From: Burkholderiales bacterium | GTDB taxonomy: Bacteria; Pseudomonadota; Gammaproteobacteria; Burkholderiales; SG8-39 | Direction of reading: 5' to 3' | DNA: 64,000 nucleotides | Assembly (NCBI GenBank): GCA_041558415.1 | Contig: JBFFEY010000013.1 | Span: 183-64,182, forward strand | Shown here: positions 1 through 64,000 of the stretch, piece by piece | Layout: the number at the start of each line of letters is the position of its first letter | Numbering within the stretch: the stretch's first letter is position 1 | Notes under the pieces: model-generated | The model's database searches: none | Told to the model about the DNA's origin: nothing | Seen by the model: the letters and a program-made list of their open reading frames with translations, nothing else | Made by a program: the position numbers and the translations under genes

Positions 1-554
1 ACGTTGACCTGGGTGTGCGCCGGGTTCGTGCCCCAGATCACCACGCAGTCGGCCTTCTCCATCTCGCGCGGATCCGCGCCCGCCAGGCGTCCGGTGCCGG
101 CGATGAAGCCGTTCCAGGCGGCGGTGACGCAGATCGTGCTGTACTGGCCGGAATACTTCTTCACGTGGCGCAGCCGGTTGATGCCGTCGCGCATCACCAG
201 GCCCATGGTGCCGGCGTAGTAGTACGGCCAGACCGCTTCCGCGCCGTGGCGCTGCTCGGCGCGCAGCAGCGCCTCGGCCGTCTCGTCGAGCGCGGCGTCC
301 CAGGAGATCGGTTCGAATTCGCCCGAGCCCTTGCCGCCTTTGCGGCGCAGCGGCTGCGTGAGGCGATCGGGGTGGTGCGCACGCTCCGCGTAGCGCGCCA
401 CCTTGGCGCAGATCACGCCGGCGGTGTAGCTGTTGTCGCGCGCGCCGTGCACGCGGCCGATGGTGTGCGCGTCGAGCCGCTCGACCTCGAGCGCGCAGGT
501 CGACGGGCAGTCGTGCGGGCAGACCGAATAGCGGGTCTCGACGGGTGCGTTCAT
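1..554 (-). CDS. Molybdopterin (bis-MGD, MopB-type) oxidoreductase, N-terminal part; the gene runs off the left edge
   Basis: Not in the ORF track because there is no stop inside the window. Hand translation of the minus strand from the ATG (cat at 552-554) gives MNAPVETRYSVCPHDCPSTCALEVERLDAHTIGRVHGARDNSYTAGVICAKVARY...ADCVVIWGTNPAHTQVNV. The N-terminal Cys cluster and the VIWGTNP segment are typical of MopB Fe-S and molybdopterin domains. Confidence 0.7.
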   Translation of the reverse strand, partial: MNAPVETRYSVCPHDCPSTCALEVERLDAHTIGRVHGARDNSYTAGVICAKVARYAERAHHPDRLTQPLRRKGGKGSGEFEPISWDAALDETAEALLRAEQRHGAEAVWPYYYAGTMGLVMRDGINRLRHVKKYSGQYSTICVTAAWNGFIAGTGRLAGADPREMEKADCVVIWGTNPAHTQVN

Positions 555-663
555 GGCGGGCGTAATCGTACTCCGTCAAAACCCCGTAGTGCGTGAGGTT
601 GACGACAACCTGCGGTACAAGCTTCTTCGCCGACGCCCGATAGCGGACAATCAATCTCCGCAT

Positions 664-697
664 GCTGCAATGCGGCCGCTGTTGGCCGCGTTGCAGC
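664..697. promoter_or_regulatory. Imperfect 14-bp inverted repeat (GCTGCAATGCGGCC-N6-GGCCGCGTTGCAGC) in a divergent intergenic region
   Basis: Base-by-base pairing of 664-677 with 684-697 gives 13 Watson-Crick pairs plus one T/G. It lies between the divergent molybdoenzyme (ATG at 554) and the FAD gene (GTG at 875). No U-run follows on either strand. Confidence 0.35.
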
Positions 698-874
698 GTG
701 CGGAGAAAAAGCCGGACTCCGATCAAGCGATTAAGCCGGAACAGAGGCACTCTTTCTCGGCCGTTTGCTCGGCTCGCCTTGCAGTACGCTAAGGCGCGGG
801 GTGGCGAGCCTTCGCAAACGACCGAGATTGATTTCCGCTCGCGAGAGGCAACGGTCATCTAAGGACCTTTTGTC

Positions 875-2272
875 GTGAACAGCACTTCTGGCCGCAAAAT
901 CGTTGTCGTCGGCCACGGCGCCGCCGGCCTGTGCGCCGCGCTGTCAGCGCTCGAAACCGCGCGCGCGCGCAGGCTCGAGGTCCACGTCACGCTCATCGAG
1001 CGCGCGCCGCAAGCGGACTGCGGCGGCGGCAGCCGCTGGAGCCCGAGCAATATCCGCATGCGCGCGCCGCAGGCGATGGAGGACGGCTTCGTCGACGCCA
1101 TCCTGGCGCAGTCCGGCGGCCGGGCCGAGCGCGCCTACTTCGAGCGCCTCGCCTTGGAGGCGCCGGCCACCGCGCGCTGGCTGCAGGACAAGGGCGTCGA
1201 GTTTCACAGCCCGCCCTATTACCTCGCCAAGGGCCCGGCGCGCATCCAGCCGGTCGGCCCGATCGGCGCGATGTTCCACGCGCTGTGGCGCGCGGCGCAA
1301 TCCGCGGGCGTCGAGTTCCGCTACGCCTGCGCGCTGCGCCGGCTGCGGCTCGAAGCCGGCCGCGTCGCCGGCGTCGAGGTCGGACCCGGCGGCGAGACGC
1401 TGCGCGCAGACGCGGTGGTGCTCGCAAGCGGCGGCTTCGAGGGCAACGCCGAGATGCTGCGCGAGCACTTCGGGCCGGGCGGGGAATCGCTGCCGCCGAT
1501 CTCGCCGGGCAGCGCGTACAACGACGGCGCCGGCATCCGCGCCGCGCTCGAAGCCGGGGCGCGGCGCGCGGGCGACTGGAACGGCATGCACATCGAGCCG
1601 GTCGACGCGCGCAGCCAGGCCTCCGCGCCGGTGGTGCTGGTGTATCCCTATGGCATCGTCATCGACCGCGACGGACGGCGCTTCTTCGACGAGGGCGCCG
1701 GCCTGGTGCACGAGACCTGGGAGACCTTCGCCCGCGCGCTGCACTTCGCGCTTCCGGGGCGCGTCGCCTACGCGATCCTCGACGCCGCGCTGCTCGAGAT
1801 TCCCGGCTACGACCGCGCCATCCGCTCCGAGCGCCCCCCGCTCAGGGCGCCCTCGATCGCCGAGCTCGCCGCGCAGCTCGGCATCCCGGGCACGGCGCTG
1901 GCCGACACGGTCGCGGCCTACAACGCCGCCTGTGTCGGGGACGCGCGCCGCTTTGACGCGACGCGCGCCGACGGCCTGGCGACCGCGCCCGGGCTCGCGC
2001 CGCCCAAGTCCAACTGGGCGCGCCCGCTCACCCGCGCGCCGTTCCTCGCCTGGCCGCTGGTCGGCGCCATCGCCTACACCTTCGGCGGCCTAGCGACCGA
2101 CCCCGAAGCGCGCGTCATAGGCAACCAGGGCCCGCTACAGGGACTCTATGCAGCCGGAGAAATCACCGGACATTTCTACGGCACCGCGCCGAACGCGGTC
2201 GCCATGCTCAGGGCCCTCGTGTTCGGGCGTATCGCCGGGCGCAATGCGGTCGTCCTCGGCCAGGGCGATTGA
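875..2272 (+). CDS. FAD-dependent oxidoreductase (TcuA / fumarate-reductase-flavoprotein-like)
   Basis: 465-aa ORF with a GTG start. N-terminal dinucleotide-binding motif KIVVVGHGAAGLCAAL. C-terminal GLYAAGEITGHFYG segment typical of this flavoprotein family. Confidence 0.75.
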   Translation: MNSTSGRKIVVVGHGAAGLCAALSALETARARRLEVHVTLIERAPQADCGGGSRWSPSNIRMRAPQAMEDGFVDAILAQSGGRAERAYFERLALEAPATARWLQDKGVEFHSPPYYLAKGPARIQPVGPIGAMFHALWRAAQSAGVEFRYACALRRLRLEAGRVAGVEVGPGGETLRADAVVLASGGFEGNAEMLREHFGPGGESLPPISPGSAYNDGAGIRAALEAGARRAGDWNGMHIEPVDARSQASAPVVLVYPYGIVIDRDGRRFFDEGAGLVHETWETFARALHFALPGRVAYAILDAALLEIPGYDRAIRSERPPLRAPSIAELAAQLGIPGTALADTVAAYNAACVGDARRFDATRADGLATAPGLAPPKSNWARPLTRAPFLAWPLVGAIAYTFGGLATDPEARVIGNQGPLQGLYAAGEITGHFYGTAPNAVAMLRALVFGRIAGRNAVVLGQGD

Positions 2273-2382
2273 AGGGCGAAGCGGTTTTCTCGGCCCGTTC
2301 GGTCGTTCAGGCCGAGCCGACTCGCAGTCTTCTCGAATACTGAACAGGCGAAGGTCGGTGAGTGCCCGGCTTTGCAGGCAGC

Positions 2383-2472
2383 CTAGGCGATGGAGATCAG
2401 CGCGGCGAGGGCAACAACCACCGTCGGTACGGCCATGATCAGCGCGGTTTGAATGTCTTGTATGGCTTCCAT
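2383..2472 (-). CDS. Candidate 29-aa hydrophobic micropeptide (MEAIQDIQTALIMAVPTVVVALAALISIA)
   Basis: Below the track cutoff, found by hand. The ATG (cat 2470-2472) is preceded by GGAGGGAGCC on the minus strand, and the stop is TAG (cta 2383-2385). The C-terminal 20 residues would form one transmembrane helix. No homology evidence is available. Confidence 0.25.
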   Translation of the reverse strand: MEAIQDIQTALIMAVPTVVVALAALISIA

Positions 2473-2772
2473 GGCTCCCTCCGGTTCGATGCGGCTATGA
2501 CTGCACGATAGCCCCCGAGGCCGCTTCGGGTCAGCGAAGCATGCCGCCTCGTCGATGTGGAATATTCACGTTCGCTGATGCGCCGCAGCAAGTTCTGCGC
2601 TGCGGCAGGTGCACGCGGCCGCGGCGCTTCGCTGCTGAGGCAATCGACCGCTGCGGATGGGCGAAACGGGGTCACGAGCGGCGGGAACCGGCCAGAAGCG
2701 GTCATAGCCCGCCGCCTGATCATGCCGGAGTAATATCCGCGAACCGCCCGGCTTGACGAGGGGTTCGCGTAG

Positions 2773-4620
2773 GTGAGCAGAACGGACCAAAGACGACGAT
2801 TAGTTGCGATTCTGGCCGCCGACGCGGCCGGCTACTCGCGTCTGATGGCGGCCGACGAGGCCGCGACCGTGGCGGCGCTCGATGTTGCCCGAGGGGTATT
2901 CGGAAATCAGATCAAAGCGAACCAGGGTCGTGTCATCGACATGGCCGGTGATTCCGTGCTTTCAGTGTTCGAACTGGCGACGGGCGCGGTGACTGCGGCG
3001 CTCGCGATTCAGCACGACCTCGCGGCGGCCACGAAGGATGTACCGGAGGACAGGCGCATGCGCTTCCGGGTTGGTGTTCACCTCGGCGAGATCATTGAGA
3101 AGGCCGACGGCACTGTGTATGGGGATGGGGTCAATATCGCCGCACGTCTCGAAAGTCTGGCGGAGCCGGGCGGAATTACAGTGTCGGATTCGGTCCGCAA
3201 CGCGGTGAAGGGCAAGGTGGGCGCAACTTTCGATGACCTTGGAGAACAGACGGTAAAGAACATCGCCGAACCGGTGCGTGCCTATCGGGTCGGCGCCGAG
3301 GAAGGTACCGTGTCCAAGTCCTCTCCCGCTGGCGCAGAGATCGACCTGTCGCTGCCCGACAAGCCCTCGATCGCCGTTCTGCCCTTCACCAACATGAGCG
3401 GCGATCCCGAGCAGGAGTATTTCACCGACGGCATCAGCGAAGACATCATCACCGAACTGTCGCGCTTCCCGTCGCTCTTCGTCATCGCGCGCAATTCGTC
3501 GTTCACCTACAAAGGCAAGGCGGTCGACATCAAGCAGGTCGGCAGGGAACTCGGCGTGCGCTACGTCCTGGAGGGCAGCATTCGCAAGGCCGCGAACCGC
3601 ATTCGGGTGACGGCGCAGCTGATCGACACGCTGACCGGCAGCCACATTTGGGCCGAGAAGTACGACCGCGTGCTCGAGGATATTTTCGCGGTGCAGGAAG
3701 AAGTCACCGAATGCATCGTTGGAGCGATTGCGCCGCAGGTGAATGCCGCTGAGGCGCTGCGCGCACGGCGCCGGCCGGGTAGCTTGACGGGCTATGAACT
3801 TGGGGTACGCGCTCTTGCGCTCGCCAAAGAAAGCCAACAAAAGTCGGACGTGGCCGCGCGCAACGAGGCCCTGCGGCTGGGGCGCGAAGCGCTGACCCTC
3901 GACCCGGAGTCGGTGCAGGCTCTGGCGGCCATCGCGTGGGCGCAATGGCTGCACGTTGCCTGGCGCACCGCCGCGGATAGACATGCCGCTTGGCGCGAGA
4001 GCATGGACGCATTGATGAGGGGAATCGCCATCGAGCCGTCCAGTACCTTGCACGGCCAGAAAGCGTTGCTACTGGCGTTTGCTCCCAATGGCGGCGGATG
4101 GGACGAAGCGCGTGCCGAGGCGCGGTTGGCTTGGCAGATCAATCCGCAGGATTCGCTAGCCTTGAGTGCATGCGGTTGGGTCTTGGCTAATTCGGGAGAT
4201 CCGATCGAAGGCATCCGTTTGCTGGAGCGCGCGCTACGCATCAACCCGCGCGATCCATACGCGTTCATCACGTACAGCAACCTCGCGAGCGCGCACCTGG
4301 CGGCCCGCGACTACGCCAAGGGGCTTGAATGGGCACGGCGAGCCATCGGCACGGCTCCGGATAACGTCGACGCGTTCGTGCATTCGGCGGCGCTGTATGT
4401 TGGCCTTGGCGACATCGAAAAAGCCAAGTCCGCACTGGAGCGGGCACGCTCGCTCGCTCCCGAGTCCGTCCAGCACATGGTAGAAACCCGTACCAGGACG
4501 GAGCCGCACGACCCACGCAAGCTCCTTGACGGGGGAACGGAATTTCGCCGACGCAACAAGATGTTCCTTCGTATCGCTGCCGGTCTCGAGGACCCCAGCA
4601 AAGCGGACGCGCTTCGGTAG
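2773..4620 (+). CDS. Class III adenylate/guanylate cyclase domain protein with a TolB-N-like module and C-terminal TPR repeats (paralog 1)
   Basis: 615 aa. The cyclase core is LVAILAADAAGYSRLM ... RVIDMAGDSVLSVF ... GTVYGDGVNIAARLES. It is followed by IAVLPFTNMSGDPEQEYFTDGISEDIITELSRF and a TPR-like helical C-terminus. Confidence 0.85.
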   Translation: MSRTDQRRRLVAILAADAAGYSRLMAADEAATVAALDVARGVFGNQIKANQGRVIDMAGDSVLSVFELATGAVTAALAIQHDLAAATKDVPEDRRMRFRVGVHLGEIIEKADGTVYGDGVNIAARLESLAEPGGITVSDSVRNAVKGKVGATFDDLGEQTVKNIAEPVRAYRVGAEEGTVSKSSPAGAEIDLSLPDKPSIAVLPFTNMSGDPEQEYFTDGISEDIITELSRFPSLFVIARNSSFTYKGKAVDIKQVGRELGVRYVLEGSIRKAANRIRVTAQLIDTLTGSHIWAEKYDRVLEDIFAVQEEVTECIVGAIAPQVNAAEALRARRRPGSLTGYELGVRALALAKESQQKSDVAARNEALRLGREALTLDPESVQALAAIAWAQWLHVAWRTAADRHAAWRESMDALMRGIAIEPSSTLHGQKALLLAFAPNGGGWDEARAEARLAWQINPQDSLALSACGWVLANSGDPIEGIRLLERALRINPRDPYAFITYSNLASAHLAARDYAKGLEWARRAIGTAPDNVDAFVHSAALYVGLGDIEKAKSALERARSLAPESVQHMVETRTRTEPHDPRKLLDGGTEFRRRNKMFLRIAAGLEDPSKADALR

Positions 4621-5231
4621 CTTCGACAGTAGCTTTAGCTTCCGAATTTAGCGTTTTTTCGCCAACTCCTGGACGACCGCTTTGGGTCGGTTCGGGCCGG
4701 TTGGCGCAGGCTTCTAACGGCCAGGCGCCATCGTTGTCAGGCCTCGCCTGAGCGCACCCCGGGCGGCGCTTGTCGTTCTCGGTGTACGCAACGTGCGCGT
4801 CGCTCGGCGCGATACTTGCCGTAAAGCCACTTTTGTCCGGCGTGCCTGAAGGCATGCGCGTGACCCATCGTGGCAGAAACCATTGCCTAGCCATCCGCAA
4901 AAGCAGACGAACAGCGTCGGACTCGCCAAATCCAAGCGAGACGATAAAAGGCCCCCTAAACGCGTTCACAATCCGGTGCCCTTGTTCAGCTAGGTGAGGG
5001 TCGTCGGGGTCTCGTGCTCGAGACCCTGTTGCGATCTGGTGCAATTCGGCTGCTCTCTTGTGCTTCGGCCTATCGTAGTTATGCACCTCGCGGCACCCCA
5101 TCTGGACGGGATCCGCGAATCCCCAGTTGGCGTCCCAAATGTTATGGGCGCCCAATCTCGGCGCGGCAACGCACAGCGCGGCACGTCATCCGCGACTTGC
5201 ACGCCAAGACGCGCGCAACCGATCGCCTGAT

Positions 5232-5825
5232 TTATTCTTTCAGCTCGTTTGGAGCCCGAAATACCAGATTCACGAGGCCGAAGCGCACGGACAGCGCCAG
5301 TCCCGCGAGGATGAGGACGGCGAGAAGCGTCGCGCCGATTAGCGCAACACCGCTCCAGAACGCTACGCCCAGCCACAGCAGCGCCGGCACGAGCCCAGCA
5401 ATGACCGGTATGAGTGCGGCGAGCGCAACCGCTTGCAGCTTCTCCGAGCTGCGCCACGATTCCGCGACCGGTCGGCTCAGCCACGACGCGGGCGCAAGAT
5501 AGACGATCGCGCCGGCAAGCCAGAGCGTGAGCACGTAGCCGGTCCACAGACCGGCGGTCACGCGCCACGTCGACCCCCCATCGACGATATGCAGCCCGCC
5601 GATTCCCGCGGCCAACAGGACGACCGTGTTGACGATAAAAACGCTCCAATCGGGCAGGCCGCGGCGCCAGATTCCGCTTGCGGCGAGCCACAGTCCCGTC
5701 AACAACGACCCGAGATAGAGCCCCAGGCAGCGCTGACAGAGGGGCAGCGGCGTGCCGTCCACCACGAACACATGCTCGCGGCCGCAGATGAGCGAAAACA
5801 GGTAGTCGATGGATTCCATGATCAC
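5232..5825 (-). CDS. DUF2085-family polytopic membrane protein
   Basis: 197 aa with a CGREH...PLCQRCLGLY N-terminal Cys motif followed by several hydrophobic helices. Its ATG overlaps the upstream stop in ATGA at 5822-5825. Confidence 0.7.
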   Translation of the reverse strand: MIMESIDYLFSLICGREHVFVVDGTPLPLCQRCLGLYLGSLLTGLWLAASGIWRRGLPDWSVFIVNTVVLLAAGIGGLHIVDGGSTWRVTAGLWTGYVLTLWLAGAIVYLAPASWLSRPVAESWRSSEKLQAVALAALIPVIAGLVPALLWLGVAFWSGVALIGATLLAVLILAGLALSVRFGLVNLVFRAPNELKE

Positions 5826-7216
5826 TTGCGTGGCGACGCCGTCTTCGTCTCACCCACAGGGCTCGCCTCGATCAGGGGGATGGGCACGCGGGACAGCTGC
5901 CGGCCGTCCATCGAGAAAAAGACGATCGCGACGGCTCGTTTCGCTTTACTTGACACGAGCTTGAATGCAACCCGTTTCGAGTCAGGCGTGAACGTCGGCT
6001 GCACGAGAAAGTTTTGATCGCTCTGCCAGGTCGCGAGCAGTCGCCCCGACCTGTCCGTGAATTGCACGATATTGCCTGCCGAGACCACCAGGTAACGTCC
6101 GTCGGGCGATGCGGCCAGCTCACCCAAATTGTCTCCGTGATGCTTGCCGACGGGTGCGAGCGTGCGACTCTCGAGCAGCGCATCGTCGGCAGAATAAGTC
6201 CACAGGCGTGGTCCTTTGTCCCCGGACTCGATCTTCTCGAGCACGGCGAGCGTCTGGTTGTCGATCCATGCGAGCCCGCTCGGGGAAGCCTTCCCCGGCA
6301 ATGGCACTTGGATTGCCTGGCTGCCGTCCGTTGCCGAGAGCTTTACCGATTGCGGGTCATCTACCGAGAGCGATGCAAGCTGGCGGCCGTCAGGCGACAG
6401 AGGGCCAGGCCATCCGTACGAGAACAGTTGCAGCTTGTCTTCGGGGACGCTCGCGACGATCCCAAACGGGAACACGTAGGCAAAGATCTGCCTGCCATCC
6501 GGCAAAAACTCCGGTCGGGAAAGCAAATACGTATAGACGTAGCTTACATCGGCATCCTTTTCGACAGCCGAATCGACGGTCACCTTCGTCATGACAGCTC
6601 CGCTCGCCGCGTCGCGCACGATGACTTCCGCCGGAATGACGACGCCGCGCCGCCCGAGTTTTTCGATCGCCTTCTTTCCTTCGGGCGACAGGTCCACAGC
6701 GATCGCGCTTTCATGCACCGGGCGTGGCGCGCGGTCGATTGTGTCGTGCGGTGCAAGGAACATCCACTGCGTGTCGATTTTCAGCTGGTCCTTGTCTGCG
6801 GGCATGCCCTGTCCGCCGGGCTCGCGTTTCCGCTCTCGCTCCAAGGCGACGAGACGCATGAACGCCGCGGCGCGGTCCAGATCCGCCTTGGTCGGCAATG
6901 CGATTCGCAGATAGGCGAGCCGCGCACCATCGCGGCTGTAACCAGGGCCGGTCAGCATGTGCGTCGAAGTGCGCTCGAGCTCGCGCAGCTCGCCGTCCTT
7001 GCCCAGCACCAGCAGTCGATAAGTCTTTTCTCCCCTTGAGAGATTTTTTAGGTCATATGGATCCATGACCGTGAAGGCGAGGTCTCCGGTCGGTGAAAAG
7101 CTCATCGGGCTCTCCACGCAGGCGAGGATGTGCCACAGCACCACGGCGCTGGCCAAGACCACGGCGCCGACCGCCTTCCATCCAAGCTTCGATCTTTGGG
7201 TCACTGTTCGTACCAT
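5822..7216 (-). CDS. Membrane-anchored PD40/TolB-like beta-propeller protein
   Basis: Track ORF 5822..8110 trimmed to the in-frame ATG at 7214-7216 (MVRTVTQRSKLGWKAVGAVVLASAVVLW, one transmembrane helix), which sits behind GAGGAGG. Repeated PD40-type motifs are present: SRDGARLAY, LPDGRQIFA, SPDGRQLA, SPDGRYLV, TPDSKRVAF. The discarded upstream part is Arg/Ala/Pro-rich and overlaps the radical SAM gene. Confidence 0.75.
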   Translation of the reverse strand: MVRTVTQRSKLGWKAVGAVVLASAVVLWHILACVESPMSFSPTGDLAFTVMDPYDLKNLSRGEKTYRLLVLGKDGELRELERTSTHMLTGPGYSRDGARLAYLRIALPTKADLDRAAAFMRLVALERERKREPGGQGMPADKDQLKIDTQWMFLAPHDTIDRAPRPVHESAIAVDLSPEGKKAIEKLGRRGVVIPAEVIVRDAASGAVMTKVTVDSAVEKDADVSYVYTYLLSRPEFLPDGRQIFAYVFPFGIVASVPEDKLQLFSYGWPGPLSPDGRQLASLSVDDPQSVKLSATDGSQAIQVPLPGKASPSGLAWIDNQTLAVLEKIESGDKGPRLWTYSADDALLESRTLAPVGKHHGDNLGELAASPDGRYLVVSAGNIVQFTDRSGRLLATWQSDQNFLVQPTFTPDSKRVAFKLVSSKAKRAVAIVFFSMDGRQLSRVPIPLIEASPVGETKTASPRK

Positions 7217-8754
7217 CGCGGCCTCCTCGAGTGGAGCGCGGGCGAGGGGTTGAGCGGGTGAAGCAGCGCCCGCGACAAGGTCTTCAGGGCAACGCGGGTC
7301 CCATGGAGCCAGAGCGCCCAATAGACGCGCCGCTTGCGCCGATCGGGCTGCCGGAAAAGGAATTGCCATGCGCGCACCAGGCGGCGGCGATCGAGCCTGA
7401 ACATCATCCGCCAGTAGATCGACTCCTGGCGCCTGAGATTTAGCGCTTCGGTCTCGCACACAGGGGTGTGGAAGTTGTACGTGGCCAGGCTCGTGCCGGC
7501 CACGCGTCCCGCGCGCTTTGCCTCCTCGGCCGCCCGCGTCCCGGGGTTCGGAGTCAGCGGCGCCAGGAAGCAGTAATCCATCTGCATGTCGTAGTCGAGG
7601 GCGGCAAGGTGCTCGAGGTCGTCCTCCGTGTCGCCGGGCAGCCCGTAAATGGTGGTGCCGATGGTGAAGACTTCCGGATACCGCTCGCGAAAGATGGCGA
7701 ACGCCGCGCGACAGATTTCCGCGTCGTTGTGATGCTTGTTCAACGCGGCGAGTCCGGGCGCATCGTCGCGTTCCACGCCGATCATGACCTGCCGCAGGCC
7801 GGCGCGAACCATCTTTTCGAGGACGCCGAGCTTCTGATCGCGCACCACGCAATCCGCGCGCATCCAGGCCGTGTGCAGCGTCCGGGGCCGACCCCGCGCG
7901 TCCATCAGCTTGGAGCGCAACATCAGATCCGCCCAACGGTCCGACCAGCGCGGGGAGACATTGAAGGTCGGGTCCACCCAGCCGAAGGTCCGCCGGCCGA
8001 ACTCCCGGTTGAGGCGCAGCACGTTGGCGTAGCTGCGCTCGGGTGACTGCGTGCGATAGCACGGGCGCACTTCTCCCGAGCGGCCCTGCGGCTGGCCCAT
8101 CTGCTTCCACAGGATGCAGAACGCGCAGCGATCGATGCAGCCCCTCGAGTGCTCGATGCTGACCAGCGCCGGATGATTGCGCGAGCCGCGCCCGTAGCTC
8201 TGCATGTCGAGCAGGTCGTACGCCGGGAACGGCAGCGTGTCGAGATCCTCGATCAGCCTTCGTGGCGGCGTCACATGCACGCCGCCGTCACCGTCGCGGA
8301 ACGCGATCCCCTCGATCTTCGACCACGCGCTTCGATTGCCGGCGTTGCGCAGGAGTTCGACGAAGGTCGCTTCGCCTTCGCCTCGCACTACGACATCGAC
8401 GTTCGAATCAGCGAGTGCGGCTTCCAGCGCGTGCGCGTAATAGGGCCCGCCCGCCACGACCAGGCATTCGGGGTGGAGCGCCTTGACCAGCGCGGCCGCG
8501 CGAAATCCCTCGTGCGCGGAGACCGTCTCTTCACCGATCCCGAGCACGTCGATGCGGCGCGCAGCGAGCATGCGTTGCAGCGTCCGCCAACCGCACTTAC
8601 GCGCCGGCGCGTCGATGACCTCGACCTCGATCTCCGGCATCTGGGCGCGCGCCGCTGCGGCGAGGCACAGCAAGCCGAGCGGCTGCCAGAATGCGGATGT
8701 CTCGCTGTTAAACGGCCAGACAAATCGCGGCGGGCGGAGAAGCGCGACCCGCAT
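7201..8754 (-). CDS. B12-binding-domain radical SAM enzyme
   Basis: 517 aa. The N-terminal Rossmann-like region (IDVLGIGEETVSAHEG...LVVAGGPYY...VDVVVRGEGE) is typical of cobalamin-binding rSAMs. The CxxxCxxC cluster motif is HSRGCIDRCAFC. No SPASM-like Cys-rich tail is present. Confidence 0.85.
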   Translation of the reverse strand: MRVALLRPPRFVWPFNSETSAFWQPLGLLCLAAAARAQMPEIEVEVIDAPARKCGWRTLQRMLAARRIDVLGIGEETVSAHEGFRAAALVKALHPECLVVAGGPYYAHALEAALADSNVDVVVRGEGEATFVELLRNAGNRSAWSKIEGIAFRDGDGGVHVTPPRRLIEDLDTLPFPAYDLLDMQSYGRGSRNHPALVSIEHSRGCIDRCAFCILWKQMGQPQGRSGEVRPCYRTQSPERSYANVLRLNREFGRRTFGWVDPTFNVSPRWSDRWADLMLRSKLMDARGRPRTLHTAWMRADCVVRDQKLGVLEKMVRAGLRQVMIGVERDDAPGLAALNKHHNDAEICRAAFAIFRERYPEVFTIGTTIYGLPGDTEDDLEHLAALDYDMQMDYCFLAPLTPNPGTRAAEEAKRAGRVAGTSLATYNFHTPVCETEALNLRRQESIYWRMMFRLDRRRLVRAWQFLFRQPDRRKRRVYWALWLHGTRVALKTLSRALLHPLNPSPALHSRRPRWYEQ

Positions 8755-9282
8755 GCCTTGAGCTCCCGAGCCGAGAGGGCAATCTACGAACGATTGTCGC
8801 GCCGACCTACCGGGTCAACTTGACCTGCGTCAACGGCAAATGACGAAAGAGCGATTTCGCGCTCGGCATCGCCGTGAGGTCAACGATCGCGATCCGGTCG
8901 GCCTCACCTCCTGCAGCTTCGGCACGTTGGCGACCTTCATTGCCGTTCTCACGGAATTTGCGGTTCCCGCGTGACCGCAAAACGCCATCTCGACGAGACC
9001 ACGAAACTTCGTTTGCGGTAAATCGCAAATCCTTAACGGCACCGGAATACCGCCCGAAACAAGCCCTCGGTATCCACGTCCCCGGCGATCTCAATGTCTG
9101 CTATAGATCGGAAAGACCTGGTATGGCCGGGCCCCTACCGGCCATTAGCAGACGTTCACGAATCCATTTTTCGGCCACGCCATCAGCGCACAGATAGAAT
9201 CGCGGCACAAATCATCCCGGCTCACCCGACTAGCCTCGGTATAGACGACTAAGGGACTTGTCTTTACTTTGAGCTCAATGCG

Positions 9283-9657
9283 CTACGGCAGAATATAGAA
9301 ATACCCACTCTTCGCGACCAAGCCCCAGGTCTCAATTCGGTCGCCATTCTTGCGCCACTCGTCGCACCTTTCTAGAGCCCAGTCTTCGTTCTTGACGCAA
9401 ACGGTGTCGCCTTTGAGCCACCACTTACCCTTGACAACGTGTCCTGATACGCCGTTGCTCCAGTAGACCTCTCGGGTGCCGTTCCGGTACCAAGTCACGA
9501 GGTATGAGACGTTGAATCCTGTCGAATACCCAGCGGAGAAAAGCATGTTCGACGTAAGTTGTTTCAGTTCCGCGTTCGTGAGCTTCTTGCCTGAATCGGC
9601 GGAGACAGGATCAACTACTAGCAGTAAGGCCATCACAAAGAAGAGTGAGCGATACAT
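9283..9657 (-). CDS. Small secreted protein of unrecognised family (paralog A)
   Basis: 124 aa with signal peptide MYRSLFFVMALLLVVDPVSA. It shares the layout L-x2-ELKxL ... GKWWLKGDTVC ... ERC with ORF 10424-10834. G+C is low: hand counts of four 60-nt lines within 9301-9660 give 43-58 percent. Confidence 0.65.
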   Translation of the reverse strand: MYRSLFFVMALLLVVDPVSADSGKKLTNAELKQLTSNMLFSAGYSTGFNVSYLVTWYRNGTREVYWSNGVSGHVVKGKWWLKGDTVCVKNEDWALERCDEWRKNGDRIETWGLVAKSGYFYILP

Positions 9658-9906
9658 ATTCCCCTCCTTTTAATGTAGAGGAATCAATTTGCATTGGTAA
9701 GAAATGCACGCACGGCCACAAGGGCCGGAGACGCTCCGCCTGGCGAGCTGATGTGCGTCGAATTGCTGCCCGTAAGGCGGAAACCCAATTTCGCGCAGGG
9801 CAAGGGCCTTCGCAATAACTAGCGAGGCGCGCGCCCCAACCGCTTCCCTACGCGCCAGCACGTTCATGGGGCCCGAAGCGTGTCGAGTTCGGGCGAGCCT
9901 TTCGCG

Positions 9907-10272
9907 TCAGCGGTTCGGGTCGTAGTCGTAAGTGGCCTCGGCCCGCGGTGTTTGCGATCCGTACCACGCCGCAAGGTTGCGCACATCCGCATCGGATATT
10001 TGCTCCCCGATCACCTCGTGGGCGTCGTTCGACCGCTTGCCGGTCTTGTAGTCGCGCATACTCTTGATGAAGTACGGCTGCGGTTGGGCGGAAATACGCG
10101 GCGTGTACCCAAATTTATTGGTTTTGTTCCCGTTTCCGTCCGGCCCGTGACACAGCAGGCAACCCCACTTGTCGGCCAGCTTCTTCCCGACCTCCGCATC
10201 TCCACTGTCTTGTCCCAACGCAATGGGCGATACCGTGAAACAAGCCAGGACTATCAGAACGTTCCTTTTCAT
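9907..10272 (-). CDS. Monoheme class I c-type cytochrome (c4/c5-like), periplasmic
   Basis: Track ORF trimmed to MKRNVLIVLACFTVSPIALG (signal peptide) behind GGAGGA. Heme motif CLLCH. A distal Met candidate sits in FIKSMRDYK. The C-terminal DVRNLAAWY is typical of this class. Confidence 0.8.
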   Translation of the reverse strand: MKRNVLIVLACFTVSPIALGQDSGDAEVGKKLADKWGCLLCHGPDGNGNKTNKFGYTPRISAQPQPYFIKSMRDYKTGKRSNDAHEVIGEQISDADVRNLAAWYGSQTPRAEATYDYDPNR

Positions 10273-10423
10273 AGCTGTCCTCCTTAAGCGGTTGGCGCTT
10301 TGCAACGGCCTGCGGAAGAAATCCGAACCGCGTCCATAGCCGCGGTCGCGGACCTCTGGCGCGCAGAATCGGTCGCTCGATTGCCTCGATCGTCCGCAAG
10401 AGCAGGTGGGCGAAAGCCGGACA

Positions 10424-10834
10424 CTACTTGAGGATTGTGAATGGGAATGTTGTCACGCCGTCGACAGGGACCATCTCGTAGCGACCAGGGCCTTTGCCGG
10501 CGACGCGATAGCACCGCGCGTTGTAGCCGCCGCTCTTGCCCCACCACGATAGCTCGTAGCACACGCTGTCGCGGTCGAGCTTCCAGCGCCCGGTATCCAT
10601 ACAAGAGCCGCTCGCCTCTTGCCGCATACACACCGATCCATCCGATTTCCATTCCCAGTAAAGGTACCCTCCTGACACGACATTCTGTTCTTGCCACGTA
10701 TGCCCCGATACCAGGCCACTGAGCGCTTTCGCGTCGAGCGTCTCCGCAGTCACTGGCGCGCATAGCGAGAACGCCGCAAATGCGAGGAGCAAGGCGGCGC
10801 CGAAATGCCCTTTTAGAACATTTTCGGATTTCAT
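10424..10834 (-). CDS. Small secreted protein of unrecognised family (paralog B)
   Basis: Trimmed to MKSENVLKGHFGAALLLAFAAFSLCAPVTA behind AAGGAGG. It shares the GRWKLDRDSVC ... ARC pattern with ORF 9283-9657. Confidence 0.65.
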   Translation of the reverse strand: MKSENVLKGHFGAALLLAFAAFSLCAPVTAETLDAKALSGLVSGHTWQEQNVVSGGYLYWEWKSDGSVCMRQEASGSCMDTGRWKLDRDSVCYELSWWGKSGGYNARCYRVAGKGPGRYEMVPVDGVTTFPFTILK

Positions 10835-11298
10835 CTTGACCTCCTTGGAACGCAAAGGAACCAAGCGGCACCGCGGACGCTGCGGTTTGGAAACAACACC
10901 GGGATGTCGCGAGCGGCCCGCCTACCGCACCGCAGGCGGTACACAGCTGTACCTCGAGAACGGTCCCTGCGCAGGGCCGAGGCCGAAATTGCGAACCAAC
11001 TTGGACGACGGGCGATTTCGGCAGTTGCTGCGGCCGCACCTTGGTGGCGCGAGGCCTTAATTTCCCGACTTCTTTACACCTGTCGGATCAGACGATCTTG
11101 ATCCAGATCAGGACTTGCGTTCGCCCGGGGCAATCCGAAGCAAACGACCGTCTTCAGCGAGGCCAAAATCACTCGTCGTACGGCTGACTGCTTCGGGTCG
11201 ATAGGCGCCATCTCCCCTGCCCCAAAAGCAGACGCTCAGTGGCGCCTGATTTGACGGCAGACTGCCGTCGGCCGCGCCCGCGACACGGCCCGCAACGC

Positions 11299-12498
11299 CT
11301 ACTGCGGATGCCGCAGATCGCGCTGCGCGAGCGCCACCACGGCGCCGAGGGCAAGCAGACCGGCGGAACCCGCGAGCCCGATCTGCAGCGAGCCCGAGCG
11401 GTCGGCGAGCCAGCCGATCGCCACCGGACCCGCGATCTGCCCGGCCGCGAACACGACGGTGAAGGTGGCGATCGCCGATCCCCAGGCGGGTCTGGGCAGC
11501 GCGCGCTTGATGAAGCTGCCGATCGAAGACGGCGCGCTGAACATTGCGATGCCGAACAGCGCCGCGGACAGCAGCATTGCCGCCGCGTGCGTCGAGGCGA
11601 GCGGCAACGCGGCGCCGGCCGCGAGCACGATCATCACCGCGGCGAGCGGGCGGCCGCCGGGCCAGTGCTCGGCCGGCTTGCGCCACACGAGCGGCGCAAG
11701 CAGGGTCGCGAGCCCGAGCGCGAACCACACCGCGATCACGGTCGCGGTGCTGGCGCCATTCAGGCGCATCCACGCGATGACGAAGGTCATGTAGCCGATG
11801 TAGCCGAGCGCGAACAGCATGTAGGACGCGAGCTCGGCGGCGAACGGCCGCAGCGTCCAGCGCGCCTCGCCCGCCATCTTCCCGGGCTCGGCGATGCCCC
11901 ATGCGGACCAGGCCGCCGCCACGCTCATCAACAGGCTCGCGTAGCCCATGCCGCGCCAGGCGAGCGGCCATGAGGCGCTGCCCTGTGCTTCCAGCAACAG
12001 CGGCACGGCGACCCCCGAGAGCATCAGGCCGATGCCGCCGCCTGCGAAGTAGATCGCGATCGTCGTGGTGGCGAGCTGTGGGCGCCGCGCAAAGATGTTG
12101 CCGGAAAGCGCACCGCCACAGATGAATACGGCCGCCCCGCCGACACCCGCCAGCACGCGGACCGCCATCAGCGCCTCGAACTCGCGCACCCAGCCGGTCG
12201 CGGCGATCGCCACCGACGTGACCAGCATTCCCCAGCCATAGAGCGCGCGGTTGCCCAGGCGCGCGACCAGCGCGCGTGTCAGCAGCGCACCGAGCAGGTA
12301 GCCAAAGGCATTGACGGTGTTGATCGCGCCCGCCTGCGAATAGCTCCAGTGCAGATCGCTGCGCATCGCGGGGAGGATGAGGGCGTAGGCGAAGCGCGCA
12401 AACGCGTTCGACACCGCCGGGCCGAAGGACAGCAGAAACGCGACCAGCAGCCCGCGCAACAGGGTGATTTCCCGAGGATCGGTGCGCACGGACGCCAT
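11299..12498 (-). CDS. YbfB/YjiJ-type MFS transporter
   Basis: Track ORF 11299..13329 trimmed to MASVRTDPREITLL. GPAVSNAFARFAYALILPAMRSDLHWSYSQAGAINTVNAFGYLLGA is characteristic of the YbfB/YjiJ subfamily. The protein is about 12 transmembrane helices of hydrophobic sequence. Confidence 0.75.
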   Translation of the reverse strand: MASVRTDPREITLLRGLLVAFLLSFGPAVSNAFARFAYALILPAMRSDLHWSYSQAGAINTVNAFGYLLGALLTRALVARLGNRALYGWGMLVTSVAIAATGWVREFEALMAVRVLAGVGGAAVFICGGALSGNIFARRPQLATTTIAIYFAGGGIGLMLSGVAVPLLLEAQGSASWPLAWRGMGYASLLMSVAAAWSAWGIAEPGKMAGEARWTLRPFAAELASYMLFALGYIGYMTFVIAWMRLNGASTATVIAVWFALGLATLLAPLVWRKPAEHWPGGRPLAAVMIVLAAGAALPLASTHAAAMLLSAALFGIAMFSAPSSIGSFIKRALPRPAWGSAIATFTVVFAAGQIAGPVAIGWLADRSGSLQIGLAGSAGLLALGAVVALAQRDLRHPQ

Positions 12499-12630
12499 CT
12501 TAGCGGTTGCGATCGGCACGCCTGGACGCACCGCCGATACGCGTCGGCGACGCGGAACAGCTAAGATCGGCGCGACGCGATGCGTCTTTCTCCCGACAGC
12601 GTGCAATCCGCCGCAAAGGACCGAAGCGAC

Positions 12631-13332
12631 ATGACCGCCCTCACCCGCGCCGACCTCGAAGCGCTCGCCCAGTGGGACACGCCCACGATCTGCAACGGCC
12701 TCGAGCTGCTCGACGCCAAGCACCGCAGCACCGGCTTCACCACGCAGCACATGGTCTGCCTCGACCCCGCGCTCAAGCCGATCGTCGGCTACGCGCGCAC
12801 GGCGACGATCCAGGCCACGCTGCCGCCCGCCGGCGACGCGGAAGCGGTGCGTGAAATGCGCGCCCACTACTACGCGCAGGTCGCCGAGCAGCCGCTGCCG
12901 TCGATCGCGGTGCTGCAGGACCTCGACACCGAGCCGGGCTTCGGCGCGTTCTGGGGCGAGGTCCAGACCACGGTTCACAAGGGGCTGGGCTGTCTCGGGG
13001 CGGTCACCAACGGCTCGTTCCGCGACCTCGACGCCTGTGCCAAAGGCTTCCAGATCCTCGGCGGCAAGGTCGGCCCGAGCCATGCCTGGGTGCAGCTGGT
13101 CGACATCGCCTGCGCGGTGAACGTGTTCGGCATGGCGGTGAAGCCGAACGACATCGTGCACGCCGACCGGCACGGCGCGGTGGTGGTACCGGCAGACTGC
13201 GTGAAGCGCCTGCCGGCCGTGATCGACCTGCTGACGCGGCGCGAAGCGGTGATCCTCAAGGCCACGCGCGCGCCCGGTTTCAACATCGAAGTGCTGAAAA
13301 AGGCGATCGCCGACTCGGCGGAGATCCACTGA
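12631..13332 (+). CDS. RraA-family protein (RraA / HMG-aldolase-like fold)
   Basis: ORF 12580..13332. I prefer the ATG at 12631 (MTALTRADLEALAQWDTPTICNGLE), but 12580 is also possible. Size and sequence are RraA-like. The stop overlaps the next gene's ATG (ATGA at 13329-13334). Confidence 0.6.
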   Translation: MTALTRADLEALAQWDTPTICNGLELLDAKHRSTGFTTQHMVCLDPALKPIVGYARTATIQATLPPAGDAEAVREMRAHYYAQVAEQPLPSIAVLQDLDTEPGFGAFWGEVQTTVHKGLGCLGAVTNGSFRDLDACAKGFQILGGKVGPSHAWVQLVDIACAVNVFGMAVKPNDIVHADRHGAVVVPADCVKRLPAVIDLLTRREAVILKATRAPGFNIEVLKKAIADSAEIH

Positions 13333-14303
13333 TGAAACGCAAGGTTCTCGTCATCCAGGGCCTGCACCCCGAGGGGCTGCGCCTGCTCGAAGGGCGCGAC
13401 GACGTCGTGCCGGTGGTGCTCAACTCGAACGACGAGCAGCAGATCATCGCAGCGGCGCGCGAGGTCGAGGCAATCACGGTGCGCACCGCGCGCATCACGC
13501 GCGCGGTGATCGAGGCCGCGCCGAACCTGAGCATCGTCGCGCGCCACGGCGTCGGCTACGACGCGGTCGACGTGCCGGCGCTCACCGCGCGCGGCATCCC
13601 GCTGGCGATCGCGCCGCAGTCGAACATGGTCTCGGTCGCCGAGCACGTCATGTTCATGCTGCTCACCCTGGCCAAGGAAGCGCCGTACTACGACGCCATG
13701 ACGCGCAGCGGCGATTGGCGCGAGCGCTGGAACATCCGCGGCTTCGACCTCGCCGGCAAGAAGCTGCTGGTGATCGGCTTCGGCCGTACCGGTTCGCGCG
13801 TCGCGCAGCGGGCGCGGGCCTTCGACATGCAGGTCCATGCCTGCGACCCCTACATCGACGAGGACCTCATCCGCGCCGCCGGCTGCACGCCGGTCGCCGA
13901 CTTCCGCGCCGCGCTGCCGCAGATGGACGCGGTGAGCGTCAACACGCCGCTCAGCGACGAGACGCGGCATATGTTTTCCGCTGCCGAGTTCGCCGCCATG
14001 CCCTCGCATGCGGTGATCGTCAACTGCGCGCGCGGCGGCATCATCGACGAAGCGGCGCTCCATGCGGCGCTCAAGGCGAAAAAGATCCGCGGCGCCGGCA
14101 TCGACGTGTTCGAAGAGGAACCGAGCCCGGCGAGCAATCCGCTTTTCACGCTCGAGAACCTGATCGTCTCGCCGCACATCGCGGGTGTCACGGTCGAATC
14201 GACGATCCGCATGTCGACGCAGACCGCGCAGAACGTGCTCGACCGGTTCGACGGCCGGCTCGACCCCGACGTCGTCGTCAATCGCGAGGTGCTGAGGGCG
14301 TAG
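13332..14303 (+). CDS. D-isomer-specific 2-hydroxyacid dehydrogenase family (PGDH-like)
   Basis: 323 aa. NAD-binding motif LLVIGFGRTGSRVA. Catalytic region VNCARGGIIDE ... SPHIAG. Confidence 0.85.
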   Translation: MKRKVLVIQGLHPEGLRLLEGRDDVVPVVLNSNDEQQIIAAAREVEAITVRTARITRAVIEAAPNLSIVARHGVGYDAVDVPALTARGIPLAIAPQSNMVSVAEHVMFMLLTLAKEAPYYDAMTRSGDWRERWNIRGFDLAGKKLLVIGFGRTGSRVAQRARAFDMQVHACDPYIDEDLIRAAGCTPVADFRAALPQMDAVSVNTPLSDETRHMFSAAEFAAMPSHAVIVNCARGGIIDEAALHAALKAKKIRGAGIDVFEEEPSPASNPLFTLENLIVSPHIAGVTVESTIRMSTQTAQNVLDRFDGRLDPDVVVNREVLRA

Positions 14304-15780
14304 CGCGCTCGTCGCCGAGCAGGCGCTGCAGCGCTGCCGCCTGCTCGTTCAGCTCATCGATGTTGCGCGCGAGCAGGAGAAAATGCAGGCCGGTGCCCTG
14401 CTCCAGGCCGCCGGGCGTGAGCAGCACGACGCCCGTATCGGTGCTGCCGCGCCGGTACAGCAGGCCGCGCAGGCCGCGCAGCGCCTGCGACAGATCGCGC
14501 GGCGGGTTCGACAGGCTGGTGCGCTGCATGATCATGAACGCGCGTCGCCCCCAGTCGCCGAGCAGCCGGTTGGCGAGGGTCATCGGGATCGACGTTCCGC
14601 CCCAGCGCCCGTTGCACTCGATCCAGTGCAGCGCCGCGCCCTCGAAGGCTTCGCCCGCGATCACCGCGTCGAAGCTGCAGCGGCCGAAGTAGCCCAGGCG
14701 CTGGAACAGCACGCCGAGCTGCAGCGCCTCGTCGGCCAGGCGCTGGCGCCACGCCGCGGGCACGCTGCTCGGCACCGCGCCGACGAACTCGCCGCCGCTG
14801 CCCTCCACCACCTGGTCGAACACGCCTTCGACCTGCGGCAGACCCGCCTCGCGGCGCGGAATCCACAGCTGCACCGAGGGGCTGCCAAGCACGGCGCAAT
14901 CCCACACGCCGACCATGAGGGGAAAGCCCGCGTCCCAGCCCAGGTTGCCGAGCAGGCGCAGCAGCCGGCGGCGCAGCCCCCCCAGCCGCAGGCCGCGCAC
15001 GCGCTCGGCGTCGAGCACCAGGTTGCCGGCCGAGCCGGCGCTGTCGGGCACCTTGATCACCACCCGCGCATGGCGCCGGGCGAGCGCGGCGACGCGGCCG
15101 GTGAGCGCCGCCGGTTCGAAGGCGTGGTAGCTGGGCGGCAGCGCCGTGTCGCCGAGCAGCTGCTGCACGCAGCCCGCGAACCACAGCTTGTCGTTGACGC
15201 GGCGCGTGAGGCGCGGCGGCGGTGCGGCGACGCTGACCCGCGCACCGCTTTGCGCGGCGACCTTTGCGGCGAGCGTCCAGGCCTGCCCGGCACCGATGTA
15301 GGGCACCAGCGTCAGCCGCCCGTGCCGGCGCGCGGCGTCGACGATAGTGGCGAAGGCCTGCGCGTCCTGCGCGCAGCGTTGCGCGAGCGAGCCGGTGCGC
15401 GCCCCGCGCGCCGCGCCCGCGACGCCGATGACCTGCGCCGCGCCGAGCCCGAGCGTATCGCGGCAATACGCCTCGAACACCGGACTGCGTTCACCGCCGA
15501 TCAGGACGAAATCGCCTTCGCCGGCGAGCAGCAATGCGCGGTACTGCAGGCTGGCGTCACCGCGGCGCTCGAACAGCGTGATTTCGGCGTGGTCCTCGAA
15601 CAGCAACGCCGGGCCGTCATCCAGGCCAGCCGTCACATCGCTGCCGAAGGCCGCGCCCGAGGCGAGCGCCGGCTCGTCGGCCAGCAGCGCTTGCGCCAGG
15701 CGGTCGATGCGATCGAGGTCCTCCGGCTCCAGTCGGACATGGAGGTGTTCGACGATCGGGATCGAGGAACGCGTCTTCAT
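14278..15780 (-). CDS. ATP-grasp-fold ligase with a long N-terminal pre-ATP-grasp region (possibly PGM1-type peptide ligase-like)
   Basis: Track ORF 14278..16782 trimmed to MKTRSSIPIVEHL. RVVIKVPDSAGSAGNLVL (ATP-grasp Lys region), QVVEGSGGEFVGAV, and the metal-binding E-x-N in HWIECNGRWGGTS. The subfamily assignment is tentative. Confidence 0.6.
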   Translation of the reverse strand: MKTRSSIPIVEHLHVRLEPEDLDRIDRLAQALLADEPALASGAAFGSDVTAGLDDGPALLFEDHAEITLFERRGDASLQYRALLLAGEGDFVLIGGERSPVFEAYCRDTLGLGAAQVIGVAGAARGARTGSLAQRCAQDAQAFATIVDAARRHGRLTLVPYIGAGQAWTLAAKVAAQSGARVSVAAPPPRLTRRVNDKLWFAGCVQQLLGDTALPPSYHAFEPAALTGRVAALARRHARVVIKVPDSAGSAGNLVLDAERVRGLRLGGLRRRLLRLLGNLGWDAGFPLMVGVWDCAVLGSPSVQLWIPRREAGLPQVEGVFDQVVEGSGGEFVGAVPSSVPAAWRQRLADEALQLGVLFQRLGYFGRCSFDAVIAGEAFEGAALHWIECNGRWGGTSIPMTLANRLLGDWGRRAFMIMQRTSLSNPPRDLSQALRGLRGLLYRRGSTDTGVVLLTPGGLEQGTGLHFLLLARNIDELNEQAAALQRLLGDERATPSAPRD

Positions 15781-15924
15781 GGGCCACAGCGCAGCCGCGC
15801 GGATTGTGCCCGCGGCCCCGACGGCGGGCAATGCGGGCGCAACCATCGCCTGCGGAACGGCCGCGAAGGCGGCAGCCGTCCCAAGGTATATTGCGCCGGA
15901 TCGATCCCTGGCGCACGACGAACG

Positions 15925-16803
15925 ATGATCAACTACCAGGCCCTCAAGAACCGCCACTTCCCCGACATCGTGCAAACCTACGTCGAGCGCGACACGATGT
16001 TGTATGCGCTCGGCATCGGGTTCGGCCACGACCCGATGGACGAGCGGCAGCTGCAGTACGTCTACGAGAAGAACCTGCGCGCGCTGCCGACGATGGCCGC
16101 GGTGCTCGGCTACCCGGGCTTCTGGGTCAAGGCGCCCGACACCGGCATCGACTGGGTGCGGGTGCTGCACGGCGAGCAGTCGATTCGCATCCACAAGCCC
16201 CTGCCGGTCGCCGGCACGGTGGTCGGCAAGCTGCGCCTCAAGGCGATCGTCGACAAGGGCAAGGACCGTGGTGCGCTGCTGCTGCAGGAGCGCGAGGTGT
16301 TCGACAGGAAGAGCGGCACGTTGCTCGCCACCGTCGACTCGCTCAGCTTCGGGCGCGGCGACGGCGGCTTCAGCGAGGTCGAAGGCAACGGCCCGAAGGG
16401 CGGCGATCCTGCGCCGCCGACACCGCCGGCGACTCCGGATACGCCGCCCGACATCGTCTGCGACCTGCCGACGCTGCCGCAGGCGGCGCTGATCTACCGG
16501 CTGTCGGGCGACTACAACCCGCTGCATGCCGAGCCGGCCGTGGCGACGGCGGCGAAGTTCCCGCGCCCGATCCTGCACGGGCTGGCGACTTACGGCGTGG
16601 CCGGCCATGCGATCCTCAAGAGCTGCTGCGACTACGACGCCGCACGGCTGAAGTATCTGTCGGTGCGCTTTTCCGCACCGGTCTACCCGGGCGAGACGAT
16701 CCGCACCGAAATCTGGCGCAGCGGCGAGCGCGTTCAGTATCGCGCGCGGGTCCTGGAGCGCGACGTCGTGGTGCTGTCGCACGGCGTCGCGGAGGTCGCA
16801 TGA
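15925..16803 (+). CDS. MaoC-like (R)-specific enoyl-CoA hydratase, double hot-dog
   Basis: The in-frame ATG at 15925 (MINYQALKNRHFPD) lies inside artefactual ORF 14383..16803. A Pro-rich linker is followed by YRLSGDYNPLHAEP and ILHGLATYG. Confidence 0.8.
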   Translation: MINYQALKNRHFPDIVQTYVERDTMLYALGIGFGHDPMDERQLQYVYEKNLRALPTMAAVLGYPGFWVKAPDTGIDWVRVLHGEQSIRIHKPLPVAGTVVGKLRLKAIVDKGKDRGALLLQEREVFDRKSGTLLATVDSLSFGRGDGGFSEVEGNGPKGGDPAPPTPPATPDTPPDIVCDLPTLPQAALIYRLSGDYNPLHAEPAVATAAKFPRPILHGLATYGVAGHAILKSCCDYDAARLKYLSVRFSAPVYPGETIRTEIWRSGERVQYRARVLERDVVVLSHGVAEVA

Positions 16804-18548
16804 AGCGCGAGCCGCTGGCGACGCAGGCCGCGCCGCGCACGCTGCCCGACAGCCGCGGGCTGAACCTGTACCACGCGGACCCGAGCTACCGCGCGCTGCT
16901 CGCGCTCTACCTGCCGGCCGATTTGCACGCGCACCTGCAGCCGCACTTCGAGCGCCTCGGCCTGCTGGCCGGCGGCGAGCTCGACGCGCTGGCGCAAACC
17001 GCGGACCGAAACCCGCCGCTGCTGCAGCACCGCACGCGCAGCGGCGAGGACCGCCAGTGGATCGACAAGCACCCGGCCTACCGCAGACTCGAGACCGTGG
17101 CCTTCTCCGAGTATGGCCTCGCGGCGATGTCGCACCGCCCGGGCGTGCTCGGCTGGCCGGAACGCATGCCGCCGGCGGTGAAATACGCGCTCACCTATCT
17201 CTACGTGCAGGCCGAATTCGGCGTGTGCTGCCCGCTGTCGATGACCGACTCGCTGACCCGCACGCTGTCGAAATTCGGCGACCCGGCCCTCATCGAGCGC
17301 CTGCTGCCCGCGCTCACCTCGCAGGACATGGACGCGCTGGCGCAGGGCGCCATGTTCATGACCGAGCAGGGCGCCGGCTCGGACGTCGGCGCGACGGAAA
17401 CGCGCGCGCGCTTCGACGGCAGGCGCTGGCGGCTGACCGGCGAGAAGTGGTTCTGCTCGAACGCCGATGCCGCGCTGGCGATGGTGCTGGCGCGGCCCGA
17501 GGGCGCCGCGCCCGGCACCAAGGGGCTCGCGCTGTTTCTCTTGCCGCGCACGCTCGAGGACGGCGCGCCCAACGCCTACCGCATCGTGCGCCTCAAGGAC
17601 AAGCTCGGCACGCGCGGCATGGCGAGCGGCGAGATCAAGCTCGAGGGCGCGCTCGCCTGGCTGGTCGGCGAACCGGACCGCGGCTTCGCGCAGATGACCG
17701 ACATGATCAACAACTCGCGCCTGTCGAACGGCATGCGCGCCGCCGGCATGATGCGCCGCGCGCTCACCGAGGCGCTGTTCGTCGCAGGCCGGCGCATCGC
17801 CTTCGGCCGGCCGCTCATCGCGCTGCCGCTGATGCGAAGACAGCTGCTCAAGCTGATGCTGCCGGCAGAGGTCGCGCGCTCGATGATGCTCTACACCGCA
17901 GGCGAGCTGGAGAAAGCCGACGCCGGCGACCAAGCTGCGCGCCGCCGCGTCCGGCTTCTCACCCCGCTCCTCAAGTTCCGCGCCTGCCGCGACGCGCGAC
18001 GCGCGACCGGCGACGCCATGGAAGTGCGCGGCGGCATCGGCTACATCGAGGAATGGTCGGACGCGCGGCTGCTGCGCGACGCGCATCTCGGCTCGATCTG
18101 GGAGGGCACCTCGAACATCGTCGCCCTCGACGCCATGCGCGCCATCCGGCGCGAGGATGCGCTCGCCGCACTGCGCCCGGCGCTTGAGGGAATGCTGCCG
18201 CAGGGATCGCTGGGTGCAGCGCTGCGACGTGCGCTCGAGCGGGCCTGCGCCTTCGCCGCGCGCGTCGCCGGCAGCAACGACGCCCTGCACGCGCGCCAGG
18301 CGGCCAGCGGGCTGTATTACGCGTTCGCGGCGACGGTGCTGGCGCACGAGGGCACGCGGCTCGCCGAACGGGGCGACGCGCGCCGGCTGCTGCTCGCGGC
18401 GCTGGTCGACGTGCATCGGCTGCGCCCGCGCGACCCCTTCGCGCCGGGCGACGCGGCGCGCGAAGCGGCGTTTGCCGACCTGCTGCTGCCGGAGACCCCG
18501 GTCGCGCCGCAGGCCGTCCAGAGCTTGCTCGCCGGCGGCGCGCGCTGA
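16800..18548 (+). CDS. AidB-like acyl-CoA dehydrogenase (long form)
   Basis: ATG at 16800 overlaps the MaoC stop (ATGA). 582 aa. Motifs FMTEQGAGSDV, WFCSNADAALAMVLAR and EGTSNIVALD. Confidence 0.8.
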   Translation: MKREPLATQAAPRTLPDSRGLNLYHADPSYRALLALYLPADLHAHLQPHFERLGLLAGGELDALAQTADRNPPLLQHRTRSGEDRQWIDKHPAYRRLETVAFSEYGLAAMSHRPGVLGWPERMPPAVKYALTYLYVQAEFGVCCPLSMTDSLTRTLSKFGDPALIERLLPALTSQDMDALAQGAMFMTEQGAGSDVGATETRARFDGRRWRLTGEKWFCSNADAALAMVLARPEGAAPGTKGLALFLLPRTLEDGAPNAYRIVRLKDKLGTRGMASGEIKLEGALAWLVGEPDRGFAQMTDMINNSRLSNGMRAAGMMRRALTEALFVAGRRIAFGRPLIALPLMRRQLLKLMLPAEVARSMMLYTAGELEKADAGDQAARRRVRLLTPLLKFRACRDARRATGDAMEVRGGIGYIEEWSDARLLRDAHLGSIWEGTSNIVALDAMRAIRREDALAALRPALEGMLPQGSLGAALRRALERACAFAARVAGSNDALHARQAASGLYYAFAATVLAHEGTRLAERGDARRLLLAALVDVHRLRPRDPFAPGDAAREAAFADLLLPETPVAPQAVQSLLAGGAR

Positions 18549-18550
18549 AC

Positions 18551-19774
18551 ATGCCCGGCCCGCTTTCCCACATCCGCGTGCTCGATCTGTCGCGCGTACT
18601 CGCCGGGCCGTGGGCGGCACAGAACCTCGCCGACCTCGGCGCCGAGGTGATCAAGGTCGAGCGCCCGGCGAGCGGCGACGACACGCGCGGCTGGGGGCCG
18701 CCCTGGCTGCACGACGCCGAGGGCCGGGATACCAAGGAATCGGCGTATTACGCCTCGGTCAACCGCAACAAGAAGTCGGTGACGCTCGACTTGTCGAAGC
18801 CAGAGGGGCAGGCGATCGTGCGCGAGCTCGCCGCGCGCTGCGACGTGGTGGTCGAGAACTACAAGGTCGGGACGCTTGCCCGCTACGGCCTTGCCTATGA
18901 CGACCTCAAGGCGGTCAACCCGCGCATCGTCTACTGCTCGGTCACCGGCTTCGGCCAGGACGGTCCGCACGCGCAGCGTCCCGGCTACGACTTCATCTTC
19001 CAGGGGATGGGCGGGTTGATGTCGATCACGGGGGAACGGGATGGCCAGCCCGGCGCCGGGCCCATGCGCGTCGGCATCGCCATCACCGACGTGCTGACCG
19101 GCATGTACGCGAGCCTCGCCATCGCCGCCGCGATCGCCCACCGCGAGCGTACGGGCGAAGGCCAGTACGTGGACCTCGCGCTGCTCGACACGATCGTCGC
19201 GTTCAACGCCAACCAGATCGTCGGCTTCCTCAGCTCGGGGCGTCTGCCGCAGCGCTGGGGAAACGCGCATCCGCAGGTCGTACCCTATGAAGTCTTCGCG
19301 ACCTCCGACGGACATATCATCCTCGCGGTCGGCAACGACGGTCAGTTCCGGCGCTTCTGCGCGGTGGCCGGCTGCCCCGAGCTCGCCGAGGAAGCGCGCT
19401 TCGCCACCAACTCGCAGCGCATCCTGCATCGCGCCGAACTGATCCCGATCGTCGCCGAGGTGATGCGCACGCGCGGCAAGCACGAGTGGATCGAGGCGCT
19501 CGAGGCGGCCAACGTGCCCTGCGGCCCGATCAACAACATGCAGGAGGTGTTCGAGGACCCGCAGGTGCGCCACCGCGGACTGCGCATCGACATGCCGCAT
19601 CCGCTCGGCGGCGTCGCGCCGGTGGTGGCGAGCCCGATGCGGCTCTCCGCAACGCCGGTCGAATACCGCATCGCGCCGCCGCTGCTCGGCCAGCACAACG
19701 CCGAGGTGTATTGCGATCTGCTCGGCAAGAGCGAAGCGGAGCTCGAGCGCCTGCGCACGGCGGGCATCGTCTAA
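18551..19774 (+). CDS. CaiB/BaiF family (class III) CoA-transferase
   Basis: 407 aa. The N-terminus IRVLDLSRVLAGPWAAQNLADLGAEVIKVERPASGDDTR is the family hallmark. Confidence 0.9.
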   Translation: MPGPLSHIRVLDLSRVLAGPWAAQNLADLGAEVIKVERPASGDDTRGWGPPWLHDAEGRDTKESAYYASVNRNKKSVTLDLSKPEGQAIVRELAARCDVVVENYKVGTLARYGLAYDDLKAVNPRIVYCSVTGFGQDGPHAQRPGYDFIFQGMGGLMSITGERDGQPGAGPMRVGIAITDVLTGMYASLAIAAAIAHRERTGEGQYVDLALLDTIVAFNANQIVGFLSSGRLPQRWGNAHPQVVPYEVFATSDGHIILAVGNDGQFRRFCAVAGCPELAEEARFATNSQRILHRAELIPIVAEVMRTRGKHEWIEALEAANVPCGPINNMQEVFEDPQVRHRGLRIDMPHPLGGVAPVVASPMRLSATPVEYRIAPPLLGQHNAEVYCDLLGKSEAELERLRTAGIV

Positions 19775-19782
19775 GGCACGAA

Positions 19783-20802
19783 GTGAAGGCGATTGTCTGC
19801 CACGCCTTCGGCGATTTTCATGACCTGAAGGTCGAGGAGACCGCGCCACCACCGATGGTGGCGCGCGGGGTGCGCATCGCAGTCGAGGCGGCGAGCATCA
19901 GCTTCGCGACCAGCCTCTGGGTCGCGGGCAAGTACCAGCACAAGCCCCCGCTGCCGTTCGTGCCCGGCAGCGAATTCGTCGGCACGGTGCTCGAGTGCGC
20001 GCCCGATGTGCGCCGCTTCAGGCAGGGCGATCGCGTCCTCGCCGTCTCGGGCTGGGGCGGTTACGCGGAACAGGCGGTGGTCAGCGAGCACACCGTGTAC
20101 CCGCTGCCGGTCGGCATCGACGCCGGCGCCGCCCTGCATCTGGCGACTTCCTATGCCACCGCCTACGGCGCGCTCGTCTGGCGCGCGCGGCTCGCGCGCG
20201 ATGAAACGCTGCTGGTGCTCGCTGCGGCCGGCGGCGTCGGGCTGGCTGCGGTCGAGGTCGGCCGTGTACTTGGTGCGAACGTCGTTGCCGCGGCCGGCGG
20301 TGCCGAGAAATGCGCGGTGGCGCGCGAGCATGGCGCACAGGCCGCGATCGACTACCGCGAAGGCGACCTGCGCGCCGAGATCCGGCGCGCCACGCAGGGA
20401 CGTGGCATCGACGTCGTCTTCGACCCGGTCGGCGGTGCGAGCTTCGACGCTGCGCTGCGCAGCCTGGTGCCCGGCGGGCGACACGTCGTCATCGGCTTCG
20501 CCGGCGGCTCGATTCCGAACATTCCTGCCAATATCCTGCTGGTGAAGAACATCGCGGTACTCGGCTTCAACATCGGCATGTGGTACGGCTGGTCGGTAAA
20601 CGACGAGCGCGCCCGATACGAGCCAGAGATTCGCGCGGCCTTCGAGCAAATCTTCGCCTGGCACGGCGAAGGCCTCCTCAGGCCGCTGGTGTCGCAGGTC
20701 TATCCGCTGGAACGCTTTGCCGAGGCACAGGACGCGGTGCTCGAGCGCCGCTCGGTCGGCAAGGTGGTGCTGCTCGTCAGGCAAGAGGAGAAAGGCAAAT
20801 GA
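19783..20802 (+). CDS. NADPH:quinone oxidoreductase-like MDR dehydrogenase
   Basis: An in-frame GTG at 19783 gives VKAIVCHAFGDF. The cofactor motif is LVLAAAGGVGLAAVEVG. The length is typical of QOR proteins. Confidence 0.8.
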   Translation: MKAIVCHAFGDFHDLKVEETAPPPMVARGVRIAVEAASISFATSLWVAGKYQHKPPLPFVPGSEFVGTVLECAPDVRRFRQGDRVLAVSGWGGYAEQAVVSEHTVYPLPVGIDAGAALHLATSYATAYGALVWRARLARDETLLVLAAAGGVGLAAVEVGRVLGANVVAAAGGAEKCAVAREHGAQAAIDYREGDLRAEIRRATQGRGIDVVFDPVGGASFDAALRSLVPGGRHVVIGFAGGSIPNIPANILLVKNIAVLGFNIGMWYGWSVNDERARYEPEIRAAFEQIFAWHGEGLLRPLVSQVYPLERFAEAQDAVLERRSVGKVVLLVRQEEKGK

Positions 20803-21593
20803 GTGAAACCGTTATGTACCAGACCGACGGCCCGGTCGCGACCGTCACGCTAAACCGACCGGAGCGGCTCAATGCGATGAACCGCGAGCTGATGGCGGCG
20901 GCGGTCGAGGTTTTCGAAAGGGCGGCGAGCGACCCGGCGATTCGCGTCCTCATCCTCACCGGCGCCGGCAAGGGCTTCTGCGCCGGGGGCGACCTGGCCG
21001 GCTTCGCGGGCGGCGAATTCAAGCAGCCGCAGCCGATCGAGCAGCGCATCGCCGAGCTGCGCCGCAACATGCGCACCTCGCAACTGCTGCGCGAGTCCGA
21101 CATGATCACCATCGCTGCGATCAACGGCGCCTGCGCCGGGGCCGGCTTTTCCTGGGCGCTGGCCTGCGACCTGCGCTACGCCGCGGCGTCGGCAAAGTTC
21201 AGCAGCGCGTTTCTAAACGCCGGACTTTCGGGCGACTTCGGCGGCACCTACAGCCTCACCCACATCGTCGGCACGGCAAAGGCGCGCGAACTCTACCTGC
21301 TCGCCGAGCGCTTCGACGCCGCGGAGGCGGCGCGCATCGGCCTGGTATCGAAGGCCCTGCCCGACGGCGAGCTGATGGGGCACGTGCGCGGCGTCGCGCG
21401 CAGGCTCGCCGCGTCGGCGCCCATCGCGTTGCGCGAGATCAAGCGCAACCTGAACGACGCGCTGCGACTGTCGTTCGCCGAGGCACTCGATCGCGAAGCC
21501 GAGCGCCACTCGCACTGCGGCACGACCGAGGACAACACCGAGGCGGCGCAGGCCTTCCTCGAGAAGCGCCAACCGGTATTCAAGGGACGCTGA
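20799..21593 (+). CDS. Enoyl-CoA hydratase/isomerase (crotonase) family
   Basis: ATG at 20799 overlaps the upstream stop (ATGA). Motifs VATVTLNRPERLNAM and ILTGAGKGFCAGGDL. Confidence 0.85.
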   Translation: MSETVMYQTDGPVATVTLNRPERLNAMNRELMAAAVEVFERAASDPAIRVLILTGAGKGFCAGGDLAGFAGGEFKQPQPIEQRIAELRRNMRTSQLLRESDMITIAAINGACAGAGFSWALACDLRYAAASAKFSSAFLNAGLSGDFGGTYSLTHIVGTAKARELYLLAERFDAAEAARIGLVSKALPDGELMGHVRGVARRLAASAPIALREIKRNLNDALRLSFAEALDREAERHSHCGTTEDNTEAAQAFLEKRQPVFKGR

Positions 21594-21595
21594 GC

Positions 21596-22486
21596 GTGGC
21601 GCTCATCGAACGCGTCGATCGCATGCAGCTCGCGGTAAACGATCGCGCCGCGGCGGAACAGACCTTCGCGCGCCTGTTCGGCGCCGAGCGCGCGCGGCTC
21701 GACGAGAGCGCCCACCTAAACGCCTGGCGCACGATTCTCTCCATCGGCGAGAGCGAGCTCGAGCTCTGCGAGGCGCGCGGCCCGGGCATCGTGCGGGATT
21801 TTCTCGAGCGTTGGGGCGAGGGTCTGCTCTGCGCCGGTTACGCCGCGGCGAGCATCGACGCGCTCGCCGCGCACCTCGATGCCATGACTGCGCCGTACGT
21901 CAGGGAGGGCGACCAGCTCTACCTGCCGGGCACCACCACTGCCGGCTTTCCGATGGTCATCTCCCCGCGCGCGGCGACGCCGCGCGCGCGCGTCGGCCCG
22001 GTGAGCTTCTTTTACGAAGCGACCAACGCGCTCGATTCCGACTGGAAAACGGTCGCCGATCTGTACACCCGCCTTTTTCAGCTCGACCCGGCGAAATTCG
22101 CGCCCATCGCGAGCGCACGCTTCGGCTACGAAGGCACGCTCACGCTGTTCGATCCGCCGGCACGGCTAGACCGCATCGAGCTGTCGCAAACCTTCGCCAA
22201 GCGGCCGGGCGCAATGCGCCGCTTCGTCGAGAAGCACGGCGGCGATGCGCTCTACATGTGCTACCTCGAGACCGACGCTTACGATGCGCTGCAGCGGCGG
22301 CTGCTTGAAGAGGGCGCCCTGCTGATCCCGCGCGGTCCGTCGATCGAGACCGAACGCGACGGCTGCTGGGTGCACCCGAAAAGCCTTCACGGCCTGCTGC
22401 TCGGCATCTCGCGCCGGACGCTCGCCTGGGAATGGTCCGGGCATCCGGAACGGGTGCAACCGCCCCCGCCCCTGCCCGCAGGCTAA
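21596..22486 (+). CDS. Two-domain VOC (glyoxalase/epimerase-like) family protein
   Basis: 296 aa with a GTG start 2 nt after the crotonase stop. The duplicated beta-alpha-beta-beta-beta-like layout and its position after CoA enzymes suggest an epimerase or VOC fold. This is weak recognition by eye. Confidence 0.45.
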   Translation: MALIERVDRMQLAVNDRAAAEQTFARLFGAERARLDESAHLNAWRTILSIGESELELCEARGPGIVRDFLERWGEGLLCAGYAAASIDALAAHLDAMTAPYVREGDQLYLPGTTTAGFPMVISPRAATPRARVGPVSFFYEATNALDSDWKTVADLYTRLFQLDPAKFAPIASARFGYEGTLTLFDPPARLDRIELSQTFAKRPGAMRRFVEKHGGDALYMCYLETDAYDALQRRLLEEGALLIPRGPSIETERDGCWVHPKSLHGLLLGISRRTLAWEWSGHPERVQPPPPLPAG

Positions 22487-22875
22487 ATATTCTCCAGGCC
22501 TGCGTTCTCGGCGACGAAACGGCTGAGCGCCTGGTCCGCGTCCCGCATGTGGGCGAGCGCCGTTTCGAGGTGCGCGACGACCTGGGGGCTGATCGTGCCG
22601 ACGTTTTCCCAGACCAGCGTTTCGTTGATGCGTTTCAGGGTCTCGAGCATCTCGGCATGCTCGGCATGATGCGCCTCGGCGCCGTCGTAGGCCACCGCGC
22701 GCATCAGCGCGTCTTCCGTCTCGTAATGGCGCGCTTCGGCCAGCTGCAGCGCCATCAGCAAAGACCGCATGCCGCCATGGTCGCCGCGGTCGACCGCGCT
22801 GCGCAGGCGCGCAACGAGGTCGGCGATTTCCGCGTGATCGCGGACGACGTTGCCGATGTGTTCCTGGGGTGTCAC
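22483..22875 (-). CDS. Hemerythrin-like metal-binding protein
   Basis: 130 aa. His/Glu/Asp ligand spacing resembles bacteriohemerythrin: ARHYETEDALM, HHAEHAEML, HLETALAHMRDAD. Confidence 0.65.
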   Translation of the reverse strand: MTPQEHIGNVVRDHAEIADLVARLRSAVDRGDHGGMRSLLMALQLAEARHYETEDALMRAVAYDGAEAHHAEHAEMLETLKRINETLVWENVGTISPQVVAHLETALAHMRDADQALSRFVAENAGLENI

Positions 22876-22984
22876 CGCGCGCCTCTGCCTGTCGTATCGA
22901 TCAGAGTCCTAAGTGTATCGCATACCCGTGACAGGCCGTGACGGCGCGCATCTCCGGGTTCTGCGGGTACTCCCGTGATTCAAC

Positions 22985-23557
22985 TTACTTCGGGTTGATC
23001 TTGGTGATCTTGTTGCCCTGTATGCCGAGACCCGCCATCAGACCTTTTTGCGCGAAAACAAAGGCGTAGATGTCGTCCTTCAGCGTCGTCGTCGTGGTCT
23101 GCTTCGCCATGCCCTCGTCGACCACCACTACGCTCGGCCCGACCCCGACCTCGAAACCCTCGGCCTTGTTGATCTGGTTGAGCGCCTTGGCGTTCATGAA
23201 GAACATCGCGTAGCCGTATTTCTGTCCCCCTGCCTGCAGGCCGTAGGAAGCACCCGCAGTGCTGTAGAAGGCGACCGCCTTGCCGTTTCGCAGCAGGGCG
23301 CCCTCACCGTACTGGCCGCCGACGATCAGTCCCGCCTTCAGCACCTCGGGAAACACGAGAATGGCGTGCGCCTTCGGCCCGATCGTCTTCGCGAAGGGCA
23401 CGCGCCCGTACAGCTTCTCGAGCGTAGCCCGCGCATCGCGCGCCAGCTTTTGCGCGGAGGCCGTCTTGCCCTCTTCCGCCGCGAGCGACGGCTGCCCCGC
23501 GAGCGCGAGCAGCAAGCCGAGCAAAAGGCCGAACCGAGAGAGCTTCGTCATGCGCAT
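22985..23557 (-). CDS. SYLF (DUF500)-domain periplasmic lipid-binding protein
   Basis: Trimmed to MRMTKLSRFGLLLGLLLALAGQPSLAA (signal peptide). Gly-rich repeats GGQYGEGALL and AGASYGLQAGGQKYGYAMFFMN are typical of the family. Confidence 0.65.
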   Translation of the reverse strand: MRMTKLSRFGLLLGLLLALAGQPSLAAEEGKTASAQKLARDARATLEKLYGRVPFAKTIGPKAHAILVFPEVLKAGLIVGGQYGEGALLRNGKAVAFYSTAGASYGLQAGGQKYGYAMFFMNAKALNQINKAEGFEVGVGPSVVVVDEGMAKQTTTTTLKDDIYAFVFAQKGLMAGLGIQGNKITKINPK

Positions 23558-23616
23558 GTCCCCTTGATCAAGGTGCACGGCCGTGGCCGGCCGCCGTCCA
23601 TCGAGTGCGTAGAATA

Positions 23617-24984
23617 ATGGCTGTGCGCGCGTTCGTCGAACCCCTCCGCAGCGGCGGTTTCGCGTTGTTGGTCGGCGTTTCGCTGCTTGCCGGCTGCGCG
23701 AGCAAGACGCCATTGATGCCGGCGCCGACCGTGTACACGCCGCCGGCCTCGAAGCCTCTGTTCACCGCCGCGCTCGGTGCGCGGCGCACGCCGGACATCG
23801 AACTGGTCTACATCACCGACCGCGCGCCGCGCGCTGCGCAGGCCACGGCGCAGAACGCCGATCCCGAGGCGACGCTGCCGTACAGCGCGGAACGCGCGGC
23901 CTCGATGGCCTACGGCACGGTCAGCGTCGGCTTCGGCGAAGCGGTCGACTGGGACACGCTCGCGGCGCAGAGCGTCGCGGCCGAGCGCGGCGTCGATCTC
24001 GATCTGCGACTCGGCACCACGCGCGAGCTCGGGCGCTTCCCGCCGCTGCGCTACCCGCTCAAATCCGCGCCGGACGGCTCTTTCCATCGCGACCCGGCCG
24101 TGCTCGCGCAGCACCGCAGCGCCGCCGACGGGCTGCAGGCCCTCCTGGCGCGGCAGCTTGCCGCGGCACCGCGCAAGGAGCTGGTGCTGTTCGTGCACGG
24201 CTACGCCAACACCTTCCAGGACGCGGCGTTCACGATGGGCGAGCTGTGCCATTTTTTCGGCCGCGAGTTCGCTTGCGCCGTGTTCAGCTGGCCGGCGGGC
24301 GGCAGCCGCGGCATTCTCATGGGCTACAACGTCGATCGCGAGTCGAGCGAGTTTGCCGTGCTGCACCTCAAGCAGGCGCTGCGCATCGTCGCCGCGACCC
24401 CCGGGCTCGAGCGCCTGCATCTGCTGGCGCACAGCCGCGGCACCAGCGTGCTGGTCTCGGCACTGCAGCAGCTCTCGATCGAGCACTACGCCGCCGGCCT
24501 GCAGCCGCTCGAACGGATGAAGCTGCGAAACGTCGTCCTGCTCGCACCGGACATCGACGCGCAGGTGGCGGGAACCCTGCTGTTCAGCGTCAGCTCCGAC
24601 CCGGACCTGTTGCGCGGCGCACACGCCGCGCCCGATGCGCGTCTGTCCTCCGGCGGCCTGCAATTGACGCTCTATGCGTCTCCGGACGATCTCGCGCTGA
24701 GCGTCGCGGAACGCCTGTTCGGCAGCCTGCGCCGCCTCGGACGATTGGACGCGTCGGCGTTCGACGAACAAGCCTACGCGCGCATCGCCGATCTGCGAAA
24801 CCTCGATCTCATCGATGTCTACGGCAGCACCGATCCGTTCGGTCACAGCTACTTTCACTCCAACCCGGCGGTGAGCGCCGACCTCGTGTCGCTGATTCGT
24901 TACGGCCTGGAACCCGGCGACCCGGGACGGGCCCTCGAGGAAGTGCGCAGGCCGTTCTGGCGGATTCGGGAGGCGAATCGCTGA
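23617..24984 (+). CDS. DUF900-family alpha/beta hydrolase lipoprotein
   Basis: Lipobox LLAGC near the N-terminus. Motifs LVLFVHGYANTFQDAAF, VFSWPAGG and LLAHSRGT (nucleophile elbow). The start could instead be the GTG at 23605. Confidence 0.8.
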   Translation: MAVRAFVEPLRSGGFALLVGVSLLAGCASKTPLMPAPTVYTPPASKPLFTAALGARRTPDIELVYITDRAPRAAQATAQNADPEATLPYSAERAASMAYGTVSVGFGEAVDWDTLAAQSVAAERGVDLDLRLGTTRELGRFPPLRYPLKSAPDGSFHRDPAVLAQHRSAADGLQALLARQLAAAPRKELVLFVHGYANTFQDAAFTMGELCHFFGREFACAVFSWPAGGSRGILMGYNVDRESSEFAVLHLKQALRIVAATPGLERLHLLAHSRGTSVLVSALQQLSIEHYAAGLQPLERMKLRNVVLLAPDIDAQVAGTLLFSVSSDPDLLRGAHAAPDARLSSGGLQLTLYASPDDLALSVAERLFGSLRRLGRLDASAFDEQAYARIADLRNLDLIDVYGSTDPFGHSYFHSNPAVSADLVSLIRYGLEPGDPGRALEEVRRPFWRIREANR

Positions 24985-25089
24985 ACGCTGAACGCGCGGT
25001 TGAAGCCTGATCTGCGTCAAGATCCCGAAGTGGTGGAGCGCTAGAGTGATTTAAGCCGTCCGCTTAAACCGTCTAGTAGGAGATCTCCC

Positions 25090-25455
25090 ATGCGCTTTCT
25101 GGCTCTTGCCGCAGTGCTCGCGCTTGCCGGCCCCGCAATTGCCGCGGGCCCACCGCAATTCCAGGTCCGTGACGCGGCGGACTACGTCAAGCTGTGCACC
25201 ACCTCCGCCGACGACGCCAACTACGTCAGCGCGATCGCCTTCTGCCACGGCTTCGGTGTCGGCGCCTATCACTATTACCACGTCTCGACGGCGGCGCCCG
25301 ACCGCTTCGTCTGCCCGCCGAATCCGGTGCCGACGCGCGCCGCAGTGATCAACGACTTCGTCGCCTGGGTAAAGACCCGCGCGGACGTCATGAAGCAGCC
25401 CGCGGTGGATGCGCTGTTCGTCTACCTGACCGGCGTCTGGCCCTGCAAGAAGTAG
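25090..25455 (+). CDS. Small periplasmic protein, possibly Rap1a/Tai4-like
   Basis: 121 aa with signal peptide MRFLALAAVLALAGPAIA. Conserved-looking Cys residues (KLC, FCHGFGVGAY, FVCPP) and a C-terminal VWPC. The family assignment comes from memory of the motif layout only. Confidence 0.4.
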   Translation: MRFLALAAVLALAGPAIAAGPPQFQVRDAADYVKLCTTSADDANYVSAIAFCHGFGVGAYHYYHVSTAAPDRFVCPPNPVPTRAAVINDFVAWVKTRADVMKQPAVDALFVYLTGVWPCKK

Positions 25456-25489
25456 CGGATCGACGCACATCGAACGAGGAGATCAAGCG

Positions 25490-25765
25490 ATGAACGGCAA
25501 ACTGATTGTTTCTTGTGCGCTGGCCGGCACGCTGCTGCTTGGCGGCTGCGCCAGCATGAGCGATACCGAACGGCGCACCGCCACCGGTGCCGCGATCGGC
25601 GGTGCGGCCGCAGGCGCCATCACCGGCGAATGGGGCTGGGCAGCCGGTGGCGCGGCGATCGGCGCGATCGGCGGCTATCTGTACGACCAGAACAAAAAGG
25701 CCGACGAGCGCCGCCAGCGCGAGGCCTACGAGCAGGGCGTGAAGGACGGCCAAAAGAAAAAGTAG
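25490..25765 (+). CDS. Glycine-zipper lipoprotein
   Basis: 91 aa with lipobox LLLGGC. Glycine-zipper stretch GAAIGGAAAGAITGEWGWAAGGAAIGAIGG, then a charged tail. Confidence 0.75.
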   Translation: MNGKLIVSCALAGTLLLGGCASMSDTERRTATGAAIGGAAAGAITGEWGWAAGGAAIGAIGGYLYDQNKKADERRQREAYEQGVKDGQKKK

Positions 25766-25780
25766 CCGTCGTATCGTGAC

Positions 25781-25813
25781 GGCGCCCCGGGGAAGCGGGG
25801 GCGCCGGCCTTTT
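25781..25813 (+). terminator. Rho-independent terminator candidate
   Basis: GGCGCCCC (25781-25788) pairs with GGGGCGCC (25798-25805), followed by GGCCTTTTGCC. It sits 16 nt after the lipoprotein stop. Confidence 0.55.
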
Positions 25814-25829
25814 GCCATAATCGGCCGCG

Positions 25830-26453
25830 GTGAAGCATTCCAACCTCATCGCCTGCCACGAGTGCGACCTGCTGCAGCGTGAGGTGGCTCTGCCGCCCGG
25901 CGGCAAGGCGATCTGCCCGCGCTGCAGCGCCACGCTGTACACGCACTCGACCGATTCGATCGACCGCACGCTGGCGCTGATGCTCGGCGCCGCGCTGCTG
26001 TTCGTCATCGGCAACGCGTTTCCCGTCGTCAGCTTGGAAATCCAGGGCCAGCGCACCGAAGCGCTGGTGTGGCAGGGCGCCTGGCGGCTGCATCGAGAGG
26101 GCGAGACGCTGGTCGGCGTGATAGTGTTCCTCACCGCGTTCGTGTTTCCGCTGCTGCAGATCGCCGGTCTGCTCGCCATCCTCCTGCCGCTGCGCCTCGG
26201 TCTGACGCCGCGCTATCTGGTGCCGATGTTCCGCGTCGTCGAACAAAGCAAGCCCTGGAGCATGGTCGAAGTTTTCATGCTCGGCGTGCTGGTGTCGCTG
26301 GTGAAGCTCGCGCACATGGCGAGCGTCGTTCCCGGCGTCGGCATGTGGGCCTTCTTCGGCCTCATCGTGCTGCTCGCCTGGGCGAGCAGCACCCTAAACC
26401 CGCACGAGGTGTGGGCACGGCTCGAGCTCGCGCTGCCGGAGCCCACGCCATGA
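25830..26453 (+). CDS. pqiA: Paraquat-inducible protein A, first half-size copy
   Basis: 207 aa with a GTG start. CHECDLL...CPRCSATL zinc-ribbon-like pairs are followed by transmembrane helices. Confidence 0.85.
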   Translation: MKHSNLIACHECDLLQREVALPPGGKAICPRCSATLYTHSTDSIDRTLALMLGAALLFVIGNAFPVVSLEIQGQRTEALVWQGAWRLHREGETLVGVIVFLTAFVFPLLQIAGLLAILLPLRLGLTPRYLVPMFRVVEQSKPWSMVEVFMLGVLVSLVKLAHMASVVPGVGMWAFFGLIVLLAWASSTLNPHEVWARLELALPEPTP

Positions 26454-27076
26454 GCGCCCCGACCGCCGCGCGCCTCGGCCTGCTGGCCTGCCACGTCTGC
26501 GAGCTGGTCTCACGCCCGTCCGCGTCCGCCGCGACCTGCGCCTGCCCGCGCTGCGGGGCGCGGCTGCACTCGCGCAAGCCGCATGCCATCGCGCGCAGCT
26601 GTGCGCTGCTGATCGCGGCGGCGATACTCTACCTGCCCGCCAACCTCGAGCCAGTGATGATCACGCGCTCGATCTTCGGTGTGCAACGCGACACCATCCT
26701 GAGCGGCGTGGCGTATCTCTGGAATAGCGGCTCCTGGCCACTCGCCGTGCTGGTGTTCGTCGCCAGCGTATTGGTGCCGCTGCTGAAGCTGCTGGCGCTC
26801 GGCTATCTGGCCGCCTCGACGCAGCGCCGCTCGCGGCTGCGTCACCGGCAGAAGACCCGTCTGTACCGGCTGCTGGAGTACATTGGCCGCTGGTCGATGC
26901 TCGATGTGTTCGTCGTCATGGTGCTGGTGGCGCTGGTCAAGGTGGGCGCGCTGGCGAACATCGAGGCCGGTCCCGGCGCGATGTGGTTCGGCGCCGTGGT
27001 GGTACTCACCATGTTCGCCTCGATGAGCTTCGACCCGCGCCTGATCTGGGATCCCGCCGGAGAAAGCGATGGCTGA
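26450..27076 (+). CDS. pqiA: Paraquat-inducible protein A, second half-size copy
   Basis: ATG at 26450 overlaps the upstream stop (ATGA). CHVCELV...CPRCGARL plus transmembrane helices. Confidence 0.85.
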   Translation: MSAPTAARLGLLACHVCELVSRPSASAATCACPRCGARLHSRKPHAIARSCALLIAAAILYLPANLEPVMITRSIFGVQRDTILSGVAYLWNSGSWPLAVLVFVASVLVPLLKLLALGYLAASTQRRSRLRHRQKTRLYRLLEYIGRWSMLDVFVVMVLVALVKVGALANIEAGPGAMWFGAVVVLTMFASMSFDPRLIWDPAGESDG

Positions 27077-28703
27077 ACCGACCCCCGAGCTGGACAGCGC
27101 CGAACTGCCGCAGGCGCAAATCGCCAGCCCGCGCCGCTCAAGGCTCTCGCTGGTCTGGATCGTGCCGCTGGTCGCGGTGCTGATCGGCGGCTGGCTGGCG
27201 TGGACGGCAGTGAGTGAACAGGGCCCCGCCTTCGTCATCCGCTTCAAGACCGCCGAAGGCCTGGAAGCCGGCAAGACCAAGATCAAGTACAAATCGGTCG
27301 ACGTCGGCATCGTCGAGTCGATCGAGCTGACGCGCGACCGCAGCACGGTGCTGGTGCACGCGCGCATGGAGAAGTATGCCGAGGACTACCTGGCCGAGGA
27401 CAGCCGCTTCTGGGTCGTGCGACCCCGCATCACGGGCACTTCGGTGCAGGGTCTCGGCACCCTGCTCTCCGGCGCCTATATCGGCATGGACGTCGGCAAG
27501 AGTGAAGAAAGCAAGCGCGACTTCACCGGCCTGGAAGAGCAGCCGATCGTCACCGCCGATGTGCCCGGCCGGCACTTCGTTCTCAAAAGCCCGACGCTCG
27601 GGTCGTTCAGCGTCGGCGCGCCGGTCTATTTCCGCAAAATCGTGGTCGGCGAGGTCGAATCCTACGCACTCGATGCCGACGGCAAGGGCGTGTCGATCCG
27701 CATCTTCGTGCGCGCACCGCACGACCAGTACGTCAACCGCGAAACCCGCTTCTGGGAAGCGAGCGGCATCGATCTCAAGCTCGACGCGAGCGGCGTTCGC
27801 CTGGAGACCGAGTCGCTGGCAAGCATCGTCATCGGCGGCATCGCCTTTCAGACGCGCGGCGACGGCGCCACCTCGGCGCCGGCGGCCGAAAATGCCGAAT
27901 TCCGCCTGTTCCGCAACCGCGACACGGCGCTCGCCTACCGCGACCTCGTCGTCATGCCGTTCACTTTCCGTTTCAAGGAGTCGCTGCGCGGGCTGACCGT
28001 GGGCGCGCCGGTCGACTTCCGCGGCATCATCGTCGGCGAAGTCACCGACATCCGGCCGCAGTACGAAGACGGCGAGGTCTACATGGTGGCCTTCGCAAAC
28101 GTCTACCCGGAGCGCACCGCGAGCCGCCAGATCGGCGAGTCGGTACGCGCGAGACAAGGACTCTCGCGCGAACAGGGCTTCGACGTGCTGGTCGAGTCCG
28201 GCATGCGCGCGCAGCTGCGCACCGGCAACCTCATCACGGGGCAGCTCTACGTCGCGCTCGATTTCTTCAAGGACGCGAAGGCCGATCCGGTGCTCTGGAG
28301 CGAGAGTCCGCCGCGTTTTCCCACGGTGACCGGCACCTTCACCGGCATCGAGGAGAACATCGCGCAGATCACCAAGAAGCTCGCCGCGGTGCCGTTCGAC
28401 GACATCGGCCAGGATCTGCGCCGCGCGCTCGAAACGCTTAACCGCACGCTGACGAGCGTCGACCGGCTGGCGCAGCAGGTCGGCAGCGAGCTGGCGCCGG
28501 AGCTGCGCGAGTCGCTGGTGGCGCTGCGCCGCTCGCTCGCCGAAGTCGACCGGGTACTCGCCGAAGACGCGCCGTTGCAGCAGGATGCGCGCGCCGCGCT
28601 GCGCGAGGTGGCGCGCAGCGCCGCCGCGCTGCGCGTGCTGGTGGAGTACCTTGAGCAGCATCCCGAGGCGCTGCTGCGCGGCAAACCGGAGGAAACACCA
28701 TGA
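27069..28703 (+). CDS. pqiB: PqiB, multi-MCE-domain intermembrane transport protein
   Basis: 544 aa. An N-terminal transmembrane anchor (LSLVWIVPLVAVLIGGWLAW) is followed by repeated MCE-type segments and a C-terminal coiled region. It overlaps the end of pqiA by 8 nt. Confidence 0.85.
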   Translation: MAEPTPELDSAELPQAQIASPRRSRLSLVWIVPLVAVLIGGWLAWTAVSEQGPAFVIRFKTAEGLEAGKTKIKYKSVDVGIVESIELTRDRSTVLVHARMEKYAEDYLAEDSRFWVVRPRITGTSVQGLGTLLSGAYIGMDVGKSEESKRDFTGLEEQPIVTADVPGRHFVLKSPTLGSFSVGAPVYFRKIVVGEVESYALDADGKGVSIRIFVRAPHDQYVNRETRFWEASGIDLKLDASGVRLETESLASIVIGGIAFQTRGDGATSAPAAENAEFRLFRNRDTALAYRDLVVMPFTFRFKESLRGLTVGAPVDFRGIIVGEVTDIRPQYEDGEVYMVAFANVYPERTASRQIGESVRARQGLSREQGFDVLVESGMRAQLRTGNLITGQLYVALDFFKDAKADPVLWSESPPRFPTVTGTFTGIEENIAQITKKLAAVPFDDIGQDLRRALETLNRTLTSVDRLAQQVGSELAPELRESLVALRRSLAEVDRVLAEDAPLQQDARAALREVARSAAALRVLVEYLEQHPEALLRGKPEETP

Positions 28704-29275
28704 AGTGGACCGCAGTCGCTGCCGCCGCAATGCTGCTGGCCGGATGCGCCAGTGCCCCGACGCCGCGCTTTTACACCCTGAGCGCGCAGATCGAATCCGC
28801 GCCCTACGCCGCGGGGCCGTCGGTTTCCGTCGCCGCGGTCACGGTGCCGGATGTGGTCGACCGGCCGCAGCTCGTCGTCGCCGTGAACGCGAACGAAGTG
28901 CTCATCGTCGAGCAGCACCGCTGGGCCGAGCCTCTCAAGAGCGAGCTGGGACGCGTGATCGCCGAGAACCTGTCGCGCATCACCGGCAACCCGCGCATCG
29001 CCGCCTACCCGCAGAACGCGAGCCTGAACGCCGAGTACCGCGTGCTGGTCGACTTCCAGCGCCTTGCCGGACGCCCGGATGGTGAGGTCGTGCTCGACGC
29101 GTTATGGAGCCTGCGCAAACCGAACGGCGAGGTCTTGCGCAGCGGCCGCGCGCGCGCGCAGGCGCGCGGCGAACCGGGATACGACGCGCTCGTCGCCGCC
29201 TACAGCCGCGCGCTGGCGAAGATCTCGGCTGAGATCGCGATGGCGCTAAAAGGCTTGCCGGCCGAGACGCGCTGA
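28700..29275 (+). CDS. pqiC: PqiC-like ABC-transport auxiliary lipoprotein (DUF330)
   Basis: 191 aa with lipobox LLAGC followed by APTPRFYTLS. ATGA overlap with pqiB. Confidence 0.8.
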   Translation: MKWTAVAAAAMLLAGCASAPTPRFYTLSAQIESAPYAAGPSVSVAAVTVPDVVDRPQLVVAVNANEVLIVEQHRWAEPLKSELGRVIAENLSRITGNPRIAAYPQNASLNAEYRVLVDFQRLAGRPDGEVVLDALWSLRKPNGEVLRSGRARAQARGEPGYDALVAAYSRALAKISAEIAMALKGLPAETR

Positions 29276-29300
29276 GGCGTCTGCGCCTTCCGCTCAGCGC
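29269..29300. terminator. Imperfect hairpin between convergent genes (possible bidirectional terminator)
   Basis: GCGCTGAG (29269-29276) pairs with CTCAGCGC (29293-29300). An inner GGCG/CGCC stem is also possible. The arms contain both stop codons (TGA 29273-29275, tca 29294-29296). There is no clear U-run. Confidence 0.35.
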
Positions 29301-30283
29301 GCAGCCATCTCGATGAGGATCTTGCCCGCGCGCGCCTCGCGCGCCGCATGCGCGACGGCATCCTTGAGCTGCGCAAGCGGATAGACCTTCTCGATGTCGA
29401 CCTTGAGCGAGCAGTCCTCGACCAGCGCGGCGAGCTGCGTGTAGAGCTTGTGGATGTCGGCCGAGGGCGTCTCGGTGAACCAGCGTCGCAGCCAGAAGCC
29501 GCGCAGGCTGACGCCGCGGAAGAAGGCGTCGCGCGGATCGATCATGCAGGGCTCGCCGGAGAGCGCCCCGTAGTTCACCACCACGCCGTTTTCGTCGACA
29601 CAGCGCGCCAGGCGCTGCGTCGCCGTGCCGCAGATCGCATCGAGCGCCAGCGGCAGCGGCGCCCCGTCGGTGGCCGCGCGCGCCCGCGCATCGAGATCCG
29701 GGCCGTCGACCAGCACCACGTCGGCGCCCCAGGCCTTGAGCGGCGCGACGAGCGACTCGCGCCGCACGACGTTGATCGTCTTCACGCCGATCTTCTTTGC
29801 CAGGCGGATCAGACAGTGGCCGACGCCGGAGTTGGCGGCGTTCTGGATCACCCAGCTGCCCGCCTTCGGCGGCACGAAGTCGTGCAGCAACAGGTACGCG
29901 GTCGCCGGATTGACGCGCAGCATGGCGAGCTGATACGGGTCGGCGTCGGACTGCAGCGCCCACACCGCCGCAGCCGGCGCAAGCATGCGCTCGCGCCAGG
30001 TGCCGGGCCCGGGCGCCAAAACCAGATCGCCGGGTTTGACGTGCTTGACCCCGGCGCCGACCTGCGCGATGCGACCAAGTCCCTCGGCGCCCGGCGTGAG
30101 CGGCAACGTGGGCTGGCTCGCGCCGTAGCGCCCCTCGAGCACCAGCAGGTCGGCCGGATTGATCGGGCAGGCGATGACGTCGATCGCCACCTGGTCCCGT
30201 CCCGGGGCTCCGGGCTCGGGCACTTCCGCGAGTTCGATGACTTCGGCCGGCTTGCCGAAACGCGACAGACGTGCAGCTATCAT
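29294..30283 (-). CDS. MDR-family 2-enoyl thioester reductase-like NAD(P)H oxidoreductase
   Basis: Trimmed to MIAARLSRFGKPAEV. ACPINPADLLVLEGRYG and NAANSGVGHCLIRLAK resemble the ETR1/MECR-type subfamily. Confidence 0.7.
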   Translation of the reverse strand: MIAARLSRFGKPAEVIELAEVPEPGAPGRDQVAIDVIACPINPADLLVLEGRYGASQPTLPLTPGAEGLGRIAQVGAGVKHVKPGDLVLAPGPGTWRERMLAPAAAVWALQSDADPYQLAMLRVNPATAYLLLHDFVPPKAGSWVIQNAANSGVGHCLIRLAKKIGVKTINVVRRESLVAPLKAWGADVVLVDGPDLDARARAATDGAPLPLALDAICGTATQRLARCVDENGVVVNYGALSGEPCMIDPRDAFFRGVSLRGFWLRRWFTETPSADIHKLYTQLAALVEDCSLKVDIEKVYPLAQLKDAVAHAAREARAGKILIEMAAR

Positions 30284-30478
30284 GAGGCGCTCTTCTCCTT
30301 TGCGGGCAGCAACAAAAATCGGCGACTGAATGCCGCGCAGACGCGAAGTGTACGAACCTTTTGCGCACACCGCATGCGATTGTCACTGCCGCCGCGAAAC
30401 CGCTACAGTTTTGAGGCGCGGCGCGCGCCGACTGGCGGCGGCCGAGCCGTTGAATCTACTTGCCCGATGGAGGCCGTG

Positions 30479-31552
30479 ATGGCCGATTTGATAAAGCGCT
30501 ACCATCCGCCCGGCACGCCGCCGGGCACCTTGACGCGGCGCGAGCGCCGCAAGCCCACAGCGACGCGCATCGCGCTGGTCAGTTACGACGAGAGCCGTCT
30601 CGAAGAGTTCGACGACGCCACGCCCGCGCAATGCGCACGCTATCGCGGCCTGCCGTCGACGACCTGGATTCACGTCTCCGGCCATCCCGAAGTCGAGCAG
30701 TTGCGCGAGCTGGGGCAGCTGCTCGGCCTGCATCCGCTCGCACTCGAGGACGTGTTCAATACGGGACAGCGGCCGAAAACCGAGTGGTTCGACGACCAGT
30801 TGTTCGTGATCGTGAGCCTGCCCGTGGCGAAGGAGCGTTCCGTCCGGACTGAACAATTCAGCGTCTTTCTCGCCGACAACCTGGTGGTGAGTTTTCACGA
30901 GAGCGCGGTCGAGGTGATCGAGCCGGTCCGCCAGCGACTGCGCGAGCACGGCAGCTGGCTGCGCGGCCGCAAGGCGGACGCACTGCTCTACGCGCTGCTC
31001 GACCTGGTCATCGACCACGGCTTTCCCGTGCTCGAGCAGCTTGGCGAACAAATCGAGATCCTGGAAGCCGAAATCCTGCGCAGCAGCGGACCTCACAGCC
31101 TGAACACGCTGCATCGATTGAAACGCAACCTGCTCACGCTGCGGCGCATGCTGTGGCCGCAGCGCGAGGTGCTCAACCGGCTGATGGCCGAAGGCCGCAC
31201 GCTGGTGAGCGCGCCGACCAAGATTTACCTGCGCGACTGCTACGACCACACCATTCAGATCATGGATCTGATCGAAACCTACCGCGACATGGCCGCGAGC
31301 CTGCTCGACGTTTACCTGTCGAGCGTCAGCAACCGGCTGAACGAAACCATGCGGGTACTCACCGTGATCGCGACCATTTTCATCCCGCCGACCTTTTTCG
31401 CCAGTGTCTACGGCATGAACTTCGACCGCGGCGCAAGCGCCTGGAACATGCCGGAGCTGGGCTGGGCCTACGGCTACCCCGCGCTGTGGGCCGTGATGCT
31501 CGCCACCATGGTCGGCCTGCTGGTCTATTTCAAGCGCAAGCGATGGTTCTGA
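30479..31552 (+). CDS. corA: CorA magnesium/cobalt transporter
   Basis: YGMNF signature and two C-terminal transmembrane helices. ATG 30479 lies 5 nt after GGAGG, and ATG 30467 is an alternative start. Confidence 0.9.
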   Translation: MADLIKRYHPPGTPPGTLTRRERRKPTATRIALVSYDESRLEEFDDATPAQCARYRGLPSTTWIHVSGHPEVEQLRELGQLLGLHPLALEDVFNTGQRPKTEWFDDQLFVIVSLPVAKERSVRTEQFSVFLADNLVVSFHESAVEVIEPVRQRLREHGSWLRGRKADALLYALLDLVIDHGFPVLEQLGEQIEILEAEILRSSGPHSLNTLHRLKRNLLTLRRMLWPQREVLNRLMAEGRTLVSAPTKIYLRDCYDHTIQIMDLIETYRDMAASLLDVYLSSVSNRLNETMRVLTVIATIFIPPTFFASVYGMNFDRGASAWNMPELGWAYGYPALWAVMLATMVGLLVYFKRKRWF

Positions 31553-31787
31553 TGGCCACCGCACCGCCGGCGGCGGCGCGGTCGCCGAGCCCATGCCGGA
31601 CGCGCTGCTCGGCGACATCCGACGCATCGAGCTCGAGTGCTCGGCGCCATCGTCCTCGTGGGTTTCGGCATCTGGTTCGACCGGAGTTTGCGCAATCGGC
31701 GCAGGCACGGCGGCGATTAGCCGCCCGGCGATGCGGCCGGTCCTGCATGTTAGGCTGAGGCCCTCGTCGCCACACGGGAATCGATCG

Positions 31788-32279
31788 ATGCGCTACACCT
31801 TGCCCGAATTTCTCGCCCATGCCGTGGCCATGGAGGCGGAAGCCGCCGAGCGCTATCTCGAGCTCGCCGACATGATGGAAGCGCACCGCAATGACGAGGT
31901 CTCGGCGCTGTTTCGCGACATGCACCGCTTCTCGCTGATGCATCGCGACGCGATCCGCGAGCGGGTCGGCGCGATCGAGCTGCCGCGCCTCAAGTCCTCG
32001 GAATACCGCTGGCGCACGCCGCCGGAAATGGGCGACGAGGACGCTTTCGACTACATGCTCGATGCCTACCACGCGCTCGGCTACGCGCGCGACAACGAGA
32101 CCCGCGCGATGCAGTACTACCGGGCGGTCGCCGAGGACGCATCCGACGCGGAAGTGCAGCGCCTGGCGGCCGAGTTCGCCGCCGAGGAGGAGGAGCACGT
32201 CGCCGCGCTCGACAAGTGGATCGAGCGCACGCAGCGCCCCTCCGAGACCTGGGCGAGCGACCCGGCGCAGCGCGCCTGA
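31788..32279 (+). CDS. Ferritin-like / rubrerythrin-type diiron helical protein
   Basis: Trimmed to MRYTLPEFLAHAVAMEAEAAERY. It is a helical protein with the ExxH motif EEEEHVAAL. Confidence 0.55.
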   Translation: MRYTLPEFLAHAVAMEAEAAERYLELADMMEAHRNDEVSALFRDMHRFSLMHRDAIRERVGAIELPRLKSSEYRWRTPPEMGDEDAFDYMLDAYHALGYARDNETRAMQYYRAVAEDASDAEVQRLAAEFAAEEEEHVAALDKWIERTQRPSETWASDPAQRA

Positions 32280-32298
32280 CGCACCGCGAACGCGCGTC

Positions 32299-33177
32299 GT
32301 GAAGATCCGTTCCCTGCGCCGCGGCATCGCGTCGGTCGCCACCTCGGACGGCGCCGGGGTCAAGCTGCGTCGCAGTATCGGTGCCAGTCCGTTCCTGCGG
32401 CACGACCCCTTCCTCATGCTCGACGAGTTCACCTCGGACGATCCGAACGACTACATCGCGGGCTTCCCGCCGCATCCGCACCGCGGTTTCGAGACCGTCA
32501 CCTACATGCTCGACGGCCGCATGCAGCACAAGGACAGCGGCGGCAACACCGGCGACCTCGGCCCGGGCGACGTGCAGTGGATGACCGCGGCGCGCGGCAT
32601 CGTGCACTCCGAGATGCCGCAGCAGACGCAGGGGCGCCTGCGCGGCTTTCAGCTCTGGCTCAACCTGCCGGCGCGCGAGAAGATGAAGCCGGCCGCCTAT
32701 TGCGACATTCCGTCGGCGCGCATTCCGGTGACGCAGTTCGCGCCGGGCGTCGAGGTCAAGGTGATCGCCGGCGCGCTCGGTGCGGCGCAGGGCCCGATCC
32801 GCGGTTCGTCGACCGAGCCGCGCTTTTTCGACATCCGCCTGGCGCCGCGCGCCGTGTTTGAAGCTGCATTGCCCGCGAGCCACAACGTGTTTCTCTATGC
32901 CTACGAAGGCGAGGCGCTGGTCGGCGAGGCGCGTGCCGCGCTCGGCCATCGCGCCGCAGGCCTGCTGTCCGACGGCGACGCCGTGCGCGTCGAGGCCGCC
33001 GCGGCCGGCGCCCGCGTGCTGCTGCTCGCCGGCCTTCCGCTCGGCGAACCGGTGGTGCAGTACGGGCCCTTCGTCATGAACAGCCGCGAGGAAATCGAGC
33101 AGGCGCTCGCCGATTACCAGTCCGGCGCCTTCGCTCGCGATCCGGTGGCGCGCATTGCGCTCCCGGCTGAACCCTGA
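32299..33177 (+). CDS. Pirin-family protein
   Basis: In-frame GTG at 32299. Cupin metal motif FPPHPHRGFETVTYML. Confidence 0.85.
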   Translation: MKIRSLRRGIASVATSDGAGVKLRRSIGASPFLRHDPFLMLDEFTSDDPNDYIAGFPPHPHRGFETVTYMLDGRMQHKDSGGNTGDLGPGDVQWMTAARGIVHSEMPQQTQGRLRGFQLWLNLPAREKMKPAAYCDIPSARIPVTQFAPGVEVKVIAGALGAAQGPIRGSSTEPRFFDIRLAPRAVFEAALPASHNVFLYAYEGEALVGEARAALGHRAAGLLSDGDAVRVEAAAAGARVLLLAGLPLGEPVVQYGPFVMNSREEIEQALADYQSGAFARDPVARIALPAEP

Positions 33178-33436
33178 GCCGGCGCGCGGTGTGCCTGCAG
33201 CGTAATTTGCGCAGCGCGGCAAGGGCTGCGCGCGGCGCGCGGAAAGCGGCGTGGCAGGCCGCGGTTCTGACAATCTTTAATCGTTGACCTCGGCGTCCGT
33301 CGCAGGTAGCGTGCGGCATGCGGTTTGCACCGTGGTGCCTTGATAAGGCAGCCTTTTCAGGGCGTTGCCTGAGCGATTTGGCGCCCCGAAAGCTGGATGC
33401 GACCGCGTCAAAAGCGATGGCCTGGGAGAAGAAGAA

Positions 33437-33664
33437 ATGAGCCTCCTCGAGTGGGTGCTCGACACCGCCGGGGTCTACGTCACCACGGTGGGTGCGCTGC
33501 TGCTGTTCCTCTATCTGTACCGCTCGCCGCAGCTCGCCGATCACTGGGCCTCGCCCGAGGGCAAGGCGGAATACGTGCGTCACCGCCGGCGGCTGGTCCT
33601 CGGCACCGGATTGCTGGCGGCCTGGCTGGTGCTGGAGAACGCGGCCACCATCTGGCTCGGCTGA
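33437..33664 (+). CDS. Small two-transmembrane-helix membrane protein, hypothetical
   Basis: 75 aa from ATG 33437 (MSLLEWVLDTAGVYVTTVGALLLFLYLY ... LLAAWLVLENAATIWLG). No family was recognised. Confidence 0.35.
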   Translation: MSLLEWVLDTAGVYVTTVGALLLFLYLYRSPQLADHWASPEGKAEYVRHRRRLVLGTGLLAAWLVLENAATIWLG

Positions 33665-33778
33665 ACCGCGGCCTGCGCGCGCCTTCGTTCGCGGCGCGCC
33701 GGGGCGGCCGCGGCGCTCTCGCCTAGAATCCGCGCGTCCGGTCCTGCCCGAACGCCTTTCTTCCGAAGCCGAGCGGAC

Positions 33779-35053
33779 ATGCGCCAGCGCCTGGTCGAGA
33801 GCCTCGCCGCACGACTGCCGTTTTTCTACGGCTGGGTGATCATCGGCTGCGTCTGCGCGGCCGGCTTCTCGCGCCAGGGCCCGGCGGTCGCGACGCTGTC
33901 AATCTTCATCGAGCCGATGACCGCGGAATTCGGCTGGTCGCGCACCGAGATCTCGGGCGCGGTGTCGATCGGCGGCATCCTCGGCGCGCTCGTCTCGCCG
34001 CTGCTCGGGCCCTTCCTCGACCGCAACGGGGCGCGCGCCGTGCTGTGCTTCGCGGTGCTGTTCACGGCGATCCCGCTGCTGCTGCTGTCGTTCACCGAGT
34101 CGCTGCTCGTTTTTTACCTGCTCTACTGCGTCGCGCGCATGAACTTCGCCGGCCCCTACGACCTCGGCATCTACGGCTCGATCGTCAACTGGTTCGTGCG
34201 CCGCCGGACCTTCGTCACCTCGATCTCGACCGTCGCGCTCATGTCGGGCCTGGTGGCGATGCCGATGATCGCCCATCTGGTGATGCAGGCGACTGACTGG
34301 CGCAGCGCCTGGCTGGCGGTGGGCGCCACGGTGCTGGTCATCGGCTTCCTGCCGACCTGGCTGCTGCACGTGCGTCGGCCCGAGGACATCGGCCAGCGGC
34401 CCGACGGCGATCGCCCGCAGCCGCGTGCGACCGCAACGTCGGCCGGCATGCCGAGCGCGACGGCCGAGCCTGCCTTCAGCCGCCGCCAAGCGGTCGCCAC
34501 GCCGGCGTTCTGGCTGCTGTCGCTGTTCACACTGCTCGTCTACCCGGTGCAATCCGGCATCAGCCTGCACCAGGCGCCGTTCCTCATCGAGCGCGGCCTC
34601 GACCCGACCGTGGCCGCGGCCGCGGTGAGCACCTTCGCGCTGCTCTCCGGCATCGCCGGCTTCGCCTTCGGCTTCTGGCCGCGCCGCCTCGGGCTGCGCG
34701 CCGCGCTGGCACTCGTGGGGCTCGCCTTCGGCGCCAGTTGCGCGCTGATGCTCACGGTGAAGGACGCGCCCACCGCCTACGCCGCGGCCGGCTTGTTCGG
34801 TGTCGGCGTCGGCGGCCTGATCACCACGCTGCCGATCGCCTGGGCAGACTATTTCGGCCGGCGCAGCTTCGGCGCAATCCGCGGCGTCGCGCTCACGGTG
34901 CAGGTCGGCGCGCAGGCCGCGGGGCCGGTGCTCTCCGGCGTGCTGCGCGATGCCACCGGCAGCTACGATACCTCGCTCGTCACCTTCGCCGCGCTCGGCT
35001 TTGCCGGGCTCGCTGCGGCGCTGCTCGCCTCACCGCCCTCGCTCAGGACTTGA
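33779..35053 (+). CDS. MFS transporter
   Basis: 424 aa with about 12 hydrophobic segments and a central cytoplasmic loop. Confidence 0.8.
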   Translation: MRQRLVESLAARLPFFYGWVIIGCVCAAGFSRQGPAVATLSIFIEPMTAEFGWSRTEISGAVSIGGILGALVSPLLGPFLDRNGARAVLCFAVLFTAIPLLLLSFTESLLVFYLLYCVARMNFAGPYDLGIYGSIVNWFVRRRTFVTSISTVALMSGLVAMPMIAHLVMQATDWRSAWLAVGATVLVIGFLPTWLLHVRRPEDIGQRPDGDRPQPRATATSAGMPSATAEPAFSRRQAVATPAFWLLSLFTLLVYPVQSGISLHQAPFLIERGLDPTVAAAAVSTFALLSGIAGFAFGFWPRRLGLRAALALVGLAFGASCALMLTVKDAPTAYAAAGLFGVGVGGLITTLPIAWADYFGRRSFGAIRGVALTVQVGAQAAGPVLSGVLRDATGSYDTSLVTFAALGFAGLAAALLASPPSLRT

Positions 35054-35687
35054 CGACGCCGCGCCCTGAATGGCGCAGCACGTTGAACTGGCCGTAGCTG
35101 TCGGCGAGCTCGAGGCGAATCGCGCACTCGGGGCCGGTTGAGCTCGTGGCGCTGCCGATCTCCGCGGTCTCGAACTCGATGCCGTTCGGAATGTGGATCT
35201 GCACGCGATGCTCGCTGTCGCTGTGCGGCGGCTTGATCGGCCGCCCCGTGGACTCGAGCACGCCCGGGATCACGGCCCGCGCGACGCGCGCTTCGAGGTC
35301 GACCTCGTAGTCGATCGGTTTGTAAAGCGTCGCGTGCACGGTGTCGGACATGGCGCGGAACACCCACCAGTGCGTCGCCGCCTCCTCGGTGTCTTCGCCG
35401 TGCAGCATGCGCTCCAGTGCCGCGCGCTGCCGCCCGTCGGCACGTTCGTCGATCACCGCCTGCAGCTCGCCCTTGCCTTCGAAGATCGGCCCCGGCCAGG
35501 CGTACAGCACCGCCACCTTGAGTCCGTTCAGCTCGAGCCCGCCGTAGTGGCCCTTGTCGATGCGCAGCACCTCGAAGCCGCGGCAGCTGCCGTGCGTCGG
35601 CAACGCCTCGAACTGACAGGGGCAGCCGTAGGCGCAATTGCAGTTGCCGAACGAAACGCCCTCCACGTACCAATCGTTGGTCGCCAT
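35043..35687 (-). CDS. DUF1326-family protein
   Basis: 214 aa. The N-terminal Cys-rich motif GVSFGNCNCAYGCPCQF matches my recollection of DUF1326. Confidence 0.6.
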   Translation of the reverse strand: MATNDWYVEGVSFGNCNCAYGCPCQFEALPTHGSCRGFEVLRIDKGHYGGLELNGLKVAVLYAWPGPIFEGKGELQAVIDERADGRQRAALERMLHGEDTEEAATHWWVFRAMSDTVHATLYKPIDYEVDLEARVARAVIPGVLESTGRPIKPPHSDSEHRVQIHIPNGIEFETAEIGSATSSTGPECAIRLELADSYGQFNVLRHSGRGVVKS

Positions 35688-35749
35688 GCGCAGCTCCTTC
35701 GCCGGTCGGCGGCAAAGCCCAGAACTGTAGCGAAGCGGGCGCGATCCCG

Positions 35750-36565
35750 CTAGAGCATCGCCCCCGGCTGGTCGAGCGCGTATTCGCTCAGCTGCGCCAC
35801 CAACCAGTCATAGGCCGCGTCCACCGAATCGGTGCGATACATCAGCTCGAGGTCCTCGGCGTTGATCGCGCCATGCCGCACCAGGGCGTCGAAATTGATC
35901 ACTTCGCGCCAGTACTCGGTGCCGAACAGCACGATCGGCATCGGCTTGGACATCTTCCGGGTCTGCACCAAGGTGAGCAGCTCGAACAGCTCGTCCATCG
36001 TGCCGAAGCCGCCCGGAAAGACGATCACCGCCTTCGCCAGGTAGGCGAACCAGAACTTGCGCATGAAGAAGTAGTGGAAATGGAAGGCGAGCTCGCGCGT
36101 GACGTAGGGGTTGTCGAACTCCTCGATCGGGATCGAGATCGTCAAGCCGACGTTCATGCCGCGCGCCTCGGCCGCGCCGCGGCTCGCCGCCTCCATGATG
36201 CCCGGCCCGCCGCCGGTGCAGACCACGAAGCGGCGCTCCTTGTGGTCGAGCGCCTTTGACCACTGCGTGAGCCGGAACGCGAGCTCGCGCGCGGCCTCGT
36301 AGTACACCGACATGCGCAGGTCGCGCTGCGCGCGCTCGGGATCGCCCTCTTCGAGCTGCGCCTGGCGCAATGCCGCCTCCGCCTCGTCGCGCGGCTTGAT
36401 GCGCGCCGAGCCCATGAAGACGATCGTGTCGTCGACCTTCTCGGCCTCGAAGCGGCTCTTCGGCTCGAGGTACTCGGCGAGGATGCGCAGGGGGCGCGCA
36501 TGCTTGCTGTTGAGGAAAGCCCGGTTGCGGTAGGCCTTGACGCCGCTGCGCCGTCGCTCGGTCAT
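35750..36565 (-). CDS. LOG-family (TIGR00730-type) nucleotide phosphoribohydrolase
   Basis: 271 aa. Motifs VCTGGGPGIMEA and PGGFGTMDELFE. Confidence 0.85.
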   Translation of the reverse strand: MTERRRSGVKAYRNRAFLNSKHARPLRILAEYLEPKSRFEAEKVDDTIVFMGSARIKPRDEAEAALRQAQLEEGDPERAQRDLRMSVYYEAARELAFRLTQWSKALDHKERRFVVCTGGGPGIMEAASRGAAEARGMNVGLTISIPIEEFDNPYVTRELAFHFHYFFMRKFWFAYLAKAVIVFPGGFGTMDELFELLTLVQTRKMSKPMPIVLFGTEYWREVINFDALVRHGAINAEDLELMYRTDSVDAAYDWLVAQLSEYALDQPGAML

Positions 36566-36609
36566 ACGTTAGCTTCTTCCAGAGTTATCCACAGGGGTCG
36601 ACCCCCAGT

Positions 36610-38538
36610 CTAAATCTTCTCGAGGCGGGCCTGATTCTCGAGCCACTCGGCTTCGAGCTGGGCGAGCTCGCGCGCAACATAGGCCTGGTCGAGCAGCAGC
36701 TGTTTCAGCTCTTCCTTGCCCTCGTCCTGGTACAGGCTGGGGTCGGCCAGGCGCGCGTCAATCTCGGTCTTGCGCGCACCGATCTTGTCGAGCTGCGCTT
36801 CCAGGCGCTTGAGACGCGACTCGATCGGCTTGCGCACCGCTGATAGGCGCTGACGCGACTCGGCGGCCTCGCGACGCTCGACCCGCCGCGTGGCGCCGTC
36901 GTCCGCACGCAGCATCGCCGCGGCCGCGGTCTGCGGTTTTGCAGGCGCGCCGCGCCCGAGCAGCCAGTCGCGGTAGTCGTCGAGGTCGCCGTCGAAGGCC
37001 TGCAGGCCGCCGTCGCGCACGATGAGCAGCTGCTCGGTCGTCGCGCGCAGCAGGTGCCGATCGTGCGACACCAGCACCAGCGTGCCCTCGAACTGCGCGA
37101 GCGCCACGGTGAGCGCCTCGCGCGTCTCGAGGTCGAGATGGTTGGTGGGCTCGTCGAGCAGCAGCAGGTTGGGCCGCTGCCAGACGATCAGGGCGAGCGC
37201 GAGCCGCGCCTTTTCGCCGCCGGAGAAATGCGTGATCGGGCCGGTCGCCATCTCGCCGGGGAAGTTGAAGCCGCCCAGGTAGTCGCGCAGCGCCTGCTCG
37301 CGCGCGTCGGGCGACGCGCGCCGCAGGTGCCACAGCGGCGATTGGTCGTCGCGCAGCATCTCGACCTGCTGCTGCGCGAAGTAGCCGATGGCGAGGCCCT
37401 TGCCGTAGACCGCGCTGCCCGCGAGCGGCGCGAGCTCGCCGGCGATGGTCTTGATGAGCGTCGACTTGCCGGCGCCGTTGACGCCGAGCAGTCCGTAGCG
37501 CTCCCCGGCCTGCAGCGAAAAGCGCACCCCGCGCAGCACCCGCCTGTCGGTGCCGCCGGCCTCGGCGTTGCGGTAGCCGGCGTCGACGTCTTCCAGCACC
37601 AGCAGCGGGTTGGGCGCGCGCCGCGGCTCGAAGAATTCGAAGGCGAACGGCGCCGAGACGTGCAGCGGCGCGAGGTCTTCCATCTTTTCCAGCATCTTCA
37701 TGCGGCTCTGCGCCTGCCGCGCCTTGGTCGCCTTGGCGCGGAAGCGGTCGATGAACGACTGCAGGTGTGCGCGCTCGCGCGCCTGCTTGGCCTGCTGCGC
37801 GGCGGCGAGCACCAGCGCCTGCGCACGCTGGCGCTCGAAGCTCGAGTAGTCGCCGCCGTAGCGGCGCAGCTTCCTTTGGTCGATGTGCACGATGACGTTC
37901 ACCACCGCATCGAGGAAGTCGCGATCGTGCGAGACGACGAGCAGCGTGCCGCGATAGCGCCGCAGCCAGTCCTCCAGCCAGATGATGGCATCCAGGTCGA
38001 GATGGTTGGTCGGCTCGTCGAGCAGCAGCAGCTCGGAGGGGCACATCAGCGCCTGCGCCAGATTGAGTCGCATGCGCCAGCCGCCCGAGAAGCGCGCCAC
38101 CGGCCAGGCCAGCTCCTCGACCTTGAAGCCGAGTCCCATCAGCAGCTGCTCGGCGCGCGCCTGCGCCGTGTAGGCGTCGGCGTCGCCGAGCGCGGCATGC
38201 AGCTCGGCGATGCGCGTACCGTCGTTCTGCGCCTCGGCCTGCGTCAGCTCCGCCTGCAGCCGGCGCAGTCCCGCGTCACCGTCCATGACGTAGTTCACGG
38301 CGCTGCACTCGACTGCTGGCATCTCCTGCGCGACGTGCGCGAGGCGCCATTGCGCCGGAACTTCGGCATCGCCTTTGTCGGCGTGCAGCTCGCCACGCAG
38401 CAGTGCAAACAGGCTCGACTTGCCCGAGCCGTTGGCGCCGATCAGGCCGACGTGCTCGCCGGTCTGGAGGGCGAGGTCGGCGCCTTCGAGCAGCGGCTGG
38501 GTGCCGCGGATCAGCGTGAGATTCGAGATGCGGATCAT
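36610..38538 (-). CDS. ABC-F family ATPase (YheS-like, two ABC domains, no transmembrane domain)
   Basis: 642 aa. Two Walker A motifs (GANGSGKS, GVNGAGKS), two LSGG signatures, and a C-terminal coiled coil. Confidence 0.9.
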   Translation of the reverse strand: MIRISNLTLIRGTQPLLEGADLALQTGEHVGLIGANGSGKSSLFALLRGELHADKGDAEVPAQWRLAHVAQEMPAVECSAVNYVMDGDAGLRRLQAELTQAEAQNDGTRIAELHAALGDADAYTAQARAEQLLMGLGFKVEELAWPVARFSGGWRMRLNLAQALMCPSELLLLDEPTNHLDLDAIIWLEDWLRRYRGTLLVVSHDRDFLDAVVNVIVHIDQRKLRRYGGDYSSFERQRAQALVLAAAQQAKQARERAHLQSFIDRFRAKATKARQAQSRMKMLEKMEDLAPLHVSAPFAFEFFEPRRAPNPLLVLEDVDAGYRNAEAGGTDRRVLRGVRFSLQAGERYGLLGVNGAGKSTLIKTIAGELAPLAGSAVYGKGLAIGYFAQQQVEMLRDDQSPLWHLRRASPDAREQALRDYLGGFNFPGEMATGPITHFSGGEKARLALALIVWQRPNLLLLDEPTNHLDLETREALTVALAQFEGTLVLVSHDRHLLRATTEQLLIVRDGGLQAFDGDLDDYRDWLLGRGAPAKPQTAAAAMLRADDGATRRVERREAAESRQRLSAVRKPIESRLKRLEAQLDKIGARKTEIDARLADPSLYQDEGKEELKQLLLDQAYVARELAQLEAEWLENQARLEKI

Positions 38539-38588
38539 GCGGCGCGCGATTCTACCGAATCACGCCTGCGCTTCTGCGCATTGGCCGC

Positions 38589-40352
38589 CTAGCGCGGGAA
38601 CAGACCGGCGTCGCGCAGCACGCCAAAGTAGTGATCACGCTGCGCCGCGTCGAGGAAGGGTTGCGTCGCCGCGAGCCGCTCGTACGACAGCTCCGGCTCC
38701 TCGGCGCGAATCTCCCGCGCCGTCGCCTGTGCCTCTGCGACGCGGCCCAGACTCTGCTGCACGGCGGCACGCAACACCTTCGCCAGCACCAGATCGGGTG
38801 ACGCTTCAAGCACACGCTCGAGCGTCGCAAGTGACTGCTGCGTGCGCCCGCCGAAGTACTCCGCGACGGCCGTCACATAGAGGTACCAGCCCGGAAACAC
38901 CGGGTTCAGCGTGATCGCCTCCTGGGCGTGCTTGATCGCCGAACCGAACTTGCCGCTGTAGACCTCCATGTAGGCGAGCCCCGCGCGCGGGCCGGAGCAC
39001 ATCGGCCGAATATCCAGCGCCTGCTGACCCTCGTTCAGCGCTTCCTGGTGCAGACCGTTGAAGAGGGAAACAAATCCCTTCACGTAATGCCCGCCTGCCA
39101 CTGCCGCGTCGAGCTCCAGTGCGCGATCCGCCAGGCGCCCCGCCTCGGCGAGCGACGCACGCGCATCGCGACTCCATCCGAACATGACTTCCTGAATGTA
39201 GGTGCCTGCCGCGCTCGCATGCGCTTGCGCCGACTCCGGCTCGAGCCGGATCGCCTCAAGAAAATGCTCGCGCGCACGGCGCACGTTCGCCGGCGAGGGC
39301 TGGAAGTATGCCTCCTGCCCGCGAAAAAACGCCTCGCGCGCCGCGGGGGACTTGACCGCCTTGCGCCAGACGCGCGCGTCCTCGCCGCGAGCGAGCTTCA
39401 CGTCCAAAGCGGTAACGATGTCCTCGGCGATCTCATCGCCCATGAGAAACGCGTCGCCCGCGTCACGATCGTAGCGATTGGCCCAGACATGCGTTCCCGC
39501 GTCGGCCTCGATCAGCTGGGTGCTCACCCGCACGCGCGCGCCCGAGCGACGGACGCTGCCTTCGAGGACGTAGCGCACGCCGAGTTCGCGTCCTACCTGG
39601 CGCAAGTCCGTTCGCCTGCCCTTGTAAACGAACGACGACTGCCGGCCGACCACCGCCAACCCGCTGATCTTCGACAGGTCGGTGATGATGTCCTCCGCGA
39701 TGCCATCGCAGAAGTATTCCTGCTCCGGATCGCCGCTCATGTTTTCGAAGGCGAGCACCGCAATCGTCGGCTTGCCGGTGGCGATCGACGCCGCGGGCGC
39801 GGCACCCGCGACCCCAATTGATCCCTCCGTGCGCAGCGTGAAAACGCGCACCGGGTGCGGAATGTTTTTGACCGCATGCGCGCCGCGGTCCTCGAATTCG
39901 ACAGCGACGCGATTGCGCAGCGCCGCCTCGACGGCCTCCGATACCGTGATACCGCCCGGCTCGGCGAGGCCCTCCAACCGCGCGGCGACGTTCACCCCGT
40001 CGCCATACACCGTGCCATCGTCTTTCTCGATCACGTCGCCGAGATGCACCCCGATGCGAAAGCGCATGCGCTGCTCTTCCGGCGGCACCGGCGCAGGCGC
40101 CCCCAACGCCGCCTGAATCTCCAGTGCCGCATTGACGGCGCCGACCGCGGTATCGAACACCGCAAGCACCGAGTCGCCGGCCATGTCGACCACACGACCG
40201 CCATGCGCCGTGATTCGCGCGCGGAACACCGCGCGCGCGGCGTCCAGCGCTGCGACCGTGCCCGGCTCGTCCGCGGCCATCAGGCGCGAGTAGCCGACGA
40301 CGTCCGCGGCGAGAATCACCGTGAGTCTTTGCCGGAGACCACTGCCGCTCAT
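38589..40352 (-). CDS. Class III cyclase domain - TolB-N-like - TPR protein (paralog 2)
   Basis: ORF 38589..40415. The preferred start is MSGSGLRQRLTVILAADVVGYSRLM. Motifs RVVDMAGDSVLAVF, GTVYGDGVNVAARLEG and IAVLAFENMSGDPEQEYFCDGIAEDIITDLSK. Confidence 0.85.
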   Translation of the reverse strand: MSGSGLRQRLTVILAADVVGYSRLMAADEPGTVAALDAARAVFRARITAHGGRVVDMAGDSVLAVFDTAVGAVNAALEIQAALGAPAPVPPEEQRMRFRIGVHLGDVIEKDDGTVYGDGVNVAARLEGLAEPGGITVSEAVEAALRNRVAVEFEDRGAHAVKNIPHPVRVFTLRTEGSIGVAGAAPAASIATGKPTIAVLAFENMSGDPEQEYFCDGIAEDIITDLSKISGLAVVGRQSSFVYKGRRTDLRQVGRELGVRYVLEGSVRRSGARVRVSTQLIEADAGTHVWANRYDRDAGDAFLMGDEIAEDIVTALDVKLARGEDARVWRKAVKSPAAREAFFRGQEAYFQPSPANVRRAREHFLEAIRLEPESAQAHASAAGTYIQEVMFGWSRDARASLAEAGRLADRALELDAAVAGGHYVKGFVSLFNGLHQEALNEGQQALDIRPMCSGPRAGLAYMEVYSGKFGSAIKHAQEAITLNPVFPGWYLYVTAVAEYFGGRTQQSLATLERVLEASPDLVLAKVLRAAVQQSLGRVAEAQATAREIRAEEPELSYERLAATQPFLDAAQRDHYFGVLRDAGLFPR

Positions 40353-40421
40353 GCGCGCCCGTCTCGACCCGCTGTCTTGAGGAGTCTGGATGTTACCCCC
40401 TCGACCGATCGACAATGCGGA

Positions 40422-42209
40422 TCACTCGGGCAGCCCCGCCTTCACCAGCGCCTGCTGCACCTGCCCGCAATGCTGCCGATCGGCGAAAAACAGCGTGCGA
40501 CAGAACTCCGCTGCGCGAAAGTCGGGCTTGAGGCGCAGGACTTCCGCGCGCGACGCCTGCGCGCCCGCTGCGTCATCGAGCTGCGCCTGACAGGCCGCGA
40601 CGTAGGCGTGATGGCCGTAGCGCATCGCCGGCAGGCGCCAGAACGCCTGCACGGCCTCGGCGTAACGCCCCGCGCCGAACAGCGCGCGCCCGAGCAGGTG
40701 CGCCCAGATGTGCGCCTCGTGCGGATCGAGCCGCATCGCGCGCTCGATCCAATCGATGCCCTCCTCGGCGCGGCCGAGCCAGGTCAGAATCTCGCCACGC
40801 TGCGCGAGCAGGCGCGGATCGCTCGGATTGAGGCCCAGCAGCTTGTCGCTCATCAGCAGCGCCTCGTCGAGCCGTCTCTGCATGATGCGGAATTCGCAGA
40901 TGATGCGCAGGCACTCGAGATCGTTATCATCGATCGACAGGCCGTGCTCGACGCTGCGCAGCACCTCTTGCTCTGTCTCGGCTGAGTACCGCTTGTAGCC
41001 TCGTGCCATCGCCTGCGTCAGCGTGCATCCGTGCCAGCCGTAGGCGGCCGCGTAGTTCGGATCGATCTGAATCGCCTGCTCGAGCAGCTGCAGGCCGAGC
41101 GCGTTGTCCTCGGCGGTGCCGCTGTGGTGACAGAGCTTGGCGCGCAGCACCCGGTCGTAGACGCTCATGTCGGCCGGCTTCTTGCGCTTGACGAGCTCGA
41201 GCTGCGCGTCCTCGACGCGGCTCGGCAGAGCCGCAACGATGTGCCGTGTCAGCTCGTCCTGCAGCTCGAATATGTCCACCAGCTCCCGGTCGAAGCGCTC
41301 GGCCCAGACGTTCTTGCCGCTTTCTGCTTCGATCAGCTGCACGTTGACGCGCACCCGCGCGCCGCCCCTACGCACGCTGCCTTCGACGACATAGCGCACG
41401 CCGAGGTCGCGCGCGACGTCCTGCACGCGCGCCGCCTTGCCCTTGTAGACGAACACCGAGTTGCGTGCGACGACGGTAATCGCCTGAAAGCGGGCGAGCT
41501 CGGTAATGATGTCCTCGGTGATGCCGTCGGCGAAGTAATCCTGCTCCGGATCGCCGCTCATGTTGGCGAATGGCAGCACCGCGATCGATGGCTTTGCCGC
41601 AAGCAGAAGATGGCCAAGCCCGCCCGCGGCCGACGGCGCCGGGCGGGTGCCGCGCTCGCCGGGCCGCAGCCGGTACGCACGCACCGGCTCGGCGATGTTT
41701 TTCACCTGCTGCTCGCCCTGGTCCTCGAATCCGGCGTCGACCTTGCCGCGCACCGCGCTGCGCACCGACTCGGATACCGCGATGCCCCCGGGCGGCGCCA
41801 GGCCTTCCAGGCGCGCGGCGATGTTCACCCCGTCGCCGTAGACCGTGCCGTCGGCTTTTTCGATGATCTCTCCGAGATGGATCCCGATGCGGAAGCGCAT
41901 GCGGCGCTCTTCGGGAACCTCAGCGCCGCCGGCCTCGAGCGCCTGCTGGATCGCGAGTCCGGCGGCCACCGCGCCGGTTGCCAGCTCGAACACCGCGAGC
42001 ACCGAGTCCCCGGCCATATCGATCACACGGCCCTGCTGCGCCTCGATCTTCGTCCGGAACACCGCGCGTGCGGCGTCGAGCGCCGCCACGGTCGCGCGCT
42101 CATCCAGCGACATCAGGCGCGAATAGCCAGCGACGTCCGCCGCCAGGATCGCCGCCAGCCGCTGCCTCAGTTCAGTCCCGCGCATCCGCCCGAAATTCGT
42201 GTCTGCCAT
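40422..42209 (-). CDS. Class III cyclase domain - TolB-N-like - TPR protein (paralog 3)
   Basis: Track ORF 40422..42839 trimmed to MADTNFGRMRGTELRQRLAAILAADVAGYSRLM (residue 211, cat 42207-42209). Motifs RVIDMAGDSVLAVF, GTVYGDGVNIAARLEG and a TPR tail. Confidence 0.85.
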   Translation of the reverse strand: MADTNFGRMRGTELRQRLAAILAADVAGYSRLMSLDERATVAALDAARAVFRTKIEAQQGRVIDMAGDSVLAVFELATGAVAAGLAIQQALEAGGAEVPEERRMRFRIGIHLGEIIEKADGTVYGDGVNIAARLEGLAPPGGIAVSESVRSAVRGKVDAGFEDQGEQQVKNIAEPVRAYRLRPGERGTRPAPSAAGGLGHLLLAAKPSIAVLPFANMSGDPEQDYFADGITEDIITELARFQAITVVARNSVFVYKGKAARVQDVARDLGVRYVVEGSVRRGGARVRVNVQLIEAESGKNVWAERFDRELVDIFELQDELTRHIVAALPSRVEDAQLELVKRKKPADMSVYDRVLRAKLCHHSGTAEDNALGLQLLEQAIQIDPNYAAAYGWHGCTLTQAMARGYKRYSAETEQEVLRSVEHGLSIDDNDLECLRIICEFRIMQRRLDEALLMSDKLLGLNPSDPRLLAQRGEILTWLGRAEEGIDWIERAMRLDPHEAHIWAHLLGRALFGAGRYAEAVQAFWRLPAMRYGHHAYVAACQAQLDDAAGAQASRAEVLRLKPDFRAAEFCRTLFFADRQHCGQVQQALVKAGLPE

Positions 42210-42356
42210 GCGGAGAGCCGATAGTAACGCTCCAGGCAATACAATGGCGCCTGGCCGTGGCTTGAGGAGCCTCTGGTGCCGCGCTCGCGCATGCGCGCCA
42301 AAAGCCGCATCACCGGCGCCCGGCTGTGGATCGAAAACCTGTAACACCCTGAGGCG

Positions 42357-43562
42357 ATGCAACGCGAAACCCTCTCCGAGACGATCCCGCTCGACGTCGA
42401 AACCGAGACGTATCTCGCGCGCGCACGCGCGATTGCGCCGCGCATCCTCGACGCGGCACAGGAAATCGAAGGCACGCGCCGCATTCCCGACGAGCTGCTC
42501 GGCGCGCTGCACGCGGCGGGGCTGTATCGCATGTTCATCCCGCGCCGCTACGGCGGCGGCGAAGTCCACCCGCTCACCTTCATGCGCACGGCTCAGGCGA
42601 TCGCGCGCGCCGATGCCAGCACGGCCTGGAACATCGGCCAGAACGCGGTGTGCGCCATCGTTGCCGCCTACCTCGAGCCGCAGGTGGCGCAGGAGATCTT
42701 TGGCGACCCGCGCGCGGTGCTCGCCTGGGGACCGGCACAGGGCCCGGTGCGTGCGGTCGCCTGCGAAGGCGGTTATCGTGTCACCGGCCGCTGGGCGTTC
42801 GCGAGCGGCATGCGCCAGGCCACCTGGCTCGGGCCGCAATGCCCGGTGTTCGAGGCCGACGGCAGTCCGCGGCGTACGGGCGAGGAACGCATGCGCAAGC
42901 GCGTCTTTCTCATCCCTGCATCGGTCGCGCGCGTGGAAGACGTCTGGGACGTGATCGGGTTACGCGGCACCGCGAGCGACGCCTTCGCGGTCGAGGACCT
43001 GTTCGTGCCCGAGGCCCACAGCGTTCACCGCGAGAGCCCGGTGGAGAACCGCGAGCCGGGCTGGCTGTACTGCTTTTCGATCCACAACCTCTTTTCCTGC
43101 GGTTTCGCCAGCATCGCGCTTGGTGTGGCACAGGCAATGCTCGAAGCCCTCATCGACCTGGCGGCGCACAAAGTGCCGCGCGGCATGCGCAGCACGCTGC
43201 GCGACAACGCGGTGGTGCAGGGCGGCGTAGCGCGCGCGCGTGCCAAGCTTGAGTCCTCGGAGGCCTACCTGCTGCACTCCGTGGCGGAGATCTGCGACGC
43301 CGTGCAGGCGACGCGCGAGGTGACGCTGGCACAGCGCATGCGTATCCGCCTCGCCTCGACGCACGCGATCCATGCTGCGCGCGAGGCCGGCGATTTCGTC
43401 TACGAGGCGGCGGGCGCGACCGCCGTGTTCGCCGCCAATCCTTTCGAACGCCGCTTCCGCGACCTGCACGCCATCGCCCAGCAGCTGCAGGGGCGCGCGG
43501 CGCACTTCGAGACCGTGGGGCAGTACCTGCTCGGCCTCGAGGCCGACACGACGTTTCTCTGA
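42357..43562 (+). CDS. Acyl-CoA dehydrogenase-fold flavoprotein (possibly a monooxygenase-type member)
   Basis: 401 aa. IPDELLGALHAAGLYRMFIPRRYGG, GRWAFASG and GLRGTASDAF are typical of the ACAD-fold hydroxylase/dehydrogenase group. Confidence 0.7.
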   Translation: MQRETLSETIPLDVETETYLARARAIAPRILDAAQEIEGTRRIPDELLGALHAAGLYRMFIPRRYGGGEVHPLTFMRTAQAIARADASTAWNIGQNAVCAIVAAYLEPQVAQEIFGDPRAVLAWGPAQGPVRAVACEGGYRVTGRWAFASGMRQATWLGPQCPVFEADGSPRRTGEERMRKRVFLIPASVARVEDVWDVIGLRGTASDAFAVEDLFVPEAHSVHRESPVENREPGWLYCFSIHNLFSCGFASIALGVAQAMLEALIDLAAHKVPRGMRSTLRDNAVVQGGVARARAKLESSEAYLLHSVAEICDAVQATREVTLAQRMRIRLASTHAIHAAREAGDFVYEAAGATAVFAANPFERRFRDLHAIAQQLQGRAAHFETVGQYLLGLEADTTFL

Positions 43563-43569
43563 GACCCGC

Positions 43570-44325
43570 TCAGGGCGCGAGCGGCGGGTCGCGGTCGGCG
43601 GGCACGCCCGCAAGGAACCGGTGATACGCGGCCGCGCGGTTGATGAGCGCTCTGGGATCCTGTTCGAGCGTGCCGCTGCGCACGGCGGACAGCGTGTAGA
43701 CCGCCCAGATGCCCGGCTCGACGCGATCGAGAAAATGGATCACACGCATTGCCTCGGGGGCGTACAGCGTGAAGAGCAGGAAGCGGAGCGCCGACGCATT
43801 TTCACTCTCGATGACGAGGCGATTCTTCCCGATGCGTCGGCAGACCAGTCGATACTGGTTCAGGCCGGTCGAGCGCGTATCGCGCTGTGCGGTGTACAGC
43901 GTGCGGCCGCTCAGCACTTCCTCTGCGACGAAATCGCTGCGGCGCCGCTCCGGATCCGGCCCGCTGAGCGCAAACGCCTCGTCCAGCAGCGTGCGCCAGT
44001 CCTGGTCGGTCACCGACCAGTAGCGCAGGCCCTTGGTCTTCGAGATGGCGCCGATGCGCCGCGCCATGTCCTCGACCGACAGCGGCGAACCGAAGCGCCC
44101 CGCCAGCGCGACGACCACCGCCATGCGCTCGCGCAGCGCGCCAAGGCAGGCAGGCGCACGCGAAAGGTCGGCGTCGCGCCAGGCGGCGACCGCCGGCGCA
44201 CCGTTCACCGGCCCGTAAGCCGGATGCACCTCGGCACCTGCCGAGTCGCAGGGCGGCACCGGATTCGCCTGCGCGGCCGCGCACAGCGCGAGCAACAGGA
44301 CGGCGCCTGCGACGCGATTTCGCAT
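43570..44325 (-). CDS. Secreted protein, unrecognised family; last gene of the amidoligase operon
   Basis: Track ORF trimmed to MRNRVAGAVLLLALCAAAQA (signal peptide, cat 44323-44325). It starts 5 nt downstream of the preceding stop. Confidence 0.55.
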   Translation of the reverse strand: MRNRVAGAVLLLALCAAAQANPVPPCDSAGAEVHPAYGPVNGAPAVAAWRDADLSRAPACLGALRERMAVVVALAGRFGSPLSVEDMARRIGAISKTKGLRYWSVTDQDWRTLLDEAFALSGPDPERRRSDFVAEEVLSGRTLYTAQRDTRSTGLNQYRLVCRRIGKNRLVIESENASALRFLLFTLYAPEAMRVIHFLDRVEPGIWAVYTLSAVRSGTLEQDPRALINRAAAYHRFLAGVPADRDPPLAP

Positions 44326-44329
44326 GCGC

Positions 44330-45070
44330 TCAGCGTTGCTCGAGCACCACCACCCAGGGCCGCGCCGCAGTCGGCACCGCGCGACCCTCGGCATCCAGGG
44401 CAACGCGTGTAAGGGATACCGCATCGCTCACATTGCCGCCGATCGCGTCGAGCTCGCCCGCACGCTGCTCGACGACCAGGTCGCAGTGATAGGCACCGCG
44501 GCGCAGATCGGCGAATTCGCGCACCTCCGCGACGAAGGCCTCGCCGCGCGGCGCGCAAATGAGGTCGCCGATCCGAGGCGCGTAGGCGCGCGCGTCGCGC
44601 GCGACGAAGCGGCGGCTGTCGCCATTCAACGCATGCGCGATGTAGTCCCAGTGCAGCACCGTCGGGGGGAAAGCGTCGCGCGACAACCCGGCGCTCGTCG
44701 CCAGCCAGCTGATGAAGGCCGCGGACCAGGGCCGCAGTTCGCCCTGCAGGCCGACGATCGGCTGGCTGCTCACCGCGTACCAGTAGGTCAGCACGCGCGA
44801 CAGCATCGGCCCCTGCACCTCGTGCGTCGCCTCGACGCCGGGTGGAAACTCGAGAAACGATTCGGCGCCGTTGTCGATCACCACCGGACGGCCGAACAGC
44901 GTCCATTCCTGGCGCGCGAGGAACACCATGCGGGCGCGCGCGTCGGGCACGACGAAGTTCGGCAGGATGTCATCCGACGGCGTGAGGCGCGGCACGCGCT
45001 CAGGCGGCTTGACCGCGCAGCCCGCGGCGAACACGAGCGCCAGGAACGGTGCGAGGAGACGCGACCTCAT
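44330..45070 (-). CDS. DUF2272-like lipoprotein
   Basis: Track ORF 44330..45832 trimmed to MRSRLLAPFLALVFAAGC (lipobox). Motifs RPWSAAFISWLATSAG, AYHCDLVV and IGGNVSD. The ATG overlaps the upstream stop (ATGA 45067-45070). Confidence 0.6.
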   Translation of the reverse strand: MRSRLLAPFLALVFAAGCAVKPPERVPRLTPSDDILPNFVVPDARARMVFLARQEWTLFGRPVVIDNGAESFLEFPPGVEATHEVQGPMLSRVLTYWYAVSSQPIVGLQGELRPWSAAFISWLATSAGLSRDAFPPTVLHWDYIAHALNGDSRRFVARDARAYAPRIGDLICAPRGEAFVAEVREFADLRRGAYHCDLVVEQRAGELDAIGGNVSDAVSLTRVALDAEGRAVPTAARPWVVVLEQR

Positions 45071-45783
45071 CGCGCCGCGAGCACGCGCGCCAGCGCCTCG
45101 ATCACCTGCGCGCGCCGCGTGCGCGCCCGCGCGTGCACCATGGTCGCCTGGTTCAGTTCGAGTTCGATGCCGAGGTACACCGTTTCGGGGTGGCGCCGCC
45201 GCCACCAGGTCGTGAAGCCGTCGCTCTTGCCAAGATACGGATAGTTGCGCCGCACGCGCAAGTCGGGGGCGACGATTTTCAGCTCGCGCTGCCAGGCGGC
45301 GCACAGCGCGGCCTCTTCCGCGCGCGCCGGGTCGTACAGCAGCCCGACGTCGGCGGTGCGTGCGACGCCCTCGAGCGACGCCGCGAAGCTGTGGCAGGAC
45401 AGGTGCAGCGTCGGCCGGCCGCTGCGGATCGCGCCGCCGACCAGCGCCTCGACGCGCCGACGGTGTGGCAGGTAATGACGCTCGAAGATTTCGCGGCGCT
45501 GCAACCGGTCGGCCTCGCGCGTGACAAACGAGTAGAGCTGCGGATGGCCGTGCGAGCGGTTCAGATCGACCAGCAGGCGCGTCGCCGTTGCCGCCGCGAG
45601 CGGCGCGCCGAACGCCGCCGCGAGGGCGCGCGCCATCGCCAGCGCACCGCGGTCGTAGGCACGGTGGCTGTCGAGCAGCGCGCGATGCGGGACAAACAGC
45701 GGCCGGTAGCGCGCCGGCACGGCGTTGCTGGCATGCTCGCAGCTCACCACGACCGCGTGGCGGTAGCGCATCGCGTCGCTCAC
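45067..45783 (-). CDS. N-formylglutamate amidohydrolase (FGase) family
   Basis: 238 aa. Motifs VVSCEHASNAVP, LVDLNRS and LHLSCHSF. Confidence 0.75.
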   Translation of the reverse strand: MSDAMRYRHAVVVSCEHASNAVPARYRPLFVPHRALLDSHRAYDRGALAMARALAAAFGAPLAAATATRLLVDLNRSHGHPQLYSFVTREADRLQRREIFERHYLPHRRRVEALVGGAIRSGRPTLHLSCHSFAASLEGVARTADVGLLYDPARAEEAALCAAWQRELKIVAPDLRVRRNYPYLGKSDGFTTWWRRRHPETVYLGIELELNQATMVHARARTRRAQVIEALARVLAAR

Positions 45784-45788
45784 GGCCC

Positions 45789-47042
45789 TCAGGCTTCGGC
45801 GCTGAACGGCCGACCGGCCTCCAGGCAGTCACACAGCTCGGCGTATACCGCCTGCAGGCGTTCGCGCGGCAGCTCGCTGCCCGCCGCCTGCAGGATACGG
45901 CGCGCGAGCGGTCCTTCGGAGAGGATCAGCTCGAGGCGCTCGTTCCACAGCGTGCGCTCCTCGTCGCTGCCGACCAGTGACAGCGTCGTCTCGATGAGGT
46001 GGCGCCACAGCTCGCCGGCAGTGGCGCGCCGCGCGCGCAGGCCGAGCCCGGTGAGATACTCGGCGTCGTCGATGATCGCGGCGTCCGCGTCCGCGATGCA
46101 GGCGTGCAGAATGTTCACCAGGCGTGCGGTCGGAAACGGTGCCAGCGGATCCTCGTTGGCGAGGCGCCCCTCGTAGCAGGCGCGCAGCGCGCCGATCGCG
46201 GCGGCGGCCACCGCAAGATCCATTGCCGGGCACTCCTGCGTGTCGATGACGCGCAGCTCGAGCGCGCTGCGATCGAAGCGCACGATCGCACCGCGCGCGT
46301 TGAGCCACTCGTCCTGCATCACGCCGTCGGCATCGAAGGGCGCCATCTCGGCGTACATGGGCGCGAGGATCTCGGCGCGGTAGGCCGCTTCGCTGCGCAC
46401 CGGCTCGGGCACGATATCGCCGAGCATCGCGGGCACGCGCGCCGCGTGCGTCAGGTAGCACTGCATGCGGTAGTCGAGCACCGTCTGGCGCGCACCGTCG
46501 GCGACCGGCGAACTCGCCGCGAGCGCCGGCAGGATCGGCAGCACGCGGCGCGCCGCTGCGAGCAGCCGCGCCAGCTCGGCGTCGCCGGCGAACGGCAGGT
46601 TGACGTGCATGCTCTGCACGTTGGCCCAGCCATGGCGCCGGCAGTCGAACACGCGGTCGTAGGTGGCGTAAATCTCGGCATATTCGTGCGGCCAGAGGCG
46701 CGTCTCGCTGCGCGGATTCATCCAGGGGTGCATGCCGGTCGGCATGAGGCGCGCGCCGAGTGGCGCAAGGCGCGCGTTCATCGCGCGCACCTCGTCCTGA
46801 AAGCCCTCGGCGAGCGACTCGAGCCCCGCCTCCGGGCGCTCGCTTTTCAGTTCCAGAAGGTGCAGCACCAGCTCGTTCGACCAGCCGAAGCGGCCGTGGT
46901 TCAGCGCGTTGACCACCGCGCCCGAGGCGTCGCGCAACAACTGGTCGGCGATCGGCCGCACCGCGAGCGTCTCGCGGTCCACCAGCACGTACTCCAGCTC
47001 GATGCCGGCGCCGGCGAAGGCATGCAGGGCTTTCGGTGCCAT
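45789..47042 (-). CDS. Glutamate-cysteine ligase family 2 (GCS2/YbdK-like carboxylate-amine ligase)
   Basis: 417 aa. Motifs GIELEYVLVD, SNELVLHLLELKS and MHVNLPF. Confidence 0.75.
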   Translation of the reverse strand: MAPKALHAFAGAGIELEYVLVDRETLAVRPIADQLLRDASGAVVNALNHGRFGWSNELVLHLLELKSERPEAGLESLAEGFQDEVRAMNARLAPLGARLMPTGMHPWMNPRSETRLWPHEYAEIYATYDRVFDCRRHGWANVQSMHVNLPFAGDAELARLLAAARRVLPILPALAASSPVADGARQTVLDYRMQCYLTHAARVPAMLGDIVPEPVRSEAAYRAEILAPMYAEMAPFDADGVMQDEWLNARGAIVRFDRSALELRVIDTQECPAMDLAVAAAAIGALRACYEGRLANEDPLAPFPTARLVNILHACIADADAAIIDDAEYLTGLGLRARRATAGELWRHLIETTLSLVGSDEERTLWNERLELILSEGPLARRILQAAGSELPRERLQAVYAELCDCLEAGRPFSAEA

Positions 47043-47043
47043 T

Positions 47044-48507
47044 TCAGCGGCTGCGCTTGCGCTCTTCGATGCGCCGCACGATGGTGCCCATGATCTCGCG
47101 GTACAAGGCGTCCTTCAGGACCTCATCCTCCACGCCGGCGTCGACGCTCGGATTGTCGTTCACCTCGACCACGTAATAGCGCTCGCCGACCTGCTTCAGG
47201 TCGACGCCGTAGAAGCCGTCGCCGATCAGGTTGGCGGCCTTGAGGGCGATCTTGAGCAGCTCGGCCGGCGCCTCGCCCACCGACAGCGTCACCGAGCGCC
47301 CCTCGACCGGCTTGCCCTCGCCTTCGCGCCGCACCACCTGCCAATGGCCGCGCGCCATGTAGTACTTGCAGACATAGAGCACGCGGCGATCGAGGATGCC
47401 GACACGCCAGTCGAAGTCGGTCGGCAGCCATTCCTGCGCCACCACTAGCTCCGAGTCGTCCAGCATGGCGTTGACTTCCTGCTTGAGCTGATCCTGCGTC
47501 TCGACCTTCTTCACGCCGAGCGAGAACGCCCCGTCCGGCCGTTTCAGCACGCAGGGCAGCGCGAGCGCCGAGATGATCTGGTCCGTGTTGCCTTTGTGTA
47601 CCAGCAGCGTCTTCGGCACCGGCACGTCATAGCGGTCGAACAGCTCGGCGAGGTAGACCTTGTTGCTGCAGCGCAGGATCGATTCCGGATCATCGATCAC
47701 GACCAGGCCCTCCGCCGCCGCTCGGCGCGCGAAGCGGTAGGTGTAGTGATTGACGAAGGTGGTGTCGCGGATGAACAGGGCGTCGAATTCGGCTAGCCGG
47801 CCGATGTCGTCCCGTTGGATCAGCTCGCAGGCCATGCCCACCGCCTCCGCGGCGCGCTCGAACTTCGCCAGCGCCCTGGCGTTCGACGGCGGCTCGGGGT
47901 TTTCCGGATCGTGCAGGATGGCGAGATCGAAGCGCGGCTCGGCGCGGCGCCGTGCGCGCCGGTAGCGCCCCCCGAAATAGTCCGTCGCCGCCTGGATGAC
48001 GAACGGCTTGTGTGCTTCCGGGATGTCGCTCGCCGCGATCGGGCGGATCGCTTGCACGCGCCACTCTCCGCGCCGGCGCCGGAAGGTCGCGCGCAACAGC
48101 GGCGCCGGCACCAGGTGGAACAGGTGCTGGCACAGCGAGTCGTAGCGCGCCGCGACGTTGCGCCCGAAGTAGATGCTCAGCTCGAACTCGTCGGACTTGA
48201 TCGGCGCGAGCGAGCGCTGGATCTGGTCTTCGAGTCCCTCGATCAGCAGCCGCACCAGGTTGCGTGACTGCAGGTCCTCGATCGTGCTGACCCGGGGCAG
48301 CGGCTTGTGGCCGCGCGCCTCGGCCAGCAGCGAGACGTAGTAGCCGAGGCTCTGGTAGCGGTACGAGCGGCACAGGTTGAAGACCTTGCCGCTATGGGCC
48401 TCGTTATAGGCCGGGTCGGTCAGGTAGGCGCGCGCCGACACCAGCGTGACGCCCGCAATCTGCAGCGGCCACTGGCGCGGCTCGTCGACGACGATCAGGA
48501 TGCTCAT
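47044..48507 (-). CDS. RimK-type ATP-grasp ligase with an N-terminal RLAN-like domain
   Basis: 487 aa. The N-terminal roughly 200 aa (VFNLCRSYRYQSLGYYVSLLAEARGHKPLP) precede the ATP-grasp core (LPCVLKRPDGAFSLGVKKV, VVAQEWLPTDFDWRVGIL, YYVVEVNDNPS). Confidence 0.8.
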   Translation of the reverse strand: MSILIVVDEPRQWPLQIAGVTLVSARAYLTDPAYNEAHSGKVFNLCRSYRYQSLGYYVSLLAEARGHKPLPRVSTIEDLQSRNLVRLLIEGLEDQIQRSLAPIKSDEFELSIYFGRNVAARYDSLCQHLFHLVPAPLLRATFRRRRGEWRVQAIRPIAASDIPEAHKPFVIQAATDYFGGRYRRARRRAEPRFDLAILHDPENPEPPSNARALAKFERAAEAVGMACELIQRDDIGRLAEFDALFIRDTTFVNHYTYRFARRAAAEGLVVIDDPESILRCSNKVYLAELFDRYDVPVPKTLLVHKGNTDQIISALALPCVLKRPDGAFSLGVKKVETQDQLKQEVNAMLDDSELVVAQEWLPTDFDWRVGILDRRVLYVCKYYMARGHWQVVRREGEGKPVEGRSVTLSVGEAPAELLKIALKAANLIGDGFYGVDLKQVGERYYVVEVNDNPSVDAGVEDEVLKDALYREIMGTIVRRIEERKRSR

Positions 48508-49232
48508 CGCCTGCGGATCCGTCCGCTTGGGTTGATGACCAGCAGATTGGCGTCATGCGTCACGATGCCGAGCAGAACCGCGTTCAGCACGCGGTCGATG
48601 TTGATCCAGTAGCGCCGGCTCGATCCGTAGGGGTGCGGTCCGTAGGGATCGACCACCAGCACGCTGCGCGCGCGCCGGTCGTAGCCCGCGAGCACGACGA
48701 AATGGCCCGCCGGGCCGCCGCGGACGTCATCGGGAACGTCATGCGGGCCGTACTCGCGCGCGCTGCGGTAGAGGAAGGTCGAGGAAAGGCCCGTAAGGAT
48801 CGGCAGCCGGCGGCGCAGGACGGCGCGCACCAGCGAGCGCGACAGGTCAGCCAGGCGCAGGCGCCCGCCAAGCGCGAGAAACTCGAGGTAACCGTCGGTC
48901 GCGTGGACCAGGTGCGGGTCGCGGTGCTTCTTGTCGCGCTGGCGCCGCAGCCGGTCCGCGATATCGACGCCGGGGCGAAACCAGGTCGGATCGAACACCG
49001 TCAGGTTGTAGGTGTAGATCGTCGCCTCGAAGCCCTTGCGCAGCGCGTCGCAGGCGAGAAACACCGCGTAGGTGCCGCCGTGCTCGAGGCGTCGCGCGCG
49101 CGCGATGATCGTGCGCAGCGCCTCGCGCCTGCCCCAGTAGCGGTAGATGGCATGCAGGCAGGTCGGGCCGCAGCTCGTCCCGTCCGGCTGGGCGAGCATG
49201 GTCACCGGCAGCCGCAACGTGACGGGTAGCAT
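48504..49232 (-). CDS. Papain-fold (C39-like) cysteine peptidase
   Basis: 242 aa. QPDGTSCGPTCL provides the Gln plus nucleophile Cys, and GHFVVLAGYD provides the His. The stop overlaps the ATP-grasp ATG (ATGA 48504-48507). Confidence 0.65.
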   Translation of the reverse strand: MLPVTLRLPVTMLAQPDGTSCGPTCLHAIYRYWGRREALRTIIARARRLEHGGTYAVFLACDALRKGFEATIYTYNLTVFDPTWFRPGVDIADRLRRQRDKKHRDPHLVHATDGYLEFLALGGRLRLADLSRSLVRAVLRRRLPILTGLSSTFLYRSAREYGPHDVPDDVRGGPAGHFVVLAGYDRRARSVLVVDPYGPHPYGSSRRYWINIDRVLNAVLLGIVTHDANLLVINPSGRIRRR

Positions 49233-49246
49233 GGGGCGCGGATTGT

Positions 49247-49282
49247 AGCGGTTTTAGCGGTTTTAGCGGCTTGAGCGGCTTG
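49247..49282. repeat. Four tandem 9-mers (2x AGCGGTTTT, 2x AGCGGCTTG)
   Basis: Counted base by base: 49247-49255, 49256-49264, 49265-49273 and 49274-49282. They fill most of the 50-nt gap between the ALDH stop (49283) and the peptidase ATG (49232). Confidence 0.9.
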
Positions 49283-50719
49283 TCAGGCGAGCGTGTAGGC
49301 CGTCTTCACCGTGGTGTAGAACTCGGCCGCATAGCGGCCCTGCTCGCGCGGCCCGTAGCTCGAGCCCTTGCGCCCGCCAAACGGCACGTGGTAGTCGACG
49401 CCCGCGGTCGGCAGATTGACCATCACCATGCCCGCCTGCGCATTGCGCTTGAAATGGGAGGCGTACTTGAGCGAGGTCGTGCAGATGCCCGCCGACAGGC
49501 CGAAACTCGTGTCGTTGGCCACCGCCAGCGCCTCGTCGTAATCCTTGACCCGGATCACGCTCGCGATCGGGCCGAAGATCTCCTCGCGGTTGATGCGCAT
49601 GCCGTTGTGGGTGTCGGTGAACAGCGCCGGCTGCAGGAAATAGCCTTCGGTCTCGCGCCCGAGGATGTCGCCACCGAACACCTTGGCACCCTCGTTGCGG
49701 CCGACGTCGAGGTAGGACAGGTCCTGGTTGAGCTGCGACTGGTCGACCACCGGGCCGATGTCGACGCCGGGCTTGAGCGCGTTGTCGACCTTGAGCGCCT
49801 GCATCTTCTCGCGCATCGCAGCAACGAATTTGTCGTGCATGCCCTGCGTGACGATCAGTCGGCTCGAGGCGGTGCAGCGCTGCCCCGTGGAGAAAAAGGC
49901 GCCGTTCACGCAGGCGCCGACGGCGACCGCGAGATCCGCGTCGTCGAGCACCACCATCGGGTTCTTGCCGCCCATCTCGAGCTGGATCTTCTTGCCCTGC
50001 GCGACCGCGCGCTGCGCGATGCCGCGTCCGGTCTCGACCGAGCCGGTGAACGAGATCGCCGCAACGTCCGGCGAGGCGACGATCGCTTCGCCGACCACCG
50101 CGCCACGCCCCATGACCAGGTTGAAGGCGCCGGCCGGCACGCCCGCCTCCTCGAGGATCTTGGCGAGCGCCCAGGCACAGCCCGGCACCAAGTCCGCAGA
50201 CTTGAACACCACGCAGTTGCCGTAGGCCAGCGCCGGCGCGATCTTCCAGGCTGGGATGGCGATCGGGAAATTCCAGGGCGTGATGATGCCGACCACGCCG
50301 AGCGGCTCGCGCGTGATCTCGACGTCGACGCCGGGGCGTACCGACGTCAGTTTCTCGCCCTCGATCCGCACCACCTCGCCGGCGAAGAACTTGAAGATGT
50401 AGCCGGCGCGCGCCGCCTCGCCGATCGCCTCGGGCAGCGTCTTACCCTCCTCGCGCGCCAGCAGCTTGCCGAGTTCCTCCTTGCGCGCGAGGATCGCGCT
50501 GCCCGCGCGGTCGAGAATGTCGGCACGCTCCTGGATGCTCGACCAGCCCCACTTCGGAAACGCCGCCTTCGCCGCCGCGATCGCCGCCTGGGCCTGCGCC
50601 GCGTCCGCCTGCGCGTACTCGCCGACGACGTCGGCGAGATCCGACGGGTTCTTGTTCAGGTTAACGCCGGCGCCCGGCAGCCACTGGCCGCCGATCAGAT
50701 TTGCGTGCAGGTTGCTCAT
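49283..50719 (-). CDS. Aldehyde dehydrogenase, alpha-ketoglutarate-semialdehyde dehydrogenase-like
   Basis: 478 aa. Motifs ITPWNFP, EMGGKNP and FFSTGQRCTA (catalytic Cys). The KGSADH assignment comes from overall similarity as I recall it and from the adjacent XylX-like gene. Confidence 0.75.
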   Translation of the reverse strand: MSNLHANLIGGQWLPGAGVNLNKNPSDLADVVGEYAQADAAQAQAAIAAAKAAFPKWGWSSIQERADILDRAGSAILARKEELGKLLAREEGKTLPEAIGEAARAGYIFKFFAGEVVRIEGEKLTSVRPGVDVEITREPLGVVGIITPWNFPIAIPAWKIAPALAYGNCVVFKSADLVPGCAWALAKILEEAGVPAGAFNLVMGRGAVVGEAIVASPDVAAISFTGSVETGRGIAQRAVAQGKKIQLEMGGKNPMVVLDDADLAVAVGACVNGAFFSTGQRCTASSRLIVTQGMHDKFVAAMREKMQALKVDNALKPGVDIGPVVDQSQLNQDLSYLDVGRNEGAKVFGGDILGRETEGYFLQPALFTDTHNGMRINREEIFGPIASVIRVKDYDEALAVANDTSFGLSAGICTTSLKYASHFKRNAQAGMVMVNLPTAGVDYHVPFGGRKGSSYGPREQGRYAAEFYTTVKTAYTLA

Positions 50720-50740
50720 CTGCTTCTCCTCCGTGTGTAC

Positions 50741-51934
50741 TCAGTGCTTCAACAGGCCGCGCTGCGCGAGGTTGCGCATCAGCGCGCCGGCGCCGAAAGT
50801 CCAGGGTTCGATCTCGTCGCAATAGCGCACGCGGTTCACCAGCGCGCCGAGCGACGGGGTGGCAATCGTCACCCGGTCGCCCGGCTTGTGGGTGAAACCC
50901 TGGCCGGGCGCGTCGCGATCCTGGATCGGCGCGAACATCGTGCCGAGGTAAAGCGCGAGCCCGTCGGGGTACTGGTGGTTCTCGTTCATCGCCTGGCGCA
51001 CGATCTCGAGCGGGTCACGGCTGATCTTCGAGAGCGAGCTTACGCCCTCCAGGGCGAAGCCGTCGTCGCCTTCCACCTTGAGCGCGACGTCCGCCGCGCG
51101 CACCTGGTCGATCGTAAAGCGGCCGTCGAACAGGCGGATGAACGGCCCGATCGCACTCGAAGCGTTGTTGTCCTTGGCGCGGCCGAGCAGCAGCGCGCTG
51201 CGGCCCTCGACGTCACGCAGGTTGACGTCGTTGCCGAGCGTCGCGCCGACCACCTCGCCGCGCGCGTTCGCGACCAGCACCACCTCGGGCTCGGGATTGT
51301 TCCAGGTCGAAGTGCGCAGGATGCCGATGTCGGCGCCGACGCCCACCGATGCCAGCGGCGCGCACTTGGTGAAAATCTCGGCGTCCGGCCCGATGCCGAC
51401 CTCGAGATACTGCGACCAGGCGCCCTGCTCGATGAGCGTTTTCTTCAGCGCCATCGCCGCCTCCGATCCGGGGCGGATCGCGGCGAGGTCGCCGCCGACC
51501 AGCGCGTCGATCTTCGCGCGGATCGCCTGCGCCTTCGACGGGTCGCCGCGCGCCTGCTCCTCGATCACGCGCTCGAGCAGGCTGGTCACGAAGGTCACGC
51601 CGCTCGCCTTCACCACCTGCAGATCCAGCGGCGCGAGAAAGCGCGTGCGCGCCGCGCTTTCCGGACCGGCGGCGCTCGCCACCAGCAGCGCATCGACGCG
51701 GCCGATCGACGGCAAGCCGTCGAGCGTGGCGAGCTGCGCGGCGAGATCGTAGTGCTCGAGCAGCTGCGCCACGGTCGGCGCGAGCGAAGACAGGTCGAGC
51801 ACCTCGTCGCCGCGCAGCAGCACCGGGCTCGGCCCGCCCGGATCGCCGGCCAGCCAGGCGCGCCCGACCAGCACCGCCTGCGCCGCGTCGGCGGGCAGCA
51901 CCCGCGCCTTGTTGAGCAGCGACTCGACCTGCAT
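50741..51934 (-). CDS. FAH-family 2-keto-3-deoxy-pentonate dehydratase-like (XylX-like)
   Basis: Trimmed to MQVESLLNKARV (cat 51932-51934). Long stretches match my memory of XylX-type proteins: WSQYLEVGIGPDAEIFTK, WNNPEPEVVLV, LGNDVNLRDVEGRSALLLGRAKDNNAS, HQYPDGLALYLGTMFAPIQDRD. Confidence 0.65.
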   Translation of the reverse strand: MQVESLLNKARVLPADAAQAVLVGRAWLAGDPGGPSPVLLRGDEVLDLSSLAPTVAQLLEHYDLAAQLATLDGLPSIGRVDALLVASAAGPESAARTRFLAPLDLQVVKASGVTFVTSLLERVIEEQARGDPSKAQAIRAKIDALVGGDLAAIRPGSEAAMALKKTLIEQGAWSQYLEVGIGPDAEIFTKCAPLASVGVGADIGILRTSTWNNPEPEVVLVANARGEVVGATLGNDVNLRDVEGRSALLLGRAKDNNASSAIGPFIRLFDGRFTIDQVRAADVALKVEGDDGFALEGVSSLSKISRDPLEIVRQAMNENHQYPDGLALYLGTMFAPIQDRDAPGQGFTHKPGDRVTIATPSLGALVNRVRYCDEIEPWTFGAGALMRNLAQRGLLKH

Positions 51935-51939
51935 TCCCT

Positions 51940-52425
51940 TCAGTCCCTGGGCCGCTTGCGCAGCAGATAACGGTGATTGCCCTCCAGCACGAGGACGTTC
52001 TGCTGGTTGTGCACCGTCGCGCGCAGCACCATCACGCCGGTCGAGCGCTGCGGGATCAGCTCCGCAACCTCGAGCAGCGGGTACAGGGTGTCGCCGCTGT
52101 ACACCGGGGCGAGCATCTTCGCCGAGCATTCGAGCATCGCCACCAGCGAATCGGCGACCAGCCGCGGGAAAACCCCCGCCCCCGCGGCCGTCTGGATCAT
52201 GACCTGCAGGCCGTGCGCCAGCATGCCCGGATGACCGCGGCGCCGACAGTACTCGACGTCGTAATGGATCGGGTCGTTGTCACCCGAGGCGAGCTGAAAG
52301 GCAGCGAACAGCGCATCGGTCTGGGTACGCGACGGGATGTAGAAGCGCTCGCCAAGGGCGAAATCCTCGAACCAGCGCGTCGCAGCGAAACGATGGTCAC
52401 GCGCCGCATCGAACCCCGGAGCCAT
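51940..52425 (-). CDS. MaoC-like single hot-dog dehydratase
   Basis: 161 aa. Motifs GDNDPIHYD and MLAHGLQV. Confidence 0.75.
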   Translation of the reverse strand: MAPGFDAARDHRFAATRWFEDFALGERFYIPSRTQTDALFAAFQLASGDNDPIHYDVEYCRRRGHPGMLAHGLQVMIQTAAGAGVFPRLVADSLVAMLECSAKMLAPVYSGDTLYPLLEVAELIPQRSTGVMVLRATVHNQQNVLVLEGNHRYLLRKRPRD

Positions 52426-52450
52426 GTTGCTATCCTAGCAGTCTCCCAGC

Positions 52451-53497
52451 TTGGACGTGACCGTCGAAACCCCGGTGACTGACCGCGTGCTGCTCGTTGA
52501 TCCGATCGACCCCTCGGGCGCCGAGCTGCTGGCGCAGGCCGTCGAGGTCATCGAAACGCGCGACGGCGACGTCGCGGCGGTGCGGCGCCTGGCGCAGGTC
52601 TGCGACGCCGCCATCATCCGTAGCCGCCTGCCGGACGACATCTTCGAGGTCGCGCCGCGCCTGCGCGCCGTGACCATCCACGGCACGGGCAGCGACCTGG
52701 TGCCGCTCGAAGCGGCGGACGCGCACGGCGTCATCGTCGCCAACCTGCCGGGCGAGAACGCGCAGTCCTGCGCCGAGTACTGCGTGATGGCGATGCTCAT
52801 GCTGGCGCGCAATATCGCCGCCATCACCGCGGCAATGCGCAGCGAGCCATGGGATGCGGCGCGCGCGCGCAGCGCCGAGGCGCACGAAATCGCCGGCATG
52901 ACCTGCGGCATCGTCGGCGTCGGCGCGATCGGCGGCCGCGTCGCCAATATCCTGCGGCGCGGTTTCGGCATGCGCGTGCTCGGTCACCAGCGGCGTCTCA
53001 ACCGGCTGCCGCCGGAGATCGAGCCGGTGACCATGGACCGGCTGCTCACCGAGTCCGATTTCGTCGTCATCACGGCGCCGCTCACCCCCGCCACGCAGCA
53101 TCTCTTCAACGCCGAGCGCATCGCACGCATGAAGCCCGGTGCCTGGCTGATCAACGTCGGGCGCGGCGCGGTGATCGACGAGCAGGCGCTGGTCGCGGCG
53201 CTGCGCGCACGGCGCATCCGCGGCGCCATGCTAGACGTGTTCGAGCATTACCGGCTCGCGCCCGGTCACCCCTTGTACGCGCTCGACAACGCGGTGCTCA
53301 CGCCGCATCTGGCGGGCATCACGCGCGAGTCGCGTGCGCGCATGGGCATCGCCGCCGCGCAGCTCACGCTCGCCATGCTCGCCGGCGAGCGCCCCGCCAA
53401 TCTCATCAACCCGCAGGCCTGGGAGGCGCACTGCGCGCGACGGCGCGCCGACGGTCCTGCGGCACAGCCTGAGTCGACACATGGCGAAAACCCGTAG
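52451..53497 (+). CDS. D-isomer-specific 2-hydroxyacid dehydrogenase family
   Basis: 348 aa with a TTG start (a GTG at 52457 is an alternative). Motifs CGIVGVGAIGGRVA, LINVGRGAVIDE and TPHLAG. Confidence 0.8.
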   Translation: MDVTVETPVTDRVLLVDPIDPSGAELLAQAVEVIETRDGDVAAVRRLAQVCDAAIIRSRLPDDIFEVAPRLRAVTIHGTGSDLVPLEAADAHGVIVANLPGENAQSCAEYCVMAMLMLARNIAAITAAMRSEPWDAARARSAEAHEIAGMTCGIVGVGAIGGRVANILRRGFGMRVLGHQRRLNRLPPEIEPVTMDRLLTESDFVVITAPLTPATQHLFNAERIARMKPGAWLINVGRGAVIDEQALVAALRARRIRGAMLDVFEHYRLAPGHPLYALDNAVLTPHLAGITRESRARMGIAAAQLTLAMLAGERPANLINPQAWEAHCARRRADGPAAQPESTHGENP

Positions 53498-54263
53498 ACC
53501 GATCCGATCGGAAATGGCGTGGAGCACGGCCGACCGCATCGTGGTGCGCGGCAAGGATCTGCCGAGCGAGATCCTCGGCCGCTTCAATCTGGGCGACATG
53601 GCGTTCCTCGAGCTCACCGGGCGCGCGCCGAACGCGCAGGAGTCGACCCTGTTCAACGCCATGGTGGTGACGCTGGTGGAACACGGCCTCACGCCCTCCG
53701 CGATCGCGGCACGCATGACCTACTTCGGCGCCCCGGAGGCGATGCAGGCCGCGGTCGCTGCCGGCCTGTGCGGCCTCGGCAGCGTATTCGTCGGCTCGAC
53801 CGAGGCCTGTGCGCGCATGCTGGCCGAGGCGCTGCCGGATCCCAAGGCGGAGGTCGACCTCGACGCGCTCGCCCAGCAGATCGTCGCGGCGCACCGTGCG
53901 CGCAAGGCCATCGTGCCGGGCATCGGCCATCCGATCCACAAGCCGGTCGACCCGCGCGTGCCGCGCCTGTTCGAAATCGCCCGCGACTGCGGTTTTTATG
54001 GCACTTACTGCCAGCTGGTCGAGCGCGTGCAGCAGGCCGCCGAGCACGCCGCCGGCAAGCCGCTGCCGCTAAACGCGACCGGTGCGCTCGGCGCACTGGC
54101 CTGCGAGATGGGCTTCGACTGGCGCGTGTGCCGCGGCATCGGCGTGATGGCGCGCGCGGTCGGCCTGGTCGGCCACCTGCTCGAGGAAGCACGCGCACCG
54201 ATCGCGCCGGAACTCTGGCATCGCACCGATGACGAAGCCTCCGAACATCTCAAACCCAAGTAA
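53481..54263 (+). CDS. Short citrate-synthase-family protein (citryl-CoA lyase-like)
   Basis: In-frame ATG 53481 (MAKTRRPIRSEMAWST). 260 aa with IVPGIGHPIHKPVDPR, a citrate-synthase-type His motif. It overlaps the upstream gene by 17 nt. Confidence 0.6.
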   Translation: MAKTRRPIRSEMAWSTADRIVVRGKDLPSEILGRFNLGDMAFLELTGRAPNAQESTLFNAMVVTLVEHGLTPSAIAARMTYFGAPEAMQAAVAAGLCGLGSVFVGSTEACARMLAEALPDPKAEVDLDALAQQIVAAHRARKAIVPGIGHPIHKPVDPRVPRLFEIARDCGFYGTYCQLVERVQQAAEHAAGKPLPLNATGALGALACEMGFDWRVCRGIGVMARAVGLVGHLLEEARAPIAPELWHRTDDEASEHLKPK

Positions 54264-54276
54264 GCGAAAGCCCCGC

Positions 54277-55437
54277 ATGAACCTCGGACCCCAGACCCAC
54301 CAGGACCTGCGCGACGCCGTGCGCGCGCTGTGCAACCAGTACGACTCCGCCTACTGGCAGCAGGTCGATGAAGAACGCGCTTATCCCGAAGCCTTCGTCG
54401 ACGCGCTGACGCAGGCCGGCTGGATGTCGGCGCTGATTCCGGAGGAATACGGCGGCTCGGGCCTGTCGCTCACCGAGGCGACGGTCATCATGGAAGAGAT
54501 CACGCGCTCCGGCGGTAACGCCGGCTGCTGCCACGGTCAGATGTACAACATGAACACGCTGCTCAGGAACGGCTCCGAGGCGCAGAAGCAGAAGTACATG
54601 CCGAAGATCGCGACCGGCGAGCTGCGCCTGCAGGCGATGGGCGTCACCGAGCCGACCGCGGGCACCGATACGACGACGATCAAGACCACGGCGGTCAAAA
54701 AGGGCGACCGCTACGTGGTGAACGGCCAGAAGGTGTGGACTTCCCGCCTGCAGCACTCGGAGCTCATGCTGCTGCTCGCACGCACCACCCCGCTTGCCGA
54801 GGTGAAGCGCAAGTCCGAAGGCATGTCGGTGTTCATCGTCGACAAGCGCGAGGCGCTCGGCCAGGGGCTGACGATGCGGCCGATCCGCAACATGGTGAAC
54901 CACGAGACCAACGAGGTGTTCTTCGACAACCTCGAAATCCCCGCCGAAAACCTGATCGGCGAGGAAGGCAAGGGCTTTCGCTACATTCTCGACGGGCTAA
55001 ACGCGGAACGCATCCTGATCGCCGCCGAGTGCATCGGCGACGGCTACTGGTTCATCGAGCGGGCGACGAACTACGCCAAGGACCGTGTCGTGTTCGGCCG
55101 GCCGATCGGGCAGAACCAGGGCATCCAGTTCCCCATTGCCGAAGCCTACATGGAGCTCGAGGCCGCCAACCTGATGCGCTACAAGGCTGCCGCGCTGTTC
55201 GACGAGAAGCAGCACTGCGGCGCGGAAGCCAACATGGCCAAGCACCTCGCGGCGAAGGCCTCCTGGGAGGCGGGCAACGTCTGCCTGCAGACGCACGGCG
55301 GCTTCGGCTTCGCCGCCGAGTACGATGTCGAGCGCAAGTTCCGCGAGACGCGCCTTTACCTCGTGGCGCCGATTTCGACTAACCTCATCCTGTCCTATCT
55401 CGCCGAGCACGTGCTCGGCCTGCCGCGCTCCTTCTAG
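54277..55437 (+). CDS. Acyl-CoA dehydrogenase
   Basis: In-frame ATG 54277 (MNLGPQTHQDLRDAV). 386 aa. Motifs GVTEPTAGTDT, QIFPIAEAYMELEAA-type region and HGGFGFAAEYDVERKFRE. Confidence 0.85.
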   Translation: MNLGPQTHQDLRDAVRALCNQYDSAYWQQVDEERAYPEAFVDALTQAGWMSALIPEEYGGSGLSLTEATVIMEEITRSGGNAGCCHGQMYNMNTLLRNGSEAQKQKYMPKIATGELRLQAMGVTEPTAGTDTTTIKTTAVKKGDRYVVNGQKVWTSRLQHSELMLLLARTTPLAEVKRKSEGMSVFIVDKREALGQGLTMRPIRNMVNHETNEVFFDNLEIPAENLIGEEGKGFRYILDGLNAERILIAAECIGDGYWFIERATNYAKDRVVFGRPIGQNQGIQFPIAEAYMELEAANLMRYKAAALFDEKQHCGAEANMAKHLAAKASWEAGNVCLQTHGGFGFAAEYDVERKFRETRLYLVAPISTNLILSYLAEHVLGLPRSF

Positions 55438-55442
55438 CGCGG

Positions 55443-55886
55443 CTAGCGCGCCAAGGCCGTGCCCAGCTGCGCGGCGAGCTCCCGCTCGGCAAGCGCGGTG
55501 TAATCCTTGTCGATCGCTTCGCGCAGCTGCGTCTTCACGCCCGCGGACAGCTGCCCGCGCAGGATGCCGAGGAACGGCGCCGAGGCGACGAGCACCAGGC
55601 CGCCGTAACGGTTCTGCACGCGTCCCTGCTCGAGCGTATGCCCGAGCTCGCGCGCAAACTGCTCCTGCGCCACGCGCTTCGGCTCGGTGTCCGGGTCCAG
55701 TGCCGTGCGCCGGCCCTGGTCGGTCGCGGTGTGTCCGGGCCGATCCGATACCAGGTCGCCGCCCTTGGCGCGGCTTTCCGGATGCTCGAACTCGCGCACC
55801 AGCGCCAGTTCACCGCCCGCAGCATGGCGCTCGAACAGACGCGCACGGCTCGAGTTCGCAACGACGATCCATGTCTTGTCCGTCAT
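55443..55886 (-). CDS. Host-attachment-protein family (Host_attach domain)
   Basis: Trimmed to MTDKTWIVVANSSRARLFE behind AAGGAGAG. 147 aa. The start and length are typical of this family. Confidence 0.65.
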   Translation of the reverse strand: MTDKTWIVVANSSRARLFERHAAGGELALVREFEHPESRAKGGDLVSDRPGHTATDQGRRTALDPDTEPKRVAQEQFARELGHTLEQGRVQNRYGGLVLVASAPFLGILRGQLSAGVKTQLREAIDKDYTALAERELAAQLGTALAR

Positions 55887-55966
55887 GAGTGGCCTCTCCT
55901 TCTGCCAAACCACTTGCCTCTGTACGTACAGGCTCGCGCGGATCCGGCGCCGCGCGTTGACGTGGA

Positions 55967-56707
55967 TCAACGGCCGGTGTCGCGTATCACGCGCGCGCGC
56001 AGCCGCATGGCGTCGCGCAGCGCGTGGCCCCCGGCCGTATTGTCGAAATAGACGTGCACCTGACGGCCTTCGTCACGCCATTCGCCGCAACGCGCCGCCC
56101 AGCGCGCCAGCGTCGCCGCCGCGTAGGGCGAGACATAGGTCTCGCGGTGGCCGTGCAGCCGCAGGTAGACGAGATCGGTCGACACCGCGCGCCAGATCGG
56201 CCAGTCGGCGGCATCGGACTGCACCACCGCGACGCGGGCGCGCTGCAGTCGCGCGCGCACCGCCTCGTCGAACCAGCTCGGATGGCGGAATTCGACTGCG
56301 TGGCGCACGCCATCCCAGCGCCGCAGCCGCGCCAGGAAGCGCTCGAGCAACGCGCCGTCGGCCCGCAGATTGGCTGGCAGCTGCCACAGCACGACAGCCA
56401 GCTTGCGGCCGAGGCCGCGTGCCGGCTCGCGCTGGCGCGCCAGCGCGGTGAGCGGAAAGTCGAGCCGGCGCACGTGCGTCAGGTAGCGGCTCGCCTTGAT
56501 TGCAAAGCGGAAATTCGCTGGTGTCTGCGCGTGCCAGTGTGCGTAGGCCGAACGCGGCAGAAGATGATAAAAAGTCGCATTGACCTCGACTGCGTCGAAC
56601 TGCCGCGCATACCGTCCCAGCCAGCGCGCACGCGGCAGCTGCGCATAAAATGTCGGGCCCCACTCGTCGTAAGCCCACCCGCTGGTACCGATCCAGACGC
56701 GCGGCAT
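55967..56707 (-). CDS. DUF72-family protein
   Basis: Trimmed to MPRVWIGTSGWAYDEWGPTFY, the hallmark N-terminus of DUF72. Confidence 0.85.
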   Translation of the reverse strand: MPRVWIGTSGWAYDEWGPTFYAQLPRARWLGRYARQFDAVEVNATFYHLLPRSAYAHWHAQTPANFRFAIKASRYLTHVRRLDFPLTALARQREPARGLGRKLAVVLWQLPANLRADGALLERFLARLRRWDGVRHAVEFRHPSWFDEAVRARLQRARVAVVQSDAADWPIWRAVSTDLVYLRLHGHRETYVSPYAAATLARWAARCGEWRDEGRQVHVYFDNTAGGHALRDAMRLRARVIRDTGR

Positions 56708-56795
56708 GTGCGATTGATGGTAGTCAAAAAACCGGCATCCGCAAGCGCCTATGTTGATTCCGGGCACTCAGAGAACGAACGAGCAGAGAGACGCC

Positions 56796-57146
56796 ATGCA
56801 AACCCCACTCCAGATCACCTTCCGCGACGTTCCGCAATCCGACGCCCTCGAGGCGCGCATTCGCGAAAAGGCCGAGAAGCTGGAGTCGTTCCACACAGGG
56901 ATCGTCAGTTGCCGCGTCACCGTCGAATCGCGCGACCGGCACAAGCACCAGGGCAAGGAGTTCCGCGTGCGTATCGAGCTGCGCATTCCGCAGCACGAGA
57001 TTGCGATCAATCGCGACCACCACGAGGATGTCTATGTCGCGGTGCGCGACGCGTTCAACGCGGCCGGACGCAAGCTCGAGGATGTCGCCCGCGTGCAGCG
57101 CGGCGAGGTCAAGGCGCATAGCAAGGGCCGGCCGCCCACACCGTAG
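56796..57146 (+). CDS. HPF/RaiA-family ribosome hibernation factor (short form)
   Basis: In-frame ATG 56796. MQTPLQITFRDVPQSDALEARIREKAEKLESF is typical of the S30EA family. Confidence 0.8.
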   Translation: MQTPLQITFRDVPQSDALEARIREKAEKLESFHTGIVSCRVTVESRDRHKHQGKEFRVRIELRIPQHEIAINRDHHEDVYVAVRDAFNAAGRKLEDVARVQRGEVKAHSKGRPPTP

Positions 57147-57168
57147 CAAGCTCGTTTATAGTACGCGC

Positions 57169-57459
57169 ATGACGACGAATCACTGGCGGCGGCTCTTGGC
57201 GGCCGCCACACTCACACTGACGCTCACCGTCGCCGGCTGCGGCTCGAAGGTCAACGAAGAGAATTTCGCGCGCATTCAGGACGAGATGACCGAACAGCAG
57301 GTTATCGATCTGCTGGGTCAGCCCTCCGAGACCAGCAGCGTGAGCGCCCTCGGCGTGTCCGGCACATCAGCGGTATGGCGCACCGAAGACGCCGTGATCA
57401 GCGTGCAGTTCGTCAACGGCAAGGTGCGTCTCAAGCAGTTCGATCGCCCGAAGCGCTGA
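57169..57459 (+). CDS. Small lipoprotein, BamE/SmpA-OmlA-like fold
   Basis: In-frame ATG 57169. Lipobox LTVAGC, then EENFARIQDEMTEQQVIDLLGQP. Confidence 0.6.
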   Translation: MTTNHWRRLLAAATLTLTLTVAGCGSKVNEENFARIQDEMTEQQVIDLLGQPSETSSVSALGVSGTSAVWRTEDAVISVQFVNGKVRLKQFDRPKR

Positions 57460-58444
57460 GCGGCGCGAGCGCCGGAACCAGCACCGAGAGCGCGGCGGGC
57501 AGCACGCTGACCGAAACGCGCCGTGTCGCGGGGAACGGCAGCTCGCCGTCCGCCTCGATCGCCATCGGCGTCTCGGATTCGAAACCGATACGCCGCGCAC
57601 GCTGCATACGCACGCGCGGGTGGTCGGTATGCCGCCCGCGCATCACGCGCGGCACCAGGCCGAGAATGGCGACGCGACCGAGCGCGCCGGCCAGCATCAC
57701 GTCGAGCAGGCCGTCGTCGGCGCGCGCATCCGGACACACCCAGAAGCTGCTGCCGAAGCAGCGCCCGTTCATCACTGCCGCGATCGTCGCCTCGCAGCTT
57801 TCGGGCGGCGCGTCGTCGAGCTGCAGCGTCAGGCGCAAGCGCGGGTAGGCAACTAGGGTTTTGGCGAGCGCACCGAAATAGGCGGCGCGTCCCCTCAGCC
57901 ACGCCGGCATGGCGGCGGCGTTGGCGGCGCCCTGCGCGCCGAAGCCTACGTCCATGCCGTTGGCGAAATAGCGGCGCTGCACTGCGCCCGGTGGCGCCTC
58001 AACCTCGATGCAGCCGGCGTCGAAGCGGCGCGTCTGGCCACCTGCGATCGTCGCCACCGCCGTCGGCCAGTCCGGCGCCCGTCCGCCGATCGCGATCGAT
58101 GGCGCGATCAGCTTGGCGAAGTCGTCGCCGCTGCCCAGCGGCAGCACGCCGAGCGCCGCGACGCGGCCGTCACCCGCGGCACGCAGCAGGCCGTTGACCA
58201 CTTCGTGCACCGTGCCGTCACCTCCGGCCGCGACTACGGCCGCGTATTCGCCCGCGGCCCGCTCGGCGTGCCCGATCGCCTCGCCGCCGCGCGCCGTCGT
58301 CACCGCATCGAAATCGACGCCGGCCGCGCGCAGCGCGCGCGCCACGAACGGCCACCGCTTTCGCGCGCGACCGCGGCCCGCCGCCGGATTGACGATGACC
58401 AGGATGCGCGTCATTCCGCGTGGGAAGCCGGCGGCCTCGCTCAT
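57431..58444 (-). CDS. YegS/DAGK-family lipid kinase
   Basis: 337 aa. Motifs ILVIVNPAAGRGRA and VAAGGDGTVHEVVNGL. Its ATG overlaps the antiporter stop (ATGA 58441-58444). Confidence 0.85.
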   Translation of the reverse strand: MSEAAGFPRGMTRILVIVNPAAGRGRARKRWPFVARALRAAGVDFDAVTTARGGEAIGHAERAAGEYAAVVAAGGDGTVHEVVNGLLRAAGDGRVAALGVLPLGSGDDFAKLIAPSIAIGGRAPDWPTAVATIAGGQTRRFDAGCIEVEAPPGAVQRRYFANGMDVGFGAQGAANAAAMPAWLRGRAAYFGALAKTLVAYPRLRLTLQLDDAPPESCEATIAAVMNGRCFGSSFWVCPDARADDGLLDVMLAGALGRVAILGLVPRVMRGRHTDHPRVRMQRARRIGFESETPMAIEADGELPFPATRRVSVSVLPAALSVLVPALAPLSASGDRTA

Positions 58445-60894
58445 TTGTCGGCCACGGTCCCGGCGCGCGCCGCGAGCGCCACACGCTCGGCGTGCGAAGC
58501 CTCGAGGCGGCGCAGCACCTCGGGCTCTCTTTCGCCGAGCGCGAGCACGTCAGCGCGCGTCAGACGCAACAAGGTGCAGGGCGTCTCCGCGATCACGGTA
58601 CCCTGGCGCACGTGATCGCCGAGCAGCGCGGTCTCGCCGAAGAAATCGTCTTCCCCCAGGCGACCGAGCAGCACGGCCTCGCCCTGCGCGTTCCGGCGTT
58701 CCGCGCGCAGACGCCCGTGCAGCACGATGTACAGTGCGTCACCCTTCTGCCCTTCGGCGATGACCGTGTCGTTGGCGAGAAAGTTGACGGTGTCGGCGCG
58801 TTGCGCGAGTCGCTCGAGTGTCGCCTCGCGCAAGCCGGCAAACAGCGGCACTGCGGAAACCAGGTCATGCGCATTCGGCGCCGGCTGGGCGCGCGCGATC
58901 GACGGCAGAGCAGTCAGCGCGTCCTCGATGCGTTTCACGATGCGCGCATACGCCTTGGCGCCGAGCGCACCGTGCTGGTGCGCCGCGTCCGCGCGCGCCC
59001 GCGCACTCAGCAGCGCAACACGCTGCCAGAGCCGCGTTTCGTAAGCGCGGAAGTATTCCGGGAATTCGCGCCGCACGGATTCGATGCGTTCGCTGCGTCG
59101 CTGCAGCCGCTGCCGGTACACGGCGGCGAGTTGCTCGCGTTCGTCTTGCGACAGCGCGTCGTCGGCGCGCAGGCCCTCGAGCGCCGCCTGCGCAGTCAGC
59201 ACGCCGGCGATGTCGCGCTGCAGCCGCTGACCGAGGCGCAGGTCCTGATAGCGCGCCAGCATCCCCGCAGCCCAGTCCTGCTCGCGCAGCCGGCCGATCA
59301 GCGCCAGTTCGAGCCGCGCGAACGGGCTGCGCGGCGCCGAGGCGGTGCCGCCGTCGTACACGGGCGACTCGCGGTCGCGCAGCAGCGTGTTGCGCATGTC
59401 GAGAAACACGTAAGGCCCGATGATGCCCTTCTCATGCAGCGACCCCAGGGCCTCGAATTCCGCGTGCACGGCACGGCGGTGGCCATGGCGCAGCAACTGC
59501 TGCTCCGGCAGCACCGGCAGGTCGCGCGCCAGCACCTCGCGCAACCGGCGGCGCACGCGCCGCTGCACGCGGCGCGACATCAGGTCGAGTCGGCGAAACC
59601 GCTCGAGCACGCCTTCGGCGGCGCGCTCACCCTCCGCCAGCCCGTCGCGCAGCTCGGCCTGCTCCTCGTCGGTCATGCGGTCGATTCCGAGCCGGTGGAT
59701 CACCGGGCGCACGCTCGGCGCGTTGACCAGGAGCGTGAACAGCACCACGCCGAGCGTCAGCGCCTGAATCAGCTCGCGCTCGGGCAGGGTCTCGGGGATC
59801 GACAACGCAATGGCGATTGCCAGCCCACCGCGCAGCCCGCCCCACCACAGCAGGTGCTGCTCGCCGCGGCTGATGCGTGGCAGCCTGAAACGGCGCAGCG
59901 TGACCGGGAGCAGCAGGTAAACCGGAATCGCCCGCGCGATCAGCATCAGCGCAAGCGCTACCGCGATCAGGCCCGCATTCGCAGCCAGCGACGGCAGATG
60001 CAGCGACAGTCCCATGAGCAGGAACAGCAGCGAATTGCAGACCATCGCCGCGACCTCCCACACCTGGCGGACGGCCTCCAGTGCCGCCTGCGACGCGCGC
60101 GCCACCGCGATCGCGGCGAAGGACAGCGCGGCGCCGGTGACGGCCACGACACCCGAGGCGTGCAGCGTCTCGGCGATTGCAAAGGCGGCGTAGGCCGCGA
60201 CGAAGGTCATCACCAGGGCCGCGGTCTCGTCGGCCCGGCTGCGGTGCACGATTTCGATCGCGGCGACGCCGACCGCGATGCCGGTCAGCGCGCCGCCGAG
60301 AAAAACGAGTGGGAAGTCGACCAGGCCCTCGGTCACCTGCGACCATCCCAGCGCGCCGCCGAGGGCCATCGCCAGCAGGATCTTGAACAGCACCAGTGCG
60401 GTCGCATCGTTCAGCAGCGATTCGCCTTCCACCAGTACGGTGAGGCGCTGTGCCACGCCAAGCTCGCGAAACAGGGCAACCACCGCCACCGGATCGGTCG
60501 CGGAAATCAGCGCACCGAACAGCAGCGCCGGCAGCAACGCGAGTCCCGTGATGGCCCACAGGCCGGCGCCGATCACCGCCGTCGAGACGAGCAGCGCCGG
60601 CACGGCGAGCATCAGGATCGGCGCCGCATCCTTGATCAGCTGGCGGGCGTTGAGATTGAACGCCGATTCGAAGATCAGCACCGGCAGAAAGATGTACAGC
60701 ACCAAATCGGGCGTCAGCTGAAACGCGAGCAGCGGCTCGAGCGCATCGACCCGGCGCGCGAGCGCACCGAGCGCCATGCCGAGCAGGACGAGCAACACCG
60801 TGTACGGCACGGGCAGCCGACGTCCGAGCCCCGCCGCCGCCACCGCGACCGCGAGCATGCCGGTAATGATCAGAACGACGTCGGCGATCGGCAT
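58441..60894 (-). CDS. CPA1 (NhaP-type) Na+/H+ antiporter fused to a C-terminal cyclic-nucleotide-binding domain
   Basis: Track ORF trimmed to MPIADVVLIITGML (cat 60892-60894). Motifs ISATDPVAV and LLNDATALVLF. The C-terminal cNMP fold is GDALYIVLHGRL ... FFGETALL ... VRQGTVIA. Confidence 0.85.
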   Translation of the reverse strand: MPIADVVLIITGMLAVAVAAAGLGRRLPVPYTVLLVLLGMALGALARRVDALEPLLAFQLTPDLVLYIFLPVLIFESAFNLNARQLIKDAAPILMLAVPALLVSTAVIGAGLWAITGLALLPALLFGALISATDPVAVVALFRELGVAQRLTVLVEGESLLNDATALVLFKILLAMALGGALGWSQVTEGLVDFPLVFLGGALTGIAVGVAAIEIVHRSRADETAALVMTFVAAYAAFAIAETLHASGVVAVTGAALSFAAIAVARASQAALEAVRQVWEVAAMVCNSLLFLLMGLSLHLPSLAANAGLIAVALALMLIARAIPVYLLLPVTLRRFRLPRISRGEQHLLWWGGLRGGLAIAIALSIPETLPERELIQALTLGVVLFTLLVNAPSVRPVIHRLGIDRMTDEEQAELRDGLAEGERAAEGVLERFRRLDLMSRRVQRRVRRRLREVLARDLPVLPEQQLLRHGHRRAVHAEFEALGSLHEKGIIGPYVFLDMRNTLLRDRESPVYDGGTASAPRSPFARLELALIGRLREQDWAAGMLARYQDLRLGQRLQRDIAGVLTAQAALEGLRADDALSQDEREQLAAVYRQRLQRRSERIESVRREFPEYFRAYETRLWQRVALLSARARADAAHQHGALGAKAYARIVKRIEDALTALPSIARAQPAPNAHDLVSAVPLFAGLREATLERLAQRADTVNFLANDTVIAEGQKGDALYIVLHGRLRAERRNAQGEAVLLGRLGEDDFFGETALLGDHVRQGTVIAETPCTLLRLTRADVLALGEREPEVLRRLEASHAERVALAARAGTVADK

Positions 60895-60967
60895 TGACGA
60901 TGGCGGTGGCCGGGCCAACAACAACGGCGCCCTGCGGCACCGTCGAGCATCGGTCAGGCGGTGCGCA

Positions 60968-61762
60968 CTACTTCTTCCACCTCGGGTCGCGCTTCTCGAT
61001 GAAGGCGTCCATCCCTTCGCGGCCTTCCTCGTGCACGAAGCTGGCCGTAATGACGCGACTCGCCATCTCGTAGGCACGCTCGATGCTCAGATCCATCTGC
61101 TCGTAGAAGGCACGCTTGCCTTCGGAGAGCGTGGCCCGCGGCTTGCCGGCGAGCTTGCCCGCGAGTTCGCTGACCACTGCGTCCAGCGCCTCCGCGGGAA
61201 CCACGCGATTCACCAGTCCCCATTCCATCGCGCGCTTGGCGTCGACCAGCTCACCCGTGAGCAACATCTCCATCGCATGCTTGCGATGAATGTTGCGCCC
61301 CACGGCAACACCCGGCGTCGAGCAGAAAAAGCCCCAGGTCACGCCGGGCGTGGTGAATTTCGCCGCTTCCGATGCGAGCGCCAGGTCGCACTGCGCGACC
61401 AGCTGGCAGCCCGCGGCGGCGGCGGCGCCCTGGACGCGCGCGACGACGGGCTGCGGCAGCTGCTGGATCGACAGCATCATGCGCGCACAGCGTCGAAACA
61501 GCGCTTCGACCTTGTGTTTGTCACCCAGCGTGCGGATTTCCTTCAAGTCGTGTCCTGCGCAAAAGCCCTTACCGTTGGCCGCCAGCACGACCACGCGGAT
61601 GCCGTCGTCCTGGGCAACGTTGTCCAGCGCATCCTGGATCGCGGCAATCATCTCGCTCGTCAGCAGGTTCATCTGCTTCGGACGGTTCATCGTCAACGTG
61701 CAGATCGCGTCGTGGTCCTGGCGGATCAGAACGGGTCCTTCGGCTTCGGGGACGGCGTTCAT
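60968..61762 (-). CDS. Enoyl-CoA hydratase/isomerase family
   Basis: 264 aa. Motifs ICTLTMNRPKQMNLL and LAANGKGFCAGHDL. Confidence 0.85.
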   Translation of the reverse strand: MNAVPEAEGPVLIRQDHDAICTLTMNRPKQMNLLTSEMIAAIQDALDNVAQDDGIRVVVLAANGKGFCAGHDLKEIRTLGDKHKVEALFRRCARMMLSIQQLPQPVVARVQGAAAAAGCQLVAQCDLALASEAAKFTTPGVTWGFFCSTPGVAVGRNIHRKHAMEMLLTGELVDAKRAMEWGLVNRVVPAEALDAVVSELAGKLAGKPRATLSEGKRAFYEQMDLSIERAYEMASRVITASFVHEEGREGMDAFIEKRDPRWKK

Positions 61763-61824
61763 GGGTTCACCTTTCGCTTCGCAGGGCTCGGTCGTGCCAC
61801 CTCAATCGATGCAGCTTTGTGTCC

Positions 61825-61864
61825 TGCATTCGCGGGGCCCCAAAGACCGGACCCCGCAAATGCA
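61825..61864. other. Imperfect 13-bp inverted repeat between the acyl-CoA synthetase and crotonase genes
   Basis: TGCATTCGCGGGG (61825-61837) pairs with CCCCGCAAATGCA (61852-61864) with one mismatch and a 14-nt loop. No U-run follows on the minus strand. Confidence 0.3.
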
Positions 61865-61890
61865 GACAATCGTTCAAAACCATCGTCGCC

Positions 61891-63540
61891 TCAGGTGTCG
61901 ATCGCAGCCGCCGATTTCGCCTTTTCGCGCAACACGAATTTCTGGATCTTGCCGGTCGAGGTCTTCGGCAGTTCGCCGAACACCACCGCGCGCGGCACCT
62001 TGAAACGCGCCATGCTGGCGCGGCAGAACGCGATGATCTCCTGCTCGGTGGCCGAGGCACCGGCCTTCAGTTCGACGAAAGCGCAGGGCGTTTCGCCCCA
62101 CTTGGCATCGGGCATGGCGACGACCGCGGCGGCCATCACCGCCGGGTGGCGGTAGAGCTGGTCTTCGACCTCGATCGAGCTGATGTTCTCGCCGCCGGAA
62201 ATGATGATGTCCTTGGAACGGTCCTTGATCTTGACGTAGCCGTCGAGCTGCTTCACCGCAAGGTCGCCCGAGTGGAACCAGCCGCCGCGGAAAGCCTCCT
62301 GCGTCGCCTTCGGATTCTTGAGGTAGCCCTTCATGGTGATGTTGCCGCGAAACATGATCTCGCCCATGGTCTCGCCGTCGGCCGGCACCGGGGTCATGGT
62401 CTCCGGGTCCATGACCTCGAGCCCCTCCTCCACGGTGTAGCGCACGCCCTGGCGGCCGTTCAGGGCAACCTGCTCGTCGAGCGGCAGCGCCGCCCAGCCG
62501 GGCTGCTTGGCGCAGACGGTCGCCGGCCCGTAGGTCTCGGTCAGGCCGTAGACATGCGTCAGCGAAAAGCCCATCTTTTCCATGCCCTCGATGATCGCCG
62601 CGGGCGGTGCGGCACCGGCCACCAGGCAGCTCACTCTGTGGTCGAGGCCCCGCTTCATTTCCGCGGGCGCGTTGATCAGCGTCTGGTGCACGATCGGCGC
62701 GCCGCAGTAATGCGTGACGCGGTGCCTCTTGATCAGCCGGAAGATCTCGCCGGCGTCGACCTTGCGCAGGCAGACGTTGGTACCGGCATTCGCCGCCATG
62801 GTCCACGGAAAGCACCAGCCATTGCAATGAAACATCGGCAGCGTCCAGAGGTACACGGCGTGATGCGGCATGCCCCAGACCAGAATGTTGCCGACGCCGT
62901 TCAGGTAGGCGCCACGGTGGTGATAGACGACGCCCTTGGGGTTGCCGGTGGTGCCCGAGGTGTAATTGAGCGAGATGGCCTGCCATTCGTCCGCCGGCCA
63001 CGACCATGCCCAATCGGGATCGCCTTCCGCGAGCAGCGCCTCGTAGCTCTGCCGGCCGAGGCGCTTGCCCGGACCGTCGTACACCGCATCGTCGACGTCG
63101 ATGACTTCAATGGCGCGCCCGAGCTTGGCGAGCACCGCCTCGATGGTCGGCGCAAACTCGCGATCGGTGAGCAGCATCTTGGCGCCGCCGTGATCCAGCA
63201 TGAAGGCGATGGCCTCCGCGTCCAGCCGCGTGTTGAGGGTGTTGAGCACGGCGCCGGTCATCGGCACGCCGAAGTGCGCCTCGACCATGGGCGGCACGTT
63301 GGGCAGCATCGCCGCAACCGTGTCGCCTACGCCGATGCCGCGCTTGGCGAGCGCTGCGCCGAGGCGCCGCGCGCGCGTATCGGTCTCGCGCCAGGTATAG
63401 CGGGCGTCACCATGAATCACCGCAACCTGATCGGGATAGACGCGCGCCGCGCGCTCGATGAACGACAGCGGCGTGAGCGGCGCATAGTTCGCCGGGTTCT
63501 GCTCGAGGTCCTGCTCGTAGGGATTGGTGGATCGCGTCAT
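61891..63540 (-). CDS. AMP-forming acyl-CoA synthetase (medium-chain type)
   Basis: Trimmed to MTRSTNPYEQDLEQNPANY (cat 63538-63540). Motifs YTSGTTGNPKGV, GLTETYG and SGGENISS. Confidence 0.9.
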   Translation of the reverse strand: MTRSTNPYEQDLEQNPANYAPLTPLSFIERAARVYPDQVAVIHGDARYTWRETDTRARRLGAALAKRGIGVGDTVAAMLPNVPPMVEAHFGVPMTGAVLNTLNTRLDAEAIAFMLDHGGAKMLLTDREFAPTIEAVLAKLGRAIEVIDVDDAVYDGPGKRLGRQSYEALLAEGDPDWAWSWPADEWQAISLNYTSGTTGNPKGVVYHHRGAYLNGVGNILVWGMPHHAVYLWTLPMFHCNGWCFPWTMAANAGTNVCLRKVDAGEIFRLIKRHRVTHYCGAPIVHQTLINAPAEMKRGLDHRVSCLVAGAAPPAAIIEGMEKMGFSLTHVYGLTETYGPATVCAKQPGWAALPLDEQVALNGRQGVRYTVEEGLEVMDPETMTPVPADGETMGEIMFRGNITMKGYLKNPKATQEAFRGGWFHSGDLAVKQLDGYVKIKDRSKDIIISGGENISSIEVEDQLYRHPAVMAAAVVAMPDAKWGETPCAFVELKAGASATEQEIIAFCRASMARFKVPRAVVFGELPKTSTGKIQKFVLREKAKSAAAIDT

Positions 63541-63604
63541 GTCCCGCGCTCGTGCTGTCCGTCGCCTGCAATCAGTCGGTAGTATAGCCTCGGCGGATTC
63601 GGCG

Positions 63605-64000
63605 ATGAGACCCTTCAAGAAGCTTCCCGGCGCCCTGTTCCGCGCGCTCGGCTACTACCCGACGCGGCTGCGCGGCGCGCCGCTGCGCGTCGACCCGAAC
63701 CACTGGCGTTTCTGGCGCAAGGCGGCGCGTGGGCTGTGGGAGCCGGACACGCTCGCGCTGCTCGAACAGCAGCTGTCGCCGCAGATGACGGTCTGCGACA
63801 TCGGCGCGTGGATCGGCCCGACCGTGCTGTTCGCGGCGCAGCGCTGCCGCCACGTCTATTGTTTCGAACCGGACACCGCCGCCTACGCCGAGCTGCTGCG
63901 CAACCTGCAGCTAAACGCCGCGCGCAACGTCACGCCGTTCAACCTGGCGCTGACGGCACGCGACGGCACGCGCAGGCTGGCGAGCTTCGGCGGCGAGCCC
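63605..64000 (+). CDS. FkbM-family methyltransferase, N-terminal part; the gene runs off the right edge
   Basis: Not in the track because there is no stop. Hand translation from ATG 63605 gives MRPFKKLPGALFRALGYYPTRLRG...MTVCDIGAWIGPTVLFAAQRCRHVYCFEPD...NVTPFNLALTARDG. The SAM-binding motif DIGAxxG is present. Confidence 0.55.
   Translation, partial: MRPFKKLPGALFRALGYYPTRLRGAPLRVDPNHWRFWRKAARGLWEPDTLALLEQQLSPQMTVCDIGAWIGPTVLFAAQRCRHVYCFEPDTAAYAELLRNLQLNAARNVTPFNLALTARDGTRRLASFGGEP

Follow-up and report, generated by a model that had tools for sequence, protein, structure and literature searches.

Three adjacent minus-strand genes in the window, the whole 64,000-nucleotide stretch of DNA that was analysed, encode a radical SAM enzyme (rSAM), an exported β-propeller and a DUF2085 membrane protein, and they are a genuine three-gene unit to which no function is assigned. 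The trio is one self-contained, co-inherited and co-translated operon. All three genes are present in 50 of the 51 related loci that include at least 2.3 kb of downstream DNA, the set to which the co-occurrence counts are restricted, and dereplication leaves the full trio in 36 of 37 lineages. The carriers are dozens of Planctomycetota lineages and the present betaproteobacterial genome.

A co-inherited and co-translated operon

The loci were collected through rSAM similarity and thus form a phylogenetically related set, so that part of the co-occurrence is inherited. Adjacency devoid of functional meaning, through synteny or chance, is nevertheless strongly disfavoured, and its probability is close to negligible. 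Both possible orders of the partners exist: rSAM–PD40–DUF2085, the order of clade 1, in 29 loci and rSAM–DUF2085–PD40, that of clade 2, in 21. The genes outside the trio differ between loci and are unrelated even where the rSAMs are 84% identical. The distribution over two phyla, the retention of all three genes in nearly every dereplicated lineage, and the conservation of overlapping reading frames with an embedded ribosome-binding site also argue against synteny. A sequence-only reading of the window had grouped the three families, and they do co-localise in other genomes. It knew of no characterised pathway that joins them; full-text literature searches likewise found no paper linking the B12-rSAM, PD40 propeller and DUF2085 families. 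None of the three proteins matches a PADLOC defence-protein model, and a search for a fourth conserved gene across the trio loci found none.

The junction between the rSAM and propeller genes is exactly as first described. The rSAM TGA stop (7203-7201) lies inside the propeller gene, whose ATG is at 7216-7214, giving a 16-nt overlap (7201..7216) that is equal in the Planctomycetota loci, and a Shine-Dalgarno-like GAGGAGG (7222..7228, read from 7228 to 7222) precedes this ATG within rSAM codons. The pattern TCN-AGG-AGN-CCN-NNA-TGG-TAC-GAN is conserved in loci L001-L004 and L012-L015; the overlap and the embedded AGGAG, which uses rare AGG codons, are conserved across phyla. The clade 2 rSAM encodes the same residues through CGC-AAA codons and lacks AGGAG, and its stop shares an ATGA with the DUF2085 start. 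These junctions couple translation of the rSAM to that of the propeller in clade 1, and to that of DUF2085 in clade 2.

The second junction in the window had been read as ATGA, but the sequence is GTGA (5822..5825, read from 5825 to 5822), in which the propeller TGA stop (5824-5822) overlaps a possible GTG start (5825-5823). An in-frame DUF2085 ATG lies two codons past the GTG, at 5819-5817, and yields a 195-aa product that matches the called homologues. The spacing is therefore a 4-nt overlap with the GTG start or a 2-nt gap with the ATG.

The non-coding region upstream of the rSAM (8755..9282, minus strand) presumably holds the promoter and 5′ UTR. It contains no match to a sigma-70 consensus, and no Rfam family or riboswitch, the cobalamin riboswitch included, was found upstream of the rSAM. 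In comparison with the closest relative, L001, only about 100 nt nearest the start codon match, at 81% identity. The sequence-only reading had seen no precursor-peptide ORF here; comparison across lineages bears this out, with neither a conserved short upstream ORF nor a conserved fourth gene of the kind sought for a RiPP pathway. Downstream of the operon, a weak pattern match marks two terminator-like hairpins (4906..4955, minus strand), of a type no more numerous than in shuffled sequence.

The three proteins

The first gene (7201..8754, minus strand) encodes a class B, or cobalamin-domain, rSAM of 517 aa. A B12-binding Rossmann-type domain spans residues 22-135 (8350..8691; PF02310, E 5.5e-11, 42.8 bits against a cut-off of 32.1), from which cobalamin use is predicted only, and the radical SAM core scores 47.2 bits with PF04055 (cut-off 29.5). 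The CxxxCxxC motif for the [4Fe-4S]/SAM cluster, CIDRCAFC, follows at residues 206-213 (8116..8139), in the order originally noted, and C206, C210 and C213 are invariant in rSAM alignment A3. The absence of a SPASM-like tail also holds: there is no SPASM Pfam match and no Cys-rich C-terminal tail. Because C97 is the only other invariant cysteine of the family, and C348 the only nearly invariant one, no Cys-rich cluster motif exists beyond the SAM cluster.

Mean column identity among 33 rSAM homologues is 65%. At the N-terminal end, the motif RPPR-x-x-WPFNSE-x-S-x-FWQPLG does not vary among bacterial relatives, and archaeal ones have it too. At the other end, the tail LHSRRPRWYEQ (7204..7236) follows a pattern, [YH]-S-R-[RK]-P-x-W-Y-[DE]-x-stop, that is conserved in clade 1. 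The pattern is kept in clade 2, where DUF2085 is the next gene, and (as ...RKPxWYD) in archaeal relatives without either partner; the tail thus belongs to the enzyme family itself. The final 80 or so residues are strongly basic, which would be compatible with binding to a membrane surface. The rSAM, a cytoplasmic enzyme, belongs to an uncharacterised family that most resembles BchE.

The second gene (5822..7216, minus strand) encodes an exported PD40 β-propeller of 464 aa. The PF07676 match is weak (24.3 bits against a cut-off of 20.9). The AlphaFold2 model is confident all the same (pLDDT 86.4, pTM 0.85) and has approximately seven blades, with helical inserts at residues 110-131, 178-187 and 222-232. 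Foldseek returns 818 matches to it at E ≤0.001; the best 50 of the 818 are all propeller-containing proteins, and the matches are generic in kind.

An N-terminal signal or anchor (7118..7216) ends in an invariant Cys33 within a lipobox-like ILAC. The hydrophobic segment ends in W-H-I-L-A-C33-V-E-S-P-M-S-F, which corresponds to L-W-[HQ]-[IVL]-[LM]-A-C-[VTI]-E-S-P-M-[SA]-F in clade 1 (Cys in 34 of 34 proteins) and to L-I-Y-[VI]-[LM]-A-C-V-x-S-P in clade 2 (Cys in 17 of 17). A canonical lipobox, [LVI][ASTVI][GAS]C, follows a basic n-region and a hydrophobic h-region. The propeller signal has both regions, Ala at -1 and the invariant Cys, but departs from the consensus in Leu or Met at -2 and His, Gln or Tyr at -4. 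The protein had been called single-pass anchored; the hydrophobic N-terminus stands, whereas a plain anchor gives way to a conserved lipobox-like signal. It is possible that signal peptidase I cleaves the protein, or that no cleavage occurs. Mean column identity in the propeller family is only 36%, yet the N-terminal motif is nearly invariant, and the signal and first blade are the best-conserved part of the protein. The first blade begins 2-3 residues past the Cys, with no intervening tether.

The third gene (5232..5819, minus strand) encodes a DUF2085 membrane protein of 195 aa from the ATG at 5819, or 197 aa from the GTG at 5825. Its PF09858 score is 34.1 bits against a gathering threshold of 25, and clade 2 scores 53.1. 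In the AlphaFold2 model (pLDDT 90.5) a β-hairpin precedes five long helices, and a structural search with this model found no solved relative and no transporter-like or other known fold. The invariant residues include C12, R30 and C31; H77, D80, W85 and R86 are common to both clades, as is the [RK][RK]GLP loop, and some members have Gly or Asp in place of C28. Mean Lys plus Arg content is 2.1, 2.9 and 4.0 in the regions predicted to be inside and 1.3, 0.3 and 0.2 in those predicted to be outside. The positive-inside rule, taken by itself, favours an N-out/C-in topology. The cluster of Cys, Cys, His, Asp and Arg is predicted to face the periplasm, and the basic [RK][RK]GLP loop the cytoplasm.

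Possible substrates of the rSAM

The reading we prefer, with a probability somewhat short of even, is that the rSAM substrate is hydrophobic and resides in the membrane, that the enzyme modifies it at the cytoplasmic face, and that both partners work at the periplasmic side. The enzyme would catalyse radical methylation or rearrangement of a small membrane-embedded molecule; the candidates are lipids, prenylated compounds and tetrapyrrole-like compounds. DUF2085, as the partner in the membrane, would receive this molecule or present it. The propeller, which its N-terminal signal with the invariant Cys keeps at the outer face of the inner membrane, might then bind or use the product on the periplasmic side.

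Several observations count for a small hydrophobic substrate over a partner protein, among them the basic end of the rSAM and the N- and C-terminal motifs that its archaeal relatives retain. The best family matches of the rSAM are to BchE, over its full length, and then to HpnJ and HpnR, as judged by profile scores. Partnerless archaeal relatives, in which PD40 and DUF2085 genes are both absent, have as operon neighbours a UbiA prenyltransferase, an Lgt-like protein, a GT2, an acyl-reductase-like NAD_binding_4 reductase and further B12-rSAMs. This lipid and prenyl context, seen in three loci, lends indirect support to the idea that the substrate of the trio rSAM may be membrane-bound or periplasmic. 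The BchE similarity is weak, however, and the archaeal relatives are few and about 36% identical, and could be paralogues with other substrates. It also counts against the membrane-substrate reading that no gene of a substrate, cofactor or lipid pathway is linked to the trio in bacteria, that the usual ligands of PD40 propellers are peptides or proteins, not lipids, that the DUF2085 model shows no transporter-like fold, and that the N-terminal conservation of the propeller is explained more simply if a protein is the target.

A protein target is unlikely overall, but accounts for several observations. The rSAM might mature a partner, modifying a residue either in the conserved N-terminal segment of the propeller before export or in a cytoplasmic loop of DUF2085. 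The strict co-occurrence of three genes with no further conserved gene and no precursor peptide is as expected for such a system, as are the coupling of the rSAM to one partner or the other, the preservation of the propeller motif in a poorly conserved protein, and the [RK][RK]GLP loop shared by both clades. The nearest solved structure by sequence is, moreover, the protein glutamine methyltransferase MgmA/QCMT (9ccb; E 6.6e-10, residues 100-413), although this match is weak and the BchE and HpnJ profiles match better. Archaeal relatives carry the N- and C-terminal hallmarks of the rSAM without having either partner to modify. The propeller motif also sits where the membrane helix ends on the outside, or further out, so that after insertion a cytoplasmic enzyme could not reach it. 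The departures of the same motif from the lipobox, the invariance of its [IVL]-[LM]-A-C and the lack of a tether before the first blade could instead reflect lipoprotein tailoring, in which DUF2085 processes the signal and lipidates or cross-links the Cys, and the lipid donor is provided or altered by the rSAM on the cytoplasmic side. The invariant C12, R30 and C31 of DUF2085 and its cross-clade H77 and D80, all predicted to be periplasmic, fit this proposal, and in one archaeal locus the Lgt-like gene adjoins the rSAM relative. It is quite unlikely all the same: DUF2085 resembles Lgt, Lsp, Lnt and sortase-type enzymes neither in sequence nor in fold, C28 is not constant, a catalytic role for the conserved residues is conjectural, and the propeller signal might be handled by the ordinary Lgt/Lsp route or by signal peptidase I. 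Very unlikely, too, is its more specific form, a private N-terminal anchoring pathway parallel to Lgt/Lsp/Lnt in which DUF2085 joins the propeller Cys to an unusual lipid made or modified by the rSAM on the cytoplasmic side. If true, DUF2085 would be a new kind of membrane enzyme that works through its periplasm-facing Cys/His/Asp/Arg site and recognises the non-canonical W-H-x-L-A-C signal of a dedicated propeller.

The cobalamin-binding domain of the rSAM raises the question of cofactor supply. By analogy, the propeller could capture a periplasmic corrinoid and DUF2085 transport it, together loading the rSAM. BtuG is a corrinoid-capturing propeller lipoprotein of Bacteroides and BtuM a small Cys-containing transporter, and the trio likewise pairs a lipoprotein-like propeller with a small membrane protein that has conserved Cys. 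We regard this as highly improbable, given that no cobalamin riboswitch lies upstream, the DUF2085 model has no counterpart among solved structures, with BtuM absent from the matches listed, the structural matches of the propeller are generic, and archaeal relatives manage without both partners. An uptake system devoted strictly to a single B12 enzyme would in any case be unusual.

Relationship to known systems

BchE, the anaerobic Mg-protoporphyrin IX monomethyl ester oxidative cyclase, is the top NCBIfam match of the rSAM (TIGR02026). In both, a B12-binding domain at the N-terminus precedes a CxxxCxxC radical SAM core, the alignment covers nearly the full length (residues 16-480 of the window protein), and BchE likewise acts on a hydrophobic, membrane-associated substrate. 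The equivalog cut-off of 481 bits is nevertheless missed widely, with 126 bits for the window protein, 196 for clade 2 and 160-176 for the archaeal relatives, and identity with BchE is rejected. The trio is carried by Planctomycetota and a betaproteobacterial genome, the examined locus flanks hold no bch genes, and BchE lacks PD40 or DUF2085 partners. HpnJ, HpnR and HpnP are class B rSAMs that work on membrane lipids, the hopanoids. HpnJ (TIGR03471, second match) scores 101 bits against 578 and HpnR (TIGR04367, fifth) 74 against 650; these scores, and inspected neighbourhoods free of hopanoid genes (hpn/shc), lead us to reject both assignments. All NCBIfam equivalog matches fall far below cut-off, placing the rSAM outside the functionally characterised clades. 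That a class B rSAM can act on one particular partner protein is clear from MgmA/QCMT and Mmp10, but the similarity is very weak, and their known targets are soluble subunits of methyl-coenzyme M reductase in methanogens.

The propeller resembles TolB in its PD40 repeats and envelope location, and TolB structures are among the Foldseek matches. It is rejected as TolB by a score of 13 bits against the TIGR02800 cut-off of 343 and by the absence of the TolB N-terminal domain (no TolB_N match); the blade count also differs, and the conserved N-terminal Cys signal is particular to the trio family. The layout of the trio is reminiscent of the haem d1 pathway, in which a cytoplasmic rSAM, NirJ, acts on a hydrophobic cofactor and the periplasmic propellers NirF and NirN then bind the intermediate. 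The top Foldseek matches include NirN (6rtd; E 1.1e-10, TM 0.44), as a generic propeller match. The rSAM of that pathway, however, is not of the B12 type, its propellers are eight-bladed where the trio model has about seven blades, and no nir genes are linked to the trio. The third protein shares the C-x-Q...LP-x-C-x-R-C-x-G-x-Y motif of PF09858, for which neither the Pfam entry nor the papers found record a function, and differs from that family as a subfamily of five helices that is tied to the rSAM and the propeller.

Layout and linkage of the trio

The three genes lie on the minus strand where the sequence-only reading had placed them. The radical SAM (rSAM) gene (7201–8754) encodes 517 residues with a B12-binding domain and a Radical_SAM core; a domain search confirmed the cobalamin-type region, the CIDRCAFC motif (residues 206–213) and the lack of a SPASM-type tail. 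Its TGA stop (7203–7201) falls 16 nt inside the propeller gene (5822–7216, 464 residues), whose ATG (7216–7214) is preceded by GAGGAGG at 7228–7222, again as first described. The DUF2085 gene lies directly 3' of the propeller gene. At this second junction the ATGA reported earlier must be corrected to GTGA (5825–5822); an in-frame ATG at 5819 gives a 195-residue DUF2085 product, in line with called homologues.

Species-representative genomes were scanned, and in metagenome-assembled genomes (MAGs) of Betaproteobacteria, Thiobacillaceae, Planctomycetaceae, Phycisphaerae and Planctomycetota a PD40 gene follows the rSAM gene; DUF2085 is present too in both loci whose contigs reach far enough. Long contigs with close homologues keep the order rSAM–PD40–DUF2085 amid unrelated flanking genes, and the flanks of a relative with 84% rSAM identity are quite unlike those of the window. 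A metagenome scan added 80 further loci. Where at least 2.3 kb is available downstream of the rSAM (n = 51), both partners occur in 50 loci and, after dereplication at 95% nucleotide identity, in 36 of 37 lineages, so that the co-localization in other genomes on which the sequence-only reading hinged is borne out. The order is rSAM–PD40–DUF2085 in clade 1 (57–68% rSAM identity to the window) and rSAM–DUF2085–PD40 in clade 2 (45–48%). The sole exception, locus L037, has no detectable DUF2085, and at three loci (L020, L026 and L064) unrelated ORFs are inserted between the partners; these cases leave the overall picture of co-occurrence intact. Clustering of all ORFs from 93 loci returned the trio only, with no fourth conserved gene and no precursor peptide, in keeping with the earlier failure to find a precursor-peptide ORF.

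Collection of the loci by way of the rSAM means that they share descent. Even so, selection to keep the genes linked is favoured by the shuffled gene order, by flanks that vary from locus to locus and by occurrence in two phyla. Adjacency by chance is effectively excluded, and the linkage of the trio is solid.

In clade 1 the junction TCN-AGG-AGN-CCN-NNA-TGG-TAC-GAN is kept at the nucleotide level across phyla, and the rSAM codons for S-R-[RK]-P-x-W-Y supply both the AGGAG and the ATG of the propeller gene. Clade 2 specifies the same residues through CGC-AAA codons, with no AGGAG, and its rSAM stop and DUF2085 start overlap in ATGA. Codon choice in clade 1 therefore provides the ribosome-binding site, and the MVR start conserved in the propeller follows from the overlap as a by-product. 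No sigma-70 consensus promoter match was found for the trio, and terminator-like hairpins are no commoner than in shuffled sequence. A cobalamin or other upstream riboswitch was considered and set aside, as Rfam gave no match at the gathering score over the whole window or at E up to 1 within 8600–9500; a role in defence was likewise dropped, the trio having no PADLOC matches.

Some other genes lie near the trio. In 15 clade 2 loci (L070:2670-4238 and 14 others) the gene immediately upstream of the rSAM encodes a protein of ~507 residues that matches no Pfam family and appears to have a signal peptide; it was not found in clade 1. In four Planctomycetota loci only, a second B12-binding rSAM occurs at varying positions (L002:21-1007, L003:6143-7606, L043:9889-11202 and L047:1433-2704); it is ~24% identical to the trio enzyme, as measured in L002 and L003, and among NCBIfam families it matches HpnJ best (~80 bits).

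Genomic setting and possible transfer

A flanking CoA-transferase of the window falls in a cluster of at least 90% identity with proteins of Betaproteobacteria SG8_39 and Burkholderiales MAGs, and the 90%-identity cluster of the rSAM holds a protein named from a Betaproteobacteria MAG. Beyond a group at ~84–92% identity, the nearest rSAM branches are at most 71% identical, and those with an organism name are Planctomycetota. The GC content is 61–65% at 2–12 kb of the window versus 66–72% elsewhere; the dip (2000–12000) spans the trio, an adenylate cyclase gene and small upstream ORFs, and may mark an acquired island. The rSAM clustering, the flanks and the GC content together suggest transfer between phyla, with a betaproteobacterial lineage as the apparent recipient of the trio.

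The cyclase gene (2773–4620, plus strand) converges on the 3' end of the trio; its product, of 615 residues, joins an adenylate/guanylate cyclase domain to C-terminal TPR repeats and also has a stretch weakly resembling TolB_N. On the other side, two minus-strand genes (9283–9657 and 10424–10864) encode small secreted proteins of 124 and 146 residues without Pfam matches. They appear to be paralogues, with W-x-L-x-x-D-x-V-C common to both around a conserved Cys pair, and a mono-haem cytochrome c gene (9907–10305) lies between them. Near-identical contigs carry genes of matching size (124 and 121 residues) upstream, which are missing from other trio loci. Farther out, 12580–22486 is a block of acyl-CoA metabolism genes unrelated to the trio: an RraA-like aldolase, a 2-hydroxyacid dehydrogenase, a MaoC dehydratase, an AidB-like acyl-CoA dehydrogenase, a family III CoA-transferase, a Zn-alcohol dehydrogenase and an enoyl-CoA hydratase.

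The enzyme and its partners

The rSAM family is unusually conserved: column identity averages 65% across 33 sequences. Its N-terminal motif RPPR-x-x-WPFNSE-x-S-x-FWQPLG is invariant, and a C-terminal tail, [YH]-S-R-[RK]-P-x-W-Y-[DE]-x, extends to the final residue. Both terminal hallmarks persist in archaeal relatives from Methanosarcinales and Woesearchaeota (~36% identity), which have neither a PD40 nor a DUF2085 partner; this suggests that the chemistry of the family can do without both. We had considered the tail as a partner-docking element specific to the trio; its retention in partnerless archaea led us to reject this. The archaeal operons include an Lgt-like protein, an NAD_binding_4 reductase, GT2 glycosyltransferases, a UbiA prenyltransferase and further B12-rSAMs, content that points to a lipid-like or prenylated substrate.

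Two of these archaeal loci deserve description. In L006, from a Methanosarcinales MAG, the Lgt-like gene (7150–7908, minus strand; PF01790, E 2.9e-17) adjoins an operon at 8001–15054 that comprises the rSAM relative, an NAD_binding_4 reductase, a GT2 protein, two more B12-rSAMs and one further rSAM; the gene is notable because archaea are stated to lack Lgt homologues (PMC12462473). In L008 (11615–12415) a UbiA-family prenyltransferase gene belongs to an apparent operon with a PHP-domain protein, the rSAM relative and a truncated B12-rSAM.

The propeller family is much more divergent than the rSAM (mean column identity 36%). An AlphaFold2 model (pLDDT 86) has about seven blades with helical inserts. 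Foldseek returned only generic matches (designed seven-bladed proteins, NirN, TolB and methylamine dehydrogenase), and the attempt to read a specific function from the fold was given up. The most conserved part is the N-terminus, with a basic n-region, a hydrophobic stretch and a nearly invariant motif: L-W-[HQ]-[IVL]-[LM]-A-C-[VTI]-E-S-P-M-[SA]-F in clade 1 (Cys in 34/34) and L-I-Y-[VI]-[LM]-A-C-V-x-S-P in clade 2 (Cys in 17/17). The motif is lipobox-like and non-canonical, with L/M at −2 and H/Q/Y at −4. Of the single-pass anchored protein proposed earlier, the hydrophobic N-terminal stretch thus stands and the plain anchor does not. The Cys may be lipidated, exposed by signal peptidase I cleavage or part of an uncleaved anchor. 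Since the first PD40 blade starts 2–3 residues past the Cys, the propeller would be seated directly on the membrane. Neighbouring PD40 paralogues with consecutive locus tags (P0156 and P0157), both with the N-terminal Cys motif, occur on one 9.5-kb Phycisphaerae contig (9480 bp), the same size as the contig of P0094, a Phycisphaerae rSAM homologue; the propeller may have been duplicated in some lineages.

The DUF2085 model (pLDDT 90.5) consists of a short helix, a β-hairpin and five long helices, and no solved structural relative was found (best Foldseek E versus the PDB, 0.21). Invariant or shared residues are C12, (C28), R30, C31, Y35, H77, D80, W85, R86 and an [RK][RK]GLP loop. Over 35 sequences, Lys plus Arg average 2.1, 2.9 and 4.0 in the loops predicted to be inside and 1.3, 0.3 and 0.2 in those predicted to be outside. 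By the positive-inside rule, its only basis, this favours an N-out/C-in topology, which would place the Cys/His/Asp/Arg cluster in the periplasm beside the Cys of the propeller, and the basic loops in the cytoplasm on the rSAM side. An identity of DUF2085 with AliA/AliB, which lipidates lipoproteins in archaea, was considered and dropped. The comparison drew on published descriptions, in which arCOG02177 is a seven-helix protein with conserved Glu/Asp and Arg and DUF2085 goes unmentioned.

Possible roles and relation to known systems

It is possible, and we propose tentatively, that the trio forms a membrane-spanning module, in which the rSAM would work at the cytoplasmic face to modify a hydrophobic substrate in the membrane, and DUF2085 and the propeller would operate on the periplasmic side. 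In the main rival reading, one of the two partners is itself the target of the rSAM. This would account simply for the conserved N-terminus of the propeller, but it fits poorly with archaeal relatives that have no partners, and we regard it as unlikely. It seems quite improbable that DUF2085 processes the propeller Cys and lipidates it with an rSAM-modified lipid. Delivery of cobalamin to the rSAM by the partners, which finds backing in neither a riboswitch nor a fold, is very doubtful indeed. Identification of the rSAM substrate would reveal either a lipid or cofactor modification of a new type or a novel form of protein maturation at the membrane.

Uncharacterized rSAM families are common. 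The cobalamin-dependent enzymes number more than 220,000 members, of which a few dozen are named with assigned reactions (2026 review, PMC12931638). Full-text searches (DUF2085, PF09858; radical SAM with Planctomycetes, B12-binding and beta-propeller) found no account of the trio, which is also absent from 2026 reviews on B12-rSAM and lipid-modifying rSAM enzymes; this agrees with the earlier statement that no characterized pathway combining the three proteins is known. The trio is a new, well-delimited group among class B radical SAM enzymes, and its obligate partners are unusual. A clear boundary, high conservation and two obligate partners make the enzyme family tractable, and the fixed partnership is the first functional lead on DUF2085, a family with no recorded function. 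The system is concentrated in sediment Planctomycetota, a group with unusual envelope and lipid biology.

The trio rSAM reaches none of the NCBIfam equivalog cut-offs and falls within no characterized clade. HpnJ is the next-best match after BchE; HpnR ranks fifth for the window protein and third for clade 2. Among solved structures, 9ccb, which is the MCR glutamine methyltransferase MgmA/QCMT, is closest in sequence (E 6.6e-10). BchE, the best match, aligns with the enzyme over nearly its full length, yet scores 126 bits with the window protein and 196 bits with clade 2 against a cut-off of 481.

What the first reader, a model, noticed from the sequence alone, without database searches (positions are those of the whole stretch)
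43570..49232. Six-gene amidoligase operon with exported components
All six genes are on the minus strand with boundaries of -4, +1, +5, -4 and +4 nt, which implies one translationally coupled unit. In order they encode:
- a papain-fold peptidase (QPDGTSCG...GHFVVLAGYD);
- a RimK-type ATP-grasp ligase with an extra N-terminal domain;
- a GCS2 carboxylate-amine ligase;
- an FGase-family amidohydrolase;
- a DUF2272-like lipoprotein;
- a secreted protein of unknown family.
Two different ATP-dependent amide-bond ligases plus two hydrolases is the signature of a non-ribosomal small-peptide or gamma-glutamyl-type conjugate pathway. As I recall, associations of RimK-like, GCS2 and FGase genes have been noted in comparative-genomic surveys of amidoligases. 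I am not aware of any biochemical characterisation of the product. The two exported proteins suggest that the product or its target is in the periplasm or cell wall. No candidate ribosomal substrate peptide was found.
Basis: partly seen in the sequence, partly recalled or inferred. Interest (0 to 1): 0.7.

Follow-up and report, generated by a model that had tools for sequence, protein, structure and literature searches.

The report
Conserved orphan glutamate-peptide ligase gene cassette
This is a real six-gene operon, but only its first four genes (two ATP-dependent amide-bond ligases and two hydrolases, all cytoplasmic) form a cassette conserved across about ten bacterial phyla; its product is unknown, and the two exported proteins are recent local add-ons.

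Summary
Six minus-strand genes lie at 43570-49232 with junctions of -4, +1, +5, -4 and +4 nt, and every family call holds (C39-like papain fold, RLAN+RimK ATP-grasp, GCS2, FGase, DUF2272 lipoprotein). The 'unknown' secreted protein is DUF6675.

Comparative analysis changes the picture.
- Of 80 genomes with an RLAN-RimK gene, 42 carry C39-like/RLAN-RimK/GCS2/FGase, 40 of them in this order with tight junctions. Another 14 lack only FGase.
- DUF2272 joins the cassette in only four closely related Burkholderiales species. DUF6675 joins it in two.
- Twenty other DUF2272 orthologues have no cassette gene nearby.
- In other lineages a GNAT acetyltransferase replaces GCS2, as a neighbour, fused to a C39-like domain, or fused to RLAN-RimK itself.

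None of the ligases or hydrolases is a housekeeping orthologue (RimK, YbdK, GshB, HutG). No conserved precursor peptide, carrier protein or transporter accompanies the cassette.

The best reading is a cytoplasmic system that builds and trims a small N-capped, glutamate-containing peptide, with the logic of GshA/GshB. The periplasm or cell-wall inference is not supported.

As far as I recall, the association was flagged computationally in 2009. I found no biochemical characterisation. This is a new member of a known, orphan kind.

The parts
48504..49232 (-). g1: cytoplasmic papain-fold (C39-like) cysteine hydrolase or transacylase, 242 aa. Core component.
   Evidence: Pfam Peptidase_C39_2, 36.5 bits. 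Q15, C21, H177 and D195 are conserved in at least 80-95% of 62 sequences across phyla. AF2 model pLDDT 83. Foldseek finds only generic papain-fold matches with TM up to 0.5: xylellain, PeiR, phytochelatin synthase Alr0975, PCAT1/ComA C39 domains and CtaG. Adjacent to RLAN-RimK in 60 of 80 loci, and elsewhere in the cluster in 2 more.
47044..48507 (-). g2: RLAN-RimK ATP-grasp amide ligase, 487 aa. This is the signature gene of the system.
   Evidence: Pfam RLAN 1.9e-52 plus RimK 4e-10. The nearest characterised families are MptN, rimK_fam, LysX and CofF, all far below their cut-offs. PDB RimK matches reach only E~6e-8. More than 8000 clusters at 90% identity match at E<=1e-10, and many Beta- and Gammaproteobacteria are about 70% identical. 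ATP-grasp motifs are conserved.
47992..48435 (-). RLAN domain of g2 (residues 25-172), with the near-invariant motif NLCxSYxYQSxGYYVSLLAxARxH.
   Evidence: Pfam match; conservation. A profile search finds no PDB relative. No relation to the pre-ATP-grasp domain by hhalign. 818 clusters at 50% identity in 1.84 billion representatives.
45789..47042 (-). g3: GCS2-type (glutamine-synthetase-fold) carboxylate-amine ligase, 417 aa. Core component.
   Evidence: Pfam GCS2 1.7e-25. YbdK family TIGR02050 scores 53.9 bits against a cut-off of 176. No PDB sequence match. Follows RLAN-RimK in 63 of 80 loci. Catalytic motifs are conserved.
45067..45783 (-). g4: FGase-family amidohydrolase, 238 aa. Frequent fourth component.
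   Evidence: Pfam FGase 2e-20. No NCBIfam hit, so it is not a HutG equivalog. Closest structure is 2odf, Atu2144, of unknown function. Present in 42 of the 58 GCS2-containing loci with room for it. CEH…HR..D…H..H motifs are conserved.
44330..45070 (-). g5: DUF2272 outer-membrane-type lipoprotein (NlpC/P60-like fold with a serine nucleophile), 246 aa. A lineage-specific addition, not part of the conserved system.
   Evidence: Pfam DUF2272 2.5e-25. Lipobox and the PWSAAF…YHCD…GGNV motifs are conserved. Next to the cassette in only 4 related species; 20 other orthologues have no cassette gene within 6 kb. Family described in PMC10318531.
43570..44325 (-). g6: DUF6675 secreted protein (Sec signal AQA|NP), 251 aa. 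A very recent lineage-specific addition.
   Evidence: Pfam DUF6675, 50.7 bits. Found beside g5 only in the window species and in L088 (61% identity). Absent in SG8_39 and L003, where g5 is followed directly by the convergent acyl-CoA dehydrogenase. The genome scan found no other relatives.
49233..49282 (-). 50-nt spacer between the upstream aldehyde dehydrogenase gene and g1. It holds short tandem CCGCT-containing repeats and a TACAAT hexamer 11 nt before the ATG, with no Shine-Dalgarno-like run.
   Evidence: Sequence. The consensus scan found no promoter or terminator here. The upstream genes are not conserved with the cassette elsewhere.

Best explanation
The functional unit is a cytoplasmic four-gene cassette, g1-g4: C39-like papain-fold enzyme, RLAN-RimK ATP-grasp ligase, GCS2 ligase and FGase-type amidohydrolase. 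It builds and trims a small glutamate-containing amide or peptide.

Proposed steps (all inferred, none shown):
1. GCS2 activates the gamma-carboxylate of glutamate and joins it to the amino group of an amino acid or amine. This 'caps' that compound as gamma-Glu-X.
2. RLAN-RimK activates the free carboxylate of the capped compound as an acyl phosphate and adds the alpha-amino group of L-glutamate, once or repeatedly. The product would be gamma-Glu-X-Glu(n).
3. The FGase homologue removes C-terminal glutamate. An N-acyl-L-glutamate bond is what FGase cleaves and what RimK-type ligases make.
4. The papain-fold enzyme cleaves or transfers the other bond.

This is the GshA/GshB logic (a GS-fold ligase followed by an ATP-grasp ligase) with dedicated turnover enzymes. 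In other lineages the capping enzyme is a GNAT acetyltransferase instead of GCS2, which parallels acetyl-capped dipeptides such as NAAG and NAGGN.

g5 (DUF2272 lipoprotein) and g6 (DUF6675) were appended to the 3' end of the operon recently, in one Burkholderiales clade. They are not part of the system.
For: Shown here:
- Family assignments and intact catalytic motifs across phyla.
- Of 80 RLAN-RimK loci, 42 carry all four genes, 40 of them in the same order with median gaps of about 0. Fourteen more lack only FGase. Two have a permuted order but keep the set.
- Identities of the four proteins fall together across loci.
- The ligases are not housekeeping orthologues.
- All the nearest characterised relatives of g2 (MptN, RimK, LysX, CofF) add Glu or aminoadipate to a carboxylate.
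- GNAT replaces GCS2 in three forms: as a neighbour in 9 Verrucomicrobia/Kiritimatiellales loci, as a GNAT+C39-like (DUF3335) fusion directly upstream of RLAN-RimK in Azospirillum, and as an intact GNAT-RLAN-RimK fusion seen on three contigs.
- No conserved small ORF, carrier protein or transporter lies in the neighbourhood.
- The core proteins lack signal peptides.
- g5 and g6 are restricted to 4 and 2 species, and g5 orthologues elsewhere are unlinked.

From established knowledge:
- GCS2 enzymes make gamma-glutamyl amides.
- FGase (HutG) hydrolyses N-formyl-L-glutamate.
- RIMKLA/B ligate Glu to N-acetyl-aspartate or citrate.
- The NAGGN operon combines a GNAT/ligase with a peptidase (PMC8070244).
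Against: - No substrate or product is known, and none of the four reactions is demonstrated.
- Nothing here distinguishes a free metabolite from a protein C-terminus as the acceptor. RimK's own target, S6, is also unlinked to rimK.
- The role of the RLAN domain is unknown: the AF2 model of g2 was poor (pLDDT 59.6) and there is no PDB relative.
- The papain-fold enzyme could be biosynthetic, as a transacylase like CtaG or BtrH (PMC7183216), rather than hydrolytic.
- FGase is missing from about a quarter of cassettes.
- In this species g4/g5 overlap by 4 nt, so a local functional link to the lipoprotein cannot be excluded.
Confidence: 0.5

Rival explanations
1. Protein or peptide tagging. RLAN-RimK polyglutamylates the C-terminus or a side-chain of a specific, unlinked protein, as RimK does on ribosomal protein S6. 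GCS2 makes a gamma-glutamyl isopeptide link, as the related PafA ligase does in pupylation. The C39-like protease and FGase are the erasers, as RimB is for RimK in Pseudomonas.
For: - The closest solved relatives of the ATP-grasp part are S6-glutamate ligases.
- A ligase with an adjacent, translationally coupled peptidase mirrors RimK-RimB (PMC10092738).
- The extra, extremely conserved RLAN domain could be a target-recognition module.
- GNATs that pair with RLAN-RimK resemble protein N-acetyltransferases in general terms.
- The absence of a linked substrate gene is also true of RimK and S6.
Against: - g2 scores 30 bits against a 331-bit cut-off for the S6-RimK equivalog.
- FGase and GCS2 relatives with known function act on free small molecules.
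- No candidate target gene is conserved nearby.
- The GNAT/GCS2 interchange fits a capping step on a free amino acid at least as well.
Confidence: 0.25
2. Biosynthetic transacylase model. The papain-fold enzyme is not a hydrolase. It forms an acyl-enzyme thioester and transfers a gamma-glutamyl-containing unit. This would resemble phytochelatin synthase oligomerising gamma-Glu-Cys, or CtaG/BtrH transferring acyl groups in ATP-grasp pathways. The product would be an oligomeric, possibly thiol-containing and metal-binding, peptide.
For: - Phytochelatin synthase Alr0975 and CtaG are among the Foldseek matches to the g1 model.
- CtaG, a member of the C39/DUF3335-like families, is a proven transacylase working with an iterative ATP-grasp ligase (PMC7183216).
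- The best-established GCS2 activity is gamma-Glu-Cys synthesis.
- The Cys-His-Asp triad is intact.
Against: - The Foldseek matches are generic (TM up to 0.5, 9-17% identity), and C39 proteases and cathepsins score equally well.
- The CtaG and BtrH systems are thiotemplated, and no carrier-protein or decarboxylase gene is conserved here.
- No metal-related genes are conserved nearby.
Confidence: 0.15
3. One reading: all six genes form one pathway whose product or target lies in the periplasm or cell wall, handled there by the DUF2272 lipoprotein and the DUF6675 protein.
For: - g4/g5 overlap by 4 nt and g5/g6 are 4 nt apart in this species.
- The DUF2272 family is related to peptidoglycan amidases that cut gamma-D-glutamyl bonds, such as Tse1 (PMC10318531). 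That loosely fits a glutamyl theme.
Against: - g5 is linked to the cassette in only 4 related species and g6 in 2.
- 20 g5 orthologues lie in unrelated contexts.
- 76 of 80 RLAN-RimK loci have neither gene.
- No exporter is conserved with the cassette.
- The core enzymes are cytoplasmic.
Confidence: 0.07
4. Chance adjacency of ordinary housekeeping genes (S6-modifying RimK, YbdK, HutG).
For: The generic annotations in public records read 'RimK family protein', 'glutamate-cysteine ligase family protein' and 'N-formylglutamate amidohydrolase'.
Against: - All scores are far below the equivalog or subfamily cut-offs.
- The same four-gene set recurs across about ten phyla, mostly in one order, with overlapping junctions.
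Confidence: 0.01

Closest known systems
RLAN-RimK / GCS2 / papain-like peptidase / FGase gene neighbourhood of the amidoligase survey (Iyer, Abhiman, Burroughs & Aravind 2009, Mol Biosyst; source of Pfam RLAN PF14401). Cited from memory: the paper, PMC3268129, is not in the held library.
   Same: Same four families, with the same fusion of RLAN to a RimK-like ATP-grasp. I reproduced the association independently in 42-63 of 80 genomes.
   Different: In this window two exported proteins (DUF2272, DUF6675) are appended. That is specific to one Burkholderiales clade. The system itself has no known product.
Glutathione biosynthesis, GshA + GshB
   Same: A glutamine-synthetase-fold carboxylate-amine ligase is followed by an ATP-grasp ligase, and both are cytoplasmic. 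JGI annotates g2 as a 'glutathione synthase/RimK-type ligase'.
   Different: - g2 scores 15-36 bits against GshB models whose cut-offs are 272-408.
- g3 is below the cut-offs of all GCL models.
- g2 has an extra RLAN domain.
- Two dedicated hydrolases are co-encoded.
- The nearest relatives of g2 add Glu, not Gly.
RimK-RimB ribosomal protein S6 glutamylation system (E. coli, Pseudomonas)
   Same: A RimK-type ATP-grasp ligase is paired in an operon with a peptidase.
   Different: - g2 is not an S6-RimK orthologue: 30 bits against a cut-off of 331.
- The peptidase here is papain-fold, not retropepsin-like.
- A second ligase (GCS2) and an FGase are present.
- g2 carries an RLAN domain.
Closthioamide and butirosin pathways (ATP-grasp CtaD/BtrJ with papain-like transacylase CtaG/BtrH; PMC7183216)
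   Same: An ATP-grasp amide ligase cooperates with a C39/DUF3335-like papain-fold enzyme that has a Cys-His-Asp triad. CtaG appears among the Foldseek matches.
   Different: Those pathways are thiotemplated, with PCP/ACP carriers and a PLP decarboxylase. None of these is conserved here. Their taxonomic range is also different (Firmicutes and Actinobacteria).
N-acetylated acidic dipeptide synthesis: bacterial NAGGN (asnO-ngg-peptidase; PMC8070244) and mammalian NAAG/beta-citrylglutamate (NAT8L + RIMKLA/B; from my own knowledge)
   Same: An N-capping step (GNAT) is followed by ATP-dependent ligation of an acidic or amide amino acid, with a peptidase in the same operon. This matches the GNAT-associated and GNAT-fused RLAN-RimK variants. 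RIMKLA/B belong to the RimK family.
   Different: The window's cassette uses GCS2, not GNAT, as the presumed capping enzyme. Ngg is not detectably homologous to RLAN-RimK: S. meliloti pSymB, where as I recall ngg lies, does not appear among the plasmid hits.

Membership tests
RLAN-RimK amidoligase cassette (RLAN-RimK + GCS2 + papain-like + FGase) | RLAN domain fused N-terminally to a RimK-like ATP-grasp | tested here: met
   Pfam RLAN 177 bits over residues 25-172, and RimK over residues 281-456.
RLAN-RimK amidoligase cassette (RLAN-RimK + GCS2 + papain-like + FGase) | Adjacent co-directional GCS2 ligase, papain-like enzyme and FGase, conserved across genomes | tested here: met
   Of 80 loci, 42 have all four, 40 of them in the same order. 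62 have the C39-like gene and 63 have GCS2.
RLAN-RimK amidoligase cassette (RLAN-RimK + GCS2 + papain-like + FGase) | Description of this neighbourhood in the 2009 amidoligase survey | not testable with these tools
   PMC3268129 is not held, so the claim rests on my recollection. A 2023 review cites that paper only for GNAT fused to C39-like DUF3335.
RimK, ribosomal protein S6--L-glutamate ligase | Score above the NCBIfam equivalog or subfamily cut-off | tested here: not met
   NF007764 scores 29.9 against 331; TIGR00768 scores 62.8 against 143.4.
RimK, ribosomal protein S6--L-glutamate ligase | Glutamylation of the S6 C-terminus | not testable with these tools
   This needs biochemistry or proteomics.
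YbdK / GCS2 carboxylate-amine ligase | GCS2 fold and catalytic motifs | tested here: met
   Pfam GCS2 90.4 bits against 21. Motifs are conserved.
YbdK / GCS2 carboxylate-amine ligase | Membership of the YbdK subfamily or GCL equivalogs | tested here: not met
   TIGR02050 scores 53.9 against 176.4, and the PRK13515/13517 models are far below their cut-offs. No PDB sequence match.
HutG N-formylglutamate amidohydrolase | FGase family domain | tested here: met
   Pfam FGase 74.3 bits against 28.9.
HutG N-formylglutamate amidohydrolase | HutG equivalog and histidine-utilisation context | tested here: not met
   No NCBIfam hit. There are no hut genes among the neighbours.
Peptidase C39 (bacteriocin leader peptidase) | Papain-fold Cys/His active site | tested here: met
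   C21 and H177 are conserved. Fold confirmed.
Peptidase C39 (bacteriocin leader peptidase) | Fusion to, or association with, an ABC exporter and a double-glycine precursor | tested here: not met
   g1 is a single-domain protein. No conserved ABC transporter or small ORF is present. PF03412 scores 21.8 against 22.
Thiotemplated ATP-grasp / papain-like transacylase pathways (Cta, Btr) | Carrier protein (PCP/ACP) and PLP decarboxylase in the cluster | tested here: not met
   There is no conserved additional gene cluster or small ORF around the cassette.
Glutathione synthetase GshB | Score above the GshB model cut-offs | tested here: not met
   PRK05246 scores 15.3 against 272; PRK12458 scores 35.8 against 408.
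DUF2272 (serine-type NlpC/P60-like) | Family domain with Ser in place of the catalytic Cys, plus His | tested here: met
   Pfam 89.9 bits. PWSAAF and YHCD are conserved in 21 sequences. The family is described in PMC10318531.
Known anti-phage defence systems | Match to a PADLOC model | tested here: not met
   No hits for any of the six proteins.

The most novel reading that the evidence does not exclude
RLAN-RimK, together with the papain-fold enzyme and GCS2 (or GNAT), is a widespread bacterial protein-tagging system. The RLAN domain would recruit a specific protein, the ATP-grasp would write a glutamate tail, and GCS2 would make a gamma-glutamyl isopeptide branch, as its relative PafA does in pupylation. 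The C39-like protease and FGase would be the erasers. This would be a polyglutamylation or pupylation-like code in Proteobacteria, Bacteroidota, Planctomycetota, Nitrospirota and others.
Probability: 0.15. Interest if true: 0.85.

Novelty: new member of a known kind. Interest (0 to 1): 0.42.

Why it matters
The cassette is a genuine 'known unknown'. It is a strongly conserved enzyme set: RLAN-RimK is 43-61% identical between phyla, and it forms more than 8000 clusters at 90% identity and 818 RLAN clusters at 50% identity. It occurs in environmentally dominant lineages (Thiobacillus, Sulfuricella, Nitrospirota, Planctomycetota, Cytophagales, Myxococcota) and in Legionella, with a stand-alone homologue in Pseudomonas aeruginosa. 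Yet it has no known product.

Identifying that product would add either a new widespread cytoplasmic peptide metabolite (a thiol, osmolyte or storage compound) or a new protein modification.

This analysis makes three practical contributions:
- It narrows the target for experiments to three or four genes instead of six.
- It shows that GCS2 and GNAT are interchangeable partners, which points to an N-capped acceptor for the RimK-type ligase.
- It removes the misleading periplasmic or cell-wall lead.

Tried and rejected
1. Apparent C39-like/RLAN fusion proteins (P0285, P0370), which would have been Rosetta-stone evidence. Reading the contig and the sequences showed that the conserved C-terminal motif of the C39-like part, and the end of RLAN, are lost to frameshifts. 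These are assembly or sequencing artefacts and I rejected them.
2. The AF2 model of full-length g2 was poor (pLDDT 59.6), because the alignment held only homologues of 68% identity or more. I did not fold-search it.
3. An RLAN profile of 23 diverse sequences against PDB gave nothing significant (best E 0.07).
4. hhalign of RLAN against the pre-ATP-grasp domain or the whole ATP-grasp module showed no relation.
5. A search for conserved small ORFs (18-75 aa) around 80 loci found only clusters that are, with one minor 8-locus exception, shadows inside the core genes.
6. A genome-collection scan with g6 found no relatives.
7. PADLOC defence models gave no hits.
8. The promoter and terminator scan found no promoter, and terminator-like sites were at background level.
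9. I tested whether NAGGN synthase Ngg might be a GNAT-RLAN-RimK protein. There is no hit on S. meliloti pSymB, so Ngg is an analogue in logic only.
10. Six literature searches for any characterisation of the cassette found nothing. The 2009 survey could not be read.
11. Foldseek could not separate hydrolase-like from transacylase-like papain folds.

Full report
**Observation**

The region 43570-49232 holds six minus-strand genes. Two ORFs in the mechanical list (44330-45832 and 43570-44424) are over-extended, as is usual in 70% GC DNA. Reading the sequence places the g5 start at 45070, an ATGA overlap with the g4 stop. It places the g6 start at 44325, 4 nt after the g5 stop.

Pfam confirms every family call:
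- g1: Peptidase_C39_2
- g2: RLAN plus RimK-type ATP-grasp
- g3: GCS2
- g4: FGase
- g5: DUF2272
- g6: DUF6675, which is the family of the 'unknown' secreted protein

g5 has a lipobox that is conserved in its orthologues. g6 has a Sec-type signal peptide. g1-g4 have none.

The window comes from a Burkholderiales metagenome-assembled genome (GCA_035458905.1). Its public annotation carries only generic names.

**What is conserved**

A scan of one genome per species returned 80 loci encoding an RLAN-RimK protein, 43-94% identical to g2. They span Beta- and Gammaproteobacteria, Nitrospirota, Planctomycetota, Bacteroidota, Balneolales, Myxococcota, Leptospiraceae, Deferribacterales, Desulfovibrionales, Oligoflexales, Verrucomicrobiota/Kiritimatiellales and Brevinematales.

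Searching these loci with the six window proteins gave the following:

| Arrangement | Loci |
|---|---|
| C39-like, RLAN-RimK, GCS2 and FGase all present | 42 |
| First three genes, no FGase although the contig has room | 14 |
| Truncated by the contig end | 5 |
| RLAN-RimK without any of the other three | 15 |
| Other partial or truncated arrangements | 4 |

- Median extrapolated junctions are +1, -1 and -19 nt.
- Two loci place the C39-like gene after FGase. The set is retained even when the order changes.
- Unsupervised clustering of all ORFs in the loci found no other widely conserved neighbour.
- Clustering of 18-75 aa ORFs found only shadows of the core genes, apart from one minor 8-locus cluster. 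So no precursor peptide, carrier protein, transporter or regulator travels with the cassette.

**The two exported proteins are add-ons**

- DUF2272 lies next to the cassette only in the window species, SG8_39, MAG_348_bin-10 and, probably, ALJrbin.28. In ALJrbin.28 the cassette and the g5-g6 pair lie on separate short contigs.
- Twenty further g5 orthologues (43-64% identity; Burkholderiales, Methylococcaceae, Azohydromonas) have none of the four core genes within 6 kb.
- DUF6675 follows g5 only in the window species and ALJrbin.28.
- In SG8_39, whose RimK is 94% identical, and in L003, g5 is followed directly by the same convergent acyl-CoA dehydrogenase gene that flanks g6 in the window. g6 is therefore a very recent insertion.
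- The relative at about 80% identity (P0004) has only the four core genes.

The DUF2272 family is a serine-nucleophile NlpC/P60-like fold related to peptidoglycan amidases (PMC10318531; motif conservation). A local functional recruitment in this clade cannot be excluded, but it is not a property of the system.

**Not housekeeping genes**

- g2 scores 30 bits against the S6-RimK equivalog (cut-off 331), 63 bits against the rimK family model (cut-off 143), and 15-36 bits against GshB models (cut-offs 272-408).
- g3 scores 54 bits against the YbdK family model (cut-off 176).
- g4 hits no NCBIfam model at all.
- Against PDB sequences, g2 matches RimK only at E~6e-8 over the ATP-grasp part. g3 matches nothing. 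g4 matches only the uncharacterised Atu2144.
- Catalytic motifs of all four proteins are conserved across phyla. In g1 these are Q15, C21, H177 and D195.
- The AF2 model of g1 (pLDDT 83) is a papain fold, but its Foldseek matches are generic (TM up to 0.5). Xylellain, the pseudomurein isopeptidase PeiR, phytochelatin synthase Alr0975, C39 domains of PCAT1/ComA, cathepsins and the transacylase CtaG all score similarly. Hydrolase and transacylase roles cannot be told apart this way.

**Other contexts of RLAN-RimK**

This is the most informative new result.

- In nine Verrucomicrobia/Kiritimatiellales loci, a GNAT acetyltransferase gene sits immediately upstream of RLAN-RimK and overlaps it.
- In Azospirillum, the gene directly upstream is a fusion of a homologous GNAT with a C39-like DUF3335 domain. 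g1 aligns weakly with that domain across the catalytic cysteine region.
- An intact 646-aa GNAT-RLAN-RimK fusion occurs on three independent contigs.
- Pseudomonas aeruginosa has a stand-alone homologue. From gene order it is probably PA1345, which was still listed as hypothetical in 2025.
- Legionella adelaidensis has RimK-GCS2-FGase.
- A rough neighbour-joining tree separates GNAT-associated from GCS2-associated RLAN-RimK proteins. FGase presence is scattered within the GCS2-associated group.

So RLAN-RimK recurrently pairs with a papain-fold enzyme and with one of two N-acylating enzymes, GCS2 or GNAT.

**Mechanism (inferred)**

All the nearest characterised relatives of g2 (MptN, RimK, LysX, CofF) activate a carboxylate and add the amino group of glutamate or aminoadipate. 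The mammalian RimK-like enzymes RIMKLA/B do the same on N-acetyl-aspartate or citrate (my own knowledge). GCS2 enzymes make gamma-glutamyl amides. FGase (HutG) hydrolyses an N-acyl-L-glutamate, which is the bond type a RimK-type ligase creates.

The most economical model has four steps:
1. GCS2 gamma-glutamylates an amino acid or amine.
2. RLAN-RimK adds one or more glutamates to the free carboxylate of that compound.
3. The FGase homologue removes C-terminal glutamate.
4. The papain-fold enzyme cleaves or transfers the other bond.

This is the GshA/GshB logic with dedicated turnover enzymes. The GNAT variants would make acetyl-capped analogues. That resembles NAAG, and also the bacterial osmolyte NAGGN, whose operon likewise couples a GNAT/ligase with a peptidase (PMC8070244).

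I give this model about 0.5. The main rivals are:
- Protein C-terminal glutamylation with erasers, like RimK/RimB: 0.25.
- A biosynthetic transacylase role for g1, as in phytochelatin synthase or CtaG/BtrH (PMC7183216): 0.15. This is weakened by the absence of any carrier protein.

**Things that led nowhere**

- Two apparent C39-like/RLAN fusions proved to be frameshift artefacts.
- The full-length g2 model was too poor to use.
- RLAN has no detectable relative in the PDB, and it is not a recognisable duplicate of the pre-ATP-grasp domain.
- There were no PADLOC hits.
- No promoter was found. Only one terminator-like site lies inside the operon on its coding strand (within g4), and such sites are at background frequency.

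**Transcription-unit caveat**

g1 begins 50 nt after a co-directional aldehyde dehydrogenase gene. That gene follows a FAH-like gene and a MaoC-like gene at gaps of 21 and 5 nt. In this species the transcript may therefore be longer than six genes. These upstream genes are not conserved with the cassette elsewhere.

**Novelty and interest**

As I recall, the association of RLAN-RimK with GCS2, a papain-like peptidase and FGase was noted in the 2009 amidoligase survey that defined the RLAN domain. That paper is not in the held library, so this rests on memory. A 2023 review cites it for GNAT fused to C39-like DUF3335.

Six literature searches found no biochemical work on the cassette. The window therefore holds one more member of a computationally known but experimentally orphan system, with a trivial lineage-specific extension.

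It is not surprising to a specialist. However, the system is very widespread, strongly conserved, and directly testable with the three- to four-gene core defined here. Interest: 0.42.

Noticed in passing
window 49233-49282: The 50-nt spacer before g1 holds tandem short repeats (AAGCCGCT, AAGCCGCT, AAAACCGCT, AAAACCGCT) followed by TACAAT 11 nt before the ATG. There is no Shine-Dalgarno-like run. This could be a promoter giving a near-leaderless mRNA, or a regulator-binding site.
   Followed up: partly
window 49283-52425 (minus strand): Three co-directional genes lie upstream at gaps of 5, 21 and 50 nt: a MaoC-like dehydratase, a 397-aa protein with weak FAA-hydrolase similarity, and an aldehyde dehydrogenase. 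They may be co-transcribed with the cassette in this species, and they are not conserved with it elsewhere.
   Followed up: partly
window 40422-42185 and further downstream (L082 8193-11789): Two tandem paralogous genes encode 587-aa proteins with an adenylate/guanylate cyclase domain plus TPR repeats. They lie beyond the convergent acyl-CoA dehydrogenase gene.
   Followed up: no
L114 2031-5457, L115 1863-5289: The intact GNAT-RLAN-RimK fusion gene (P0379) lies directly after a CitMHS/DcuC-type carboxylate transporter gene and near a second GNAT gene. This hints that a di- or tricarboxylate could be the acceptor, as in beta-citrylglutamate synthesis by RIMKLB.
   Followed up: no
L109 (P. aeruginosa pZYPA1927, 31453-46925): The stand-alone RLAN-RimK homologue (529 aa, probably PA1345) sits near ggt and the aatJQMP glutamate/aspartate ABC transporter genes, and is convergent with a PLP aminotransferase gene. 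This 'plasmid' region looks chromosomal. A 2025 paper lists a Cpx-box upstream of PA1345.
   Followed up: partly
L025 10864-12024, L034, L042 (Planctomycetota); L037 10854-11996, L045 (Balneolales): In cassettes that lack FGase, lineage-specific proteins of about 380-400 aa with no Pfam match follow GCS2. The Balneolales protein appears to be a membrane protein. These could be replacements for FGase or unrelated neighbours.
   Followed up: partly
L112 (NZ_AP026896.1): A 4.9-Mb Aeromonas caviae record is filed as a plasmid in PLSDB and is evidently a chromosome. It carries a divergent RLAN-RimK homologue (33% identity) without cassette partners.
   Followed up: no
L113, and proteins P0285 and P0370: Representative proteins in the 50%-identity library that look like C39-RLAN fusions are frameshifted reads of the normal overlapping gene pair. 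This is a caution for domain-architecture mining in metagenome protein catalogues.
   Followed up: yes
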